Positions 1 to 64,000 of a stretch of 64,000 bases of DNA are shown here, one piece after another. The notes under the pieces were generated by a model. The model worked only from the letters and a program-made list of their open reading frames with translations. It was not told where the DNA came from and made no database searches. Source of the stretch: an uncultured Bacilli bacterium (GTDB lineage Bacteria; Bacillota_I; Bacilli_A; RF39; UBA660). The first letter of the stretch is position 1. Each line of letters starts with the position of its first letter. The DNA lies in the NCBI GenBank assembly GCA_934130375.1, contig CAKOXW010000001.1:328067-392066 (forward strand), in the 5' to 3' direction. Both the position numbers and the translations under genes were made by a program.

Positions 1-551
1 GATACCATACTATCTATTTCTTGTTTATCTATCTTATTACAGCAGTACCCAAGACACTCACCTATATGATAATACAAACACTCTTTTTTACCCATGGTTT
101 TGCACTTTCTAAGAGGATACAATCGATTTAATAACTCAATTGTCTTCTTAGCAGCCGTACTATTAGGATATGGTCCATATAACTTATGATTTTTCTTTCT
201 TAATTTACTAGGTCTAACTATTAATAATCTAGGTACTTTTTCATCAGTTATTTCAATATATGGATAACTCTTATCATCCTTTAAAAGCACATTATATTTA
301 GGATTATGCTCTTTAATTAAATTAATTTCAAGTAATAATGCTTCTAGTTCAGAATTAGTAATTATATATTCAAAATCAACTATATTACTAACAAGCACCT
401 TAGTCTTACCAGTATGAGAACTCTTAAAATACGAATTAACCCTATTCTTAAGGTTCTTCGCTTTACCAACATATATAATAACACCATTTTTATCTTTCAT
501 AAGATAACAACCCGGTTTATTAGGTAGCAATAATAATTTTTCTTTTAACAT
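1..551 (-). CDS. uvrC: Excinuclease ABC subunit C (UvrC), N-terminal GIY-YIG part; runs off the window start
   Basis: Manual reverse-strand translation gives [42 protein letters not shown]..., the classic UvrC GIY-YIG motif. The ATG complement is at 549-551. Not in the ORF track because it is truncated. Confidence 0.8.
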
Positions 552-703
552 ATAAACACCTACTTATATTTAGTATATACAATTTTTTTAAAACGAGAAA
601 ATAAATTTATGTTTAGCATTCTTTATAATATAGTCTCTTCGTCATTATTCCCTCTTCACTACTATATCTTATCACAAAACTCATTTTAAGAAAAACTATA
701 AAA

Positions 704-1849
704 TTATTCAAATTTTATAGTTGGATTTTCTTTTTCTTCTTTCTTTATTTCAAAAAATAATTCTTGTTTAAAACCAAATATACTTGCAATAATATTAGAT
801 GGGAAAATCTCTAAATTATTTTTATAATTAAGTACATTTTTATTATATATACTTCTTGATTTTGCTATACTATCTTCAATTTCACTTAAATCATCTTGTA
901 ACTTCATAAAGTTTTTATCAGCCTTTAATTCTGGATACTCTTCTTTAAGCATCATTATCTTAGATACTTCATTACCAAGTCTTTCATTCGCATCAATACT
1001 ATCTTTTTTACTTTCGGCATTTATTACTTCACTTCTTGCCTTAGTAATACTAGTAAGAGTATTTTTCTCATGCTTTGAATAACCTTTTACTGCAGATACT
1101 ACATTAGGAATTAAATCTGCTCTTTGTTTAAGTAATATATCAACACTACTCCAACTTTCTTTTACTTTATTTAACAATTTAGTAAGTCTATTAAATACTG
1201 ATATTATATAAAATAATGGTATTAAAATAATTATAAGACCAACTATTATCTTAGTAATACATTCACGAATTATTGCTTCCTTCTTAGAATTTCTATTATT
1301 AATTTCAACTATTTCACCTTGTTTTTTATCATTTAAACTCTTAATCTCATTACTCTTATTAGAATTAACACTTTGTTTTTCACTAGATTTCTTTCTATCA
1401 GTCTCAAATTCTTCTTCGCTTTTCTTACTTGTCAAAGAACCCTTTTCACTTTGTAAATTAGACCACTCATCACTTAATTCATAAAATTTCTTTGATAAAC
1501 CATTTCTATAAAACTCCTTGTTTTTAGCAACATTAACATTAATTATTTTCTTACTAATTTCACTTTCTAAATTCTTATACTTAGTATCGATATTTGAATA
1601 AATAGTTTCATAATTTTTATCTATTTCATCAAGTTTTACTTGATACTTATCATTAATATCTTTTTCTAAGTTTAAATATTTGTCATTTACTTCACTAATT
1701 AAACTAGATATTTCTTCACTAGTTAATTCCTTAGTCTTCTTAGTATCATTAATAGTTTTAAAATTAGGTACGATTACATAATAACAAGACAAAAATATAA
1801 TTAGACCATACATTAATACACTTAATATTATTGATATACTCTTTTTCAT
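704..1849 (-). CDS. LemA family protein with a long N-terminal TM plus coiled-coil extension
   Basis: The C-terminal half (LLKQRADLIPNVV...NFMKLQDDLSEIEDSIAKSR) matches the LemA family. There is an N-terminal TM helix, a long charged heptad-like region and a second TM helix. Confidence 0.6.
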   Translation of the reverse strand: MKKSISIILSVLMYGLIIFLSCYYVIVPNFKTINDTKKTKELTSEEISSLISEVNDKYLNLEKDINDKYQVKLDEIDKNYETIYSNIDTKYKNLESEISKKIINVNVAKNKEFYRNGLSKKFYELSDEWSNLQSEKGSLTSKKSEEEFETDRKKSSEKQSVNSNKSNEIKSLNDKKQGEIVEINNRNSKKEAIIRECITKIIVGLIIILIPLFYIISVFNRLTKLLNKVKESWSSVDILLKQRADLIPNVVSAVKGYSKHEKNTLTSITKARSEVINAESKKDSIDANERLGNEVSKIMMLKEEYPELKADKNFMKLQDDLSEIEDSIAKSRSIYNKNVLNYKNNLEIFPSNIIASIFGFKQELFFEIKKEEKENPTIKFE

Positions 1850-1889
1850 AAAACACCTCTTTCTCGTAATTAAATTATACTATACTTTT

Positions 1890-1918
1890 ATAAAAAAGAA
1901 AAACCCTTTTTTAGGGTT
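1890..1918 (-). terminator. Intrinsic terminator downstream of tRNA-Arg
   Basis: On the minus strand: hairpin AACCC-UAAAAAA-GGGUU followed by UUUUCUUUUUU. Confidence 0.5.
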
Positions 1919-2123
1919 ATATTTCAAATTCAACTGATATTTGATAATTGTTACATTGTTGTGTACATTTATACTCTTTATATAAAAATTATTTTTTGTA
2001 TCCACGCGTTTGTAGAGTTTAAAAAAATCATAAATAGCAACACGATTATTTACGAATAAGTTTTAACTTTAAAGCAAGATTAAAAAAATAAAAACCCTTG
2101 AATATCAAGAGTTTACATACATA

Positions 2124-2200
<77 letters not shown>

Positions 2201-2281
2201 ACATAAAAATTATAGCACAATTACTTATTATAATAAAGTATAAAAATAATTAAATTGAATATAATAAATTTGGTTAACCAA

Positions 2282-2310
2282 TTGACAACAGCATAGTATC
2301 ATGCTATAAT
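2282..2310 (+). promoter_or_regulatory. Perfect sigma-A consensus promoter (TTGACA, 17 bp, TGcTATAAT)
   Basis: TTGACA at 2282-2287, 17-nt spacer, extended -10 TGcTATAAT at 2302-2310. No downstream plus-strand ORF. Confidence 0.6.
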
Positions 2311-2316
2311 GTTGTT

Positions 2317-2364
2317 ATTGAGTGTGGTCGTGCTGACTTAACAGCGCGGTCGCACTCTTTTTTT
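2317..2364 (+). ncRNA. Candidate small RNA of about 48 nt: a 16-bp hairpin plus U7 terminator, antisense to the 3' end of the 2338..2847 gene
   Basis: GAGUGUGGUCGUGCUG-ACUUAA-CAGCGCGGUCGCACUC forms a 16-bp stem (4 GU pairs) at 2320-2357, followed by TTTTTTT at 2358-2364. It sits immediately downstream of the consensus promoter. Confidence 0.4.
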
Positions 2365-2847
2365 GTAAATTCTAAATTTGTTATCTTTTATTATTATTAT
2401 CATATTAACAAATTGTGTATCTAATCTTTTATACAATGTATCAACTAATTTTATTGCTTTTTTTATGCTAATTTTTGACCCTGAAATATCAAAAATAAAA
2501 TTATTGCATTGTTTCTTTTTCTTATATATAGCGTGATAAAATGTTTGATTACTAAAACCAACAATTGTTTTCAAATCCCAATAATCACCTCTAAATAAAT
2601 AGTCAGACGTTTGTATTCCGCAAGGGTTATTCACTCTTGGTAACATATACAATTCACCACCAAATGTACATTCTAACCACCTTGCCATTTCTAATTCTTT
2701 TATAGAATAATCCAATATAACATTTTTATTATCTACTTCATACCTAGTCCCATTACATAAAACAGTTCTCAATTCAAGAACCTCATGCGAATTAGGTCTA
2801 ACATTTCTAACCCATTTCTTAGTAACATCTTTATAAGCCTTTTTCAT
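2338..2847 (-). CDS. Hypothetical protein (169 aa), adjacent to tRNA-Arg
   Basis: ORF with no recognisable motif. Its last 7 codons are encoded by the hairpin of the antisense element. Confidence 0.4.
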   Translation of the reverse strand: MKKAYKDVTKKWVRNVRPNSHEVLELRTVLCNGTRYEVDNKNVILDYSIKELEMARWLECTFGGELYMLPRVNNPCGIQTSDYLFRGDYWDLKTIVGFSNQTFYHAIYKKKKQCNNFIFDISGSKISIKKAIKLVDTLYKRLDTQFVNMIIIIKDNKFRIYKKRVRPRC

Positions 2848-3050
2848 AAACCTCCTAAAGAACTAAATAGTTTTCACTTAAATTAAAGACATCACATATT
2901 GATATTAAAAATACCTCTCATTATAATTATTCTAGGTTCACACACCAAATTCCCCTGAAAAATAAAAAAAAGACAAAGTTTTTTGCAAATAACTTTATCT
3001 TAAAATAATATTAGTATTATTTAAGCCCAAGAATACACATAAAATAAATA

Positions 3051-4319
3051 TTATTCACCCTTTATTATTAATGTACTCTTATTACTTAAATCTAAATTTT
3101 TAATAATATAATTTAACTCTTTAATATTCATACTCTTTAATAAATCATAAACATCAGTATATAAATTATTATACAAAACTAAATTATTTAACATTAACTT
3201 ATTAGTATTAGATATATCATCAAATATATATAATAAACTACTAATATTAGACTTAATCTTTCTAGATAAATCACTTTCAGATATATTTATATTCATTAAA
3301 TGATTATCAATTTCCTTAATAATTTTATTATAACTATTAGATTTAAAAGATAATATAAATGCTTTATGAGTATCTGTATCTAAAGTATCAATATCTATTT
3401 TAGTTTCAAGTAATTTATTCTCAGTTGTATATTCATAAAATAAAGATGTTTCATCAAATAATATATTAAATATTAAAGATAAATATAAATTTAATTTCTT
3501 TCTATCTATATCCTTAAACTTCTTAAGAGGTATCTTATAAGCATGCGCAATATAAGGCATAGAGACATTACCCTTTATTATTTCTTTTTTCTTATATACC
3601 GTATCCTTCTCATCTACACTCTTAATACATACATCATGACTAATTGTTTTTTTAGTACTTTGATTTAATCTTACTATTTCAAATGCTTCTTTATAATCAA
3701 CATTACCAGTAATAATTAAAAACATATTCTTAGGATTATAAAAAGCATTGTAACAATTATACAAGTCCTCTTTAGTAATCTTTTTAACATCTGATGCATA
3801 ACCACCTACTGGATATTTAACTGGATTTGTATTAAATAAATTATATATAGTTCTTTCAAATATAGTATTATCTGGCATATCATCATACATCTTTAACTCT
3901 TCAATAATTATTCCTTTTTCTTTTTCTACATTTTTATCTGTAAAATAAGGATTAGCAACAAAATCAAGTAAATAATTTAAATTATCCTTAAAGTTCTTAC
4001 TACCTGCAAAAAGATAAGAAGTATTAAAATAATTAGTAAAAGCATTAGAATAAGTACCAGATTTATTAAAGAAAGTAAAAGGATCTTCACCACTTTCTTG
4101 TTCAAACATTTTATGCTCTAAAAAATGCGCAATACCATTAGGTACTTTATATTCTATACCATCAACACTAAATTCATAATTAGCACCCCCATACCTTGTT
4201 GTTAAAGTTACAAAAGCATCATTAACATTTTTGTAAGGAATAACTACAACATTAAGCCCATTATCAAGAGTTTCTGTATATACATCTAAATTATAAAATT
4301 TAATCTTACTTTTCTTCAT
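3051..4319 (-). CDS. M16 family zinc peptidase (pitrilysin-like), active-site HxxEH present
   Basis: HFLEH inverted zinc-binding motif. 422 aa. Overlaps the upstream partner by 14 nt. Confidence 0.8.
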   Translation of the reverse strand: MKKSKIKFYNLDVYTETLDNGLNVVVIPYKNVNDAFVTLTTRYGGANYEFSVDGIEYKVPNGIAHFLEHKMFEQESGEDPFTFFNKSGTYSNAFTNYFNTSYLFAGSKNFKDNLNYLLDFVANPYFTDKNVEKEKGIIIEELKMYDDMPDNTIFERTIYNLFNTNPVKYPVGGYASDVKKITKEDLYNCYNAFYNPKNMFLIITGNVDYKEAFEIVRLNQSTKKTISHDVCIKSVDEKDTVYKKKEIIKGNVSMPYIAHAYKIPLKKFKDIDRKKLNLYLSLIFNILFDETSLFYEYTTENKLLETKIDIDTLDTDTHKAFILSFKSNSYNKIIKEIDNHLMNINISESDLSRKIKSNISSLLYIFDDISNTNKLMLNNLVLYNNLYTDVYDLLKSMNIKELNYIIKNLDLSNKSTLIIKGE

Positions 4320-5598
4320 TATTATTCCCCCTTAATAAATAAATCATTGCTACTTTCATCTTATGAGATAAATTAATTATATCTTCTTTAGTAACACTTC
4401 TAAATTTCTCTAACTTAACCTTAGCCTTATCAGCGCCAAACATTTCAATACCAAAGTAATAGTTAATAATATTAGATGGATTATCAAATAAAGATTCAAT
4501 AGAATTAATCATTTCACCTCTAGCGTTTTCAAGTTCCTCATCAGTTACACTTTCAAATACTATTTCTTTATTAATCATCTCAATTACTTTTTTATAATTT
4601 TTATAATCAATTCCCGCATAAATTAAGCATAATGAATTAGGTATCTTAGGCATTGCAGTTACAGTATAAGCATAACTATTTTTTTCTCTAATATTAGTAA
4701 AAAGCCTTGATGTTGATGCTTCTCCTAGAATTGATGTATACAATGGAAATACATATCTTCTTTCAAATATAGATAAATTTATTCCTTTTAAAACTACTGA
4801 TAATTTAGATTGCTTAATATTCATATCTTCTATTACTTCTTTTGCATCATAACAATTACCATAAGTTATAAACGCATCAAACTTATTACACTCGTTTTCA
4901 ATTTTAAATTTATTTTTAAAAGTATTAATTATTTTATCTTCATCTATATTGCCAACAACAAATATATCTATTTTATTATTTTTAATAACATATTTATAGT
5001 ACTCATATAAATTACTTACATTTATCTTATCTAAGTCCTCTTTGTAACCCCATAAGTTAAATGAAGCAGGATCGGTTTCATCCATTAACTCAACAGACCT
5101 ATTTAATGCATATTTAGTAGTATTTTCTTTCATTGAATTAATTACTAAATCTAATCTATCATATATTTTATCAAATGATTTCTTATCAAATTTATTATCA
5201 CTCACATTTGGATTTAATAATATTTCAAATAAAAAATCAAGTGCTTCATCTAGTAATTTATCATCACTAAACTCACTATCTAAAAAGTTAATATCAATAT
5301 AACTATTAACTAAAGAACCAAATGCAATATTAGCAAATCCAAGGTTCATCGCATATAAATCTTCTAATTTAATAGACAATAATCTTTCAGTATTATATTT
5401 CTTTGTAGATAAGCATAACATTTGAAATAAAAATTTTCTAATAGTTATCTCATCTTTTTTTAATCTATCTGCAAAATTAACAGACACAGTTGTAGTTTTA
5501 AATTTATCAGTCTTAATTAAATGCAAATTATAAGACCCCATATTAATTTTTTTATATTTCATAAATCCTCCCCTATTATTATGCGAAAAAAAATACAA
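4306..5598 (-). CDS. M16 family peptidase partner subunit (no HxxEH, probably non-catalytic)
   Basis: M16-like length and paired arrangement (YmfF/YmfH-like). The true start is probably the internal MKYKK. Confidence 0.65.
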   Translation of the reverse strand: MYFFSHNNRGGFMKYKKINMGSYNLHLIKTDKFKTTTVSVNFADRLKKDEITIRKFLFQMLCLSTKKYNTERLLSIKLEDLYAMNLGFANIAFGSLVNSYIDINFLDSEFSDDKLLDEALDFLFEILLNPNVSDNKFDKKSFDKIYDRLDLVINSMKENTTKYALNRSVELMDETDPASFNLWGYKEDLDKINVSNLYEYYKYVIKNNKIDIFVVGNIDEDKIINTFKNKFKIENECNKFDAFITYGNCYDAKEVIEDMNIKQSKLSVVLKGINLSIFERRYVFPLYTSILGEASTSRLFTNIREKNSYAYTVTAMPKIPNSLCLIYAGIDYKNYKKVIEMINKEIVFESVTDEELENARGEMINSIESLFDNPSNIINYYFGIEMFGADKAKVKLEKFRSVTKEDIINLSHKMKVAMIYLLRGNNNEEK

Positions 5599-5599
5599 T

Positions 5600-6295
5600 T
5601 TATAGATTTAATGCTGTTACTAATGCTAATTCTATCATTTTTATTGTACTTTTTTCTCTATCTATACTAGACATACTCTCACTTGTAACTAAATTATCAG
5701 ATACCGTAAGAATTGTTGCTGCATGTTTAGCAAATCTTCTCGCATTTACAAATAACGCAAAAGACTCCATTTCAACTCCTACACAATCTAAGTCTAAGAA
5801 CTTTGAATAACCATCATTATAAAATGCATCTGTATTATGAATATTTGCTTTGGTTATATTAATACCATATTTACTAGCATTTTCCATAATAATATTATTT
5901 AAAGTATCACTACCACTAATATTATCTAGACTATATCCTAAATTTCTACCATAACTTGTATCACTAAAAGACTTATCTACTAAAAGAACATCATTCAATT
6001 TTAGTTTATCAGTATACGCTCCACAAGTACCTATTCTAATTATATAATTTACATTATAATCATTAAATAATTCATATGAATAAATACCCATAGAAGCATT
6101 CCCCATACCACTTGCCATAACAGTTATTCTTTTATTTTGAAAATAGCCAGTAAAACCATACATACCTCTAATTGTATTAACTACTTTAGCGTTAGTTAAA
6201 TACTTTTCTGCTATCATCTTAGCCCTCATAGGGTCTCCTGGCATCAAAACTATATTACTTATATCTTCACGAGAAGCACCAATGTGTGTTGACAT
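5600..6295 (-). CDS. deoD: Purine nucleoside phosphorylase, DeoD type
   Basis: MSTHIGA...VLMPGDPMRAK...MASGMGNASMGIYSYELF matches PNP family 1. Confidence 0.85.
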   Translation of the reverse strand: MSTHIGASREDISNIVLMPGDPMRAKMIAEKYLTNAKVVNTIRGMYGFTGYFQNKRITVMASGMGNASMGIYSYELFNDYNVNYIIRIGTCGAYTDKLKLNDVLLVDKSFSDTSYGRNLGYSLDNISGSDTLNNIIMENASKYGINITKANIHNTDAFYNDGYSKFLDLDCVGVEMESFALFVNARRFAKHAATILTVSDNLVTSESMSSIDREKSTIKMIELALVTALNL

Positions 6296-6438
6296 ATCTT
6301 ATCACCATAACAAGTATACCAAATAACATACCCTAAAATCAATAACACTTTACAATATTTAAATACAAAATAAAAAAGTATACATTTAAGTATACCAATC
6401 CTTGTACTTCTTAAGTTCGCACCATATATTTTTATTTA

Positions 6439-8778
6439 CTAATCGTTACCAAATAATATTTTATAAGCATCCATATAATTACTTACTTCAATATAATTAA
6501 TTCCATTTTTTATTTCATCTTCTATTTCTTCTAAATCTTTTTTATTTGCTGTAGGAATTATAATTGTATCAATATTACCTTTTTTAGCACCAATAGATTT
6601 TTCTTTTAAACCACCTATTGGAAGTATATTACCATTTAATGAAATTTCGCCAGTTGCTCCTATATTATTAGCAACCTTTTTCTTTTTAAATGCACTTATT
6701 ATTGCTGTAGTTATTGCAATACCAGCAGATGGTCCATCTTTCTTAACCGCACCATCTAAAGCATGAATATGTATATTACTATTAGATAATTCTTCATAAT
6801 CTATTCCAAAAGTATTACAATTTGCTTTTATATAACTAAGAGCAATTTCACAACTTTCTTTCATAACATCACCTAATTGTCCAGTTAGAATAATCTTACC
6901 ATCGCCTTTATAATATGTTACTTCTACCTTTAATGTTTCTCCTCCAAAAGAAGTAAACGCTAAAGCATTAAAAGTACCAACACTATTTTCAAGTACTAAA
7001 TTATCATTATATTTATAAACACCTAAATAATTAGTAATGTTCTTTTCATTAATAATATATTTTTTCTTACTACTACCCTCTACTATATTAGTAGCAATCT
7101 TCCTTAGAATTGATGCTATAGTTCTATCTAATTCTCTAACGCCTGCTTCCCTCGTATAATTCCTTATAATGCTTAATAAAGAATTATCTGAGAAACTAAT
7201 ACTTGTATTAGTAAGTCCGCATTCTTCTAAATTCTTTTTTATCAAATAATCTTTTGCAATATTTAATTTCTCAAAGTCTGTATATGAAGATAACTCTATA
7301 ATTTCAAGTCTATCTCTTAGTTCAATAGGAATATTCTCAATATAATTTGCAGTTAATATAAACATTACATTAGATAAATCAAATTCTTCTTCTACATAAC
7401 TATCAACAAATGTCTTATTTTGCTCTTTATCAAGTACTTCTAGTAGTGCAGACGCTGGATCCCCTTTTAAATCTCTAGTCATTTTATCAACTTCATCTAT
7501 TAAAAATACCGGATTATTAACCTTAGCCTTCTTAATTGCTGTAATAATTTTACCAGGATTTGAACCAATGTATGTTCTTCTATGTCCCATTATTTCGGCC
7601 TCATCTGATACCCCACCAACTGATATCTTAACAAATTTTCTATTAGTTGCTTCAGCAATAGATTTTGCTAAAGTAGTTTTTCCTACACCAGGAGGACCAA
7701 CTAAACATATAATTGGACTAGTTTCATTATTACTTAACTTTTTAACAGCAAGATATTCTATAATTCTATCCTTAATCTTCTTAAGCCCATAATGAGTTCT
7801 ATCTAATATTTCCCTTGCTACTTTTAAATCATCATTCTCTTTATCCTTGTTATTCCAAGGCAAGGACAACATAAGATCGATGTAATTTCTTACTACGCCC
7901 ACTTCTGGAGAATTAGAGTTCATTAATTCATACTTTTTAATCTCATTATATATTTTATTCTTGATACTATCTTTGCAATCTAGTTTATCAACTTTCTCTT
8001 TAAGCATTAATGCATCATTTTCTTTAGAATTAACATCTCCTAATTCTTCTCTAATAAGTTTTATTTTTTCTCTTAATATAAATTCTTTTTGACTATCATC
8101 TAATACTTTTTTTAACTTAACATCTATTTTCTTATCAAGTTCCATTATTTCTTCTTCAGTCTTAATATCTTCAAAAAGCATTATTACTCTTTTATATGGA
8201 TTAATCGTATTTAAATACTCTAATCTTCTTTCAAAATCAATTGGTAAATAGTTAGCAGTAATATCACTAACCTTAGAGATACTATTGACATTACTTATTT
8301 CAGATAAAATACTATTTGACGCATTAGGAACCTTGTTGATATATGCTTCAACTCTTTTTTGTATTTTTCTTATTAATGCTGTTTCATCCATTGGAGACAT
8401 TGCAAACTGAGTTGTTGACGTGATAGATGCACTTAATATATTTGTTTCATTTTTATAATCTTCATATGATAAAACATTTACTCTATTTAAACCTTGTACA
8501 ATAATCCTGATGTTTTTTCCAATAGCCATTTTCATTGTAACTTTAACTACTACGCCAAGTTTAGGCAAATCAGGTATTTCAATACTTTCTTCTAAAGGGT
8601 TACTTGGAGATACTATAAGTAAGTGGGAGTCATGATTTTTTTCTGAAAGTTCAAGAATATGCTTATCAATGGGGTTGTTTAAATCAAGTCTAAATTCGCA
8701 ATATGGTAGTATGACTGCACCTTTTAAAATGATAACTGGTAAATTTGTTTTAACCATAAGCTCACTCTCCCAAAACAA
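6439..8778 (-). CDS. lon: ATP-dependent Lon protease (LonA)
   Basis: N-terminal LON domain, Walker A GPPGVGKTT, protease motif DGPSAGI. 779 aa. Confidence 0.9.
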   Translation of the reverse strand: MFWESELMVKTNLPVIILKGAVILPYCEFRLDLNNPIDKHILELSEKNHDSHLLIVSPSNPLEESIEIPDLPKLGVVVKVTMKMAIGKNIRIIVQGLNRVNVLSYEDYKNETNILSASITSTTQFAMSPMDETALIRKIQKRVEAYINKVPNASNSILSEISNVNSISKVSDITANYLPIDFERRLEYLNTINPYKRVIMLFEDIKTEEEIMELDKKIDVKLKKVLDDSQKEFILREKIKLIREELGDVNSKENDALMLKEKVDKLDCKDSIKNKIYNEIKKYELMNSNSPEVGVVRNYIDLMLSLPWNNKDKENDDLKVAREILDRTHYGLKKIKDRIIEYLAVKKLSNNETSPIICLVGPPGVGKTTLAKSIAEATNRKFVKISVGGVSDEAEIMGHRRTYIGSNPGKIITAIKKAKVNNPVFLIDEVDKMTRDLKGDPASALLEVLDKEQNKTFVDSYVEEEFDLSNVMFILTANYIENIPIELRDRLEIIELSSYTDFEKLNIAKDYLIKKNLEECGLTNTSISFSDNSLLSIIRNYTREAGVRELDRTIASILRKIATNIVEGSSKKKYIINEKNITNYLGVYKYNDNLVLENSVGTFNALAFTSFGGETLKVEVTYYKGDGKIILTGQLGDVMKESCEIALSYIKANCNTFGIDYEELSNSNIHIHALDGAVKKDGPSAGIAITTAIISAFKKKKVANNIGATGEISLNGNILPIGGLKEKSIGAKKGNIDTIIIPTANKKDLEEIEDEIKNGINYIEVSNYMDAYKILFGND

Positions 8779-8910
8779 CTCTTATTATACATATAAAATA
8801 TTTTTTGTCTATTCAAAAATCATAATTTTTTAAACTTTTTTTCAATACAAAAAAGTACCACAACATTATAGTACTTTTTGTATATAAATCCATAGAAAAA
8901 AGAATGCCTT

Positions 8911-9180
8911 TTAACCAGCATTCTTTAGCGCAAGTGTTATTTTAGGATCAACCATATATTGAAGTTCATCAATACAATTTTGATTAGGAACGTACACAGT
9001 AACACTATCAGCAGATAAATGATATAACAAATCTGCAATATTACGACTAGAAAATTTAGTGGTATCAAAACTTGATAAATCGATAACTGTTGCATAACTG
9101 TTCATAAATATTGCATCATATTCTGAAACATTACTCATATCAAAACTTGATAAATCAATAGGAGAAGAACTACTTTTACA
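8911..9180 (-). pseudogene. Remnant of a DUF285/BspA-like repeat surface protein
   Basis: Repeat IDLSSFD(M/T)... occurs twice. Matching 22-bp direct repeats at 9064-9086 and 9140-9162. No proper start. A bidirectional terminator-like hairpin overlaps the 3' end. Confidence 0.35.
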
Positions 9181-9206
9181 TTTCTTTTATAAGTAACATG
9201 AATTAG

Positions 9207-10985
9207 TTATCTTTTATTTCGGATTATTACAATACCAGAACCGCCTGATGTGGCAGCGTTATAATAACCTCCACCGCCTCCACCAGTATTTGCCTTTGCA
9301 GAACCACAACTTCCTCCATTACAAGATGCACCTCCACCGGCAGAAGGATTAAAGCTATCATAACCTGAAGTTCCACCTCCAGAATAAGCATAATCAGTAC
9401 CCTTTGTACAACTTGAGGTTGTTCCTTCACCAAATTCACAAGTTGTTGTTTTTTGTCCAGTGCCTGCTGCCCCCGCTTTGAAATCGCCGTAGCAATAATT
9501 ATTACAATTTCCAGAATTACCATAGGAGCCACCAGCACCGCAAACTCCTCCGCCTCCGGAACCACCAGAGCCACCATATGAACCGCTTCCAGAGTTTCCT
9601 CCTTGTGCTACATACGTTGTGGAATCTTTAAAGTATGATGCATCACCATTGCTTCCAGCTCCACCACCAGAGCCAACATTTACAGCATAACTTCCGGTAG
9701 ATATAACTTGACTTTTGTATGTTTTAGTATAGCCACCTCCGCCGCCTCCATTATCAGAGCCGCCGCCACCTCCACCTACTAAGAATATGTCAATCGACAT
9801 ACCTGTATTAAATTTAACAGTACCACTTGTTGTGAATTTTATTCTCCAATTACCACTGCCATCATTTAATAAAGTACAATTTCCACTATATTCAATATAA
9901 GGTGTTGCACCTGCGCTTGAATTTTTACATTTATAATTCTTAGACAAATCTTCATAAGTTATAAGTGTTTCTTTCCACTGAGCATAAATTGTTTGATTAC
10001 TTGTAATTTTTACAATAGTTGTTTCAGTTATCTTGCTTCCACCTGTTTTTGCAGTATACCATCCAAGAAAAGAATAACCTGCCCTTTGAGGTGTTGGAAG
10101 TGTACCATATTTAGCATTGTAAGTTACAGATTTTGAAGTCTCACTAACTGTTCCTCCATTTGCATTATATGTTACTGTATATTTCTTTGCAGTATAAATT
10201 GCTTTTATAGTTGTTTCCTCTGAACCAATTGTTATGGTATTACCACTTAAAATACTATTACCGCTTATTAATTCCCAACCTGAAAAATCATAACCTTCTT
10301 TTGTAGGAATATCAAGTGTTATAGATGTTCCTACTTTATAACTTCCTGCTTGATTATTACCAGTTCCTCCATCTAAATCTATATTCAATTTTTGTTCATT
10401 TAACTGATATAATGCCTTAATTTTCATGTTTTTAATACCTAATGTAAGTATATTATTATTAATACTACCATCACCATTTACAATTTCCCAACCTGAAAAA
10501 TCATAACCTTCTTTTGATGGTGATATTAATTCTAAAGTAGTATTTCTTTCATAACTACCTGCTTGATTATTACCAGTTCCTCCATCTAAATCTATAGTTA
10601 AACTAATATTAACAACTTTTCTACAATTAAGATCATCTTTTGTGCCTTCACATTTATAACCTTCTAATTTTCCACTTCCTACTAATACAATGTAAGGAAT
10701 ATGATTATTAAATGTTAAATCACAACTATTGTAATCAGTATCATTTAATTTAGATACATTTTCACAATTAATATTACTTGGATTTTCTAATACTTGATTT
10801 TCAGATTGTTTCTTTTCTGCAGAATCAAGCACTACTTTTGCTGAAGATGTTATTGTTCCTAACTTAGAATTATCTATTATATTAACAATTCTAGGTACTG
10901 CAATAACAAGAATAAACGCTAAAATAACTAATGACGCTAATAATTCTATTAAAGTAAAACCCTTTTTCTTTTTCATATTCTTCAC
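9207..10985 (-). CDS. Large type IV pilin-like protein with a class III prepilin signal, two or three Listeria-Bacteroides (Flg_new-type) repeats and a glycine-rich C-terminal domain
   Basis: The N-terminus is MKNMKKKKG/FTLIELLASLVILAFILVIAVP, with the prepilin cleavage site G/F and Glu at +5. IDLDGGTGNNQAGSY...EGYDFSGWE occurs twice, then YTVTYNANGG...GYSFLGWY. The C-terminal 200 aa has GGGGGGS.. runs resembling the Gly_rich family. Confidence 0.7.
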   Translation of the reverse strand: MKNMKKKKGFTLIELLASLVILAFILVIAVPRIVNIIDNSKLGTITSSAKVVLDSAEKKQSENQVLENPSNINCENVSKLNDTDYNSCDLTFNNHIPYIVLVGSGKLEGYKCEGTKDDLNCRKVVNISLTIDLDGGTGNNQAGSYERNTTLELISPSKEGYDFSGWEIVNGDGSINNNILTLGIKNMKIKALYQLNEQKLNIDLDGGTGNNQAGSYKVGTSITLDIPTKEGYDFSGWELISGNSILSGNTITIGSEETTIKAIYTAKKYTVTYNANGGTVSETSKSVTYNAKYGTLPTPQRAGYSFLGWYTAKTGGSKITETTIVKITSNQTIYAQWKETLITYEDLSKNYKCKNSSAGATPYIEYSGNCTLLNDGSGNWRIKFTTSGTVKFNTGMSIDIFLVGGGGGGSDNGGGGGGYTKTYKSQVISTGSYAVNVGSGGGAGSNGDASYFKDSTTYVAQGGNSGSGSYGGSGGSGGGGVCGAGGSYGNSGNCNNYCYGDFKAGAAGTGQKTTTCEFGEGTTSSCTKGTDYAYSGGGTSGYDSFNPSAGGGASCNGGSCGSAKANTGGGGGGYYNAATSGGSGIVIIRNKR

Positions 10986-11080
10986 TACCTTACTATTAGA
11001 TAGTATACCACAACTTAGTATCTTTAAAATATAAATTCATAAGAATTAAATATAAACTATTTAAGTACAAGAATACATAA

Positions 11081-11106
11081 AAAAAAAAGCACTACATTTG
11101 TAGTAC
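11081..11106 (-). terminator. Intrinsic terminator after tig
   Basis: Minus-strand hairpin GUACUACA..UGUAGUGC followed by U8. Confidence 0.5.
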
Positions 11107-11113
11107 CTCCTTA

Positions 11114-12373
11114 TTAGTTATTTTCTTTTAAGAAATCTAATGTTCTTCTCATTTTTAAATCATATTTAACAACATCTTTTGAACCAAATGCTTTTAATAA
11201 TTCTTCTTTAGTCATTTGATATTGTTTAGCAAGTCTATCTACTTCTTCATCTACTTCACTATCAGTAGGATCAATTTTCTCTAATCTTGCTATTTCATCA
11301 AGCATATATCTATAAGATACATTTTTCTTAGCCTCATCTTCTAATTCTTTTTCTAAATCATCCATAGTCTTCTTAGTAAATTCTAAGTATTGATTAATAT
11401 TTAATCCTTGCATTTGTAATCTTTGATTATAAGTATCAATCATTCTATGTATTTCTTCATGAACTATTTCTTCTGCCAATTCTATTTCAGTATTTTCTCT
11501 AACACTTTCTAATACATCATCTATAAACTTATTGTCTATTTCATTATTCTTTTTAGTTTCAAGTTCCTCTTTGCAATGTTTTTCTAAGTCTTCTTTAGAG
11601 TGAACACCTTCTAATCCAAGGTCATCAAAGAATTCTTCATTTATTTCAGGAAGTACTCTTGTCTTAACTTCATGAACTGTTACTTTAAATACTACTTTAG
11701 CACCCTTTAATTCTTCTGATGGATAATCATCTGGGAAAGTAAGCTCTATATCTTTAGTATCACCATCACTTAAACCAATTAAAGCATCTTCAAATCCAGG
11801 TATAAAAGTATTTGAACCGATTTCTAATGGATAATTTTCTCCTTTACCACCTTCAAAAGCTACTCCATCTTTAAAGCCCTCAAAGTCAATTACAGCAGTA
11901 TCTCCCTTTTCAATCTTTCCTTTTTTAATCTCTATTTCAGCATATTGGTCTCTTAATCTATTAATTTCATTTTCAACTTCTTCTTTACTTACTTTAGCAC
12001 TTTCCTTCTTAACTTTTAAACCAGTATATTTATTTACTTTTACAGTTGGTGCGGTAATTATAGTAAATTTAATTTCAACACCATCTTTAGAAATACTAAT
12101 AATATCAACCATTGGTTGTACAACTGGTTCTAGTTTAGATTCTTTTAATGTTTCTGTATATAAACTTGGCATAATTGTATCGATTGCATCATCGTATAAA
12201 GATTCTACTCCAAATTTCTTTTCAAAAATATTTCTTGGACATTTACCTTCTCTAAAACCATCTACTTTTACCTTTTTAACTTTCTTTTCGAATGCTTTAT
12301 CTAAAGCTTTAGTCCATTCTTCTTTTTCTATTTTTTTAACTATTTCATGTCTATTTTCCATATTTTCCTCCAA
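11114..12373 (-). CDS. tig: Trigger factor
   Basis: Ribosome-binding N-domain (VDGFREGKCPRNIFEKKFG), central FKBP-type PPIase, C-terminal arm. 419 aa. Confidence 0.85.
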   Translation of the reverse strand: MEENMENRHEIVKKIEKEEWTKALDKAFEKKVKKVKVDGFREGKCPRNIFEKKFGVESLYDDAIDTIMPSLYTETLKESKLEPVVQPMVDIISISKDGVEIKFTIITAPTVKVNKYTGLKVKKESAKVSKEEVENEINRLRDQYAEIEIKKGKIEKGDTAVIDFEGFKDGVAFEGGKGENYPLEIGSNTFIPGFEDALIGLSDGDTKDIELTFPDDYPSEELKGAKVVFKVTVHEVKTRVLPEINEEFFDDLGLEGVHSKEDLEKHCKEELETKKNNEIDNKFIDDVLESVRENTEIELAEEIVHEEIHRMIDTYNQRLQMQGLNINQYLEFTKKTMDDLEKELEDEAKKNVSYRYMLDEIARLEKIDPTDSEVDEEVDRLAKQYQMTKEELLKAFGSKDVVKYDLKMRRTLDFLKENN

Positions 12374-12441
12374 ATCAACATATATTATATAAAATTATAA
12401 TAAAAAAAGCAACTTATGTGCTTTATTTTTTTATTATTTTA

Positions 12442-13305
12442 CTATATTATAACTCTTTTCTTAGTAATACTTTTTACTTTCTCATCATCATCAAAAACTA
12501 TATCTACTTTATAAATACCTGATTCATAATTATCAAATCTTTTGTGTGGTATTTGCCTCATTAATGAAGGTGTTCTAATAAGTTCTACATTAGATACTGT
12601 CATATCACAATAAGTATGTTTATGTCCAAGATGTATTAAATCTGGTTTATCTATAATAGAGTTAACATATTTCTCCATTTTAATACTTGAACCAGTCTTA
12701 GAATCTCTATCACCATGCATAATAAGCATATCAAATGTACCAATTTTTACTCTTCTTTCCTTTGGTCCAAGATATATAAGTTCATTTCTTACATCACATA
12801 TTTCTTTAACTATATCTCTATTGTATGTCTTATATAAATATTCATCATGATTACCATTTACAATAAATGTTTTTCTATCACTAACAGGATAATAATGAAG
12901 AGAATATCCTAGTTGTCCTTCATAAGTTGTTTCTTTTAAATGCTTTTCATAATCGGCAACTGGTACGAATCCATCAGTAAAATCTCCGCAATGGAAATAA
13001 TAATCGCAAGGCATATCATACACTCTTTTAATTTTATCTACATCATCATACTTACTTGAAAGATGGGTATCACCTAAGAATATTAAGGATAATTTTTCTT
13101 TATTATTTGGAATTATATAAGTAGTTTTATCTATTTCATATGGTTTATGTATATTACCATCTAAATCAAAATTAAATTTTATACCTAGCATATTAAGACA
13201 CATAAATATTTCATCTTCTGTTAAATCAAGTGTTTCTTTAATTTCAAACAAACTTTTCTTTTTCTTACATAAATATTTTAACTTATTTAATAATTCTTTA
13301 TCCAT
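12442..13305 (-). CDS. Calcineurin-like metallophosphoesterase
   Basis: Motifs IFLGDTHLS, GDFTD, GNHDE, GHKH. Confidence 0.7.
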   Translation of the reverse strand: MDKELLNKLKYLCKKKKSLFEIKETLDLTEDEIFMCLNMLGIKFNFDLDGNIHKPYEIDKTTYIIPNNKEKLSLIFLGDTHLSSKYDDVDKIKRVYDMPCDYYFHCGDFTDGFVPVADYEKHLKETTYEGQLGYSLHYYPVSDRKTFIVNGNHDEYLYKTYNRDIVKEICDVRNELIYLGPKERRVKIGTFDMLIMHGDRDSKTGSSIKMEKYVNSIIDKPDLIHLGHKHTYCDMTVSNVELIRTPSLMRQIPHKRFDNYESGIYKVDIVFDDDEKVKSITKKRVII

Positions 13306-13359
13306 AATACCCTCTCAAACATGTATTATACTTAAAAATTAAAAAAAAGCAACTAAAAG

Positions 13360-13839
13360 TTACTTTATATCAACAAGTTCAATTTCATATTGTCCATTTG
13401 GACTTTCAACTGTTACTTTAGAACCCTTCTTCTTTCCTAATAATGCTTTTGCGATAGGAGATTCATTAGATATCTTGTTTTCAAATGGATCTGCTTCTGT
13501 GCTTCCAACTATTTTATATTCTTCTAAATCATCTTCATCATCATATCTAATTACAACAGAAGAACCTATTCTAACAGTATCTGATGCTTCTTCACTAATA
13601 ATTGATGCATGCTCCACCATATACTCTAATTCTTGAATTCTTCCTTCAATAATTGCTTGTTCTTCCCTTGCTGCATGATAATCAGCATTCTCAGATAAAT
13701 CACCAAGAGCTCTTGCTTCCTTTATTGCTTTAATAATTTCAGGTCTTTTAACTCTCTTTAATTCATCTAATTCATTTTCTATATCTGTAAAACCTTTAGC
13801 AGTTAAAAATACTTCTTTCTTATCTGCCATAAATATCAC
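13360..13839 (-). CDS. greA: Transcription elongation factor GreA
   Basis: Coiled-coil N-domain with LGDLSENADYHAAREEQ, FKBP-like C-domain. 159 aa. Confidence 0.9.
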   Translation of the reverse strand: MIFMADKKEVFLTAKGFTDIENELDELKRVKRPEIIKAIKEARALGDLSENADYHAAREEQAIIEGRIQELEYMVEHASIISEEASDTVRIGSSVVIRYDDEDDLEEYKIVGSTEADPFENKISNESPIAKALLGKKKGSKVTVESPNGQYEIELVDIK

Positions 13840-13928
13840 CTCTTCATTTTTTTATCTAGTTCATAATACAATTTTTTAAATACATTGTCAAGTCTTAATT
13901 ATTATATTCATAATTACTTAATTTATTA

Positions 13929-14510
13929 CTAATTTTTAATAGATACTGAAATACCATCTCCAATTTTATAAAACTCAGTAGTAAACTTCTTATTTTCTTT
14001 TAAATAATCAATATAATTCCTTATCTTATTAACTAATTGTCTAAGATTTCTACTCTCAATTCTCTCATCAGACTCAACCATCCCATGAAATCCAATATTA
14101 TCTGAGATAATTACACCATTTTTATTTAAATTCTTAGAAAACTTCTCAAAGAAATTTATATATTGAGCCTTAGCAGCATCAATAAATATTAAATCATACT
14201 TATCAGAAACATCAACTAAAGATGCATCACCAAGCACTAAAGTAATTCTTTTCTCAAGACCAAACTCCTTAATATTTTTTAATGCTTCTAAATATCTTTC
14301 ATTATCTCTTTCAATAGTTGTTACTTTAATCTTATAATCAACAAGTGCCATTTTAATAGCAGAATAACCAATAGCAGTACCAATTTCTAATATATTTTTA
14401 ACATTATGTTCTTTAATATACTCAGTTAAAAATTCAATACCTGTTTTTTCCATAATGGGCACATTGTGTTCCTTAGCGTACTTTTCAATACGTTTTATTT
14501 CCTTATCCAT
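13929..14510 (-). CDS. Class I SAM-dependent O-methyltransferase (YrrM/TrmR-like)
   Basis: ILEIGTAIGYS...IERD...VLGDA resembles the cation-dependent OMT family 3. Confidence 0.6.
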   Translation of the reverse strand: MDKEIKRIEKYAKEHNVPIMEKTGIEFLTEYIKEHNVKNILEIGTAIGYSAIKMALVDYKIKVTTIERDNERYLEALKNIKEFGLEKRITLVLGDASLVDVSDKYDLIFIDAAKAQYINFFEKFSKNLNKNGVIISDNIGFHGMVESDERIESRNLRQLVNKIRNYIDYLKENKKFTTEFYKIGDGISVSIKN

Positions 14511-14890
14511 AATAATCCTTCTTTTGTAAAAAATAGTAACTTCAACAACTTGAAATTACTTAGTAATAATATACTTTTTTTTATTCTTTGTCAAGTTTTT
14601 TATACTTTTTTAAATCTTTAAAAATAATTATTATACTTTTTTATAGGATTTTTTATGGTATTTTTAATATAATTTATGATTTATTATTTTTGGTTTTTTA
14701 GTGTTATTTTATGATTTGTTATTATTGTTTTGTTAGTATTATTTTGTACTTTATTATTTATATATTTTATTAATTTTTGTTTTTATGTCTATTCGTGGGC
14801 TTTCTTGGTTTATGTTTTGTGGTATAAACTTATATTTAACAGATGATGTATCTTGAAATTGTTGTTTAATTGTGGTATGTTGTTATTAGA

Positions 14891-14961
14891 AAAGGAACTG
14901 CTGACTGGTTTTCCAGTCGTAATAGATAAACTTGTTTTATCTAGGGCAGCTCCTTTTTTTC
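14891..14961. terminator. Three-way-junction structured element with flanking A4/T7 runs (bidirectional terminator-like)
   Basis: P1 GGAACUGC/GCAGCUCC (all Watson-Crick/GU on the minus strand), P2 UAGAUAAA-CUUG-UUUAUCUA, P3 GACUGG-UUUU-CCAGUC. Then TTTTTTT on the plus strand. Confidence 0.45.
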
Positions 14962-15005
14962 ATTGTTAAAAAAAATTCTTTGTTCTAAACAAAAGAAACT
15001 ATTAT

Positions 15006-15215
15006 CTAGTTCTTTTTCTTGATTTCCAAGGCTTTTAGTATTACTGCATTCTTATTTATTGTTTTGTTTCTTATTGTTATAAGATAATCCATCATTTCTT
15101 GTTGCTGTTTTTCTGTTTTCAATTTTGGCATAATTGAATTTACTGTATCCTTGTTTGCTCCTTGTTGTTTCAACTCTTGTATTAGCGTCTTTTGTAATAT
15201 CGTTAATTCCATCAA
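15006..15215 (-). CDS. Small hypothetical protein (69 aa)
   Basis: ORF only. Gln/Lys-rich. Confidence 0.3.
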   Translation of the reverse strand: MMELTILQKTLIQELKQQGANKDTVNSIMPKLKTEKQQQEMMDYLITIRNKTINKNAVILKALEIKKKN

Positions 15216-15324
15216 TATTTACTCCTTTCCAAATCTATTATATACTAATTCTTGTAGGATTTCCATCCAAGAATAAAGCAATTAATTTTTAATCATCAAT
15301 GTAGTCAAGTATTTTAGTGAGATA

Positions 15325-15810
15325 TTAATAATTTTCACTTAATACTCTTTTTATAGTTTCAAGTTGTGCCCTAAAAGTAAATCCATCATACCATTTAATA
15401 TATTGGTTTAAATCTTCTAATTTAACAAATTTTCTTTCACTTGTTTCCCATTCTTTTACAAATTCTAAAACATCTTTTACTCTTGCTATATACCTTAATT
15501 GATAATAAGTTTCATCATTTTCAACTACTTCTACTGCTCCTAAATACTGAATTTTGTTAATACTTACACATGCCTCTTCCATAATCTCTCTTATTAAAGT
15601 TCCTGTAGTATATTCATACAATTCAGGATGACCTCCCGGTATTGTCCAAGTATCTTTGTTTTTAACTATTAGCAATTCATTGTTATCATTAAAAACATAA
15701 CCACTAACTTGTTTATATTTTTGGGTTGTTAAATCAAATTTTTCAATCCATCTTATTTTACAATTTTTAGATAATACTTCATAATTATTCATAATCTCTA
15801 CCTCATACAC
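15325..15810 (-). CDS. NUDIX hydrolase
   Basis: Nudix box GGHPELYEYTTGTLIREIMEEACV. Confidence 0.75.
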   Translation of the reverse strand: MYEVEIMNNYEVLSKNCKIRWIEKFDLTTQKYKQVSGYVFNDNNELLIVKNKDTWTIPGGHPELYEYTTGTLIREIMEEACVSINKIQYLGAVEVVENDETYYQLRYIARVKDVLEFVKEWETSERKFVKLEDLNQYIKWYDGFTFRAQLETIKRVLSENY

Positions 15811-15846
15811 TTTAATTATACCAATTATTTAACTATAAAAGAAGGA

Positions 15847-18420
15847 CTAAATATTATCCTTCCTTATAGTTTCAATTATATTTTGTTTATTAATTTTATT
15901 AAGTGAATATTTCATAATAACAAGTATTAGTACAATAACTGATAAAATACTTATTAATATACCAGTTATAGGTAGATTATACATTACTTTATTAATACCA
16001 ATATTCATAGATAAATACATTATATATGATAGGAATATACCAATTGGAATACCTATTAATAATGATTTAAAGCAAGTCATAATACTTTCTAAAAATATCA
16101 TCTTATTAAATTCTTTATTAGTCATACCAACACTTTTTAACATTGCAAATTCTTTACTACGAAGAAACATACTAGTTGTAATTGTATTAAATATATTAGT
16201 AATACCAATAAGTGCGATTACAGTAATAAATCCATATAAGAATATTGCAATTAAGGTATATAAAGACTGTATTTCTCTTTTTTCTTTATCTAAATTATGA
16301 ATTCTATAACTATCATTATCTAATATTTTTTTAATTTCTGCTTCTACATAATCAGGATTAGTACTATCAATAAATATATAAGTATATTCACTATCTGCTA
16401 ACTTATCCATTACTTCATCACTTACAATTAATTCAATTCTTGCATATACTTCATCACTAAACATAGGTTTTATATCAGTAATTTTTATAATACTTAAATC
16501 AATAGTACTATCATCTAATTTAATACTTATAGTATCATTAACCTTGTTATTACTAGTAATAATCTCCTTTTTAATACTAGGATTTTCACTATCAGTAATC
16601 ATAGTCTTATTTATTAATATTACCTTATCTTTAGCATCTTCATAACTCAAATTTAGTTTATCTAAATAGTTTTTATAAACAGTACTTCCATGTGAAGATA
16701 TAAATGCATCAAATAAATTATCATTACCATCTAAGTAGTCACTAAAGTCTTTGGATAATTTAATACCAGTAACGTCTCTTGAAGCGTCTCTTTTTGCATC
16801 AATAGATTTAATACTATCAATTTTGCTTATTGCATCAATTTGAGTTTTATTATCACTTTTTACTCTTAAAGATATATTATAATCAGCATCAGGAAACTCA
16901 ATTGATATTTGCTTAAATGCATAATTTACAAAAGATGTTGTTGCGATAAAGACTGAAATACATACGATTAAAGATATTACTATCGTCCTGTACTTTTTCT
17001 TATTTCTCTTAATATTTTTATAAGATATTAACCCACCAATACCAAATAATTTCTTAACAAATTTTGATTTTTTTAAACCAAACTTTTTATTTTTTATATC
17101 ATTACTATTACGCACAAGTGCAATTGGGGAGGTTTTTGATGCTCTCTTAGCACTTTTTATTGATGATAAATATATCGTTAAAAAACTTAACACTACAGCA
17201 ACTATAATTGCAAGAAATGATATATTAAATGTAAAGTGCATAAATAATTGTTCACTAAGTAGAGAGTTACATACTTTAATTAAGATAAATGATGCGAATA
17301 AACCAGATATTATTCCAATTGGTATACCAATTAAACCAAGAATAAAACCTTCATATAATACGCTTTTCTTTATTTGTTTTTTAGTCGCACCAACACTTCT
17401 TAACATACCAAACAAAACTTGTTTTTCAGATACTTGTATATCAAAACTATTTTTTATACAGAATACTGAAGTTACAATAATTATTAACGCAACTACTACA
17501 AAAGTAGTATAAAGCATGCGTACCGTATAATCATTTGCAGGCATGGTTTCTAAATATATTAAATTAGAATTTTCAGAAAAAACAAACTTTGCTTTACTTA
17601 ATTCTTCTTTAATCAAGTCGTGTTCTTTATCGGTATTGTATAACATACCGCCTTTAGTATCTTCATACAATTTCTCACTTATACCCAATATATTAGCAGT
17701 TACTCTATATCTATATTTTAATCCTGTTTTTGTATACCTTACATAAACGGAGGATGAATAATGATTTTGAGTTCTATTTGTAATAACAGTATAACCAGGT
17801 GATGAATATTGTTCAATACCATATATTGGTCTTTCAATAATACCTACTACTTTATATGATTTAGTTTCTTTTGTGATAAGTTTTTCAGTATTATCATATG
17901 AGCAACTTGCATTAAGTGTATAACCATCACTTACTCTTTTACCTATTTTTAAATCTATGGTATCACCTATTTTTAAATCAACTTCACCATTATTTTTTAA
18001 GTGCTTAGCAATAACAATTTCATCACTATTTTCAGGCATCTTACCACTTATTAAATGAATTGATAAATTTTTATAATCATTATTATCAATACCTAATATA
18101 TGAACATAAGGTTTATATTCATTTTTAGAATTAATTAAAGCATAACCAATATCTTCAATAATACTATAACTTTCTATCTTTTTATTCTTTTTAATTACTT
18201 CTAAATCATCATCACTAATATCATAAAATGCATAATGATAATTACCTCTTTGTTGTATATAAAAATTATATAAAGAACTTTTAAAACTAGATATTAAAGT
18301 TGATAAACTTGTAATCAATGCGACTGAAAGAATTATACCTATAATTGTTACAATAGTTCTTTTTTTGTTTAATTTTAGATTACTTATAGTTAATTTATTC
18401 ATTATTTTCATACTATTCAC
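15847..18420 (-). CDS. ABC transporter permease, FtsX/MacB-BceB-like, with large extracytoplasmic domains
   Basis: 857 aa. Multiple TM helices with FtsX-type C-terminal 4-TM module. Overlaps the ATPase gene by 8 nt. Confidence 0.7.
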   Translation of the reverse strand: MNSMKIMNKLTISNLKLNKKRTIVTIIGIILSVALITSLSTLISSFKSSLYNFYIQQRGNYHYAFYDISDDDLEVIKKNKKIESYSIIEDIGYALINSKNEYKPYVHILGIDNNDYKNLSIHLISGKMPENSDEIVIAKHLKNNGEVDLKIGDTIDLKIGKRVSDGYTLNASCSYDNTEKLITKETKSYKVVGIIERPIYGIEQYSSPGYTVITNRTQNHYSSSVYVRYTKTGLKYRYRVTANILGISEKLYEDTKGGMLYNTDKEHDLIKEELSKAKFVFSENSNLIYLETMPANDYTVRMLYTTFVVVALIIIVTSVFCIKNSFDIQVSEKQVLFGMLRSVGATKKQIKKSVLYEGFILGLIGIPIGIISGLFASFILIKVCNSLLSEQLFMHFTFNISFLAIIVAVVLSFLTIYLSSIKSAKRASKTSPIALVRNSNDIKNKKFGLKKSKFVKKLFGIGGLISYKNIKRNKKKYRTIVISLIVCISVFIATTSFVNYAFKQISIEFPDADYNISLRVKSDNKTQIDAISKIDSIKSIDAKRDASRDVTGIKLSKDFSDYLDGNDNLFDAFISSHGSTVYKNYLDKLNLSYEDAKDKVILINKTMITDSENPSIKKEIITSNNKVNDTISIKLDDSTIDLSIIKITDIKPMFSDEVYARIELIVSDEVMDKLADSEYTYIFIDSTNPDYVEAEIKKILDNDSYRIHNLDKEKREIQSLYTLIAIFLYGFITVIALIGITNIFNTITTSMFLRSKEFAMLKSVGMTNKEFNKMIFLESIMTCFKSLLIGIPIGIFLSYIMYLSMNIGINKVMYNLPITGILISILSVIVLILVIMKYSLNKINKQNIIETIRKDNI

Positions 18421-19093
18421 TCACTATTTTTCCATCTTCAATTTTTATAATTCTATCAGCAGAGGATGCGATATCTAAATCATGCGTAATCATTATTATT
18501 GTTTGTTTGTATTCTCTATTTGATTTTTTAAGTAAAGATACTACTTCCAAAGAAGATTTTGAATCCAAGTTACCAGTAGGTTCATCCGCAAGAATTATTG
18601 CAGGATGAGTAATCAATGCTCTTCCAATTGAGCACCTTTGTTGTTGACCTCCTGATAAAGAATTAGGCAAATGATTTTTTCTTGATTGTAATCCAAGATG
18701 AGAAATTAATGCATCTAATTCGCATTTATCTATTTTTCTTCCATCTAAATCAAGAGGCAGTGTTATATTTTCTTCTACATTTAAAATAGGTATCAAATTA
18801 TAAAATTGATAGATAAGACCAATTTGTCTTCTTCTAAATATTGATAATTTATCATCATTTAATGAATATATATCATTATTATCAATGTATACTTTGCCAT
18901 GAGTTGGTCTATCTACACCTCCTATTAAATGAAGAAGTGTTGATTTACCAGAACCTGATGCGCCTACAATCGCAACAAATTCGCCCTTATTAACACTGAA
19001 ACTTACATTATCAAGTGCGACAACCCTAGTTTCATTTTTTCCATATATTTTTGTTAAATTTTCTACTCTTAATATTTCCATGAGCACCTCCAT
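18413..19093 (-). CDS. ABC transporter ATP-binding protein (MacB/LolD/BceA-like)
   Basis: Walker A GASGSGKST, signature LSGGQQQR, Walker B ILADEPTGNLD. Confidence 0.85.
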   Translation of the reverse strand: MEVLMEILRVENLTKIYGKNETRVVALDNVSFSVNKGEFVAIVGASGSGKSTLLHLIGGVDRPTHGKVYIDNNDIYSLNDDKLSIFRRRQIGLIYQFYNLIPILNVEENITLPLDLDGRKIDKCELDALISHLGLQSRKNHLPNSLSGGQQQRCSIGRALITHPAIILADEPTGNLDSKSSLEVVSLLKKSNREYKQTIIMITHDLDIASSADRIIKIEDGKIVSE

Positions 19094-19113
19094 GATTTGA
19101 TTATATTATATAG

Positions 19114-19197
19114 TAAGTGACATCTAAGTGACAATATGAAAAATTTGAATTATAAATATTGAAAAATGCAAATACAGTGACATTTACAGTGACATTT
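19114..19197. promoter_or_regulatory. Divergent promoter region with two pairs of tandem direct repeats containing GTGACA
   Basis: TAAGTGACA at 19114-19122 and 19125-19133 (11-bp spacing). ACAGTGACATTT at 19174-19185 and 19186-19197. Then TGgTACAAT extended -10 at 19199-19207 and RBS GGGAGTGA. Confidence 0.45.
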
Positions 19198-19231
19198 GTG
19201 GTACAATAGTTTTAGTATGGGAGTGATGTAA

Positions 19232-20200
19232 TTGAAATTATTTGATGAAGTTAAACCAATATATTATATTGACAAAGAAATGGAAAATTTATTGCAAGAT
19301 ATAAATGAAAAGATTAAAAGCATAAATATTAATGATAAACAAAAAAGAAAATACATGATTTCAAAATCTAAAATAAGGTCTATCCATTCTTCACTTGCAA
19401 TAGAAGATAATTCATTGTCTTTATTTGATGTAGAAAATATATCAGAAAATAAACGAGTATTTGGCAAAAAAAATGAAGTTCAAGAAGTTAAAAATGCAAT
19501 TGAGGCATACAATAACATAAATGATTACAATTATAAAAGCGAAAAAGATTTATTAAAAGTACACCAGTTAATGATGAAATACTTTGATGAGGATAATGGT
19601 AATTATAGAAACCATGGTGAAGGAGTTAAAAGAGGAAACGAAATAATATACATGGCACCTAATTCCATTTTGGTTCCATCTTTGATGAACAGCTTATTTG
19701 AATATATAAGTAGCAGTAATTTAAATATTATTATTTTATCTGCAATTTTCCATTATTACTTTGTTGCTATTCATCCTTTTTCGGATGGAAACGGAAGATG
19801 TGCTAGATTTTGGGTAACATTAATGTTAATAAATTATGATAAATGTTTTGAATTTATACCATTAGAAGAAGAAATATACTTAAATCAAGAAAAATATTAT
19901 TCATCAATTGCGGAATGCCATAATAACGGAAATGCTAATATTTTTATAAAGTTTATTTTAAAAACAATTAATACATCAATAGATAAATTAATAAAAAGTA
20001 GTAATTTTGTTCTAAATGACATGCAAAATAGAATTATTGAATTGATTACAAACAATAATAAAATAACGCAAAATGAAATGGCTAGTGTAATTGGTGTTAA
20101 CGTAAGAACTATTAAAAGAAATTTTAAAATATTAATTGATAATTTAGTCATTGAAAGAATTGGCTCTGACAAAACAGGTTACTGGCATATATTAAAGTAA
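19232..20200 (+). CDS. Fic family protein (Fido domain, probable AMPylase) with C-terminal wHTH
   Basis: Fic motif HPFSDGNGRCARFW. TTG start. 322 aa. Confidence 0.8.
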   Translation: MKLFDEVKPIYYIDKEMENLLQDINEKIKSININDKQKRKYMISKSKIRSIHSSLAIEDNSLSLFDVENISENKRVFGKKNEVQEVKNAIEAYNNINDYNYKSEKDLLKVHQLMMKYFDEDNGNYRNHGEGVKRGNEIIYMAPNSILVPSLMNSLFEYISSSNLNIIILSAIFHYYFVAIHPFSDGNGRCARFWVTLMLINYDKCFEFIPLEEEIYLNQEKYYSSIAECHNNGNANIFIKFILKTINTSIDKLIKSSNFVLNDMQNRIIELITNNNKITQNEMASVIGVNVRTIKRNFKILIDNLVIERIGSDKTGYWHILK

Positions 20201-20202
20201 AA

Positions 20203-20226
20203 AAAAGATGAAACAAATCATCTTTT
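20203..20226. terminator. Bidirectional intrinsic terminator between the convergent Fic gene and the 20226..20642 gene
   Basis: AAAAAAGAUGA-AACAAA-UCAUCUUUUU. Confidence 0.5.
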
Positions 20227-20642
20227 TAAATGCTATAAGTATCATTATATCTAAATTCTTCATTAAATATAAACTCTTCTTCATCACTATCAATATAACC
20301 AAGTATATATTCATTAGGTAAATAATAATTTGGTCTATCATCTAAATTCCACTCATTTGGTATATAGTCCACTTTACGAACTGCATCATTAATATCTTCT
20401 TTTGCTATACCAATTATTACAAGGTTACCATTTTCTCTATAAGTACCCTTCATACCTTTTTCACCTTTTGAATAAGATATTGGGTCCTTATAAAATTCAT
20501 CTGGTAATTCAATCATTGTTGTATATAATTCTCTTTCTACCATATATAAACCCTCATCTAATATTTCATTACAATCAGTATTAGTAACATGATAGAAATA
20601 TCTAATATCTTCTTTTTCTAAAAATTCATTTAATAAATCCAT
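20226..20642 (-). CDS. Hypothetical acidic protein (138 aa), translationally coupled to serS
   Basis: Its start is 1 nt after the serS stop. N-terminal YFYHVTN..ILDEGL motif, acidic C-terminus. Confidence 0.4.
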   Translation of the reverse strand: MDLLNEFLEKEDIRYFYHVTNTDCNEILDEGLYMVERELYTTMIELPDEFYKDPISYSKGEKGMKGTYRENGNLVIIGIAKEDINDAVRKVDYIPNEWNLDDRPNYYLPNEYILGYIDSDEEEFIFNEEFRYNDTYSI

Positions 20643-20643
20643 A

Positions 20644-21927
20644 TTATTTACACTCTATCTTCTCTATTCCACCCATATATGGTCTTAGAACTTCTGGAAT
20701 AGTTATACTTCCATCTTCATTATAATTATTTTCAATAAATGCAATTAATGCTCTTGTTGATGCTAAAACGGTATTGTTAAGAGTATGTAAATAATAATTA
20801 CCATTTTGTCCTTTTGCTCTTATACCAAGTCTTCTTGCTTGAGCATCACCTAGAGTTGAACATGAACCTACTTCAAAATACTTTTGCTGTCTTGGGCTCC
20901 ATGCTTCTACATCACAAGATTTTACTTTTAAATCTGCTAAATCACCACTGCAACACTCAAGTTGCCTTACTGGAATATTCATACTTGTAAATATTTCAAC
21001 AGTATATCTCCACATTTTTTCGTACCATTCCATACTTTCTTCAGGCTTACATAAAACAATCATTTCTTGTTTTTCAAATTGATGAACTCTATAAATACCA
21101 CGTTCTTCAATTCCATGTGCTCCAACTTCTTTTCTAAAGCATGGAGAATATGAAGTCATAGTAATTGGTAATTTTGCCTCATCTATTAATTCACCTTTAA
21201 ATTTACCAATCATAGAATGTTCTGATGTTCCGATTAAGAATAAATCTTCACCCTCTATTTTATACATCATAGCATCCATTTCTTTAAATGACATAACTCC
21301 ATTAACAACATCACTTCTAATCATAAATGGAGGTATGCAATAAATAAATCCTTTATTAATCATAAAATCTCTAGCATACGCAAGCATAGCAGATGATAAT
21401 CTAGCAATATCTCCCATTAGATAATAAAAACCATTACCTGAAGTTCTTGCAGATGCATCTTTATCAAGACCATTTAACTTATTCATAATATCTGCATGAT
21501 ATGGTATTTCATAACTTGGTACTTTTGCATCTAAAAATCTTTGTACTTCAACATTCTCACTATCATCTTTACCAATTGGTACAGAAGCATCAATTATATT
21601 AGGTATTTTATACATAATATTTTTTATTTTTTCTTCAAGTTCTGCTTCTTCTACTTCAATACTTTCAAGTTCTTTATTAATTAAAACTACTTTATCTTTA
21701 AGTTTTAAACCTTCTTCTTTTTTACCCTCACGCATTAAAGCACCAATATTATCACTAATAGAATTTCTATCTTTTCTATCATTGTCTGCCTTAACTTTTA
21801 ACTCTCTATACCTTTTATCAAGTTCATATACTTCATCAACTAAAGGTAATTTTTCATCTTGAAATTTTTTCTTAATATTTTCTTTTACTAAATCCCTATT
21901 TTCTCTTATTAATTTAATATCTATCAT
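20644..21927 (-). CDS. serS: Seryl-tRNA synthetase
   Basis: N-terminal coiled coil, class II aaRS motifs. The start is probably MIDIKLIR (ATG at 21927), preceded by GGGAGGA. The ORF track extends to 21939. Confidence 0.9.
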   Translation of the reverse strand: MIDIKLIRENRDLVKENIKKKFQDEKLPLVDEVYELDKRYRELKVKADNDRKDRNSISDNIGALMREGKKEEGLKLKDKVVLINKELESIEVEEAELEEKIKNIMYKIPNIIDASVPIGKDDSENVEVQRFLDAKVPSYEIPYHADIMNKLNGLDKDASARTSGNGFYYLMGDIARLSSAMLAYARDFMINKGFIYCIPPFMIRSDVVNGVMSFKEMDAMMYKIEGEDLFLIGTSEHSMIGKFKGELIDEAKLPITMTSYSPCFRKEVGAHGIEERGIYRVHQFEKQEMIVLCKPEESMEWYEKMWRYTVEIFTSMNIPVRQLECCSGDLADLKVKSCDVEAWSPRQQKYFEVGSCSTLGDAQARRLGIRAKGQNGNYYLHTLNNTVLASTRALIAFIENNYNEDGSITIPEVLRPYMGGIEKIECK

Positions 21928-21939
21928 AAATCCTCCCAT

Positions 21940-22133
21940 AAAATAAAAAAGGACAATACCATAGGAACGAATTATCGTGGTACCATCCTAAATTATACTT
22001 AATTAAATAACGGTTTTTAACCGGGCACAAAGCCACTCTGGAGTAGATTCATAAACTCATATAACTAATTTTCACCAACCATTAGTTCTCTTTGATATAC
22101 TCATTTACTACTATGTTCCATCAACGTTTTACA
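21940..22133 (-). promoter_or_regulatory. T-box riboswitch leader (Ser specifier candidate UCU) with terminator
   Basis: Minus-strand T-box sequence AAUUUAGGAUGGUACCACG (plus 21975-21993). Terminator GAUGGUACCA...UGGUAUUGUC plus U6. Stem I AGAGA (plus tctct 22087-22091) and CCAGAGUGG. Possible TTGACA-17-TATTAT promoter at 22140-22168. Confidence 0.7.
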
Positions 22134-22147
22134 TATAAATAATACAT

Positions 22148-22717
22148 TTATTTATCAATATTGTCAATATCAGTACTTAAATAATCAGCAAGTTTATAGT
22201 ATGCATCAGTATTCCATAAACTAAATCTTTCTTTATCAGGATAATTTGCAAGAGTTTTATCGCATCCATCAGGTATAAAGATAAAATCCCAACTCCATCC
22301 ATATTTACCACTTTTCTCTTTTGCAATCGTACCCTTAGTTATCGATTTAAATACAACAGGTTCACAACCATATTTACAATATGCGAACGCTTCTACAAAA
22401 GATGCTCTTCTATTTTCAATACCATCTAGTAGTTTTAATATGCAATCTTCTCCTAATAAATCATCCACATAATGAGTATATGGTCCAGGAAAACCATTTA
22501 GAGCATCTACATATAAACCACTATCATTTTTTAAAACATCACATTTTAATTTACTACTTGCTTCCTTGGCAGAATACATTGCAACCTCTTCTACAGTATT
22601 TGCTTGAATTTCAGTAGTATCCATCTTAACATTATCAATTTCAAAACCAAGAGGACTAAGTATGTTTTTAGCACTTTCTAACTTAGCCCAATTTCCTGTT
22701 ACATATGTTATTTTCAT
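22148..22717 (-). CDS. Non-canonical purine NTP pyrophosphatase (Ham1/RdgB family ITPase)
   Basis: MKITYVTGNWAK...DSGLYVDALNGFPGPY pattern of the Ham1 family. 189 aa. Confidence 0.7.
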   Translation of the reverse strand: MKITYVTGNWAKLESAKNILSPLGFEIDNVKMDTTEIQANTVEEVAMYSAKEASSKLKCDVLKNDSGLYVDALNGFPGPYTHYVDDLLGEDCILKLLDGIENRRASFVEAFAYCKYGCEPVVFKSITKGTIAKEKSGKYGWSWDFIFIPDGCDKTLANYPDKERFSLWNTDAYYKLADYLSTDIDNIDK

Positions 22718-22718
22718 A

Positions 22719-23843
22719 TTACCTACTTTCTAAAACAATTAATGGAACTGTCATTTCTTCTTTTGAAATACCTCCATGGTCCGCAATTAAAGGAGGCTCT
22801 TTTACACCATCAATTGAATATCCTACACTTTTTTTCTTATAAAATACTAAAGTATAATCTCCAAGGTAATCATTTATATTTTGATGTTGTTTTCCTTTAC
22901 CAAACAATCCACTATCCAAAAATTTCTTTTTAGTGTACAAGATATATTCACCTTCAAAATATTTATTCATTGCATTTTTAAATTTATTCTTCATACCCTT
23001 TTTTATAAAAAATGTAACAATTCTTGTTTCAATAGAAGGTGGCATTTTTAAGCAATCATTTATCTCTGGTATTTCATTTATATATATTTCATCAACATTA
23101 ACTGCACCATGGTCTGCAGAAATAATTACAACACTATCTTCTAATTTATCAACTAAGTTTTTTAAATTATTTTCAATATTTTCTAACACTTCTTTAACAC
23201 AACTACATTTAACACCATTATGATGAATTGTATGGTCTGGTTCATTCCAATAAGCAGATATCAAATTTCTATCGTTGTTATTGCAATGATTTTTTATTTT
23301 ATTACATAAATCTTTAAAATCTTCTGCACCATCTTTTTGAATATTTTTCGGAAATACTTTATGAAATTTTATATTCTTATTTTTATTGCATATCTTCTCA
23401 TAAATAGTTTCGTACTCCAAGTTAATACTTTCAGGTCTTTCTATAATTTGTTTTCTTGTATAGAAATCTTTACCAGAGAATAATTCAATTATACTATTAT
23501 ATTTTTTAAAATAAGGCATCCAACCTACCCAACCATTTTCTAAAGGTGATAAACCAGAGTGAAATGCAGTTGTTGCAGCAGCAGTAGTTGGTGGATATAC
23601 AGATGTCACACTTGTTACTATATTTTTTCTTAACAAAGAGTTTTCATCCAAATTTTTTTCAATAATATCAGTACCTAAACAATCTAATATTAAGAATATT
23701 ACATTTCTATATTTTTTTCTTAATATATTATCAAGTTCACTTAATGACTTATAATTAGATTTAACATCATAATTTTTAAGTATTGATGAACTAATTGATA
23801 AAATACTTCTATCATAATTTGGAAAACATATATTTTTATTCAT
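22719..23843 (-). CDS. Alkaline-phosphatase superfamily metalloenzyme (phosphodiesterase/phosphomutase-like)
   Basis: ILDCLGTD, metal-ligand region VTSVYPPTTAAATTAFHSG, ISADHGA and ADHGG motifs. Confidence 0.6.
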   Translation of the reverse strand: MNKNICFPNYDRSILSISSSILKNYDVKSNYKSLSELDNILRKKYRNVIFLILDCLGTDIIEKNLDENSLLRKNIVTSVTSVYPPTTAAATTAFHSGLSPLENGWVGWMPYFKKYNSIIELFSGKDFYTRKQIIERPESINLEYETIYEKICNKNKNIKFHKVFPKNIQKDGAEDFKDLCNKIKNHCNNNDRNLISAYWNEPDHTIHHNGVKCSCVKEVLENIENNLKNLVDKLEDSVVIISADHGAVNVDEIYINEIPEINDCLKMPPSIETRIVTFFIKKGMKNKFKNAMNKYFEGEYILYTKKKFLDSGLFGKGKQHQNINDYLGDYTLVFYKKKSVGYSIDGVKEPPLIADHGGISKEEMTVPLIVLESR

Positions 23844-23888
23844 TTAATCATCTCCTAACACTTTTATATTTTCAAATTTTTTTAAAAA

Positions 23889-24569
23889 TTAATTTATTAA
23901 CTTATTTTTTATACAATTAATTTCTTCATTAGAAAGTCCAATAATATTTAAATAATTTTGTATATTATCATATTTTTCATAAAATAATTCAATTGTTTTT
24001 TCCATTGTTTCCATTTCGCTTCTATTTACAAAGAACGGAACATCATAATTTTTATTGTGTTCTTTTCTAGCAAGCATTCTTATATATGTATAACTGACTT
24101 CATAGTCAGCAATAATATCATCATCGTATACATCTGCAAGCATCAAAAGAAGCATGCTAATAATTCCTGTCCTATCTTTCCCTGCTCTGCAATTATAAAT
24201 AACTCCACCTTTAGAATTAGCAATTGTTTTAAATACTAACTTAATGTTATCATAATCATTTATTATATTCATATAACAATTAGGAAAATCATCTTGAGAT
24301 TTAAAAAATTTATTGCCAACTAAATTAATATTATAATAATCAAAATAATCTTTTAAACAATTAGGATTACTAATGCATTCGTCTTTTTTTCTTAAATCAA
24401 TTACTGTCGTGAAATTATTATCTTTTAAAAATTTTATACCATTATCAGTAATATTTGTTGGTAAATCACTTCTAATAAATCTAAGTAATTTTACCTCAAT
24501 ACCATCTTTATTAATAATCCAACCAAGGTCTCTTAAATTGTTATTAGTACCTATCTTATATCTTTTCAT
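23889..24569 (-). CDS. Protein-tyrosine/dual-specificity phosphatase-like protein
   Basis: CX5R P-loop NCRAGKDRTG. Confidence 0.65.
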   Translation of the reverse strand: MKRYKIGTNNNLRDLGWIINKDGIEVKLLRFIRSDLPTNITDNGIKFLKDNNFTTVIDLRKKDECISNPNCLKDYFDYYNINLVGNKFFKSQDDFPNCYMNIINDYDNIKLVFKTIANSKGGVIYNCRAGKDRTGIISMLLLMLADVYDDDIIADYEVSYTYIRMLARKEHNKNYDVPFFVNRSEMETMEKTIELFYEKYDNIQNYLNIIGLSNEEINCIKNKLIN

Positions 24570-24583
24570 TATTGCACCCCCTT

Positions 24584-26023
24584 TTATTTCTTAATATGTT
24601 CCTTTATTTTACTTTTTGCTAGACTTGTTTTAGCAATATCTAACCAGTCCTCTCTAGGACCATAAGATAACTCATTTGTAACTATTCTTACTCTATCTTT
24701 ATTTTGAAGAACATAATGGGCAGGTACATATTCATCATTTACAAATGCTCCAACCATTGTATTACCAATATCTGTATCCAATTTATACGCATAATCTATT
24801 ACTGTTGAACCAATTGGTAATTCTATAATATCTCCTTTTGTTGTATATACATATATTTTATTTGCAAACAATTCATTTTTTACTTGATTTACAAATTGTT
24901 GATTATCTCCAAATATTGAATTTATTTCTATTAATGATTTAAAAAATTGATATTTTTGTTTTAAATCATCTTGCATTACATCTCTTGCTTTCCCTTTTTC
25001 TATATCCCAATATGCAGTTAGTCCAAAAGAAGCAATCTTATCCATATCAAATGTTCTTATTTGTGTTTGAACTAATCTATCTTCAGGACCAAAAACTGTT
25101 GTATGTAAACTTCTATACATATTAGTTTTCGGATTACATATATAATCTTTAAATTTATCATTTATTGGTTTATATTTACTATGCACTAAATACAAGCCAA
25201 TATAGCAATTCTCTATTTCATCTACCATTATCTTAAGTGCTAGTAAATCATGTATATCTGATAATTTATGTCCTTCTGATAATCTTTTATATATTCCATA
25301 AATATTCTTAGTTCTTACCTTTATTTCATTTGGTATATTTCTATCATTTAATAGTGTTTCAATCTTATATAGCATTTCTTTTAAAATATCACCAGAAGTC
25401 TCTTCTAATCTTATCTTTTTTTCCCCAATTCTTTTGTATACATCTGGTTTTAAATACTTTAAAGATAAATCTTCTAATTCAGATTTAATTCTATATGCTC
25501 CAATATAGTACGCAAGTGGGACAAATATTTCCATTGTCTCAAGTGAATTTTCTTTTTGCTTAAATTCAGATTTAAATTCTAATGTCCTCATATTATGAAG
25601 TCTATCTGCAAGTTTAATTATAATTATTCTTACATCATCCGTAATACCTGTTATAATTTTTCTAGTATTTGCATAATTTTGGTCTTGCTTAGAAGAAAAA
25701 TTCATTTTAGCAAGTTTAGTAACACCATCTACTAAATTAGCAACATTTTGATTAAAATCATGAGCAATATCTTCTTTCTTAATATTCGTATCTTCTAGAG
25801 TATCATGCAATAACCCTGCACACACAGTATCACTATCAGCATGCATTTCAGATAGAATATACGCAACATTAAGAGGATGACTTATATATGGTTCTCCACT
25901 TTGTCTTACTTGACCATTATGAAGATAACTTGCATAGTCATATGCCTTTTTAACATCACTTATTGCATCCGGATTATACTCACTTAAATTTTTTAACAAA
26001 TCATCAATTGTAATATTGCTCAT
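24584..26023 (-). CDS. Truncated RelA/SpoT-homologue (HD hydrolase, synthetase and TGS domains; no C-terminal ACT/RRM region), copy 1
   Basis: HD motif HPLNVAYIL..LLHDTLEDT. Synthetase YRSLHTTV. TGS-like IYVYTTKGDIIELP...RIVTN. 479 aa against about 730 for full-length Rel. Near-identical paralogue at 55533..56999. Confidence 0.8.
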   Translation of the reverse strand: MSNITIDDLLKNLSEYNPDAISDVKKAYDYASYLHNGQVRQSGEPYISHPLNVAYILSEMHADSDTVCAGLLHDTLEDTNIKKEDIAHDFNQNVANLVDGVTKLAKMNFSSKQDQNYANTRKIITGITDDVRIIIIKLADRLHNMRTLEFKSEFKQKENSLETMEIFVPLAYYIGAYRIKSELEDLSLKYLKPDVYKRIGEKKIRLEETSGDILKEMLYKIETLLNDRNIPNEIKVRTKNIYGIYKRLSEGHKLSDIHDLLALKIMVDEIENCYIGLYLVHSKYKPINDKFKDYICNPKTNMYRSLHTTVFGPEDRLVQTQIRTFDMDKIASFGLTAYWDIEKGKARDVMQDDLKQKYQFFKSLIEINSIFGDNQQFVNQVKNELFANKIYVYTTKGDIIELPIGSTVIDYAYKLDTDIGNTMVGAFVNDEYVPAHYVLQNKDRVRIVTNELSYGPREDWLDIAKTSLAKSKIKEHIKK

Positions 26024-26041
26024 ATTGCCTCCTTTGAATAG

Positions 26042-26084
26042 AAAAAATCGGCATCAAAACGCATAACACGTTTAGATACCGATT
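26042..26084 (-). terminator. Leader intrinsic terminator (attenuator) immediately upstream of the Rel copy 1 RBS
   Basis: Minus-strand AAUCGGUAUC-UAAACG-UGUUAUG-CGUUU-UGAUGCCGAUU plus U6, then AAAGGAGGCAAUAUG. Confidence 0.6.
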
Positions 26085-26173
26085 GCAACAACAAGATTAC
26101 AGCATGTAAAAAGAAAGCCTTTAAATTCATATTTCTTACAATTTTCTAATTCCACACTTAATCCCTTATTCAT
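26072..26173 (-). CDS. Leader peptide (33 aa) with its stop codon inside the terminator stem
   Basis: RBS GAGAGG, ATG, then MNKGLSVELENCKKYEFKGFLFTCCNLVVAIGI*. It is conserved in frame and register with the copy 2 leader ORF (M-KGL..E..CCN..IG-stop). A TTGACA-17-TAAATT promoter is upstream at about 26203-26231. Confidence 0.5.
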   Translation of the reverse strand: MNKGLSVELENCKKYEFKGFLFTCCNLVVAIGI

Positions 26174-26361
26174 ACAAAAACCTCTCTAATAAAATTAAGT
26201 CTAATTTATCATTTTTATACTTGTATGTCAACACATTTTTATTATTTTTTTACATAAAAATTCACTTGCAAATATATGTATTAAAACCATCTGTTTTACA
26301 AAATACTGTTATAAGAAAATTAGAATTATCTAAATAGTTTTATTCACTAGAAAAGCCTTCA

Positions 26362-26895
26362 TTATTTATCAAATTCTTCTTTTGCAAGTTTAATAATATT
26401 TTTTATAAATTCGTCTTTACCCTGTGTATATAATTTTCTTTCATTTGCATATTTGTTTGCCAAAGACACTTTTAAATCATTATATTCTTTTATATAATCA
26501 GGATGACTTAATAAATATTTCTTAAAATATAATTGATTAAAATAGGTATCACTATTCGTAGTAGTAAAATGTATATAATGACTTCTAGCATTATCAGGTC
26601 CTTTAGCAAAGAATATTCTGCCTATTACTCCTTGCTCTTTCCTATTTTCATAACTATATGGTTTTAATAGTTCTTCAATACAAGGTATCTCATTTAAAGA
26701 TTTAATAACTATTAAAATATCAATTATTGGTTTTGCTTTTAAACCAGGTATAGAAGTACTTCCAACATGGTGTATTTCTATTATTTTATCTTTAAGTACA
26801 CTTTTTAATAAGTTTTCTTCTTTTTTATATTCATTTTCCCAGTTTGGATTATAATCTTCTAATTTAACAATTCCTCTTTGTAAAGCCATAATCAT
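26362..26895 (-). CDS. GrpB family protein (nucleotidyltransferase-fold)
   Basis: HVGSTSIPGLKAKPIIDI motif typical of GrpB/DUF. Confidence 0.65.
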   Translation of the reverse strand: MIMALQRGIVKLEDYNPNWENEYKKEENLLKSVLKDKIIEIHHVGSTSIPGLKAKPIIDILIVIKSLNEIPCIEELLKPYSYENRKEQGVIGRIFFAKGPDNARSHYIHFTTTNSDTYFNQLYFKKYLLSHPDYIKEYNDLKVSLANKYANERKLYTQGKDEFIKNIIKLAKEEFDK

Positions 26896-27273
26896 CCTCC
26901 ATTTTAATATTCTAATTTATTTATTATTTTTTCATCTTTTGAATTAGCAAACAATCACAACACATGACATTGATTACAATATTCTTATTATCAACTATAA
27001 ACTCAATACTAGATATTTTTTAACAATATCATATAATTTGCAAGACAACAGAATATTTTTTATTACAGATGCTTTTATTTGGCTTATTGAGTGCCTTCCA
27101 TCAACATTATAATTAAAATGAATGTATAAATTTATGAACAGTTCATCTTTTATGCTGGGCAAACATCTTATTTTATCCCTAATCTTATTTAAGTATTTAT
27201 CTATAAAATTATAATCATTTAACTTTTGTTTTCCTATTTAATTGTACCTTTTAAACGATTTTATCATAACAAA

Positions 27274-28545
27274 TTATTTCCTTTTAACCTTATTTTTAAC
27301 CTCTGCATAATTTATAATCGGCAACAAAACTCTACTTAATTTTTCGCACATGTCTGCCTCATATACTTTTTCCTTACAAAAATCAGTTACTTGTATAGTT
27401 TTGATATTAGCACTTTTTGAAGATATTATTCCTCTTTTTGAATCTTCAAAAGCAATACAATTATCGCTCAAAACATTTAATGAGTTGAGCGCCATTTCAT
27501 ATGCATCAGGCGCAGGCTTAAGTCTTTCTACATCTTCTCTTGATACAATAACATCAAAAAGCGTTTCAAGTTTCAATTTATTTAATAACAAATCTATAAA
27601 CTTTCTTCTACTTGTACTTACAAGAGCCAAATTTAAACCCTTATTTTTTAGTTGTTTTAACAATTCAAAATTTATAGTCACTTCATTTTCATCTAATAAC
27701 TCTATAAACTTTTGCTCATACTTTAAATAAACTTTTTGCATAATCAATTCATCAGACACATCATAACCAATTATTTTATCTTCTTTTAATTTTTTTATTA
27801 AATTTGCATTTTGCTTTAATTCATTTTCCTCATATTCTTTATAAGTGATTAGATAATCATAATCAGTTTGTATTACTTCTCTAAAACTTTCAAAAAATTT
27901 TTTTTCACTATTTATTAATGTGCCATCCAAATCAAATAAAATAGTAGTTAATTTTTGTGGAGGCATAGCATTTGTAAAAGTTTTATATGCTGAAAAATCA
28001 CAATAAGGTGAATTTGCATTTTGAAAGTTCAGACTTTTAAATTTTAAAACAAATTCTTTTAACTTATCTTGTAAATAATCAACACTCAAATCATCTTTAC
28101 AATATAATAATTCATATTTAACAAATGTTCCAATGCCATCTACTGTATCAACCATTACATTATATTCAAAATCACCATCATTTTTAGAATATATTACTCT
28201 TGTTTTGTTTACAATGGAATAGCTTAAATAACCCAAAGAAAACAACAAATCACTAATACTTTCGTAATTAGAAATATCTACATTAATACTATTCACTGTC
28301 TTTCCATGATTATTTAAAAAATCCCTAGAAGCTCCTTTGAACGCAACTTCTAGATGTTTATTATCTGTAATACGCATCCTTAAACAAGACCTATTCTTTA
28401 TAAAATTGCCATTAATGTCCACAAAATATTCATCTATCTCAAATTCTTCTTTTACTTTTTTAAGTCCACATTTATTAATAGTACTTAATAATTCATTATA
28501 ACTATCACAATAAAATTTTTCTTCATTTTCAATTTTTTTACTCAT
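27274..28545 (-). CDS. CYTH (triphosphate tunnel metalloenzyme) domain fused to a HAD-superfamily hydrolase
   Basis: N-terminal E-x-E-x-K-F CYTH-like start and LRMRI. C-terminal HAD motif I LFDLDGTL, motif II VSTS, and a Lys/Asp pair. Confidence 0.55.
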   Translation of the reverse strand: MSKKIENEEKFYCDSYNELLSTINKCGLKKVKEEFEIDEYFVDINGNFIKNRSCLRMRITDNKHLEVAFKGASRDFLNNHGKTVNSINVDISNYESISDLLFSLGYLSYSIVNKTRVIYSKNDGDFEYNVMVDTVDGIGTFVKYELLYCKDDLSVDYLQDKLKEFVLKFKSLNFQNANSPYCDFSAYKTFTNAMPPQKLTTILFDLDGTLINSEKKFFESFREVIQTDYDYLITYKEYEENELKQNANLIKKLKEDKIIGYDVSDELIMQKVYLKYEQKFIELLDENEVTINFELLKQLKNKGLNLALVSTSRRKFIDLLLNKLKLETLFDVIVSREDVERLKPAPDAYEMALNSLNVLSDNCIAFEDSKRGIISSKSANIKTIQVTDFCKEKVYEADMCEKLSRVLLPIINYAEVKNKVKRK

Positions 28546-28607
28546 ATAAACCTCTTAATTTAATCTTCTATATTTCAAATATTGATTTAAAACTAATCTA
28601 AAATACA

Positions 28608-29657
28608 TTAGATATTGTTTTTTATAATCAAAAGAATACTATTAATTTCTTTTAAATCTTTGTTATTTATAATTATTGATTTTTTTAAATCAACTTTATT
28701 TTTCTTAATTACTTGATTTAGTGATTCATCATCATTATATATAATATTATTTATCTTAATATTCATTTTTCCAAAAAAATGAGTAAAGAATACTTTATTT
28801 GTTTTTGTTATAAACAATTTATTTTGAGGAAGTTTATCAAGTAATTGCATCGCCACCAATAATTCTTTTGAATCAAATATTACATTGTTTAAATAGTCAT
28901 CAATATAGGACATTACAATTGGACATAACTCATCATTTTTTCTGAATAAACCCCATTTAATAGTTTTCTTATAATCATTACTAAATTTTTCCTTATATTT
29001 TTTATAAAAATCCTTTTCATATTTAAAAAGAAACTCATCTAAACAAATATATATATTCTCTATCTTTTCTTTAGGTTTAATCTTTTTAAATTTGTAATCA
29101 GCAACAACATCTCTATATGGTCTTGTTTCTTCTTTTAAATTAAATTCAGAAAAAGAATTTACAAATTTTCTTAATGCAATGTTTAATTCTTCTTTTTTTG
29201 ATTCTTCTTGTTCGGAAATAATTTCAAATTCAATAAAACCGCCTATATTTGGTAATGTATCAATCATTATGCTATACCTATATTTTTCATCAGTTTTAAA
29301 GAAAGTATATCTTTCTTTTTCAACTTTGCAGTATGAATAAAATCCTAATGAAGTAAATAAACTAACAAAGTTGTCATATTCATTTATATCTGCTGATATA
29401 TTATTTTCTAATTTACAATATTGACCCAAAAGTGATGAAGATTTCCCCTTGAAAGTTATTTCCATATCTTTATTATTAGTCTTACGAATTCTAAGACATG
29501 TCCTGTTTTCAATAAATTCACTATCAATATCTGTAAAATATTCATCATTTTCAATTTTAATAGGTAATTCTATAAACTTCATATTTTTTATTTTTTCAAT
29601 TATCTTTTTGGGGTTAAAATAATAATATTTTTGTTCAGTTTCTACTTTTATTTTCAT
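28608..29657 (-). CDS. CYTH-domain protein, paralogue of the adjacent gene, with a divergent C-terminal domain
   Basis: The N-terminus aligns with 27274..28545 (..ENDEYFTDIDSEFIENRTCLRIR..). The C-terminal 170 aa are unassigned. Confidence 0.45.
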   Translation of the reverse strand: MKIKVETEQKYYYFNPKKIIEKIKNMKFIELPIKIENDEYFTDIDSEFIENRTCLRIRKTNNKDMEITFKGKSSSLLGQYCKLENNISADINEYDNFVSLFTSLGFYSYCKVEKERYTFFKTDEKYRYSIMIDTLPNIGGFIEFEIISEQEESKKEELNIALRKFVNSFSEFNLKEETRPYRDVVADYKFKKIKPKEKIENIYICLDEFLFKYEKDFYKKYKEKFSNDYKKTIKWGLFRKNDELCPIVMSYIDDYLNNVIFDSKELLVAMQLLDKLPQNKLFITKTNKVFFTHFFGKMNIKINNIIYNDDESLNQVIKKNKVDLKKSIIINNKDLKEINSILLIIKNNI

Positions 29658-29658
29658 A

Positions 29659-30708
29659 TTATTTATCCTTCCTTATTTTAGCAATCATATAAGTTCCTAA
29701 AATATTAGTAAACTTATAATAATCAACGCTATGATTATTAAAATTATGTTCAATAATTTTTTTGAATTGAGATTCATTTAAAAAACAACTACCAGCATCT
29801 TTTAAAAACTTAGTATATAACCACTTATTCAAAAAATTAGGTAATCCCCCAGCTTCCCTTGGATTACATATTTCTACTATTAAAACTTCATACTTAGAAA
29901 TTTTATTTAATAATAATAGCATATTGTTTATTGCATTAACATCATTCATATGATGTAGTGTATTTTTACAAAAAGCAACATCATAACTACAATCTTTAAT
30001 ATTATTAAAGTTTGCATCATCATTAGTATATACAACATTTTCATTCGTTTTTTCTTCCATGTACTTTATGCAAATGTCATTACCCACAATAAGTTCATAA
30101 TTTTTATTTAAAGCAATATCAAATATATCTTTGTTATCACCGCAAGATATATCAATAATTGATTTTTTTAACGGTAGAAGTTTTGATATTAATTCATTAA
30201 ACTCTTTTTTTCTTCGTTTTTTATAAGTAAGAAGATATTTTTTTATAAATTTTTCATGAAACTTATACCTTCCAATATATTTTTGACTAGTTTGTATCTC
30301 TTTTGAAACACTACTTGATAAGTAATACATTTCAAAATGTTTTTTGTGATAATCTACAAGTTTTTTATATTTAGAAGGAATTTTTTTTATGTCAAATCTT
30401 TTCAGTTTTGTTGTCAAATTATTTACAACCCTAATTGCTATAACAAGCGTTGAACCACAAAAACAAACAGGGTAGTAATTTATTATATCTATTTTATATT
30501 TTTTACTTACTCTTTTGATTAAATTTAAAATATCTTTTTGATTAACATAATCAATAAATCTGTTTTCACTTAAATAATAATAATACTTATCATCATACAC
30601 TAAAAGTATAATGTCTTTCTGAGAAATGTTGAGATTAATTTTTTTTAAATCATAGTGTTCTTTATAAAAATCATATATATTATTTTTCATATTCAATTTC
30701 CTCATCAA
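29659..30708 (-). CDS. Class I SAM-dependent methyltransferase with an N-terminal unknown domain
   Basis: Motif I IDISCGDN... and post-I acidic ..VGNDIC. Motif IV region AFCKNTLHHM. Confidence 0.55.
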   Translation of the reverse strand: MMRKLNMKNNIYDFYKEHYDLKKINLNISQKDIILLVYDDKYYYYLSENRFIDYVNQKDILNLIKRVSKKYKIDIINYYPVCFCGSTLVIAIRVVNNLTTKLKRFDIKKIPSKYKKLVDYHKKHFEMYYLSSSVSKEIQTSQKYIGRYKFHEKFIKKYLLTYKKRRKKEFNELISKLLPLKKSIIDISCGDNKDIFDIALNKNYELIVGNDICIKYMEEKTNENVVYTNDDANFNNIKDCSYDVAFCKNTLHHMNDVNAINNMLLLLNKISKYEVLIVEICNPREAGGLPNFLNKWLYTKFLKDAGSCFLNESQFKKIIEHNFNNHSVDYYKFTNILGTYMIAKIRKDK

Positions 30709-31567
30709 TAAACATTTGAGCAGTTTTTGTAAGATTATTATCTATTTTAACAATATTTATTTCCATTTTTGGAAACATAAAATCAATATCAACTTTCTCA
30801 ATAATACCTGCTTTAACTAAATAGTCAATTGCCGGTTCAACAACATAACCAATTCCAAGGTTTCTTCTAACAGAATCAATAATTAAGTCCTCTGTTCCAA
30901 ATTCAAGTACAGGAACAATATCTAAACTTTGCTCATCAAATATCCTATTCAAGTTTTTTCTCAAAGAACTTCTTGCAATTGGAAGAATAATATTTTCGTT
31001 TTCAAGGTCATTAATTGTTTTAATGATTGCATCGTTTCTTGTAGATTTTATAAAGCATGTCTTTAAAGCACATATTGGAGTTATAGATATATTATTGTAT
31101 ATTGTATCTATTGGTGCTGCATCTATAATAAAATCGACTTTTCTACTAACCAATTGCTCAATCAATTGGTTAGTTGACATATCAATTAATTCAATTTTAA
31201 TTTTAGGATGTTTTAATCTAAAGTCATCAATTTTACTCATCAAATAATTTCTTACTATATGTGACTGAACTCCAATAACTAGTGTACCTTGTTCAACATC
31301 ATTTATAGCTATTAAAGCACGCTCGCAAGTTTCAAGTAAATCTTTTGTTTCTCTTAAACAATTATATAAAATTTCACCAGATGGTGTCAAAGATATTCCC
31401 TTATTCGCTCTATAAAAAAGTGCTACATTTAATGTTTCTTCTAATTTCGACATACTCTTACTTATTGCTGGTTGTGACATATATAATTTATTTGATGCTT
31501 CAAGAAAACTATTTGATGTCGCAACTTCTAAAAACATTTTTAAAGAATTTAAATTTATTTCGTTCAT
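30680..31567 (-). CDS. LysR family transcriptional regulator
   Basis: N-terminal HTH LKMFLEVATSNSFLEASNKLYMSQPAISKSMSKLE. Overlaps the methyltransferase gene by 29 nt. Preceded by a consensus promoter (TTGACA at plus 31610-31615 complement, 17 bp spacer, TATAAT at 31587-31592 complement). Confidence 0.8.
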   Translation of the reverse strand: MNEINLNSLKMFLEVATSNSFLEASNKLYMSQPAISKSMSKLEETLNVALFYRANKGISLTPSGEILYNCLRETKDLLETCERALIAINDVEQGTLVIGVQSHIVRNYLMSKIDDFRLKHPKIKIELIDMSTNQLIEQLVSRKVDFIIDAAPIDTIYNNISITPICALKTCFIKSTRNDAIIKTINDLENENIILPIARSSLRKNLNRIFDEQSLDIVPVLEFGTEDLIIDSVRRNLGIGYVVEPAIDYLVKAGIIEKVDIDFMFPKMEINIVKIDNNLTKTAQMFIDEEIEYEK

Positions 31568-31660
31568 ATCAAATCACCTTAAAATTATTATAATTTCAAT
31601 TTGATATAATGTCAATTGTCGTTTTTTTATATTTGGTATAACTTTAAGTAATACTAAAAA

Positions 31661-31682
31661 TAGAATAGCAATTGCTATTCTA
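31661..31682 (-). terminator. 22-bp perfect palindrome TAGAATAGCAATTGCTATTCTA followed by a U-run; terminator of the NUDIX gene and/or LysR-type operator
   Basis: Perfect inverted repeat overlapping the stop of 31680..32165. Minus-strand UUUUUAGU follows. About 95 bp upstream of the lysR start. Confidence 0.45.
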
Positions 31683-32165
31683 TAAGTCATTTTCAATAAT
31701 ATGCTCATATGTCTTTTTTACATTTGTTAATTTGTTTTTCAAAAAATCAGGTTTAATTGAAGATTTTTTTATATCTTTTTTATCAATCCATTTGTATATT
31801 ATATTTTTTCCTTCTTCTATTCCATTAAATTCATCATCTTTCATCAATTTAGAATTATCAGGAATGTTTACTAAATAACCCAAAATATATTGATGTTGAA
31901 CCTTTCCAGCAAATTCAAAAAAATATTCAGTAAACCATAATGGTCTTTCAACCACTGCATTTTTTTCACCTGTTTCCTCTTCAAGCTCCCTTAAAACCAC
32001 TTCTTCGCCAGTTTCTAATGTTGCAATTGCGCCACCAGGTAAAGCCCAGTTTTCATCACCTTTTCTTTTTTGAAATAGTATTTTGTTGTTTTTAATTATA
32101 ACGCCAACAGCTCTACAACTAAATTTAACATTTCCTATCATTAATCTGATATCATCTTTTTCCAT
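31680..32165 (-). CDS. NUDIX hydrolase
   Basis: Nudix box GGAIATLETGEEVVLRELEEETG. Confidence 0.75.
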   Translation of the reverse strand: MEKDDIRLMIGNVKFSCRAVGVIIKNNKILFQKRKGDENWALPGGAIATLETGEEVVLRELEEETGEKNAVVERPLWFTEYFFEFAGKVQHQYILGYLVNIPDNSKLMKDDEFNGIEEGKNIIYKWIDKKDIKKSSIKPDFLKNKLTNVKKTYEHIIENDL

Positions 32166-32195
32166 ATTTTCCTCCTATTTTGATTATATCATATA

Positions 32196-32927
32196 TTATG
32201 AAATAATACATTGTAAGTATTTTTTAACACTATCTGTATTATTATCACCAATTATAATTGTTGCATTTCGTTTCAACTCTTCACAAGAGTTTCCAACAGC
32301 AACTTTATTGCCTGATACTGCAATAAATAAGGGTATATCATTGGCATCGTTACCAAAAGCCATCGTATTCTTTGCATCAATATTTAACAATTTCATTAAA
32401 TATACTGCAGCTGTTCCTTTATTAGCATCTTTGGGCAATATACTAAACCAATAATATCCATTTTCGTATGCATTGTCTCTTTGATACTTAATTTCACATA
32501 AACCTTTTATTTCAGCTCTTAAAACGTTTAATTTTTCATTACTACCCTTTATCATGCATTGCTTAACATTTTTAATAAAACAAATATAGTTTTCTTTAGT
32601 TATTTCTATCTCTTTATCTTCAATCGCTGCAATTAATGACAAATCATTTGCCAGCGCTAATTCATAAATTTTTAAAATTACATTTGAATCTAAAGTTAGA
32701 TTATATAACACTTTATTTTCATAGTTATCATATAACTCTGTACCATATGAAGAAATGAAATATCTAAATCCAAGTTCATCACATATTTTCTTGACTTCAC
32801 TTCGAGCTCTACCTGTTGTTAAGATAATATTTTTAAATTTTTTTAATGTCTTTTTTGCTGTTTCAGAAATTTCCCCAGTATCACGTGCAATAGTACCATC
32901 TATATCAACAAATAACAATTTTTCCAT
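32196..32927 (-). CDS. HAD-IIB Cof-type phosphatase
   Basis: DIDGTI motif I. GNDANDIPLF motif IV (Cof family). Confidence 0.75.
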   Translation of the reverse strand: MEKLLFVDIDGTIARDTGEISETAKKTLKKFKNIILTTGRARSEVKKICDELGFRYFISSYGTELYDNYENKVLYNLTLDSNVILKIYELALANDLSLIAAIEDKEIEITKENYICFIKNVKQCMIKGSNEKLNVLRAEIKGLCEIKYQRDNAYENGYYWFSILPKDANKGTAAVYLMKLLNIDAKNTMAFGNDANDIPLFIAVSGNKVAVGNSCEELKRNATIIIGDNNTDSVKKYLQCIIS

Positions 32928-32931
32928 AATT

Positions 32932-33630
32932 TCACTTCCTTTTAATTATTTGATATTGTTCCTCGTATTGTTCATATTCCATGTTTCCACATAAATATTC
33001 AACAAACAAATTGCTTTTTTTATTCTTTGATAAATCTAATTCAAAATCAAACAATTCTTTAACAATAATTTTAACTTTTAACAATATAATTTTTAGTTCT
33101 TCTTTTGGCATATAAGCAATTGATCTTAAAAAATAATTAGTAACATTTGCTATAGCTAAATTTTTATTTAAATAATAATTTTTATATTCATCACTATCAA
33201 GATTTTCCTGTGATAATTTACTTCTATATATTGAAGGTACTAGATCAACATAAACCAAATTACCATTTTTTATAATGAAATTTCTCATATTTAAATCTAA
33301 TGCAGCATCAGAAGATAAAGTTTTTCTATAAATAATAAGTAATTTTTTATAACAATTAAGTTTATCATCTATTAATACATCTTTTTTTTCCATATAAGAT
33401 GCAAGACTTTCTCCAGGAATAAATTCTTGAATTTCAATATTTTTGCCGAATATTTTTTTATCAAAATAGAGTCTTGCAACATCAATACCTAATTTTTTTA
33501 AATCATCATAATATGCTTTGTGATTACAATCAAAGCTTAGCAGTATATTTTTTGAATATAAATCTGCAACATTCTCTATCTTAAAGACTTTATCCTTGAT
33601 AACTATTATTTTATTAAAAGAACCCTTCAC
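32932..33630 (-). CDS. Atypical protein-kinase-like fold protein
   Basis: Catalytic-loop-like LDLNMRNFIIKNGNLVYVDLV (D..N...D). No clear Gly-rich loop. Confidence 0.35.
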   Translation of the reverse strand: MKGSFNKIIVIKDKVFKIENVADLYSKNILLSFDCNHKAYYDDLKKLGIDVARLYFDKKIFGKNIEIQEFIPGESLASYMEKKDVLIDDKLNCYKKLLIIYRKTLSSDAALDLNMRNFIIKNGNLVYVDLVPSIYRSKLSQENLDSDEYKNYYLNKNLAIANVTNYFLRSIAYMPKEELKIILLKVKIIVKELFDFELDLSKNKKSNLFVEYLCGNMEYEQYEEQYQIIKRK

Positions 33631-34463
33631 TATTTAAATTCCTTTTTCAGAATTTTTATACTTTCTTTACAAAAATCAGAATCAAGTTTGTTTCTCTCAT
33701 AGCACCAATTGACAGCAGTATAAGCATCAAATATATTATAAAAATTAATCCTTTCGAGAATAGAATTGTCTATATTCTTAACACTTTTGTAGCCTTCCAT
33801 AAATATATCAAATTTTTCTTCACTTAATATCCTTTTCATTTTTAAAAAGTCAAATGCAGGATCTCCACTTTTCATGCTTTCAAAATCAATCAAATACTCT
33901 TTATCGCCAAATATTATATTACCAACCCTAAAGTCAAGATGTAGTATAACATTTTCGTATGTTCCCTTGATTGACTCAATTGAATTAATGATAGAACCAT
34001 ATATTATTTCGTTATTATCCAATACATTTTCTAAATTTTTATTCGATTTTTCAGCATATTTATATAAATAATTAATCCATGATTCGTTATTTTTGTCCAA
34101 AGGTTTAATTGTATGTAGTTTGCCTAACAAAATACCAATCTTAAATATTTGTTCATCAGATAACAATTCAATATCACTATCTGAATATGATTTACCTTCA
34201 ATGAAAGTTATAACATTGTATGACTTATCATTGATACTACCTGAAAAAACCAATTTTGGAGCATTAACTTTATCAGATATATATTCAATATACATTGCCT
34301 CACCTTTTTGTTTTTCCTCATTATATAAAATTTTAAATATGTATTTTTGTGTTTTTGAATAAGCAATATATACATTCGAACTATAAGAGTTTGTCACTTT
34401 ATCTAATCTATATATTACAATATCATGTTTTTTAAATTCTTCAATTATATTTTTTTCAATCAT
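33630..34463 (-). CDS. Phosphotransferase family kinase (APH/choline-kinase/CotS-like)
   Basis: Brenner motif region LHLDFRVGNIIFGDKEYLIDFE. Confidence 0.65.
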   Translation of the reverse strand: MIEKNIIEEFKKHDIVIYRLDKVTNSYSSNVYIAYSKTQKYIFKILYNEEKQKGEAMYIEYISDKVNAPKLVFSGSINDKSYNVITFIEGKSYSDSDIELLSDEQIFKIGILLGKLHTIKPLDKNNESWINYLYKYAEKSNKNLENVLDNNEIIYGSIINSIESIKGTYENVILHLDFRVGNIIFGDKEYLIDFESMKSGDPAFDFLKMKRILSEEKFDIFMEGYKSVKNIDNSILERINFYNIFDAYTAVNWCYERNKLDSDFCKESIKILKKEFK

Positions 34464-34464
34464 G

Positions 34465-35751
34465 TTACCTCTCCGTTTTAGTATAAATTATCTCTTTTTT
34501 TAAAATTATATTTTTTAATTTTTTTATTGAATATTTAATAAATCCAATTGGTCTAAAGCAAAACCAAATAAATGATAGCAAAATTGCTAGCAATGATCTT
34601 AATTTATTATCATCATTAATTCCAATAACTTTTAATTCGATGTAAGAAGATAATGACCACAATACAGGAATTAATAATGTAACAATATTAAACAAAGTAA
34701 AGTTTTTTGTTAAGAAAATATAAATATAATAACTAAGAAACATATATGGGATTATACAAAATTCAAATATATTTGCAGTACCTGCTATAGCCATTTTCAA
34801 TTTATTAATATAATGTCTTTTTGCTTTTTTTATTTCACTTACATATGTCAAAATGCCCTTAAATATTAAAGTTGAACTACTAAAATATCCCTTTAAATCA
34901 TTTGGAATCAAAGAATAATTTGGAGTATATAAATATTCACATTTTTTACCATATATTGAATATCTGTATCCTAAAGTTAAATCATCAACAAATATTGGAA
35001 ACAAATCATATTGAATCAATGTACTCAATTTTAGATGCATGCAAGCTCCCATAAAATATTTTGGAACATTTAAATTTAATAAAGTACTTAACTGAAATTT
35101 AAATTTTTCAATAGCAAGAGACCTTACCATATGTTGTAGACTATAAATTGTCATTATAATGCTTTTATTAGTCATTTCCGAATAATTTTTTATTGCAAGA
35201 GGTATCTGTTGTACCATATCTGGCTTATTTTTATTTTGTACTACTTTATTGAGTTCATTAAAAGTATTTTTTTCTGGTCTCGAATCGAAATCAAATACAG
35301 AAATGTAAGTATTATCTAAATCTATATTCTTTGACTTCAATTGTAATATTGCATAATTCATTTGCGATGATTTATTACCCTCTGTTTTAGGGTAATGAAG
35401 ATGTAAAAATCTATTATCCTTTACCTTTTTTAAATACTCATTTACAACTTTATTAGTTGTTTCACTTTTTATGTTATTTTTTTTGAATTCATTTTCTTCT
35501 TTTTCAGTTGTAATAATTACATATTTTATATTTCCTTTGTATTTAATATTTTTAAACCAATCAATTGTTTCTTTAACAATTTTCTGTTCTTTTAAGGCAG
35601 GAAGCAAGACATAAATGTCGACATATTCTTTTACCTTGTATTTTTTTTGCTTTTTTATAATTATCTTATCAAGCAAAATAGTCATTAATAAAACAAATGG
35701 AGCAATCAGATAGATATATACAATTATTTTAAATGCTATCATATTGTGCAC
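34465..35751 (-). CDS. Membrane-anchored family 2 glycosyltransferase-like protein
   Basis: N-terminal TM helix. VLLPALKEQ, DxD (VFDFDSRP), VDDLTLGYR. Four or more C-terminal TM helices. Confidence 0.5.
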   Translation of the reverse strand: MHNMIAFKIIVYIYLIAPFVLLMTILLDKIIIKKQKKYKVKEYVDIYVLLPALKEQKIVKETIDWFKNIKYKGNIKYVIITTEKEENEFKKNNIKSETTNKVVNEYLKKVKDNRFLHLHYPKTEGNKSSQMNYAILQLKSKNIDLDNTYISVFDFDSRPEKNTFNELNKVVQNKNKPDMVQQIPLAIKNYSEMTNKSIIMTIYSLQHMVRSLAIEKFKFQLSTLLNLNVPKYFMGACMHLKLSTLIQYDLFPIFVDDLTLGYRYSIYGKKCEYLYTPNYSLIPNDLKGYFSSSTLIFKGILTYVSEIKKAKRHYINKLKMAIAGTANIFEFCIIPYMFLSYYIYIFLTKNFTLFNIVTLLIPVLWSLSSYIELKVIGINDDNKLRSLLAILLSFIWFCFRPIGFIKYSIKKLKNIILKKEIIYTKTER

Positions 35752-37360
35752 CCCCTAATTGTTTATTTAAAATTTTAATTCCTTGTATAAAAAACGCTAA
35801 TTGTCTTTCTGGATAATCACTATGAAGACTTATCATTGATATAAATAACAAACCCTCAATTAGTTCAATATCATCGATAGAGATACAATTTTTATTAATT
35901 ATGCTATCAAAAGCACTATAATTTGATGCTTGTTTAAAAAACTTAAGCTTAAATCCTTTTTCGTTTTCATCAACTGTAAATAGATCATTTATAATTTCAT
36001 CATATCTACCATGATAACAATGTCTCAACTTAGCAATATCGTACCTATAATCTCCATATATTGTATCAATGACGAAATTACCCCTAGGATCAATGAATTT
36101 AAATATCATATTTCTTGGCGAAAATAATATATTAGAAAAAGCTGGATCTCCATGAACAATTGAAACATAATTAATAGAATCATTGCATATTCTAATTATT
36201 CTCTTTTCAAGTTTTTCTAAGCATTTATTTATTCCTAAATGTTTTTTTCCATCAATTATAACTTCATCAGATAATACAATATCTTTTCTATCCCATTTAT
36301 CAATTCTAGATTTAGTTTTTTTAATAAGCATTTCCTGCATATAGTCTCTAAATGATAGGGAAATTATTTTGTTTTTACTATATATATTCATCAAGTTTTC
36401 AAATAATTTTTCAAAAATATAATTTTTGTTATAATCCATCAATGGATAAAATGTAAAATATTCAGATAATGTTAAATAATCATAATATTCAATCCCATAT
36501 TCATTATCAAATTTATTATTTTTATAAAATTTCGGAGTTATTTTTTCAAAGTCTGTATTAGCAACTTCTTTATACCAATTCATTTCAGAAGAAATTTTAT
36601 TCCAAGTACTCTTTTTATGTAGTACTGATAGATTATCAAGAAATAAAGAATTAAAGTTTCGACAATTAAAATTCTTTTTGTTTGTCTCCATATAATTTTC
36701 TAAAGTTCCTATATCTTCCCAGCTAGTTGTCTTTTCAAGATAAACATCTTCTTTTTCCATATACTTATAAAAATATGATGACAATTGATATTCAGCTCCA
36801 TCTTTATCTTCTTCTAATATTTTCTTTAATAATTTGTAATTTTTAAAATAGTATAACCCAATAGCTGCATAAGAAGCATTAGTTTTTTGAGGTTTGTCCT
36901 CTAAATTAATTATTTTATCGTTACTGTCAGTACTTATCATACAATACATATTTGCCTTTTCATTCGCAATTTTTTGGCCTACAATAAAACTTTTAGAATA
37001 ATCAGTCGGATATTCGCATAATGTATCGCCCAATAGTAGAATTGTTTTTTTCTTTATTAAATCTTTTGTCATTCTTAATGCAATACCAGGCCCAGAAAAG
37101 TCTCTTTGAACAACATATTTAAAATCAATTTTAATGTTATTAAATGAATTTTTCATAAATTGTTCTATTAAATACCTATTTTCATCATTTACAACAAATG
37201 TTATATCTGTTAATCCATCTTTAATTAATGGAATAAGCATGTTGTATATTGATGGCATTTGTTTAACACTTAACAATGCTTTGGGCATATTTAGTGTTAA
37301 AGGATACAATCTTGTTCCGTGACCTGCCATTAACACAATTAATTGTTTATCTTTATACAT
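35729..37360 (-). CDS. Bifunctional sugar/phospho-alcohol nucleotidyltransferase (LicC-like) fused to a C-terminal APH-fold kinase (LicA/choline-kinase-like)
   Basis: N-terminal LMAGHGTRLYPLTLNMPKALL (NTP_transferase G-x-G-T-R-L). C-terminal VHGDPAFSNILF...FIDPRG (HGD...N...D kinase motifs). 543 aa. Confidence 0.65.
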   Translation of the reverse strand: MYKDKQLIVLMAGHGTRLYPLTLNMPKALLSVKQMPSIYNMLIPLIKDGLTDITFVVNDENRYLIEQFMKNSFNNIKIDFKYVVQRDFSGPGIALRMTKDLIKKKTILLLGDTLCEYPTDYSKSFIVGQKIANEKANMYCMISTDSNDKIINLEDKPQKTNASYAAIGLYYFKNYKLLKKILEEDKDGAEYQLSSYFYKYMEKEDVYLEKTTSWEDIGTLENYMETNKKNFNCRNFNSLFLDNLSVLHKKSTWNKISSEMNWYKEVANTDFEKITPKFYKNNKFDNEYGIEYYDYLTLSEYFTFYPLMDYNKNYIFEKLFENLMNIYSKNKIISLSFRDYMQEMLIKKTKSRIDKWDRKDIVLSDEVIIDGKKHLGINKCLEKLEKRIIRICNDSINYVSIVHGDPAFSNILFSPRNMIFKFIDPRGNFVIDTIYGDYRYDIAKLRHCYHGRYDEIINDLFTVDENEKGFKLKFFKQASNYSAFDSIINKNCISIDDIELIEGLLFISMISLHSDYPERQLAFFIQGIKILNKQLGGAQYDSI

Positions 37361-37364
37361 ATTA

Positions 37365-38180
37365 TCACCTCATTATCTTATTTATCAATTTTTTACTTTT
37401 TTCATTTTCCACACCAATTAAATCACCAGGTTTATGAAAATCACTTCCACATGTAGTTAATAAATCATATTTTTTTGCTAAAAATTCGTAATACTCGTTT
37501 TTCATTTTAGAATTCTTACTTAAATTTGTTATTTCAATTCCCATTAATCCTATTTCCTTCAAATGAGATATAAAACAATCAAGTTCTTCATCAGACAATT
37601 TCAAAGTACAAGGATGCGCTAGCACAGGTATTCCACCACTTTTTAATATTACATTTATAGTATCTTCTAATGGAAATTTTGCAGTTGGTTCATAATACTT
37701 TGACATTTTTCCAGTATATAAATCACCAGCCTCGCTCATGCTTGAGGCATACCCTGCTTCTACAAGCATTCGTCTTATTAATCCCTTACTCATATTGCAA
37801 TTTTTATATTTATCTAAATTTAAATTAAATTTGTAATCATTTTTTAAATGTTCAAGTAATCTTTTGCATATAAATAAATTTTCTAATTGCACTTTTTTCA
37901 AGTATGTTTTAACCATATCAATATCATTTATTCCATATCCTAAAATATGCATGTGATTATATTTCTCTATACTAAACTCTATTCCAGGTAATAAAATCGT
38001 TTTACACTTATTATCAAAGTTGTTTAATGTTTGATTCTCGGTTATAAAATCATGATCTGTAATACACAAGCATTCTAATCCTAATTCATTTGATTTTTCA
38101 ACTAATTTAGAAGGTTCAAAAACACCATCTGAATTAGTGGAATGTACGTGTAAATCGTAATACATTTGATTTTTCTCCAC
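37365..38180 (-). CDS. PHP-domain phosphoesterase (TrpH/YciV-like)
   Basis: DLHVHSTNSDG...ITDHD PHP motifs. The true start is possibly MYYDLH at 38165. Confidence 0.7.
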   Translation of the reverse strand: MEKNQMYYDLHVHSTNSDGVFEPSKLVEKSNELGLECLCITDHDFITENQTLNNFDNKCKTILLPGIEFSIEKYNHMHILGYGINDIDMVKTYLKKVQLENLFICKRLLEHLKNDYKFNLNLDKYKNCNMSKGLIRRMLVEAGYASSMSEAGDLYTGKMSKYYEPTAKFPLEDTINVILKSGGIPVLAHPCTLKLSDEELDCFISHLKEIGLMGIEITNLSKNSKMKNEYYEFLAKKYDLLTTCGSDFHKPGDLIGVENEKSKKLINKIMR

Positions 38181-39480
38181 TTAATTTCTTTAAATGTAAG
38201 TCTAATTCGTCAAAAGTTTCTCCAGATTGTTCAACTCTTTTAACATTACATCTATTTAAAAAATCAGGATTAGTATAAGTTACATTAAATAGTTCATTTA
38301 AAAAACGTTTGTTTTCAATAACACAATTATCAGTCATAATATTATCATAACCTAAGTATGATACAATATCTGGTTCATCATTTATTGTAATTGACTTTGC
38401 ATTCGCATTGTATTTTGGAAGAAGTATTGTATTCAATTTTACAATACTATGAACACAAACATTAAACTTCTTGCTAACATCATCATTATTTAGATAAACT
38501 TTTTCTTTATCACCATCTCTTGCTATTTTACAGTCTGAAATATCAAACACTTTTTCTGCATCATCTAATATTATTCCCATTGAAAAAGGAATACCAACAA
38601 CTACCACATGATCATCTTCTTGTTTTAATGCAAGTCTATCATTTGCTACATAATCATATCCACGAGATAAAAGATTTAGTAATGTAACTGTTTTACCTGC
38701 ACGTTTATTTCCACTAATTACAAAACCTTCACCATTTCTGCTTGCACATGCACCATGAAGTATTACATAACCTTTCTGCTGCAATGTTTTTGTTAATATT
38801 GAAGTAAACATTCTTTTAGCAAAATCCTTATCTTTTTCATCATACCTAGACATATAAATATTTATATTATCTTCAATTTTGTCAACATAACTAAACTCAA
38901 TCTGATTGCTTTCTTTTATTGGATAGTCTGTTTTTCTTTTAGACCCAACAATATAATTTATTGCAATATCCTCTTTGTCATTTGTTTCTTCATAGTAAGA
39001 CCCAAAAAGTTTAATAAGATTAATTACCACATTTGGATTATTTGACCTTACTTTTACATTAGTGTCATTCACTTTGAAAGTATGCTCTACAATGTTATTT
39101 ATATTTCTATCGTCATTACATATTTTGTTTAATTCAAAAAAGTCATGTTCAAGAAATTCCTTAGGTCTTATACTTCTATCATCAATGTAAAAGCCCTCTT
39201 TGCCTGGCCATTGTTTTCCACACACAATCTCATCAAATGGTATATTCCATTCTTTTAACCATAATTCTAATTCAGGTTTTGTAAATTTATTTATCAAATC
39301 CAAATTACAATTATAAGTATTCATGTTTCTAGATGTAAACAATACAATTTTAAATCCTTTCTCTTGATATTCTTTTAATTTTTCAATCATTTTTTTATAA
39401 GGAATCAAATCCTTATAATTTTCATTTGTCTTTTTGATTGGACACAATGTCCCATCAATATCGACAATGATACTTTTCAT
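38134..39480 (-). CDS. HAD-like hydrolase fused to an HprK/P-like P-loop kinase domain
   Basis: N-terminal VDIDGTL with FTSRN motif II. C-terminal ILHGACASRNGEGFVISGNKRAGKT resembles the HPr kinase C-domain P-loop. Start chosen at MKSIIVDIDG (ATG 39480, RBS GGAGGTGA with a 7-nt spacer). The ORF track extends to a TTG at 39522. Confidence 0.55.
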   Translation of the reverse strand: MKSIIVDIDGTLCPIKKTNENYKDLIPYKKMIEKLKEYQEKGFKIVLFTSRNMNTYNCNLDLINKFTKPELELWLKEWNIPFDEIVCGKQWPGKEGFYIDDRSIRPKEFLEHDFFELNKICNDDRNINNIVEHTFKVNDTNVKVRSNNPNVVINLIKLFGSYYEETNDKEDIAINYIVGSKRKTDYPIKESNQIEFSYVDKIEDNINIYMSRYDEKDKDFAKRMFTSILTKTLQQKGYVILHGACASRNGEGFVISGNKRAGKTVTLLNLLSRGYDYVANDRLALKQEDDHVVVVGIPFSMGIILDDAEKVFDISDCKIARDGDKEKVYLNNDDVSKKFNVCVHSIVKLNTILLPKYNANAKSITINDEPDIVSYLGYDNIMTDNCVIENKRFLNELFNVTYTNPDFLNRCNVKRVEQSGETFDELDLHLKKLSGEKSNVLRFTRTFH

Positions 39481-39886
39481 CAAATCACCTCCACACAATT
39501 CAATCATAAAGGCAATTTTCAAAATAGTAAACTAACAATTTTTTATAATGATTTTTACTATTTTTTTTAATAATTTAAATTTATATTATGTAAATTATTT
39601 ATTATTAATTTTATTTTTTTTAAATAATAGAAAGTAGTTTTTGTATAATCTCAATTTATATAAGTATATCTTTTTTATTGAACAAAAAACGATTTTTTCA
39701 TAATAAAAAGCAATTTTTTACGTTTATCTTTATGATTAATTGAAGTTATATAACTTAAAGATTTTTTTAATATAATTTAAACACATAAATATATAGATAT
39801 AATTCATATTAAAAAATTATAATATTTAAAACTTTATACATTAAAAACAATATTTTTGCATAAAAAAAAGTACAACAAGTGCACTT

Positions 39887-40426
39887 TTAATAATTATTTG
39901 CTTTTCTCTCAAAGAAACTTTTTGGGTGTTTACATATTGGACATACTTCTGGTGCTTTCTTACCAATTACAACATGTCCACAATTTCTACAAATCCAAAT
40001 AGTATCACCATCATTTGAGAATACTAAATCATTTTCTATATTACTAATTAACTTTCTATATCTTTCTTCATGTTCTTTTTCTATTTTAGCAACACCTTCA
40101 AATAGATAAGCAATTCTATCAAAACCTTCTTCTTTTGCAGTCTTTGCAAATTCAGCATACATATCAGTCCATTCGTATGCTTCTCCATTAGCTGCTTCTT
40201 CTAAGTTGTTTAATGTATCTGGTATTTCACCACCACATAATTCCTTAAACCATAACTTAGCATGTTCCTTTTCATTATTTGCAGTTTCTTCAAATATTGC
40301 TGCAATTTGCTCATAACCATCTTTTCTTGCTTTTGATGCGAAATAAGTATATTTATTTCTTGCTTGTGACTCACCCGCAAAAGCCGCTAATAAATTAGTC
40401 TCAGTTTTACTTCCTTTTAATTCCAT
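39887..40426 (-). CDS. rbr: Rubrerythrin
   Basis: Ferritin-like diiron E..H motifs plus C-terminal rubredoxin CRNCG...CPICKHP. Confidence 0.9.
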
Positions 40427-40485
40427 AATTTATACCTCCTTAATAATTATTTTATCATATTTATTATGTATATGTGAATAATTTT

Positions 40486-41514
40486 TTACTTAATGCCTAA
40501 TTCTTTATTTTTTCTAATAATTTCCTTAGCCTTCTTAATATTTTCTCTAGTATAACCTATTAAAGAATTGTTGCATTTATCAGTAAGAGTATTAATAATC
40601 TCTTCATATTCCATCTTTGATTTCTTTGTAAATGCATCATTTAACGCAATATGATTTTGCTTACCATATTTATCTACAACCATTATTGATTTTATAGTTT
40701 TTATTCCATATACTCTACTATTAAATTCATAAATCCATATTACATCTTTATAATCTATATATGAAAACTTCATACCAAAATTTATTATATAATTCTTAGT
40801 TAAACATACACATGAATTATCATAGTAAAATGCTTCTTCATCATTCATTTCTTGTTCTAATTTACTTATTATATTACTATCTAATTTTTTAATTCCTGAT
40901 TTATAATTTATCTTTCTAACTATAGTTATAATAAATAATATAATACCAAAGATTAAAGCACCAAAACCAATTATAAAGAATATTAACCCTCCACCTGATA
41001 AATCTTTAGTTGTATCTAAATATACTGTACCAAAATAATTTTCAAAATCTGCAATAGTTAATTTTTCTTCATCACTAAGTTCAAACATTTCATTATAAGT
41101 ATCTATTGCTAGTTCTTTAACATCTTTAGATACTAGTGCAGTAATTCCTTCTACTTTAATAAAATCATCTTTCTTTTCTTCATTATATATCTCTTTATAC
41201 TTATCTATAGTCATATACATTATATATAAATACTCACCATCAGTTGTAAAATAATAAGCATCAGTCGTATCATCATATACAGCAAATTTAAATAAATTTC
41301 TCTTTATATTTATTTTAGAATACAATTCATCCTTAGCGGTAATACTTTTATCTTGTATAATTGTCTTTAAATCTTTTTCATTTTTCTTATCTTTTTCATC
41401 AAACAAAAAACTAACATAAAAAGATATAAATGCCGCAACAATAATAAATACACTTATCAATATTTCTTTAGACATTTTTCTTTCAGCATTAATTATTTTT
41501 TCATTTGTAAACAT
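40486..41514 (-). CDS. Hypothetical membrane protein (two TM helices)
   Basis: ORF with TM helices near residues 20-40 and 180-200. No motif. Confidence 0.4.
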   Translation of the reverse strand: MFTNEKIINAERKMSKEILISVFIIVAAFISFYVSFLFDEKDKKNEKDLKTIIQDKSITAKDELYSKINIKRNLFKFAVYDDTTDAYYFTTDGEYLYIMYMTIDKYKEIYNEEKKDDFIKVEGITALVSKDVKELAIDTYNEMFELSDEEKLTIADFENYFGTVYLDTTKDLSGGGLIFFIIGFGALIFGIILFIITIVRKINYKSGIKKLDSNIISKLEQEMNDEEAFYYDNSCVCLTKNYIINFGMKFSYIDYKDVIWIYEFNSRVYGIKTIKSIMVVDKYGKQNHIALNDAFTKKSKMEYEEIINTLTDKCNNSLIGYTRENIKKAKEIIRKNKELGIK

Positions 41515-41529
41515 TATTACTACACCTCT

Positions 41530-42228
41530 TTACTTATTTTTCTCTAATTTACTATTTATTCTATTTCTAAGTTCTATCAAATATTCTTTTCTACCCTTAA
41601 AATTAGGGAAAGCCTTAATAAGTCTTTTGTACAAGAAATTTTTATTTAAGAACTCTTCTTTAACTAACTCTGATATTTGTTCAGTAGAATCTTTTTCATG
41701 CAATTTAATACTACTTCTAAATTTATATATAATTTTAAATGAAATAATATTATCTGCTATATATATTGCACTTAGTATTACCGCTAAGATATATGTTAAA
41801 TCTGGTGATAACTTAGCAAGTAAATTTACAAATACTGGATTAACAACATATATAATAAGCATACCTAGTAATCCAAAAGGTATCATAGTTTCTAAACATA
41901 TTCTTCCATTAATATTAAATTTTCTTCTTGAATAATCCCACCATCTTGCTTTAAAAACTTTCTCCATTATGTAACTTGTAAAATATTCAAGTGTTGAACA
42001 AATTACTATTGACATTGTAAATAGAAGAAGTGGATCGGATTGATATTTACTTAACAAAAGTATCATTAATATCGCACCATGACCATATATTGGACAGTAT
42101 GGCCCGATTAAAAATCCTCTATTTATAAACTTATGCTTTTCAATTAATTTGCAAGTAACTTCAAGTAACCATCCCATTATTGAATAAAGCATAAATAATA
42201 AAAATAATGTATCATAACTATAACTCAT
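41530..42228 (-). CDS. Polytopic membrane protein, DUF1113 (putative ABC-transporter type IV-like) family
   Basis: GWLLEV...GPYCPIYGHG...STLEYFTSYIMEKVFKARWWDYS pattern. Confidence 0.5.
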   Translation of the reverse strand: MSYSYDTLFLLFMLYSIMGWLLEVTCKLIEKHKFINRGFLIGPYCPIYGHGAILMILLLSKYQSDPLLLFTMSIVICSTLEYFTSYIMEKVFKARWWDYSRRKFNINGRICLETMIPFGLLGMLIIYVVNPVFVNLLAKLSPDLTYILAVILSAIYIADNIISFKIIYKFRSSIKLHEKDSTEQISELVKEEFLNKNFLYKRLIKAFPNFKGRKEYLIELRNRINSKLEKNK

Positions 42229-42818
42229 AATGTACTCCCTATAATATTAACTGCATTATCTAATAATTTATCTAAATATTCATCACTATAATAATTATAA
42301 CTAGACAATACCTTGTCCTTCTTATTTAAGTAATTAATTACATTTATAACATCTTGATTGTTTATATTAATCTCCCTAATAACCTTAGATTTTTCTACTA
42401 AATCATCTACATTCTTAATATCTATAATATTATCACCAAAATTATTATTAAAAAGTTTAAAATCATTTTGTTTTAGAATTCTTAACTTTTCTTTATTTTC
42501 ACTTGTATGCACTTCTTTACTATAAAAATCATTATTAAATATATAATCAGTATACAAATGAGTATAATAACCAAGCACTACTTTATTATTCATAAAGTCT
42601 TTATACTCATCATAAAAATCACTATAACCCTTATAAGTATCTTTATTAAAATGAGTAATATTATGTGATATTTTATTTGATATATCAGTTACTATAAAAG
42701 CATTATTAATATCAGGCAATATATTACCAAATAAAAATTCTATGTATTCATTATCTTTTAATTTTAACTTACTATTTAATCTTTTAGCAACTTCTAGATG
42801 TGTTTTCCAATTAGGCAT
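42225..42818 (-). CDS. Hypothetical protein (197 aa)
   Basis: ORF overlapping the upstream gene by 4 nt. No assignable motif. Confidence 0.35.
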   Translation of the reverse strand: MPNWKTHLEVAKRLNSKLKLKDNEYIEFLFGNILPDINNAFIVTDISNKISHNITHFNKDTYKGYSDFYDEYKDFMNNKVVLGYYTHLYTDYIFNNDFYSKEVHTSENKEKLRILKQNDFKLFNNNFGDNIIDIKNVDDLVEKSKVIREININNQDVINVINYLNKKDKVLSSYNYYSDEYLDKLLDNAVNIIGSTL

Positions 42819-42872
42819 AATATCATCCTTTCAAATAATATTATACATTAAAATATTAATAAAAAAAAGATG

Positions 42873-43664
42873 TTATTCAACATTAACACCTTTCTCTAAT
42901 TCTTTTCTTGAAGAATAACTAATACCAATAATTATTAATATATATACAAACATCAATATAAATATTAATGGCTTAATAATAGTTAAATTACTTATACTAT
43001 TTGATTTAAATATAGACATAACATCACTATTAAATAATCCAACTATAAATATAGATAATACTACTAACAATTGACTAATTATATATACTATAAAACCAAA
43101 TAATACTGAATACCCTACCTTGTTATTACTTTTTCTAAAGCCAAATATTATTCCAAGATAACCGGATACTAAACCAGCAAATATTTCTAAAAATAACATT
43201 ATTATTATAAGCACTATAAATACATTTGAATTTATATTTATAGATACTAAAAGAGTATCAAGCATATTAATTATATTAGTGTAATTTTCTTTTGTATAAA
43301 AAGCAATTAGTAATGATACTACTATTACTACAAATGTTATAAACATATTTATAAAACCAAGTAAGGATTTTGATAAATATATTTCTTTTTTAGTAACTGG
43401 TAATGTATGTGTTAAATAAGACTCGTCTCCATACAAAGTTTGTTTAAATCTAACCCAGTTACGCATAAGTGTATTTATAAGTGAACTTGCAAGCATAGAA
43501 AACATAAATCCCATACATACTTGTCTTATAATTTCTATAATTATAGTATTTGTTAAACTACCAAATATACGAGTTAATACCGCACCAATAAATGATAAAA
43601 TATAGAAAACTGATATTGACTTTAATAAATCTTTTAAATCATATTTTAATAACTTCCCTAGCAT
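42873..43664 (-). CDS. ABC-2 type transporter permease
   Basis: Six TM helices. Overlaps the ATPase by 7 nt. Confidence 0.6.
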   Translation of the reverse strand: MLGKLLKYDLKDLLKSISVFYILSFIGAVLTRIFGSLTNTIIIEIIRQVCMGFMFSMLASSLINTLMRNWVRFKQTLYGDESYLTHTLPVTKKEIYLSKSLLGFINMFITFVVIVVSLLIAFYTKENYTNIINMLDTLLVSININSNVFIVLIIIMLFLEIFAGLVSGYLGIIFGFRKSNNKVGYSVLFGFIVYIISQLLVVLSIFIVGLFNSDVMSIFKSNSISNLTIIKPLIFILMFVYILIIIGISYSSRKELEKGVNVE

Positions 43665-44359
43665 TTAAACATCCTCCTAAATACAAAATCAATAGATGCA
43701 TTTTCCTCTTCTCTTATCTTATCCGCATCACCTTGTAGTATTATTTTTCCATTATCAATTATTACTACTTCATCAAGTATTCTTTCGATATCAGATATTA
43801 AATGTGTTGAAATTAGTACACTCGCACCATCATTAAAATTAGTCAATATAGTATCTAATATATAATCTCTTGTTGCAGGGTCTACTCCACCTAATGGTTC
43901 ATCTAAAATATATAAATCTGCATTTCTTGACATAACTAATACAAGTTGTACTTTTTCCTGCATACCTTTACTCATTTTAGATAATTTTTGATTAATATCA
44001 AGATTTAAATCATTAAGTAATTTTATTGCTTTTTCTTTATCAAAATCAAAATAAAAATCAGAAAAATAATTAATTACTTCAATAACTTTCATACTCTTAT
44101 TTAAATAAGTTCTCTCAGGTAAATAAGATATTACTTTCTTAGTTTCAACGCCTACCTCGCAACCATTTACCAAAATCGTACCACTATCTTTTACTAATAA
44201 ATCATTAATTAACTTAATTAAAGTAGTTTTACCCGTACCATTTTGACCAAGTAATCCAACTATCTTACCCTTCTTAATTTTTAAATTAATATCATTTAAC
44301 ACAACCTTGTTGTCGTAACTTTTATATAAGTTTTTAATTTCAAGAAGCATTCTTACCAT
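43658..44359 (-). CDS. ABC transporter ATP-binding protein
   Basis: Walker A GQNGTGKTT, signature MSKGMQEK, Walker B ILDEP. Confidence 0.85.
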   Translation of the reverse strand: MVRMLLEIKNLYKSYDNKVVLNDINLKIKKGKIVGLLGQNGTGKTTLIKLINDLLVKDSGTILVNGCEVGVETKKVISYLPERTYLNKSMKVIEVINYFSDFYFDFDKEKAIKLLNDLNLDINQKLSKMSKGMQEKVQLVLVMSRNADLYILDEPLGGVDPATRDYILDTILTNFNDGASVLISTHLISDIERILDEVVIIDNGKIILQGDADKIREEENASIDFVFRRMFKC

Positions 44360-44708
44360 CCTTTCCTAGGTAACATATCGCATCCTCCTTAGAAATACCA
44401 ATTTTACTCATAGATAAAAAATAATCATCTATAATTTTTTGTGCGCACTCTTTTTTCAAATTATCAATAATTTTTTTATCTTCCGTAACATATTTTCCAT
44501 TAGTTCTCTCAGTATATATTAGTTTGATATTTTCAAGTTCACCTAATGCCTTCTGCATTGTATTAGGATTTACTTTAAATAAGGACGCTAAATCACGAAC
44601 TGATGGCAATCTCTCTCCACTTTTAAATTCACCACGGATTATATAAGTTTTTAAATAATCAACTATTTGAACATAAATTGGAATATTATTATCAAAATTA
44701 GTATTCAT
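44340..44708 (-). CDS. GntR family (YtrA-like) transcriptional regulator
   Basis: wHTH LPSVRDLASLFKVNPNTMQKALGELE. Short C-terminus. Confidence 0.8.
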   Translation of the reverse strand: MNTNFDNNIPIYVQIVDYLKTYIIRGEFKSGERLPSVRDLASLFKVNPNTMQKALGELENIKLIYTERTNGKYVTEDKKIIDNLKKECAQKIIDDYFLSMSKIGISKEDAICYLGKDGKNAS

Positions 44709-44721
44709 ATGTCACCTCCAA

Positions 44722-44743
44722 TTGTATTACTTAACTAATACAA
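44722..44743. promoter_or_regulatory. 8-6-8 perfect palindrome TTGTATTA-CTTAAC-TAATACAA just upstream of the GntR RBS; likely operator
   Basis: Inverted repeat 14 bp upstream of the start codon. A second short palindrome CAATAATATTG follows. Confidence 0.45.
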
Positions 44744-44800
44744 TAATATTGTATACTTATTTAAAAAAAGTGTCAATAGTAAAAATAGAACATCAAAGTT

Positions 44801-45172
44801 CTATCTTAAAAAATCCTTCTTTTCAATTCTTTTTTGTTTTCTTTTACATTTAACCTTAGTTTGATATTCATAATGTCCTTCAGGCATAACTGCATAATAC
44901 CTCTTCAAACCTTTGTAAATTTTTTGTGATGCATCAAGTGATTGTTCAAAACTTTCAAAAGAAAATTTTAACTCCAAATCACCTATTTCATCATTCATAT
45001 AAGAATTATAAACACCCTCATCATAATACACACCTACTGCACTTGGTTTGCTAGAATAAGCAGGTTTACGATTATAATTAGTAACATTAAATAAATTCTC
45101 ATCAATTAATGGACTATAATCCTCACCATTAAAATATATTTCCATACCATTCCCTCCAATTTTATTATACAA
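44801..45172 (-). CDS. Hypothetical protein (123 aa)
   Basis: ORF only. Confidence 0.3.
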   Translation of the reverse strand: MYNKIGGNGMEIYFNGEDYSPLIDENLFNVTNYNRKPAYSSKPSAVGVYYDEGVYNSYMNDEIGDLELKFSFESFEQSLDASQKIYKGLKRYYAVMPEGHYEYQTKVKCKRKQKRIEKKDFLR

Positions 45173-45222
45173 GAAAAAAAGATAAAAATCTATCTTTTTA
45201 ACAATCTAAATTAAAATATCAA

Positions 45223-46340
45223 TTATTCACAAGCATTAACAACAACATTACTTGGAAAACTATAATTACCATCTTCCATAATTGGATTACCTCTAAACGC
45301 ATTACAACCAAGCGTTATTGGTGTATCAGGAAATGTAATTGAAGTTATTTGATTATTTTCAAAAGCATTGATACCTATTTCGGTAATACTTGATGGTATT
45401 GTAATATTTGTTAATTCATTACCAAAAAACGCATTTCTATATATACTTGTTACTGTATTAGGTATCACTACCGAAGTTATTCCTAAACCCGAAATCGATA
45501 TGGAAAGTGGTTTAACCACGTAATTATTAGAATTATAACTTAATAAACTTACTTTATAATCATTATTATAAGCAGTAAGTGTTGGTATAATACCTCCTGT
45601 TGTAAATGCATTATCTCCAATAGTAACAACTGTCTTACCATCTACTTGTGATGGTATTACTACATCAGTTCCTCCAGCAATATTATAACCTGTTATTTTT
45701 ATACCTTCTGTTGCATCTACTTTTAATCCTATAGTTTCATAACTATAATCCTCTAGAGTTGAAACTTCAAGTGCTAAATCGTTAACAGTAAGAGTCTTAT
45801 TATTTATTGTTAGTGAACCCGTTGTACAAAAAGTATTGGCTTGTGCTTCAGTACAACCAACTGGATTTTGCATAAACGTTTTACATTTGTCTATATCTAC
45901 AATTTCAGCACTATGAATTATTGGTGTATCTTCATAACTAAAATACTTAGTAGCAGTTTCAGCAATTTCTTTCTTAGCACTTGCTTTGGCACTATCCTTA
46001 GTGCCATCTACTACTTGTAAACCTTCAAACTTACCTTTACCTACTATTGATACTTTTGCATTTCCCTTATCATCAAAAGTAATATTACAACTTTCATAAT
46101 CATTTGAATTTATCTTAGCAACATCACTACATTTTATTGTACTACTACCATCTAATACTTGATTTTCAGTATATTTCTTTTCAGCCTGACTTGCTATTAA
46201 CTTTGCAGTTGTTTCTAATGATGCCTCCTTAGAATTTTTAATTACATCACTTATTTTTGGCATTGCAATAATTAGTATAACTGCCAAAATAACTATTACT
46301 GCTAATAATTCTACTAAAGTAAAACCCTTCTTTTTCTTCA
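45223..46340 (-). CDS. Type IV pilin-like protein fused to BspA-type leucine-rich repeats (copy A)
   Basis: Start at MKKKKG/FTLVELLAVIVILAVILIIAMP (ATG 46340, RBS AGGAGGAG). C-terminal LRRs (TSVVIPNTVTSI..., ITIPSSITEIG..., ITSITFPDTPITLG). The ORF track's upstream start is unlikely. Confidence 0.7.
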
Positions 46341-46378
46341 TAATCTCCTCCTTATTATACAAGGTTATTATACTATAC

Positions 46379-46388
46379 ACCCCCCCCC
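46379..46388 (-). repeat. Homopolymeric tract (C10 on plus, G10 on the coding strand) in the promoter spacer of pilin-LRR copy A
   Basis: It lies between the -35-like TTGTCA (complement of 46392-46397) and TAGTAT/TATAAT -10-like elements, about 45 nt upstream of the RBS. Confidence 0.7.
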
Positions 46389-46786
46389 ATTTGACAATGG
46401 GCGAGGGCGTTTTTTAGGCCTATTTTTGACATATTTTTACACAAAATTTGATATTTTATACTAAAACGACCACTTTTTAACTAATTATTACGGGATTTTA
46501 CATGTATTCAAAATAATACTAAAATCCCGTATGTGATTGAAAATATAATTAAAATAGTTATTATGAATATGTGAAGAAAGTCTTAATAAAATATAAAAGA
46601 AACACTTAACCAGTAATTAGGTGTTGCTTTACAACAAAACTAATCCTTATGATTAGACATTTTTTATATTCTACTAAAGATAGTGAACTATAAATAATAG
46701 AAGAGTAAGCACTAATAGAAGAATTGTAAAATCCTTCACCATGCACATACCTCATTTCATTTTTATAAGAAGTAGGCAATCAATAA

Positions 46787-48058
46787 TTAACATGATTCAC
46801 CAATAACATTATTAGGAAAACTATAACTATCATCATTTATAATTGGATTATCTCTAAATGCATCACAACCAAGCATTATTGGTGTATCAGGAAATGTGAT
46901 TGAAGTTATTTGATTATTTCTAAATGCATAAGCACCTATCGAAATAACACTATTTGGAATTGTTACACTTGTTAATTGATTGCCACTAAAAGCATAGTCA
47001 CCTATTTTGGTAATACTTGATGGGATTTCCACATTTGTTAATTTGTTACCATAAAATGAATTTTCACCTATACTTGTTAAAGTACTTGGCATTACTACTG
47101 AAGTAATTCCTAGACCATCACCTGTATTACTATCATAAAATGCCTTATCTCCAATAGCAACAACTGCCTTACCATCTATTTGTGACGGTATTACTACATC
47201 TGTTCCTCCACCATTTTCGTATGTTATCTTCAATCCGGCATTCTCATAGTCACTTGATGGTATATCTCCTGAGATAACATCTTTTTGAATTGTATATCCA
47301 TCAACCTCACCTCTACTGCAATAATTATTTGATTGTTCCTCATCATAAGAAAAATTTGTTTGAACATAATTTTTGCACTTATTTTCATCTACTACTTCAA
47401 CATTACATATTGTTCCAATTTCAAATCCTGTTATTGAAATACCATCTATTGTTTCTACTTTTAATCCTGCTGTTTCATAGTCACTTGATTGTATTAAATT
47501 AAGTGATACTGTATCTTGTAAACTCGAACCATTAACTGCTTGATCAGTTGTACATAATGTTGTTACTTGTTCTTCGGTTAATTTAAATTTAGATTGAATA
47601 TAACTTGTACATTTAGCAGTGTCTTCGACAATAACATTAGATACTACAGGTATGTCTACATAACTAAAATACTTAGCCTCAGTTGAGCAATCACTAGTTA
47701 TAGATGCACTATTCTTACTTGCATTACATACAGCCATACCTTCAAACTTACCCTTTCCTACTATTGATACTTTTGCATTTCCCTTATCATCAAAAGTAAT
47801 ATTACAACTTTCATAATCATTTAAACTTATCTTAGCAACATCACTACATTTTATTGTACTACTACCATCTAATACTTGATTTTCAGTATATTTCTTTTCT
47901 GCTTGACTTGCTATTAACTTTGCAGTTGTTTCTAATGATGCTTCCTTAGAATTCTTAATTACATCACTTATCTTAGGCATTGCAATAATTAGTATAACAG
48001 CCAAAATAACTATTACTGCTAATAATTCAACTAAAGTAAAACCTCTCTTTTCCTTCAT
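46787..48058 (-). CDS. Type IV pilin-like protein fused to BspA-type leucine-rich repeats (copy B)
   Basis: The N-terminal 110 aa are about 95% identical to copy A. The central region is divergent and Cys-containing. LRR C-terminus. RBS GAGGAGGAA. Confidence 0.7.
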   Translation of the reverse strand: MKEKRGFTLVELLAVIVILAVILIIAMPKISDVIKNSKEASLETTAKLIASQAEKKYTENQVLDGSSTIKCSDVAKISLNDYESCNITFDDKGNAKVSIVGKGKFEGMAVCNASKNSASITSDCSTEAKYFSYVDIPVVSNVIVEDTAKCTSYIQSKFKLTEEQVTTLCTTDQAVNGSSLQDTVSLNLIQSSDYETAGLKVETIDGISITGFEIGTICNVEVVDENKCKNYVQTNFSYDEEQSNNYCSRGEVDGYTIQKDVISGDIPSSDYENAGLKITYENGGGTDVVIPSQIDGKAVVAIGDKAFYDSNTGDGLGITSVVMPSTLTSIGENSFYGNKLTNVEIPSSITKIGDYAFSGNQLTSVTIPNSVISIGAYAFRNNQITSITFPDTPIMLGCDAFRDNPIINDDSYSFPNNVIGESC

Positions 48059-48107
48059 AATTTCCTCCTCTATTATACAAGGTTATTATACTATACACCC
48101 CCCCCCA

Positions 48108-48116
48108 TTTGGCAAT
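48108..48116 (-). repeat. Homopolymeric tract (C9 on plus, G9 on the coding strand) in the promoter spacer of pilin-LRR copy B
   Basis: Same promoter context as copy A. The -35-like hexamer is TTGCCA here. Confidence 0.7.
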
Positions 48117-48220
48117 GGGAGAGGATGTAAATAGACATAACTTTACATGCAATTTGCAAATTAATATACAAATCTTATAATCTTTAACATATAAATTTAT
48201 AAAAATGTAATATAAACTAT

Positions 48221-48496
48221 TTAAGCCCACGAATACATAAAAAAGAAATAATCATTTTTAGTTTCCTTAATATTATATTTATCTACAAATGAAGAAGTAG
48301 AAATAGATACTATTAAATCTTCTAAGATATCAGACACTTCAAATCTTTTTAACATGGTTAGTATTTCTAATCTATTACTGATTATCTCTTTAATATCACT
48401 TTTAGAAAGATATAGATTTTTATCTTCTAAGTATTTATTTATTTCATATATTTTTTTATCATCCACAACCTTGTTATTCATTATTTCTTGTAACAT
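48221..48496 (-). CDS. Small hypothetical protein (91 aa)
   Basis: ORF only. Its 3' end overlaps the recurring intergenic motif. Confidence 0.25.
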   Translation of the reverse strand: MLQEIMNNKVVDDKKIYEINKYLEDKNLYLSKSDIKEIISNRLEILTMLKRFEVSDILEDLIVSISTSSFVDKYNIKETKNDYFFFMYSWA

Positions 48497-48639
48497 ATTT
48501 TCACCTCATATACTTAATACACTAGTAATACAATTATTACAAGACTTGAAAAAAAGTTGATTTTGTGGTAATATGTAAGTAGTTTGAAAGATAAATTCTT
48601 TCTTTTTTTATAGTTTGAAAGAAAAAAAGTTAGCATTAA

Positions 48640-49521
48640 CTAACCTTCTATATAACTTAAAATATCATCTATATTCGCATCTACCTCTTCATTTGCAAGT
48701 CCAATAATGGGTCTTATACCATCACTAGCATGAAAATCAGAACCAATTGTAGATACTAAAGCATTATCAATAGCAAATTTATTCCATAATTTTACTTCAT
48801 TTATTTTATTATTATTCCTATCTACATAAACATAATTACCTTCAATCGCATGGCAATCCATACTTTTAAGTATTTTTAAAACTTCATCACAAGACAAATT
48901 ATCTTCATATTTGTACGCAACAGGATGCGCCAAAACAGGCTTACCACCATATTTTCTTATAATATCAGCAGCATAAGAAGGAGTAATAGTTTCTTTCTTA
49001 ACATAACAAGGACATCCTTCGTTCATAATAGTTTCAATAAATTCACCCTTATTTGGAATATGATTAAAATATTTAATCAAATTATCCTTGTTGTTCTTAT
49101 TATTAATTACATCATTTGCTATATGCGCCTTTGTAACTGCATCTATCTTATCAAGGGTATTTACATCTAATATAAATCCAACACTTTCTAACTTCTTACT
49201 AACATCATATAAATACTTATGCCTTGTACTTCTTAAGCCACATAATATATCACTAAACTCTTTATTGTTTATATCGATATTATAGCCAAGGACATGTATT
49301 CCACATTTATTACTTTTAGTAGATATTTCTATACCCGGTATCAATTTGATACCTTTTTTCTTAGCGTATTCTATTAAGTCTTCTGTATATGCACTTATAG
49401 TATCATGGTCTGTAATAGATATAATTTTTACATTATTTTTGTATGCTTCATCTATTACTTCATACGGACTAAGCACTCCATCTGAACAAGTTGTATGTAT
49501 ATGCAAATCTATCTTTTCCAT
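48640..49521 (-). CDS. PHP-domain phosphoesterase (TrpH/YciV-like)
   Basis: IDLHIHTTCSDG...ITDHDT PHP motifs. 293 aa. Confidence 0.75.
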   Translation of the reverse strand: MEKIDLHIHTTCSDGVLSPYEVIDEAYKNNVKIISITDHDTISAYTEDLIEYAKKKGIKLIPGIEISTKSNKCGIHVLGYNIDINNKEFSDILCGLRSTRHKYLYDVSKKLESVGFILDVNTLDKIDAVTKAHIANDVINNKNNKDNLIKYFNHIPNKGEFIETIMNEGCPCYVKKETITPSYAADIIRKYGGKPVLAHPVAYKYEDNLSCDEVLKILKSMDCHAIEGNYVYVDRNNNKINEVKLWNKFAIDNALVSTIGSDFHASDGIRPIIGLANEEVDANIDDILSYIEG

Positions 49522-50468
49522 CCTTCAATCCTCTTTCTAAAACTTTTTTGTAATTCCTCTGTTTCAAATCTTCTTAAAACTGAATCAGGTGCGACACTTA
49601 TAAATAGCTTTTCTATTTCTTCTTCAGTAAATTTTGATAATAATGTACTTCTTGTTTCTTCTAGTAATTCATCTAGTTTTCCAAATCTAAAAGGGGTAAA
49701 TGAATATAAATAATCTAATATAAAATTATAAGCCTCATCATCATATTGCCACTTTTTTCTAAGTGAGTGCGGATGTATAGGCAAATAAGGAACTGTGTTA
49801 TTTTTTATTGCATTTTCAATAACACGTGGTGCTTCTTTTAAAATATTTACAAACTTACTATACTCTATAACATGTATATCAAGCGGCAAATATTTATCAG
49901 GCATTTTTCCGCTTATTAAATCTTTTGCAATTAATGAAAATTCTCTCATTGTTCTTAGTGGGTCAACATCAGAAGTATACATTTCCTCTTTATTAAATTT
50001 CCTAACAAGCATTTCTTTTGCTTGACTTATTTTGCCATCTTCACAAATCATCCATATATCTAAATCAGGCAATCTATTTATTACTTTTCTAGGTTTTAAC
50101 TCATCATCCATATTTGGACATGGCTTACATAATATTTTTAAATCGGGCATGTTAAAATAATTTTTCTCCATGCAATCAGCACATACCCAGTACTTTTTAT
50201 CACTTTTAGATGCATGAAAAGCAAGTTCATCATTATATCTTATTTGTTCATTTATAACAGGTAAATCACCATTTAAATCCTCTTCTAAAACATAAAATGG
50301 ATATCCAGTTGCAAAACTCCCCTTAAATCCTATTGTACTTTTCATAATTGTTACAACTTTTATTATATTTGAGGCATAATACTCTCTTTTTAAATCTGTA
50401 TTACATTTTTCAAATAAATTTGATATTGCTGAAATATAAGTACAAAATTCAATTGGTAAATTATTCAT
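49509..50468 (-). CDS. Hypothetical protein with an internal Cys4 zinc-ribbon (CADC...CKPC)
   Basis: WVCADCMEKN...LCKPCPNMDDE. Overlaps the PHP gene by 13 nt. No confident family. Confidence 0.35.
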   Translation of the reverse strand: MNNLPIEFCTYISAISNLFEKCNTDLKREYYASNIIKVVTIMKSTIGFKGSFATGYPFYVLEEDLNGDLPVINEQIRYNDELAFHASKSDKKYWVCADCMEKNYFNMPDLKILCKPCPNMDDELKPRKVINRLPDLDIWMICEDGKISQAKEMLVRKFNKEEMYTSDVDPLRTMREFSLIAKDLISGKMPDKYLPLDIHVIEYSKFVNILKEAPRVIENAIKNNTVPYLPIHPHSLRKKWQYDDEAYNFILDYLYSFTPFRFGKLDELLEETRSTLLSKFTEEEIEKLFISVAPDSVLRRFETEELQKSFRKRIEGWKR

Positions 50469-50678
50469 CCAATCACCTCCCTACACGTTTGTTTAATAAA
50501 ATATCAAAGTAAAATTCCTAAATAATAATTAAATTAGATTTAATTTATCACTTTTATTTATATATGTCAAATATTTTAAAATATGAATACATGCAATTAA
50601 TCATTTTTATTGCATTTGCTTTTCATATTTTTATTTTTCAAAAAAAATTATCTCATTTACAAAGATAATTTTTAATAA

Positions 50679-51989
50679 CTATTTTTCAAAAAACTCTTTT
50701 ATTTCATCAAATTTAACTTGGTTTTGTTCACCTGTTACCATATTTTTTATTGTTAAAGTATTAGTATTAATTTCATCTTCGCCAATAATAACTGCATATT
50801 TTGAATTCATATTATCAGCATACTTTATCTTAGATTTAAACTTTTTATTAATGTAACATATACTTGTGGAAATACCCAATTCCCTTATTTTTTTAGATAC
50901 TTCGAGGCACATTTTATAATCTTCTGTCATAGGAAGTATCATAACATCAACTGGTGAATTTATTTCATTATTTATAATACAATTTTCTTTTAATTGATAA
51001 AATAATCTTGTAAGACCAATTGATATTCCAACACCAGGTAATTTTTTATCAGTATAATAAGTCGCTAAATCATCATACCTACCACCTGAACATACACTGC
51101 CTATTTGTGGGTAATCTACTAACTTTGTTTCATACACAACACCAGTATAGTAATCAAGACCTCTTGCGATTGTTAAATCGATTGCAAAGTACTCTTCATC
51201 AATATTCATTGCTCTTAATGAATTTATAACTGTTTCTAGTTCATTAATACCATTTATAAACGTTTCATTTTCAATATTCAAATTCTTTAAACTATTTAAT
51301 ATATCATCATTAGAACCTTTAATTTTAATAAATGACAAAATTTTATTTACTATTTCATCAGTTAGATTTATTTCTTTTAACATGTCAATTAAATCATCTT
51401 CAGAAACTTTTTCCATTTTATCAATTATTCTTAAAATATCTTGATACTTATCAGATAAGTTTAAGTTTTCAAAAAATCCATTTAATATTTTTCTACTATT
51501 AATTCTAATAACAAATTTACCAATATTCATCTTAGTAAAAATATCATAAATAATTGATGGTATTTCAGCATCATACATAAGTGATAATTCGCCATCACCT
51601 ATAACATCTATATCACATTGATAAAATTCTCTAAATCTTCCCTTTTGAGGTCTTTCACCTCTAAAAACTTTACCTATTTGATATCTTTTAAATGGAAAAG
51701 ATAATTCATTATATTTTGCTGAAACATATTTTGCCAAAGGCACAGTTAAATCAAATCTTAATGATAAATCATTATCACCTTTATTAAATCTATATATTTG
51801 TTTTTCAGTTTCACCACCTGCTTTTGCAAGCAATACACTAGAATACTCAATAATAGGAGTATCAAGTGGGTAAAAACCATATAACTTATATGTGTCTTCT
51901 ATAATATTTTTAATTCTATCAAATTCAATTTGATCAAGTGGACTTAATTCCATAAATCCAGACAAAGTTTTAGGCTCAACTTTATTCAT
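50679..51989 (-). CDS. hisS: Histidyl-tRNA synthetase
   Basis: Class II motifs FRGERPQKGRFREFYQCDID and GGRYD...GVGISIGLTR. C-terminal anticodon-binding domain present. 436 aa. Confidence 0.85.
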   Translation of the reverse strand: MNKVEPKTLSGFMELSPLDQIEFDRIKNIIEDTYKLYGFYPLDTPIIEYSSVLLAKAGGETEKQIYRFNKGDNDLSLRFDLTVPLAKYVSAKYNELSFPFKRYQIGKVFRGERPQKGRFREFYQCDIDVIGDGELSLMYDAEIPSIIYDIFTKMNIGKFVIRINSRKILNGFFENLNLSDKYQDILRIIDKMEKVSEDDLIDMLKEINLTDEIVNKILSFIKIKGSNDDILNSLKNLNIENETFINGINELETVINSLRAMNIDEEYFAIDLTIARGLDYYTGVVYETKLVDYPQIGSVCSGGRYDDLATYYTDKKLPGVGISIGLTRLFYQLKENCIINNEINSPVDVMILPMTEDYKMCLEVSKKIRELGISTSICYINKKFKSKIKYADNMNSKYAVIIGEDEINTNTLTIKNMVTGEQNQVKFDEIKEFFEK

Positions 51990-52022
51990 AAATTCTCACT
52001 CCTTGTTCTTCTATATTTTACT

Positions 52023-52135
52023 AAAAAAAAGCACTTATTACAATAATAATAACTATTTTCTTTTTATAACATACTAAAATATCACCTACACAAAAGAAAA
52101 AACACTATAAAGTGTCTATTCATTTTTCAATCTCA
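52023..52135. repeat. About 113-bp intergenic repeat element, copy 1 (copy 2 at 57266..57378)
   Basis: AAAAAAAAG(C/T)ACTTATTACAATAATAATAACTATTTTCTTTTTATAA...ACACTATAAAGTGTCTAT(T/C)CATTTTTCAATCTCA. About 90% identity between the copies. Contains the hairpin CACUAUAAAGUG. Confidence 0.7.
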
Positions 52136-52187
52136 ATCATAGCATTTAAAACAACCATATTGTAACATACTATCTATATTAATAAAT

Positions 52188-52871
52188 TCAATTCTGTTCG
52201 GGTTTGAAAGCCCTAACATTACCAAATAATTCAATTTCTTCAGTATCCCTATTATAAATCATTGCACCATCATCATATATTGCATAAACATTTTTGCTCT
52301 TCTCATTTGCAACTTTTTGTAATTTAGATAAATATCTTGAATTATTTATTGTATGAACATCAATATAGAATGGATCATCAATTACTCCAAAACCATCATA
52401 AAATGAAAAATACTTATAAAAATTATTTTTTGCTGTTATAAAATATCTTTTTAATTGTAATTCTGTTCCAGCACTTTCACCAATTATAATTCCTTTATAA
52501 TGTTTTATATCATAAAGAATTTCAGTACCATGAACAACTTTACTAAAAAACATTTCGGGATTACCACCTGGTAATAATATAACATTAGATTTTTTTATAA
52601 TCTGTTTTAATTTTTCCTTCGAATCACTATAACAATTACACACAGTTATATCATTCTCATTTATGCCTATCTTTTTTAGTTCATTTATATATCTATTATA
52701 TCTTTTTTCTCCCTTTTTAAAAAATTCATTATCTAATTTTTGAGCATCTATTTCAACAGGAAATGCCCAAGGAAAAATCGCAACTTTTGAATTCTTTGGA
52801 ATTATTTGTTTTAATTTATCACTAACTAAATCCATCCCCATTTCAATTCTACTAAATAAAACACTATACAT
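52188..52871 (-). CDS. Peptidase S51 (dipeptidase E/cyanophycinase-like, class I glutamine-amidotransferase fold)
   Basis: ILLPGGNPEMF and IIIGESAGTE motifs. Confidence 0.55.
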   Translation of the reverse strand: MYSVLFSRIEMGMDLVSDKLKQIIPKNSKVAIFPWAFPVEIDAQKLDNEFFKKGEKRYNRYINELKKIGINENDITVCNCYSDSKEKLKQIIKKSNVILLPGGNPEMFFSKVVHGTEILYDIKHYKGIIIGESAGTELQLKRYFITAKNNFYKYFSFYDGFGVIDDPFYIDVHTINNSRYLSKLQKVANEKSKNVYAIYDDGAMIYNRDTEEIELFGNVRAFKPEQN

Positions 52872-53142
52872 TCTTCTTTATCCTCTCTAATTTCTTAGCA
52901 GCCATTTGACCGCATCCAACATTAATTTTGTCACAAATACTTTCAAATTTTGAATTTCGAATATTTCTTTCATCCAACATTTTATGTAAAATTCGTATCG
53001 TTATTCTGATAATTTACTAAATTTACCATTTTCAATTCCATTATAAGTACTTATTTTTACTTTATCATCATATTCTAAAAAATTCAATAATTCTATAAAT
53101 TTTTTATTTCTTCATATGTTAAATTTTGCACAAAATTTTTAT

Positions 53143-53319
53143 TTAACCATTGTAACACATTTGAAATGCTATCGGGCATCCAACTTGACATGACATACAT
53201 AAATGGCAAGTATCTCCATCAGCAATAACTCCTGTTTCAATAACAAAGTTGTCATTTGTTATTTGTAATATTTTTATTGATTTATCAATCTAACCACATG
53301 TTCTATCAATTATTTTCAT
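53143..53319 (-). pseudogene. Cys-rich micro-ORF with an in-frame TAG, translationally coupled (ATGA) to the upstream gene
   Basis: MKIIDRTCG-TAG-IDKSIKILQITNDNFVIETGVIADGDTCHLCMSCQVGCPIAFQMCYNG-TAA. The ATG overlaps the TGA of 53316..54404. Confidence 0.35.
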
Positions 53320-54404
53320 AATAAGCCACCCTTATACATTTTTTTCATTATTTTAATATTATTTTGCATATTAGTATTGTAATTTAATAAAATATATAAA
53401 ATTTCTTCTATTTTTGCATCTGGATTTATTAATTCAGATGCATTTAAAATCATTGATTTATATAAATTTTTTATTTTTGTTTCACTTATTCCATTTAAAT
53501 AACTAGCTACTGAATCTGACCAATTACAATTTTTATTATGCCATCTTAAATTATATAAAATTAGTAATGCCTTATATTCTTTCAATAATTTTTTTTCATA
53601 TTGATTTTTAGCATTTTTTAAATCCATATTTAAATAGGGATTAGCTATAAATGATAATCTTTTATTTGAAGATATTGCTGCCAAATAATTCATAAAATAC
53701 ATTGCAAATAATTGATGATTACTAGCAATATAAATTTGATTTTGTTCTTGCATTAAATTAAAATAATTACTCCAAATAAAATCAACATCAATATTAAATA
53801 TTCCTTCACGTGTGTCAATTTCAAATCCTGTATTTCTACCTTTAGAAATAAGAATATCGCTATTTTTGAAATTTTTACTTAATTCCTTCATTTCCTTTTC
53901 TAAAAACAATGGACATATAGACGGGATAATTGTTTCATCCCTTATCTCAAGAACTAATGACTTCTCTTGATATTTTTTACATTCTTTACCACAGTGATTG
54001 CATATTATTTTTCCATTTTGTCTAGTGTATAATTTTTCATTATTAATAGATTCACATAGCATATCAACACGACCACATTCACATCTTATTGTTTCTTTGG
54101 TTTTAACTTTTATAAAACCATCATAATACATTTTTTCAATTATATTTAGTAATTCATCACTATAATTTTTATCAATAAAAACAGAATCATAGTTTATGCC
54201 TGAATTATTAACATAACTCAAATAACTGTTTAAATTAACATCTTTATTTTCATAACTATGTATTGTATTAAATCCAATATTCTTTTTAATTGATAGTGAT
54301 GACCCAATATAGTCCATTATGGTTGGTGATATCATCATCCCAATATTTGTTTCTTGTTGCGGTTTAATTGGCAAAGTTAAAATTATTGTATCTTGTTTAT
54401 TCAT
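53316..54404 (-). CDS. Hypothetical protein (362 aa) with a double CxC/CxxC zinc-knuckle
   Basis: RCECGRVDMLC...CNHCGKEC. Overlaps the nucleotidyltransferase gene by 8 nt. Confidence 0.4.
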   Translation of the reverse strand: MNKQDTIILTLPIKPQQETNIGMMISPTIMDYIGSSLSIKKNIGFNTIHSYENKDVNLNSYLSYVNNSGINYDSVFIDKNYSDELLNIIEKMYYDGFIKVKTKETIRCECGRVDMLCESINNEKLYTRQNGKIICNHCGKECKKYQEKSLVLEIRDETIIPSICPLFLEKEMKELSKNFKNSDILISKGRNTGFEIDTREGIFNIDVDFIWSNYFNLMQEQNQIYIASNHQLFAMYFMNYLAAISSNKRLSFIANPYLNMDLKNAKNQYEKKLLKEYKALLILYNLRWHNKNCNWSDSVASYLNGISETKIKNLYKSMILNASELINPDAKIEEILYILLNYNTNMQNNIKIMKKMYKGGLL

Positions 54405-55536
54405 TTGTCATACCTCCTAAAAATTTATAACACATATCATACAATTTTTTCTTATATAAATTCAAATCGTCTAATATATTATTTTTATTAAAAATTCTTT
54501 TATAATCATTATTGATATCTACAAGATTCAGTAAATCATTTGAATGAGAACTCAAATCGATTTGTTTTAAATCTAGTATATACTGTAAATCTTGAATGAC
54601 ACCCAAATATTTATAAAAGTAAATAAATATTTTTTTGTCTAATTTTTTACTATTTGAAAAAAAACAATCAATAGTAAATTCATTAACATCTTTTTCCATT
54701 CTAAAATCGATAGCTAATAATTTATAAAAATTAAATAATACACATGTTTTATAAATAGATTTTAATTCACAATTTTTTATTTTATTAATTGAAGAATCTA
54801 TATATATATTGTTTTTACTAATGTCTTCTATTAAATCTTTTTTAAATTTTTGAATATTACTTAAATCATTACATACTTTTCTTTGTAAATCAAATATGTT
54901 TTTATACTCATTTGAATAAATAAATTTAAAACAATAAGTCCATTCATTAATACAATCTTTTGTATCGTTTGAATTTAAATATTTTATAACATCATTTAAA
55001 TTTCTAGTTGAATTATACATTTCAAATAACAATTTTTTAGAATTTTCTCTACATGGTATATTTAAAATTCCATCATCAAATACTAATTTATATAAATTAT
55101 CATTTTGTAAATTTAATCTTTTATTTGATATTAATGGTAAATAAACTACCAAACTATGTATTTTATCTTTCCCTCTAAATTTTAAAACCTCTTGTATAAT
55201 AAAATTGATTTTATCTTCAATATCAATAATATTTTTATAATCACAACTACATGTTAGATAATTTATATCAACATCGCTAAATAAAGTGTTTGAATTTCTT
55301 CCTAGACTTCCACTAAGAGTAATACAAAAATCAATTTTATATATTTTTTTGAATTCATTTGCCAATTCTTGTATCATCCGAATTATATAATTTCTATATC
55401 TCATATTAATATCAACGAAATCTTTAATCGTTATTTTTTTATAAATATTTACATATTCATTTCTCAAATTAATTATTCTATTTTGATATTTTTGAATGTA
55501 TTTTAGTTTGATTTTTTCATAATCCAATATTTTCAT
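54397..55536 (-). CDS. Polymerase-beta superfamily nucleotidyltransferase (379 aa) with a helical C-terminal domain
   Basis: LSGSLGRNSNTLFSDVDINYL matches the G-S-x9-13-D-x-D core. The start overlaps the Rel copy 2 stop (ATGA). Confidence 0.55.
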   Translation of the reverse strand: MKILDYEKIKLKYIQKYQNRIINLRNEYVNIYKKITIKDFVDINMRYRNYIIRMIQELANEFKKIYKIDFCITLSGSLGRNSNTLFSDVDINYLTCSCDYKNIIDIEDKINFIIQEVLKFRGKDKIHSLVVYLPLISNKRLNLQNDNLYKLVFDDGILNIPCRENSKKLLFEMYNSTRNLNDVIKYLNSNDTKDCINEWTYCFKFIYSNEYKNIFDLQRKVCNDLSNIQKFKKDLIEDISKNNIYIDSSINKIKNCELKSIYKTCVLFNFYKLLAIDFRMEKDVNEFTIDCFFSNSKKLDKKIFIYFYKYLGVIQDLQYILDLKQIDLSSHSNDLLNLVDINNDYKRIFNKNNILDDLNLYKKKLYDMCYKFLGGMTNE

Positions 55537-56999
55537 GCTTTATCACCATTTTCAACTAATAATTTTCTATTAAATTCTTTTAATTTCTTTTTAGCCAAGC
55601 TAGTTTGAGCTTTCTCTAACCAGCCCTCCCTAGGACCATAAGATAACTCATTTGTAACTATTCTTACTCTATCTTTATTTTGAAGAACATAATCAACTGG
55701 TACATATTCATCATTTACAAATGCACCAACCATTGTATTACCAATATCTGTATCCAAATTATACGCATAATCTATTACTGTTGAACCTTTTGGCAACTCT
55801 ATAATATCTCCCTTTGTTGTATATACATATATTTTATTTGCAAACAATTCATTTTTTACTTGATTTACAAATTGTTGATTATCTCCAAATATTGAATTTA
55901 TTTCTATTAATGATTTAAAAAATTGATATTTTTGTTTTAAATCATCTTGCATTACATCTCTTGCTTTCCCTTTTTCTATATCCCAATATGCAGTTAGTCC
56001 AAAAGAAGCAATCTTATCCATATCAAATGTTCTTATTTGTGTTTGAACTAATCTATCTTCAGGACCAAAAACTGTTGTATGTAAACTTCTATACATATTA
56101 GTTTTCGGATTACATATATAATCTTTAAATTTATCATTTATTGGTTTATATTTACTATGCACTAAATACAAGCCAATATAGCAATTCTCTATTTCATCTA
56201 CCATTATCTTAAGTGCTAGTAAATCATGTATATCTGATAATTTATGTCCTTCTGATAATCTTTTATATATTCCATAAATATTCTTAGTTCTTACCTTTAT
56301 TTCATTTGGTATATTTCTATCATTTAATAGTGTTTCAATCTTATATAGCATTTCTTTTAAAATATCACCAGAAGTCTCTTCTAATCTTATCTTTTTTTCC
56401 CCAATTCTTTTGTATACATCTGGTTTTAAATACTTTAAAGATAAATCTTCTAATTCAGATTTAATTCTATATGCTCCAATATAGTACGCAAGTGGGACAA
56501 ATATTTCCATTGTCTCAAGTGAATTTTCTTTTTGCTTAAATTCAGATTTAAATTCTAATGTCCTCATATTATGAAGTCTATCTGCAAGTTTAATTATAAT
56601 TATTCTTACATCATCCGTAATACCTGTTATAATTTTTCTAGTATTTGCATAATTTTGGTCTTGCTTAGAAGAAAAATTCATTTTAGCAAGTTTAGTAACA
56701 CCATCTACTAAATTAGCAACATTTTGATTAAAATCATGAGCAATATCTTCTTTCTTAATATTCGTATCTTCTAGAGTATCATGCAATAACCCTGCACACA
56801 CAGTATCACTATCAGCATGCATTTCAGATAGAATATACGCAACATTAAGAGGATGACTTATATATGGTTCTCCACTTTGTCTTACTTGACCATTATGAAG
56901 ATAACTTGCATAGTCATATGCCTTTTTAACATCACTTATTGCATCTGGATTATACTCACTTAAATTTCTTAACAAATCGTCAATTGTAATGCTATTCAT
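55533..56999 (-). CDS. Truncated RelA/SpoT-homologue (HD, synthetase, TGS), copy 2
   Basis: Nearly identical at nucleotide level to 24584..26023 apart from the last 25 codons. Start chosen at MNSITIDD (ATG 56999, RBS GGGAGG). The ORF track's TTG at 57035 lies inside the leader terminator. Confidence 0.8.
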   Translation of the reverse strand: MNSITIDDLLRNLSEYNPDAISDVKKAYDYASYLHNGQVRQSGEPYISHPLNVAYILSEMHADSDTVCAGLLHDTLEDTNIKKEDIAHDFNQNVANLVDGVTKLAKMNFSSKQDQNYANTRKIITGITDDVRIIIIKLADRLHNMRTLEFKSEFKQKENSLETMEIFVPLAYYIGAYRIKSELEDLSLKYLKPDVYKRIGEKKIRLEETSGDILKEMLYKIETLLNDRNIPNEIKVRTKNIYGIYKRLSEGHKLSDIHDLLALKIMVDEIENCYIGLYLVHSKYKPINDKFKDYICNPKTNMYRSLHTTVFGPEDRLVQTQIRTFDMDKIASFGLTAYWDIEKGKARDVMQDDLKQKYQFFKSLIEINSIFGDNQQFVNQVKNELFANKIYVYTTKGDIIELPKGSTVIDYAYNLDTDIGNTMVGAFVNDEYVPVDYVLQNKDRVRIVTNELSYGPREGWLEKAQTSLAKKKLKEFNRKLLVENGDKA

Positions 57000-57023
57000 C
57001 CAATACCTCCCTTGAATAGAAAA

Positions 57024-57062
57024 AATCGGCGTCAAAACGCATAACTCGTTTAGACACCGATT
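57024..57062 (-). terminator. Leader intrinsic terminator (attenuator) upstream of the Rel copy 2 RBS
   Basis: AAUCGGUGUC-UAAACG-AGUUAUG-CGUUU-UGACGCCGAUU plus U6 on the minus strand. Confidence 0.6.
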
Positions 57063-57187
57063 TTATTAATTTTTGCATAATTCACATAAATAGCAGAATT
57101 GCAGCATAGAAAAGCAGAACATCTTTTTGAAAAAATATTCCTTTTAATAAAATTAATATCAATTTCCATACCTAATCCCTTAATCAT
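57050..57187 (-). CDS. Leader peptide (45 aa) ending inside the terminator stem
   Basis: MIKGLGMEIDINFIKRNIFSKRCSAFLCCNSAIYVNYAKINKIGV*. Same start context (GAGGUUUUUGUAUG) and same stop position relative to the hairpin as copy 1. Promoter TTGACA-17-TAAATT upstream. Confidence 0.5.
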   Translation of the reverse strand: MIKGLGMEIDINFIKRNIFSKRCSAFLCCNSAIYVNYAKINKIGV

Positions 57188-57608
57188 ACAAAAACCTCTT
57201 AAATAAAATTAAATCTAATTTATCATTTTTATTTTTATATGTCAACATATTTTCTTCTTTTTTTCAAAAAAAAGTACTTATTACAATAATAATAACTATT
57301 TTCTTTTTATAATATATTAAAACATCACCTACACAAAAGAAAGAGCACTATAAAGTGTCTATCCATTTTTCAATCTCAGTTATATCAGTAACAAGTTTAT
57401 GTGAATTATAATCAGTATCAAACACTATATTAATACAATCTACATTATCATTAGTTAATTTCTTTATATCATTAAATGTATGACCTAACCATCCTGCATT
57501 AGTTGCATAAGCCTTTACTATTTTATAATTAAATATAATCCTGTTTTTGCATTTTTCGTAATATCACCTTTCTTCTTTTAAAATTCTTTCTTTAAATATA
57601 TTTCTCTA

Positions 57609-57818
57609 TTTTTTATTAGCATTTTCTCTTGCTAGTTCTATATTCTTAGATGCGACAAATGTACCTTTTCCTTGAACTGACCTTATGTATCCTTCATTTT
57701 CTAGTTCATCATATACTTTCTTTATAGTCATTACATTTATTTTAATATCACTTGCAAGCGTTCTAATTGAAGGGATAGCATCACCACTTTTTAATTCATC
57801 AGTTATTATTTGGTTAAT
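57609..57818 (-). pseudogene. GntR-family HTH gene remnant (no intact start)
   Basis: INQIITDELKSGDAIPSIRTLASDIKINVMTIKKVYDELENEGYIRSVQGKGTFV... is homologous to 44340..44708 but lacks a start codon in frame. An S51-like C-terminal fragment follows downstream. Confidence 0.5.
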
Positions 57819-57941
57819 TATTTAACTTTTTATCTGTTTATATATTGAAACAGTACTACTAATAATAATTATTTTTCATAAAACCTCTAGTATTATATAC
57901 ATTATATAACACTTATCAATAAAAAAGAACTAACTAATTTG

Positions 57942-58157
57942 TTAGTTCGATAACTTATTATTATCTTCTCTTTTCTTTGTAACAAATACATACAATAATA
58001 TTATTACTAAAGCACTTATTTCTACTAATAAAACATTTAATAATTTACTACTAATATCATCCTTGTTATTACTATTATTAATAAAATTATCACTATTAGA
58101 ATAACTTACCATCAGTATAACTATCAATAGAATAATAAAGACCATTTTCAGAATCAC
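57942..58157 (-). pseudogene. Probable C-terminal membrane-anchor segment of the surface protein, separated by a -1/+1 frameshift
   Basis: ..SKLLNVLLVEISALVIILLYVFVTKKREDNNK is a typical hydrophobic stretch plus a positively charged tail. It overlaps the 58096..59508 ORF in another frame. Confidence 0.35.
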
Positions 58158-59508
58158 CAGTAATTACTCCATCTTTATATATTTTATATGAGTTATAACT
58201 TAAATCTTTAGTTGTGTATAACAAGGTTTTAATATCTTTATTTGTTTTAAACGCTGTTATGATTTTATCATTTTCATCTTTAATAACTAGTAAAGTGTTT
58301 GCTGAAATTGTTTCATTAAATGTTACATATATGTTTTTTTGACTAGAACTATCTATTCTATCAGCCATATTACCTGTTGCGATAATAGTTCCTCCATTTA
58401 TATATGTTCCTTTATCAGAATCAAGTCCAGAATCACCACTTTTATAATGTGAGAATGCATAAATAGTACCTCCATTAATAGTTAATGTACCATTAGAATC
58501 TATTGCATCCCCTTCGTCCGCATCATCTAATACATTTGCATATAAAGTTTTAACATTTATAACTAAATCATTTCTTACATTTTTAGCTTGGGAAGAAGTT
58601 GTTGTGTTTAAGCAATCATCCATCGCATTTATAACATAATCTCCTTTACCATCACCTAAATATAAATTACCTTTAGTTTCAATTCCTTCTTTATTTTTAC
58701 TAGTAACATTTAAATAACCATCTCCAGCAAAATATAAATCTATATCAGAAGATATCGCACCACTTGCTTTATAAAAATAATATGGATCTCCATCTTGTAA
58801 ATCTTCTTTATCTGCAGTTACTTTAGCAAATAAAATATTATCAATTTGTTTACTTGTATAAATACCATAATATGAAGTATAAATATCATAATTATTTTTT
58901 ATATCCCCTGTATAATTAGAAGAATATTTATCTAATTCATCACTACCAACTAGACTAACTTTTTTTAATTTACCACCTTCAATATAATTTTTTGAATTAC
59001 TAACTGAATAAATAGTTACTTTACAATCAGTATAATTTATATCTTTATTATAAACATATATTGCAGGTGCCTTTTTAGTATCAGTATCAATAGATACATT
59101 ATTTAAATATAGATTAATATTACCTTTAAGTTCATTAGTATTAATAGCAATCATACCAACAAATTTACCACTTAATTCATAATTACCAATATTATTTATA
59201 TTTAAGACTTTAATATCAAGGTTTTTAATTTTAGTATCATTTGAATTATTTTCAATAAAATCATCTAAGTCTGAACTTTTAACAGAAGATACTCCATCAA
59301 ATAAGAAATTTGTTATATATACATCATCCAAATTATCACTATTATAATCTTTTATAAAATCTTCTAAGTTATCATACTCTTTAATACTCTTATTATCTAT
59401 TTTTAAATTATCTAAATCAATATTTACTTTACTATCTGCAAGTACATTTGTATTTAAAATAAACAAACTAACTAATAAAATTCCTAAATATTTAAAAATA
59501 TTTTTCAT
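58096..59508 (-). CDS. Secreted surface protein (signal peptide; possible beta-helix/carbohydrate-binding type)
   Basis: N-terminal signal peptide MKNIFKYLGILLVSLFILNTNVLA. 470 aa, rich in N/D/Y/G/T. Confidence 0.5.
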   Translation of the reverse strand: MKNIFKYLGILLVSLFILNTNVLADSKVNIDLDNLKIDNKSIKEYDNLEDFIKDYNSDNLDDVYITNFLFDGVSSVKSSDLDDFIENNSNDTKIKNLDIKVLNINNIGNYELSGKFVGMIAINTNELKGNINLYLNNVSIDTDTKKAPAIYVYNKDINYTDCKVTIYSVSNSKNYIEGGKLKKVSLVGSDELDKYSSNYTGDIKNNYDIYTSYYGIYTSKQIDNILFAKVTADKEDLQDGDPYYFYKASGAISSDIDLYFAGDGYLNVTSKNKEGIETKGNLYLGDGKGDYVINAMDDCLNTTTSSQAKNVRNDLVINVKTLYANVLDDADEGDAIDSNGTLTINGGTIYAFSHYKSGDSGLDSDKGTYINGGTIIATGNMADRIDSSSQKNIYVTFNETISANTLLVIKDENDKIITAFKTNKDIKTLLYTTKDLSYNSYKIYKDGVITGDSENGLYYSIDSYTDGKLF

Positions 59509-59520
59509 TTGTCCTCCAAT

Positions 59521-59715
59521 CTAATTATTATTATTATTTTGATTATTTCCACTTGGCATATCAGGTGGTGTTTGTCTATCTATTTCTTTTATATCATTTC
59601 TAAACCCATCATCCTTGTTATTCTTAGATGCAACTGTATAAGCATATATAGAACCAGTTGATATAATCGCACCTAATAGTAATCCAACTAAAAATATTAC
59701 AATTTTTTCTTTCAT
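59521..59715 (-). CDS. Small secreted/membrane-anchored protein
   Basis: Likely start MKEKIVIFLVGLLLGAIIS (signal/anchor). Asn-rich tail. Confidence 0.35.
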   Translation of the reverse strand: MKEKIVIFLVGLLLGAIISTGSIYAYTVASKNNKDDGFRNDIKEIDRQTPPDMPSGNNQNNNNN

Positions 59716-59784
59716 AAATTCCTCCTTCAAATTAATAATATAATATAAATATGTGAAAATTATGTAAAAAAAAAGAAAAATCAA

Positions 59785-60432
59785 TTAATCTTTCTTTATA
59801 CTCAAATAATATGTTTCTAATATTTTTAATAATGTAATTGATATTATTATTGAACCAATTATATCACTAGCCCAGTGTACTCCAGATAAAAGTCTTCCAA
59901 GAACAATTAATACCATTGATATAATTGATACAATGTTGATATATTTATAAATCTTTTTATTATTAAATAAATATTTATTTATTAAAAGTGCACTTCCACA
60001 AATACAAATTGATAATAATGTATGACTAGATGGATAAGATGCTTCTAAAATACCATCTATAAGAACAGGTCTATAATTAATAATGCATTTTTCAAAGAAA
60101 ACATATATTAATATTACTACAACATAAAGTATTCCAAGTGCGATTAGTTCTTTATCAACTTTTAAACTTTTTCTATCAATTACTTGAATTAATCCAATAA
60201 CTGCATACATAAGAGCAATTAAAATAGGAATAATACCAAGTATTTCAGTTATCTTATATAAAGTCATATTATTTCCAGTTAGATTAAATACAAAACTATT
60301 TAATGAAGAAAATCCGACTACTGAACCATTTGGTCCGATTATAGAAGTATCAACGTATTTTACAAGTATAGTATATGTAATTGATAATAAAACAAGTAAT
60401 ATACATATTAATGAATTTTTTCTATTTTTCAT
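59785..60432 (-). CDS. PAP2 family membrane phosphatase
   Basis: PSSHT (PSGH-like) and SGVHWASD (SR..H...D-like) motifs. Six TM helices. Confidence 0.6.
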   Translation of the reverse strand: MKNRKNSLICILLVLLSITYTILVKYVDTSIIGPNGSVVGFSSLNSFVFNLTGNNMTLYKITEILGIIPILIALMYAVIGLIQVIDRKSLKVDKELIALGILYVVVILIYVFFEKCIINYRPVLIDGILEASYPSSHTLLSICICGSALLINKYLFNNKKIYKYINIVSIISMVLIVLGRLLSGVHWASDIIGSIIISITLLKILETYYLSIKKD

Positions 60433-60451
60433 AAAACACCTCTTTTAATAA

Positions 60452-61030
60452 TTATTTATAAAATCTTAATACTTGGTATTGATAATAATCATTGTTATCT
60501 AAATAACCAACAGAAATACCTTTTCCATTGTATGCTGTTTCACCAGTTGATGATTTAGTTTTTGCTTCCTCTAATAATGCAGCAATAGAAGTATCTGTTA
60601 CTTCATTATAATTTGCTTTTATTAAATATTTAGCATATGTATTAGCAGCATCACCATACTTACTAGTTTTATTTACATAAATAAGCATATAATCTACAAT
60701 GTCAATATTTTTATCTCCAGTATATGTTTTTGGAACAACTACTAAATAAACACCATCAAGTAGTCCATACCAATATTGATTATTTTCTTCAGTTAAATAG
60801 TCAGCTGATGCGGGATTTAAAGAAGAACTACCATTATCCATTACTTGTGTATTAAATTTTGCAACAAGTACATCAATGCTTTCTTTTTCAACAGAGCCAT
60901 ACTTTTCATAACTTTCTTCTAAATCCTTTTTAGCATCTTCAACCTTAGAATTTCCACATCCAGTTACTCCTAAAATAACAAAACCACACATTAAAATAGT
61001 AAATATTTTCTTTTTCATAATAACCTCCAT
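60452..61030 (-). CDS. Lipoprotein (lipobox LGVTGC)
   Basis: Signal peptide with lipobox Cys. 192 aa. Confidence 0.55.
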   Translation of the reverse strand: MEVIMKKKIFTILMCGFVILGVTGCGNSKVEDAKKDLEESYEKYGSVEKESIDVLVAKFNTQVMDNGSSSLNPASADYLTEENNQYWYGLLDGVYLVVVPKTYTGDKNIDIVDYMLIYVNKTSKYGDAANTYAKYLIKANYNEVTDTSIAALLEEAKTKSSTGETAYNGKGISVGYLDNNDYYQYQVLRFYK

Positions 61031-61081
61031 CTCTTACTATATATAATAATAGCATAAAAAATCATTTTATTAAATAAATTA

Positions 61082-61834
61082 TTATCCCTTGCCTATTTCA
61101 TACGAAGCAGTTAAATAATTATTATTATCTTCCAAATATAAAGTTCTTCTAAATTCCAAATTATTTTTAGATAGACATAGTTCTAAAAAACATAAGAAAA
61201 TTCCAATATCAATTTGATTATAATAATCAACCATCATAATAGGCATAATACCTCTTTTGCCTTCTTTTTTATATCTATATACTTTTATTTCGTTATGTGA
61301 TGTTTCTACCTTCCAAGGCTGTGTATTACATGAACTTGGTGCATAACGAACAATATTTGCAATATCTAAATAATCTTTACCGTTCCATATTTCTTCTATA
61401 CTCTTTCTTTTACTTTTAAACATATCTTTTCTAAACTTTAAAGGTGAATTTACCTTGGCAATTGCAATCATTATTACAAAATCTAAACCATCATATTTCA
61501 TATCAGTAGGTTTACCAATTCCAAACCATAATGTACCAATATTTTTTGATACTAGATACAAATCCATTTGTTCACCCAAATAACCAATATTTTGTAAATA
61601 CAAATCCTTCTTTTCAGAATAGAACAAAATAGAATACTCTTCACCTCTTTTACAGATAGTATTATCTTTTACTATTTTAATTTTAACATTTATATCATTT
61701 ACTAATGGCTTTAAACTATAAAAATAATTCTCAATATCCTCTAATTCTTTAGAAGTAATATGCTCATTTCCTATATCTTTAAATAAATGAAATGATTTTC
61801 TTTTGTAAATCATATCGTAAAGATTATTGTTCAT
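61082..61834 (-). CDS. Nitroreductase family protein
   Basis: RKSFHLFKD and RYAPSSCNTQPWKV motifs. Confidence 0.65.
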   Translation of the reverse strand: MNNNLYDMIYKRKSFHLFKDIGNEHITSKELEDIENYFYSLKPLVNDINVKIKIVKDNTICKRGEEYSILFYSEKKDLYLQNIGYLGEQMDLYLVSKNIGTLWFGIGKPTDMKYDGLDFVIMIAIAKVNSPLKFRKDMFKSKRKSIEEIWNGKDYLDIANIVRYAPSSCNTQPWKVETSHNEIKVYRYKKEGKRGIMPIMMVDYYNQIDIGIFLCFLELCLSKNNLEFRRTLYLEDNNNYLTASYEIGKG

Positions 61835-61932
61835 ATAATTATCTCCTTTCTATTTTCCTAAAAAATAAATAATATATTAATATTCCATCTATTACAATAT
61901 TATTGACGCAATTGATACAATGTTAATATTTT

Positions 61933-62262
61933 TTACTCATTTTCAATAACTTTTTCAAGGAAAATTTTTTCTTCAAAAGCACCACGTTTTTCATTTTTTT
62001 TGTCTGCAATTTTTATAACTTCATTTAAATTTTTATTTTCTAAATTAGCTAATGCTCTAATTACTTCTAACATATCAGCTAATTCTTCTACACGATTATC
62101 ACCTGTTGCTTCAATTACTTCTTTATATTCTTCATATAATTTTTTTTCTAATTCTATTTTATATTCAAATTCATCTAATATTCTTACAATTGGTGTTTCT
62201 CCATTTCCTTTTATTATGTTTGGAATTTTATCTCTTACTAGTTTATTATATATTCTTTCCAT
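61933..62262 (-). CDS. MazG-like nucleoside triphosphate pyrophosphohydrolase (YpjD-like small all-alpha NTP-PPase)
   Basis: KLVRDKIPNII...EELADMLEVI pattern. 109 aa. Confidence 0.6.
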   Translation of the reverse strand: MERIYNKLVRDKIPNIIKGNGETPIVRILDEFEYKIELEKKLYEEYKEVIEATGDNRVEELADMLEVIRALANLENKNLNEVIKIADKKNEKRGAFEEKIFLEKVIENE

Positions 62263-62437
62263 CTTCTATCCTCCTTAATAATTTTTTCAATAATTCTATT
62301 TTCTTATTTTTGAACTTGTTCCAAAATGGAACAGTTGAATTCTTATCCAATTCATCATCATCATTATATATGTTTTTTATACCACTTATATCGACGTCGT
62401 ATACATACAATACTCAAACAAGTCTCTAAATATTTTT

Positions 62438-63646
62438 TTATTTTTCAATGCTTTTTCGATGCATCACTGAAACACACTCCACATGTTTAGTCTTTGGAAA
62501 TAAATCAAATAATTTCATATCAACTATATCGTAATACTCTTTTAAATAATTTAAATCTCTTGCTAGCGTAGTAGAATTACATGAAACATATACAATTTTG
62601 TTAATGTTATTATCTACTATGGTTTTAAGTACCATCTTATCTACTCCACTTCTTGGTGGATCTAGTATTACTGTATTAAAAAGTCTAAGGTTTGGTAAAT
62701 TATCTTCTACTCTACCACTTATAAATTCAACATTACTGCATTTATTTAACTCACTATTCCTTTTAGCGTCTTTAATAGCACAATCTATTATCTCAATACC
62801 AAGTACCCTACTTACTTTATCAGGAATATATATAGATATAGACCCAACTCCACAATATAAATCAAGTACACAATCTTTATTATCTAATACATCTTTTACA
62901 TAATCATAAAGCTTAATACACATATTAGTATTCTTCTGAAAAAAAGATGGATTAGAAATAATATATTTCTTATCTTTTAAAGAAATAGAACTATATTCAT
63001 TAATTATAGGTTTATTATTTATATATAAAGAATTAAATAAAACCATATTCTTAAACTCATCAATCAAATTAAAACTATTACTCTCAATATTAATAATAAT
63101 ATTATCATAATGTTTAATACTAATCTTACTAATATTATTATCCTTGTACTTCTTAATAAAGCACCTTATATCACTAAGAACTTTATTGATTGTATCATCT
63201 GCAATATAACAATAATCTATATCTACTATAGTATGAGTATTATTCTTATAAAAACCTATCTTATCTTTATCTACATTTAAGGTAATATGATTTCTATAAT
63301 TATATTCCCTATCATATTCTATATCTATATTATCTATTTTTATATTAGCAATATGTTCTAAATTATTAATAACCTTGTTCTTCTTAAACATAATCTCATT
63401 ATCATAAGTTGTATGCATTAGATTGCATCCCCCGCACTCATAATAATACTTACACTTAGGAATTACTCTATCCTTAGACTTAGTAATAATATTCTCTATA
63501 TTAGCAATATTATATTTCTTATGCTCATCTACAATATTAATATCTACTACCTCACCACATAGAGCATAAGGAACGAAAGTAACTTTATCACCAACTCTAC
63601 ATATACCTTGTCCTTCATTATTTAAATTATTTATATTAACTTTCAT
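62438..63646 (-). CDS. rlmD: 23S rRNA (uracil-C5)-methyltransferase RlmD/RumA family (TRAM plus class I MTase with Fe-S Cys cluster)
   Basis: N-terminal TRAM, Cys cluster CKYYYECGGCNLMH, LDLYCGVGSISI, DPPRSG. Confidence 0.75.
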   Translation of the reverse strand: MKVNINNLNNEGQGICRVGDKVTFVPYALCGEVVDINIVDEHKKYNIANIENIITKSKDRVIPKCKYYYECGGCNLMHTTYDNEIMFKKNKVINNLEHIANIKIDNIDIEYDREYNYRNHITLNVDKDKIGFYKNNTHTIVDIDYCYIADDTINKVLSDIRCFIKKYKDNNISKISIKHYDNIIINIESNSFNLIDEFKNMVLFNSLYINNKPIINEYSSISLKDKKYIISNPSFFQKNTNMCIKLYDYVKDVLDNKDCVLDLYCGVGSISIYIPDKVSRVLGIEIIDCAIKDAKRNSELNKCSNVEFISGRVEDNLPNLRLFNTVILDPPRSGVDKMVLKTIVDNNINKIVYVSCNSTTLARDLNYLKEYYDIVDMKLFDLFPKTKHVECVSVMHRKSIEK

Positions 63647-63809
63647 AAAACACTTCCTACATAAGAATTATATCATGTTTTTTAATACTTAAAAAGAAAA
63701 ATGAATACATGTTATTTACTCGCATTATTTTAAATTAAATTATTAAAAAGTAAGTTTTAAATTTGTATACTTTAAGTATACCATGTCAATAATAAAAATG
63801 GTGAAGATT

Positions 63810-64000
63810 ATGCTTGATAATATTATTAAAAAATTAAATGAAAATCCAGACTTTGTTGTAAGAAAAATTAATATTAATAACTGTGATGTAACTTTTTTGT
63901 TTTTTGAAACTCTTACTAGTACTAGTAACATTAATGATTTTATTTTAAAATATACAAGTTATTTAAAAGCAAATAAGAAATTAATATTAAACATAGATAA
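63810..64000 (+). CDS. Spore germination protein, GerA (GerAA/KA) family, N-terminal part; runs off the window end
   Basis: MLDNIIKKLNENPDFVVRKINI..DVTFLFFETLTS is typical of the GerAA N-terminus. RBS GGTGAAG 5 nt upstream. An alternative ATG is at 63798. Confidence 0.5.
   Translation, partial: MLDNIIKKLNENPDFVVRKININNCDVTFLFFETLTSTSNINDFILKYTSYLKANKKLILNID

Follow-up and report, generated by a model that had tools for sequence, protein, structure and literature searches.

Within aminoacyl-tRNA synthetases (aaRSs), the Rossmann/CP scaffold together with the Zn knuckle holds the aminoacyl-adenylate and the tRNA 3' end. Among pol-beta nucleotidyltransferases (NTases), DrrA and GlnE modify tyrosines in proteins rather than small molecules. 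Processed microcin C, an aminoacyl-adenylate mimic whose intoxication sets off the stringent response, is inactivated experimentally by MccG (S51), MccF (S66) and the GNAT MccE2, through cleavage of the aminoacyl-nucleotide carboxamide bond or acetylation of the amino group (PMC9239234). Within the window, a 64,000-nucleotide stretch of DNA from an uncultured Bacilli bacterium, a module was delineated that consists of the following features:

55533..56999, minus strand: truncated long RSH, Rel copy 2, with HD_4, RelA_SpoT and TGS domains; C-terminal ZFD/ACT absent (Pfam)
54397..55536, minus strand: DrrA/GlnE-like pol-beta nucleotidyltransferase, 379 aa (alignment A2, AF2, Foldseek, profile)
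53316..54404, minus strand: MetRS-derived class I aaRS paralogue, 362 aa (alignment A1, AF2, Foldseek, profile)
52864..53319, minus strand: RlmN/Cfr-like radical SAM methyltransferase pseudogene, comprising the previously described micro-ORF (53143-53319) and downstream fragments
52188..52871, minus strand: divergent S51-family serine peptidase, 227 aa (Pfam, cyanophycinase alignment, conservation, synteny)

The make-up of the module points to the handling of aminoacyl-adenosine-type molecules rather than to any known system of defence or second-messenger signalling. Our best guess, held at a probability of about one in three, is that it processes aminoacyl-adenosine-type ligands, with detoxification or turnover, not synthesis, as the inferred direction.

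The three large genes occupy contiguous ORFs at 55533-57035, 54397-55536 (379 aa) and 53316-54404 (362 aa). The first measures 500 aa counted from a TTG, although the likely start of Rel copy 2 is the ATG at 56999, with a GGGAGG site 7 nt before it. In ORF coordinates the RSH and NTase genes overlap by 4 nt (55533-55536) and the NTase and 362-aa genes by 8 nt (54397-54404), which bears out the tight coupling put forward in the original prediction. At ~50% identity, the latter junction recurs as an 8-nt overlap in the relative L003 (6860-8008, 8001-9092) and as a 4-nt overlap in L005 (6814-8004, 8001-9092). Because such overlaps recur in relatives and module synteny extends over >60 independent loci, the operon is far beyond chance. 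Among 29 species loci, to which 44 metagenome loci were added, the NTase gene is adjacent to the MetRS-like gene in 27/29 and S51 in 25/29, and the order NTase, MetRS-like, S51 is kept in syntenic loci. The operon is conserved in uncultured, low-GC gut Bacilli, with the relatives' records labelled uncultured Bacilli, Tenericutes or Mycoplasmatota; the NTase and the 362-aa protein are recurrent Rel neighbours there, rather than in Clostridia, and carry no assigned function.

Of the four genes first assigned to the operon, Rel, the NTase and the 362-aa protein stand, whereas the fourth, a Cys-rich micro-ORF, is a pseudogene fragment and not an ORF. Its ATG at 53319 and the stop codon of the 362-aa gene do share an ATGA (53316-53319), but the frame reads MKIIDRTCG, a TAG at codon 10, then IDKS...CHLCMSCQVGCPIAFQMCYNG and a further stop, and no ORF of at least 20 aa is present across 53143-53319. 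The fragment is the decayed 5' end of a radical SAM gene, further out-of-frame pieces of which lie at 53001-53087 and 52864-52980; against the closest relative, L007, ~387 nt are missing internally. An intact copy (282 aa) occupies this position in L008, as intact copies do in L007, L009, L012 and L013. The L008 orthologue matches TIGR00048 (E 7.7e-45) and PDB 3rf9 (E 1e-26) and shares with RlmN/Cfr the CxxxCxxC cluster motif and both mechanistic Cys motifs. It differs from RlmN in scoring 153 bits against a cut-off of 290 and in starting at RlmN model position 73, without the first ~70 residues, which in RlmN form an N-terminal accessory domain; the window copy differs further in being a pseudogene. 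The true conserved fourth gene, previously overlooked, is the S51 peptidase directly after the pseudogene, which is also better conserved than any other partner of the module (60-78% identity).

Rel copy 2 shares the canonical HD_4, RelA_SpoT, TGS order with long RSHs (Rel/SpoT), hydrolase-only SpoT and small alarmone hydrolases, and matches B. subtilis Rel at ~50% identity as estimated from the alignment (phmmer E 2.5e-125). Unlike long RSHs it stops right after TGS, with TIGR00691 aligned over model positions 1-453 of 687. In the alignment to B. subtilis Rel (6yxa), Gln replaces the synthetase catalytic Glu (E324), as in 8/8 clade members checked, and the MH..AE/AAHW motif carries further changes, while the hydrolase (HD) motifs are intact. 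The E324V variant of B. subtilis Rel is synthetase-dead (PMC7098656). Rel copy 2 is most likely hydrolase-only, acting on (p)ppGpp-type 3'-pyrophosphates. Relatives repeatedly show this slot occupied by an RSH, lost, or taken over by NUDIX or HD_4-only genes; the nearest relative, L007, has a clean Rel deletion between leader and NTase, and most loci carry the trio without an adjacent RSH. The earlier picture of an alarmone synthase joined to an effector is contradicted both by the Gln substitution and by the hydrolases that take this slot. Rel copy 1 does have different partners (Y_phosphatase3, Phosphodiest, Ham1 and SerRS), as had been noted. That the module is newly assembled does not hold, since the same RSH, NTase, MetRS-like and S51 genes recur across species with partner proteins only 38-60% identical and L007 shows a clean Rel loss. 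The two Rel copies agree at 93% over 1713 nt, and the recent event is homogenisation or duplication between them, not module assembly.

The assignment of the 379-aa protein to the pol-beta superfamily was correct, with G76-S77...D88-x-D90 invariant in alignment A2. Its AF2 model (pLDDT 90.7) matched DrrA (6yx5_B, E 1.4e-5) and GlnE (3k7d, 1e-3) in Foldseek, and the profile found DrrA in the PDB at E 3.8e-5; by predicted fold and profile the NTase is closest to the DrrA/GlnE protein AMPylases. A G-S-x10-D-x-D pol-beta core and N- and C-terminal helical domains are shared with DrrA/SidM and GlnE, whereas identity is 10-12% (TM ~0.47) and the GEF and P4M domains and the GlnE tandem architecture are missing. 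A CD-NTase identity was rejected, as CD-NTases were matched in Foldseek at E 0.17-0.26 with a probability of <=0.15. Given that the closest solved relatives are protein adenylyltransferases, the module could be a protein-AMPylation switch, which we consider unlikely. AMPylation by the NTase would then target a Tyr, Ser or Thr residue, either in the MetRS-like pseudo-enzyme or in an aaRS or the RSH, and the MetRS-like protein, as an amino-acid or tRNA sensor comparable to the GCN2 HisRS-like domain, would tune the (p)ppGpp hydrolase. NTase-MetRS-like fusions exist, Y257, Y284 and Y315 are invariant in the MetRS-like family, and the RSH may need another sensor because it is devoid of the C-terminal domains that normally couple to the ribosome. 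Such a switch, however, leaves unexplained the obligatory serine hydrolase and its S66 or alpha/beta replacements (to our knowledge, none of the known de-AMPylases is a serine peptidase), fits poorly with the frequency of trios without an adjacent RSH, and builds on a structural likeness to DrrA that is moderate (TM 0.47).

As first described, two Cys pairs are invariant in the 362-aa protein, which has no assigned function and matches no Pfam or NCBIfam model. Its AF2 model (pLDDT 93.3) retrieved MetRS throughout the Foldseek top 50 (best E 5.6e-13, TM 0.58-0.71). MetRS also ranked first in the PDB for the family profile at a sub-significant E of 0.3, in a co-linear alignment in which the family P-k-l-G-l faces MetRS P-H-L-G-H. 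The closest known proteins are MetRS and aaRS paralogues without aminoacylation (HisZ, the GCN2 HisRS-like domain, cyclodipeptide synthases). The class I Rossmann fold and the CP insertion with its CxC...CxxC Zn knuckle (C108xC110...C135xxC138) are retained co-linearly with MetRS. In contrast to MetRS, alignment A1 has T-N-I-G-M in place of HIGH, no KMSKS, and new invariant polar residues at K14, K188, R190, D206, D208 and S228-N229-H230-Q231, giving the D206-x-D208 and S-N-H-Q motifs. Because HIGH and KMSKS are lost, the protein can presumably no longer activate amino acids with ATP. It is also ~140 residues shorter than MetRS (362 against ~500 aa), so that the anticodon-binding domain is largely missing. 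The family is unnamed and comprises ~364 clusters, with fusions to NTases, S51, and PRTase or HAD domains: P0183 joins this NTase family (E 1.6e-33) to a MetRS-like domain (2.5e-42), P0186 and P0189 join a MetRS-like domain to a minimal NTase, and P0175 joins S51 to a MetRS-like domain.

The S51 peptidase aligns with cyanophycinase across GxSAG and scores only just above the Pfam cut-off (27.6 against 23.9 bits). In trio-linked S51 proteins Ser133 and His173 never vary and the residue at position 200 is acidic throughout, usually Asp; in this divergent subfamily the three resemble the Ser-His-Asp triad of MccG. The serine hydrolase is constant in function yet not homologous across loci: most have S51, L041 has a Peptidase_S66, and in L036 an alpha/beta hydrolase forms a fusion with the NTase. 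In one variant an Acetyltransf_3 (RimJ/L-like) GNAT is inserted (L001, L029 and L031). S51, S66 and the optional RimL-like GNAT represent the families for which detoxification of aminoacyl-nucleotides has been demonstrated (MccG, MccF, MccE).

If aminoacyl-adenosine-type ligands are indeed processed, the RSH, first in the operon, would most likely only hydrolyse (p)ppGpp-type 3'-pyrophosphates, and the NTase, second, would be a DrrA/GlnE-type adenylyl- or nucleotidyl-transferase. After the MetRS-like protein some lineages add an RlmN-like adenine methylase, decayed in the window, and a putative Ser-His-Asp S51 peptidase comes last in gene order. The MetRS-like subunit would bind the ligand, the likeliest candidate being a free aminoacyl-adenylate analogue, for example a toxic warhead that poisons aaRSs, and the NTase, in complex with it, would nucleotidylate a ligand hydroxyl. 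The serine hydrolase would cut the aminoacyl-nucleotide bond, like MccG and MccF, and the pyrophosphohydrolase (RSH-HD, NUDIX or HD_4) would reset the response on its nucleotide or alarmone side. Unlike mcc clusters, the module has no MccB (ThiF-like) enzyme, MccA peptide or mcc exporter, and its hydrolase is firmly linked with an NTase and a MetRS-like protein, a pairing found in no mcc cluster. Several points count against this reading. MccG alone gives microcin C resistance, so three enzymes in a strictly conserved operon seem to exceed the need for detoxification; adenylate binding is not guaranteed with HIGH and KMSKS lost; the new invariant polar residues could form an unrelated catalytic site; the targets of DrrA and GlnE are protein tyrosines; the S51 score barely clears its cut-off; and most loci have no transporter, precursor gene or antibiotic-linked regulator.

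The same chemistry would suit the aminoacylated tRNA 3' end equally well, and a tRNA 3'-end surveillance or repair module is a possible, if doubtful, alternative. The MetRS-like protein would dock the acceptor end, the hydrolase strip aberrant (N-acyl-)aminoacyl groups from A76, the NTase add to or nucleotidylate the 3' end, the RlmN-like enzyme methylate a tRNA adenine, and the RSH HD domain (with TGS) or NUDIX clear 3'-pyrophosphate-type lesions. The MetRS fold with its strictly conserved CP Zn knuckle agrees with this, as does RlmN, a tRNA/rRNA adenine methylase. The RSH partner retains TGS, a domain that binds the tRNA CCA end. Also in its favour, enzymes of the toxSAS type pyrophosphorylate tRNA 3' ends and are counteracted by HD-type small alarmone hydrolases. 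Synthetase neighbours, which speak for the ligand-processing reading too, are frequent: HisRS and SerRS lie near the window's two Rel operons, IleRS occurs in L040, and L036 holds TrmD, MiaA, LigT, a DHH protein and three aaRS genes (Lys/AspRS, HisRS-like and SerRS). These neighbours may nevertheless be coincidental, since reduced genomes are rich in translation genes and hisS is adjacent in no other locus. Most of the anticodon-binding domain is gone from the MetRS-like protein, the RlmN-like protein has lost its N-terminal ~70 residues, and the accessory PRTase, HAD, PfkB, GT2 and carbamoyltransferase are better suited to small-molecule chemistry.

The variable accessory genes encode enzymes that act on nucleotides or nucleosides (fusions with PRTase or HAD domains, a PfkB kinase, Phosphodiest and a TobZ-like carbamoyltransferase), in keeping with the processing of aminoacyl-adenosine-type ligands. 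A constant core amid variable tailoring enzymes is also what would be expected of a biosynthetic core whose product is a novel aminoacyl- or peptidyl-nucleoside, whether antibiotic or intracellular signal. The NTase and MetRS-like protein would build this product, decoration would fall to the radical SAM enzyme, GT2, GNAT and carbamoyltransferase, and S51/S66 would provide self-immunity or turnover. Matching immunity-type enzymes occur in mcc clusters (PMC9239234), L001 runs on into APH, an aminotransferase, thioredoxin and a C39-ABC exporter, and large serine recombinases adjoin the module in several lineages. We regard such a core as quite unlikely, as most loci are a bare trio without exporter or precursor, no ThiF-like MccB or conserved C-terminal Asn peptide was found among the genes scanned, and the MetRS-like protein is without ATP-binding motifs.

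The second-messenger or anti-phage defence module of the original prediction, with an alarmone or oligonucleotide synthase and an effector, appears very improbable. A pol-beta-superfamily NTase does stand in an operon, as in CBASS, here beside an RSH; genomic location varies, with recombinases nearby, and weak PADLOC matches were obtained for the RSH (PDC-S33, E 1.2e-6) and the NTase (PDC-S09, E 0.003). However, PADLOC found no system and nothing significant, the synthetase catalytic Glu is replaced, and the module has neither CD-NTase similarity nor Cap genes nor a recognisable effector or sensor. Throughout an entire clade of reduced genomes it is present in single copy and in synteny. A search of 2.9 million viral contigs found no relatives, and neither the NTase, the MetRS-like protein nor S51 matched a PHROG.

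Upstream of the Rel gene, a leader ORF and a terminator that had been overlooked were identified, together with a promoter and flanking repeats:

57252..57387, minus strand: upstream copy of a ~120-139-nt direct repeat with terminator-like hairpins, flanking the module
57217..57245, minus strand: sigma-70-like promoter of leader and operon (TTGACA, 17 nt, TAAATT, TG extension), by consensus match only
57050..57187, minus strand: Cys-rich leader ORF, 45 codons, MIKGLGMEIDINFIKRNIFSKRCSAFLCCNSAIYVNYAKINKIGV, with equivalents in relatives
57020..57064, minus strand: intrinsic terminator/attenuator hairpin, aaaatcggtgtc ... gacgccgatttt, then a T run
52006..52144, minus strand: downstream copy of the same ~120-139-nt direct repeat, between S51 and hisS

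In 15 distinct leaders an equivalent Cys-rich ORF lies ahead of an RSH gene, and these ORFs contain 7.1% Cys against 1.3% in same-locus proteins and 2.6% expected at random, and the promoter position is the same in relatives' leaders. The candidate promoter would drive this Cys-codon-rich ORF ahead of the operon. The 5' arm of the terminator hairpin, which is present in the MFE folds of 7/7 leaders, coincides with the last codons of the leader ORF, so that leader translation probably controls operon entry by attenuation. Rel copy 2 would thus differ from long RSHs also in being preceded by a Cys-rich leader-peptide attenuator.

The region has a G+C content of about 25% and carries nearly all of its genes on the minus strand. 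The original prediction had placed Rel copy 2 at the head of a four-gene overlapping operon with a nucleotidyltransferase (NTase), a zinc-knuckle protein and a Cys-rich micro-ORF. The ORF list gave three contiguous reading frames whose coordinates bear out the overlaps at the Rel/NTase and NTase/362-aa junctions, of 4 and 8 nt respectively. The likely start of Rel copy 2 is the ATG at 56999, preceded by a GGGAGG site. The genes are arranged as follows.

55533-57035, minus strand: ORF of Rel copy 2, with HD_4, RelA_SpoT and TGS domains (Pfam)
54397-55536, minus strand: 379-aa NTase
53316-54404, minus strand: 362-aa protein
53143-53319, minus strand: micro-ORF, a radical SAM pseudogene
52188-52871, minus strand: Peptidase_S51 protein
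50679-51989: HisRS (Pfam)

The neighbours of the NTase are the 362-aa protein, the radical SAM pseudogene, the S51 protein and HisRS. As a conserved module member hisS was rejected, being found within 10 kb in no other locus.

Homologous loci in relatives (numbered L001 onwards, L007 being the closest) were collected with a one-genome-per-species scan. It recovered 29 species, represented throughout by MAGs of uncultured gut Bacilli, Tenericutes or Mycoplasmatota such as Firmicutes bacterium CAG:884; as the patterns used were tailored to this subfamily, their number is a lower bound. The 362-aa gene is immediately preceded by the NTase in 27 of the 29 loci and followed downstream by S51 in 25, directly or past a radical SAM gene; loci lacking a usual neighbour either break off at a contig end or belong to one variant. 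The same arrangement was seen in a further 44 loci from a metagenome scan. Three architectures were found, with the 362-aa protein referred to as MetRS-like: NTase, MetRS-like and S51; NTase, MetRS-like, RlmN-like and S51; and NTase, GNAT (Acetyltransf_3), MetRS-like and GT2. Fusion proteins joining these components were also present.

P0183: this NTase family fused to MetRS-like
P0186 and P0189: MetRS-like fused to a minimal NTase
P0175: S51 fused to MetRS-like
P0161: MetRS-like fused to a PRTase
P0116: MetRS-like fused to a HAD domain

In L040, a Phosphodiest gene adjoins a MetRS-like-NTase fusion and IleRS.

The 362-aa protein returned zero Pfam matches, and the 53 clusters (90% identity) from an initial homologue search were all unnamed and without Pfam domains. 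A homologue search with the broad family alignment (A3) yielded almost only the close clade; exhaustive profile searching gave 364 clusters (50% identity) with E <=1e-3, 267 with E <=1e-10, nearly all of 340-390 aa. The AlphaFold (AF2) model, produced from 39 of the 53 clusters with a pLDDT of 93.3, has a Rossmann catalytic fold with the CP Zn knuckle of methionyl-tRNA synthetase (MetRS), and its 50 best PDB structural matches were all MetRS (best E 5.6e-13, TM 0.58-0.71, identity 10-13%). The broad-alignment profile also ranked MetRS first in the PDB, with an E of 0.3 that falls short of significance and a co-linear alignment that placed the family's P-k-l-G-l opposite the MetRS P-H-L-G-H. 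We regard the protein as MetRS-derived. The knuckle residues Cys108, Cys110, Cys135 and Cys138 are invariant in the family, and the HIGH position reads T-N-I-G-M, with Asn20, Gly22 and Met23 conserved. In the family alignment the P256-Y257 strand is not followed by a KMSKS-like motif, and new invariant polar residues are present: Lys14, Lys188, Arg190, Asp206, Asp208 and Ser228-Asn229-His230-Gln231. Around 90 helical residues follow the catalytic core, giving 362 aa compared to about 500 for MetRS, a comparison of overall size rather than a residue-level structural alignment. The MetRS scaffold is made for holding an aminoacyl-adenylate or aminoacyl-A76. The main alternative to the ligand favoured below is the tRNA 3' end as the substrate of the module, which we consider rather unlikely.

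The 379-aa protein matched NTP_transf_2 and DUF294 in Pfam, both below threshold, and its family comprises 42 clusters. Residues Gly76, Ser77, Asp88, Asp90 and Asp124 are invariant in the family alignment and the protein combines the G-S-x(n)-D-x-D motif with a pol-beta fold flanked by helices, as in GlnE/DrrA-type adenylyltransferases. The best Foldseek match of its model (pLDDT 90.7) was the Legionella DrrA AMPylation domain (6yx5_B, E 1.4e-5), followed by E. coli GlnE, and the sequence profile likewise matched DrrA in the PDB (E 3.8e-5) with GSLA...SD(I/L)D aligned. By fold as well as by profile, the protein is a DrrA/GlnE-like nucleotidyltransferase. With such relatives the module may AMPylate a protein, although we regard this as distinctly unlikely.

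A role in defence or signalling, to which the original prediction had likened the module, was searched for at several levels. No PADLOC CBASS model matched, and the Foldseek match of the NTase to CdnE (E 0.17-0.26, probability <=0.15) fell far below that to DrrA, which speaks against a CD-NTase/SMODS enzyme. No effector with a nucleotide-sensor domain adjoins the NTase among its window neighbours, and for a toxin-antitoxin pair of the MNT-HEPN/MenT type the MntA model reached only 14 bits (E 0.036) against a cut-off of 60, with no HEPN neighbour. PADLOC gave only weak matches for a defence system, no relatives were found on viral contigs and the three core proteins had no PHROG matches. Defence or signalling is very improbable.

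The micro-ORF at 53143-53319 begins, as predicted, with an ATG within an ATGA overlap, but the open frame does not hold: a TAG stands at codon 10, in agreement with the ORF list. In relatives, an intact 282-aa gene sits between the 362-aa and S51 genes, sharing its ATGA overlap and its N-terminus, MKIIDK...NTCHLCVSCQIGCPISCQMCYNG, with the window remnant. Pfam identifies its product as a radical SAM protein (E 1.2e-15), and TIGR00048 (E 7.7e-45) and E. coli RlmN 3rf9 (E 1e-26) place it in the RlmN/Cfr family. The intact orthologue in L008 has the CxxxCxxC cluster motif and two mechanistic cysteines, and scores 153 bits against TIGR00048, under the 290 cut-off. Its alignment starts at position 73 of the RlmN model, so the first ~70 RlmN residues are absent from the 282-aa protein. 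Compared to L007, in which the NTase and the 362-aa protein are 91% and 94% identical to those of the window, the window copy is cut short by the early stop and lacks about 387 nt (L007 11306-11692), and out-of-frame remnants of the 3' part persist at 53001-53087 and 52864-52980. From these alignments the micro-ORF is a pseudogene of an RlmN-like radical SAM gene, and its interpretation as a small ferredoxin or Cys-rich peptide was rejected.

The gene at 52188-52871 matches Peptidase_S51 (PF03575) with 27.6 bits, just over the 23.9 cut-off. Among trio-linked S51 proteins, Ser133 and His173 are invariant and position 200 is Asp in 23 of 25 and Glu in the other two, giving a putative Ser-His-acid triad, assigned by spacing and alignment, that resembles the Ser-His-Asp triad of MccG. 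More distant members have a non-homologous hydrolase in place of S51: L036 has an alpha/beta hydrolase, as a fusion with the NTase, and L041 a Peptidase_S66. Processed microcin C, an aminoacyl-adenylate mimic that blocks an aminoacyl-tRNA synthetase (aaRS) and triggers the stringent response, has been inactivated experimentally by S51 (MccG), S66 (MccF) and RimL-type GNAT (MccE2) enzymes, as well as by a fourth, unrelated enzyme, the phosphoramidase MccH (PMC9239234). S51, S66 and GNAT all appear in the module as interchangeable or accessory members. The parts of a microcin C cluster, namely a ThiF-like MccB, an MccA peptide ending in Asn and an exporter, are absent from the operon genes and from the most frequent Pfam families among 120 neighbour proteins. 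Biosynthesis of an aminoacyl-adenosine-type compound by the module is, in our estimation, improbable.

We favour a module handling an aminoacyl-adenosine-type ligand, with a probability of roughly one in three. The accessory genes of the module encode nucleotide enzymes, and the RlmN-like enzyme methylates adenine. These, together with the families shared with microcin C-inactivating enzymes, the S51 residues and the MetRS scaffold, are the grounds for this reading, under which the module would bind, nucleotidylate and hydrolyse the ligand. The folds, motifs, fusions and synteny are all that is demonstrated; the ligand and reactions are inferred.

The RSH protein of the window (Rel copy 2) retains the HD (p)ppGpp hydrolase domain (HD_4 E 2.5e-41), and the LLHDTLED and DRLHNMRT motifs are found in 8/8 clade members. 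The RelA_SpoT domain is also present, but aligned to B. subtilis Rel (6yxa) the window protein has Gln in place of Glu324, the catalytic Glu of the synthetase. The other window copy and L001, L007, L008, L014, L018 and L031 carry the same replacement. These two copies and six orthologues, all that were examined, also have a changed MH..AE/AAHW motif. In B. subtilis, E324V has been used as a synthetase-dead allele (PMC7098656). The window protein stops about 30 residues past TGS, matching TIGR00691 at 1-453 of 687, and lacks the C-terminal region beyond (helical, ZFD, ACT/RRM). From these residues, the long RSHs of the clade are probably hydrolase-only, having lost synthetase activity. The RSH proteins of the clade (window 55533-56999 and 24584-26023; L001, L007, L008, L014, L018 and L031) were also observed to end right after TGS.

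The two window Rel copies share 93% identity across 1713 nt that include the leader, and the other Rel of L007 is only 67% identical, with the former value indicating a recent duplication or gene conversion between the paralogues. That Rel copy 1 has different partners, as predicted, was confirmed: a tyrosine-phosphatase-family protein (Y_phosphatase3), a type I phosphodiesterase/nucleotide pyrophosphatase (Phosphodiest), Ham1/ITPase and SerRS (20226-28545). Within the same string, GrpB and a CYTH-HAD fusion come before Rel.

The NTase is immediately preceded by a complete RSH gene in the window and in L001/2, L008, L014, L018, L031, L054/55, L058/59 and L066-68, and Rel remnants are kept in L003/4, L019 and L025. 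L007 shows a clean Rel deletion, with its counterpart of the leader region at window 57268-57105 joined straight to the NTase. Loss of Rel at L007 and the remnants elsewhere imply that the adjacency of Rel and module is old and has been repeatedly lost, and the syntenic loci and the L007 junction rule out the proposal that the module was newly assembled. Where relatives have no RSH gene, the slot beside the module, next to the NTase or the MetRS-like gene, is occupied by NUDIX in L045, L048-50 and L077 and by a small HD_4-only protein in L081/82, and NUDIX is the commonest Pfam family among 120 non-redundant neighbours. With RSH, NUDIX and HD_4 sharing the slot, the recurrent partner is a nucleotide pyrophosphohydrolase, not a synthetase.

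Each RSH gene is preceded, in order, by a promoter-like site, a ribosome-binding site, an ORF of 26-63 codons and a strong terminator, the 5' arm of which is formed by the last codons of the leader ORF. Such leaders were located at window 57020-57245 and 26024-26260 and in L001, L003, L007, L008, L014, L018, L053, L055, L058, L066, L068 and L078. Cys makes up 43 of the 605 residues (7.1%) in the 15 distinct leader peptides, compared to 1.3% in proteins of the same loci (binomial p = 1e-18) and 2.6% expected of random ORFs (p = 5e-9), where the peptides are not fully independent. For a T-box or riboswitch, in the leaders or in a 139-nt repeat described below, Rfam returned nothing at gathering threshold across the whole window or at E up to 1 across 51900-57700. 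By its sequence, the RSH leader looks like a leader-peptide attenuator, a candidate of the Cys-sensing or coupling type, in which read-through would come from stalling at Cys codons or from ribosome-polymerase coupling. A RiPP/McC-type precursor was rejected as the main reading of the leader ORF, which also precedes the module-less Rel copy 1, has no conserved C-terminus and makes the terminator with its 3' end.

A more specific and unlikely proposal is that the MetRS-derived family is the recognition subunit of an undescribed complex with the AMPylase-type NTase and the serine hydrolase, monitoring or editing free aminoacyl-adenylates or the tRNA 3' end, and that in gut Bacilli it is wired to a hydrolase-only RSH under a Cys-codon leader attenuator. 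If so, an aaRS-like sensor would link tRNA-charging chemistry to alarmone degradation in bacteria, with the HisRS-like domain of GCN2 as a conceptual parallel.

Each fold is known, but the combination, the MetRS-like family and the RSH variant with a Cys leader appear to be undescribed; the MetRS-like family and the module have no family model in Pfam or NCBIfam, and the literature search returned no paper describing them. Regardless of mechanism, the trio, the fusions, the S51/S66/alpha/beta hydrolase interchange and the RSH/NUDIX/HD_4 interchange are solid and apparently undescribed. Should the functional inference hold, an aaRS paralogue without a family model would acquire a new function, and a DrrA/GlnE-like AMPylase would gain a partner or substrate context beyond pathogens and nitrogen control. 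An abundant uncultured gut clade would have Rel-type proteins that are probably hydrolase-only, without the ribosome-sensing C-terminus and controlled by Cys-rich leaders. The module could also bring to light a route of resistance or surveillance in the gut, directed at aminoacyl-nucleotide (Trojan-horse) antibiotics with aaRS targets.

A direct repeat of ~120-139 nt, 88% identical and with terminator-like hairpins (57252-57387 and 52006-52144), brackets the entire leader-Rel-NTase-MetRS-like-S51 block and is suggestive of an insertion or recombination event in front of hisS. Even in L007, what lies upstream of the module is different. Large serine recombinases adjoin the module in several lineages (L008 13123-14727; L009, L012, L015, L029, L044 and others) and account for 4 of 120 non-redundant neighbour proteins in a second locus set, hinting that the module sits on the margin of integrative elements or is carried along with them. 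Together, the repeat and the recombinases suggest that the module moves. Upstream of the module, a 41-aa ORF at 57606-57731 resembles the C-terminal fragment of a GntR-type HTH regulator and is probably a gene remnant.

Elsewhere in the window, a 319-aa protein with CxxC-type motifs (49509-50468) had no Pfam, NCBIfam, PADLOC, PHROG or PDB match. Its gene has a 13-nt overlap with a PHP-domain (RNase RNM / pAp-phosphatase-like) gene (region 48640-50570) and is preceded by a promoter-like site, TTGACA-17-TAAATT, that takes the same form as the promoter of the Rel leader. Adjacent paralogues at 45223-46380 and 46787-48058 (region 45218-48124) have common repeats that are 79-90% identical, and segments about 70% identical also occur in a Flg_new/Gly-rich surface protein gene at 9207-10985 (10253-11124).
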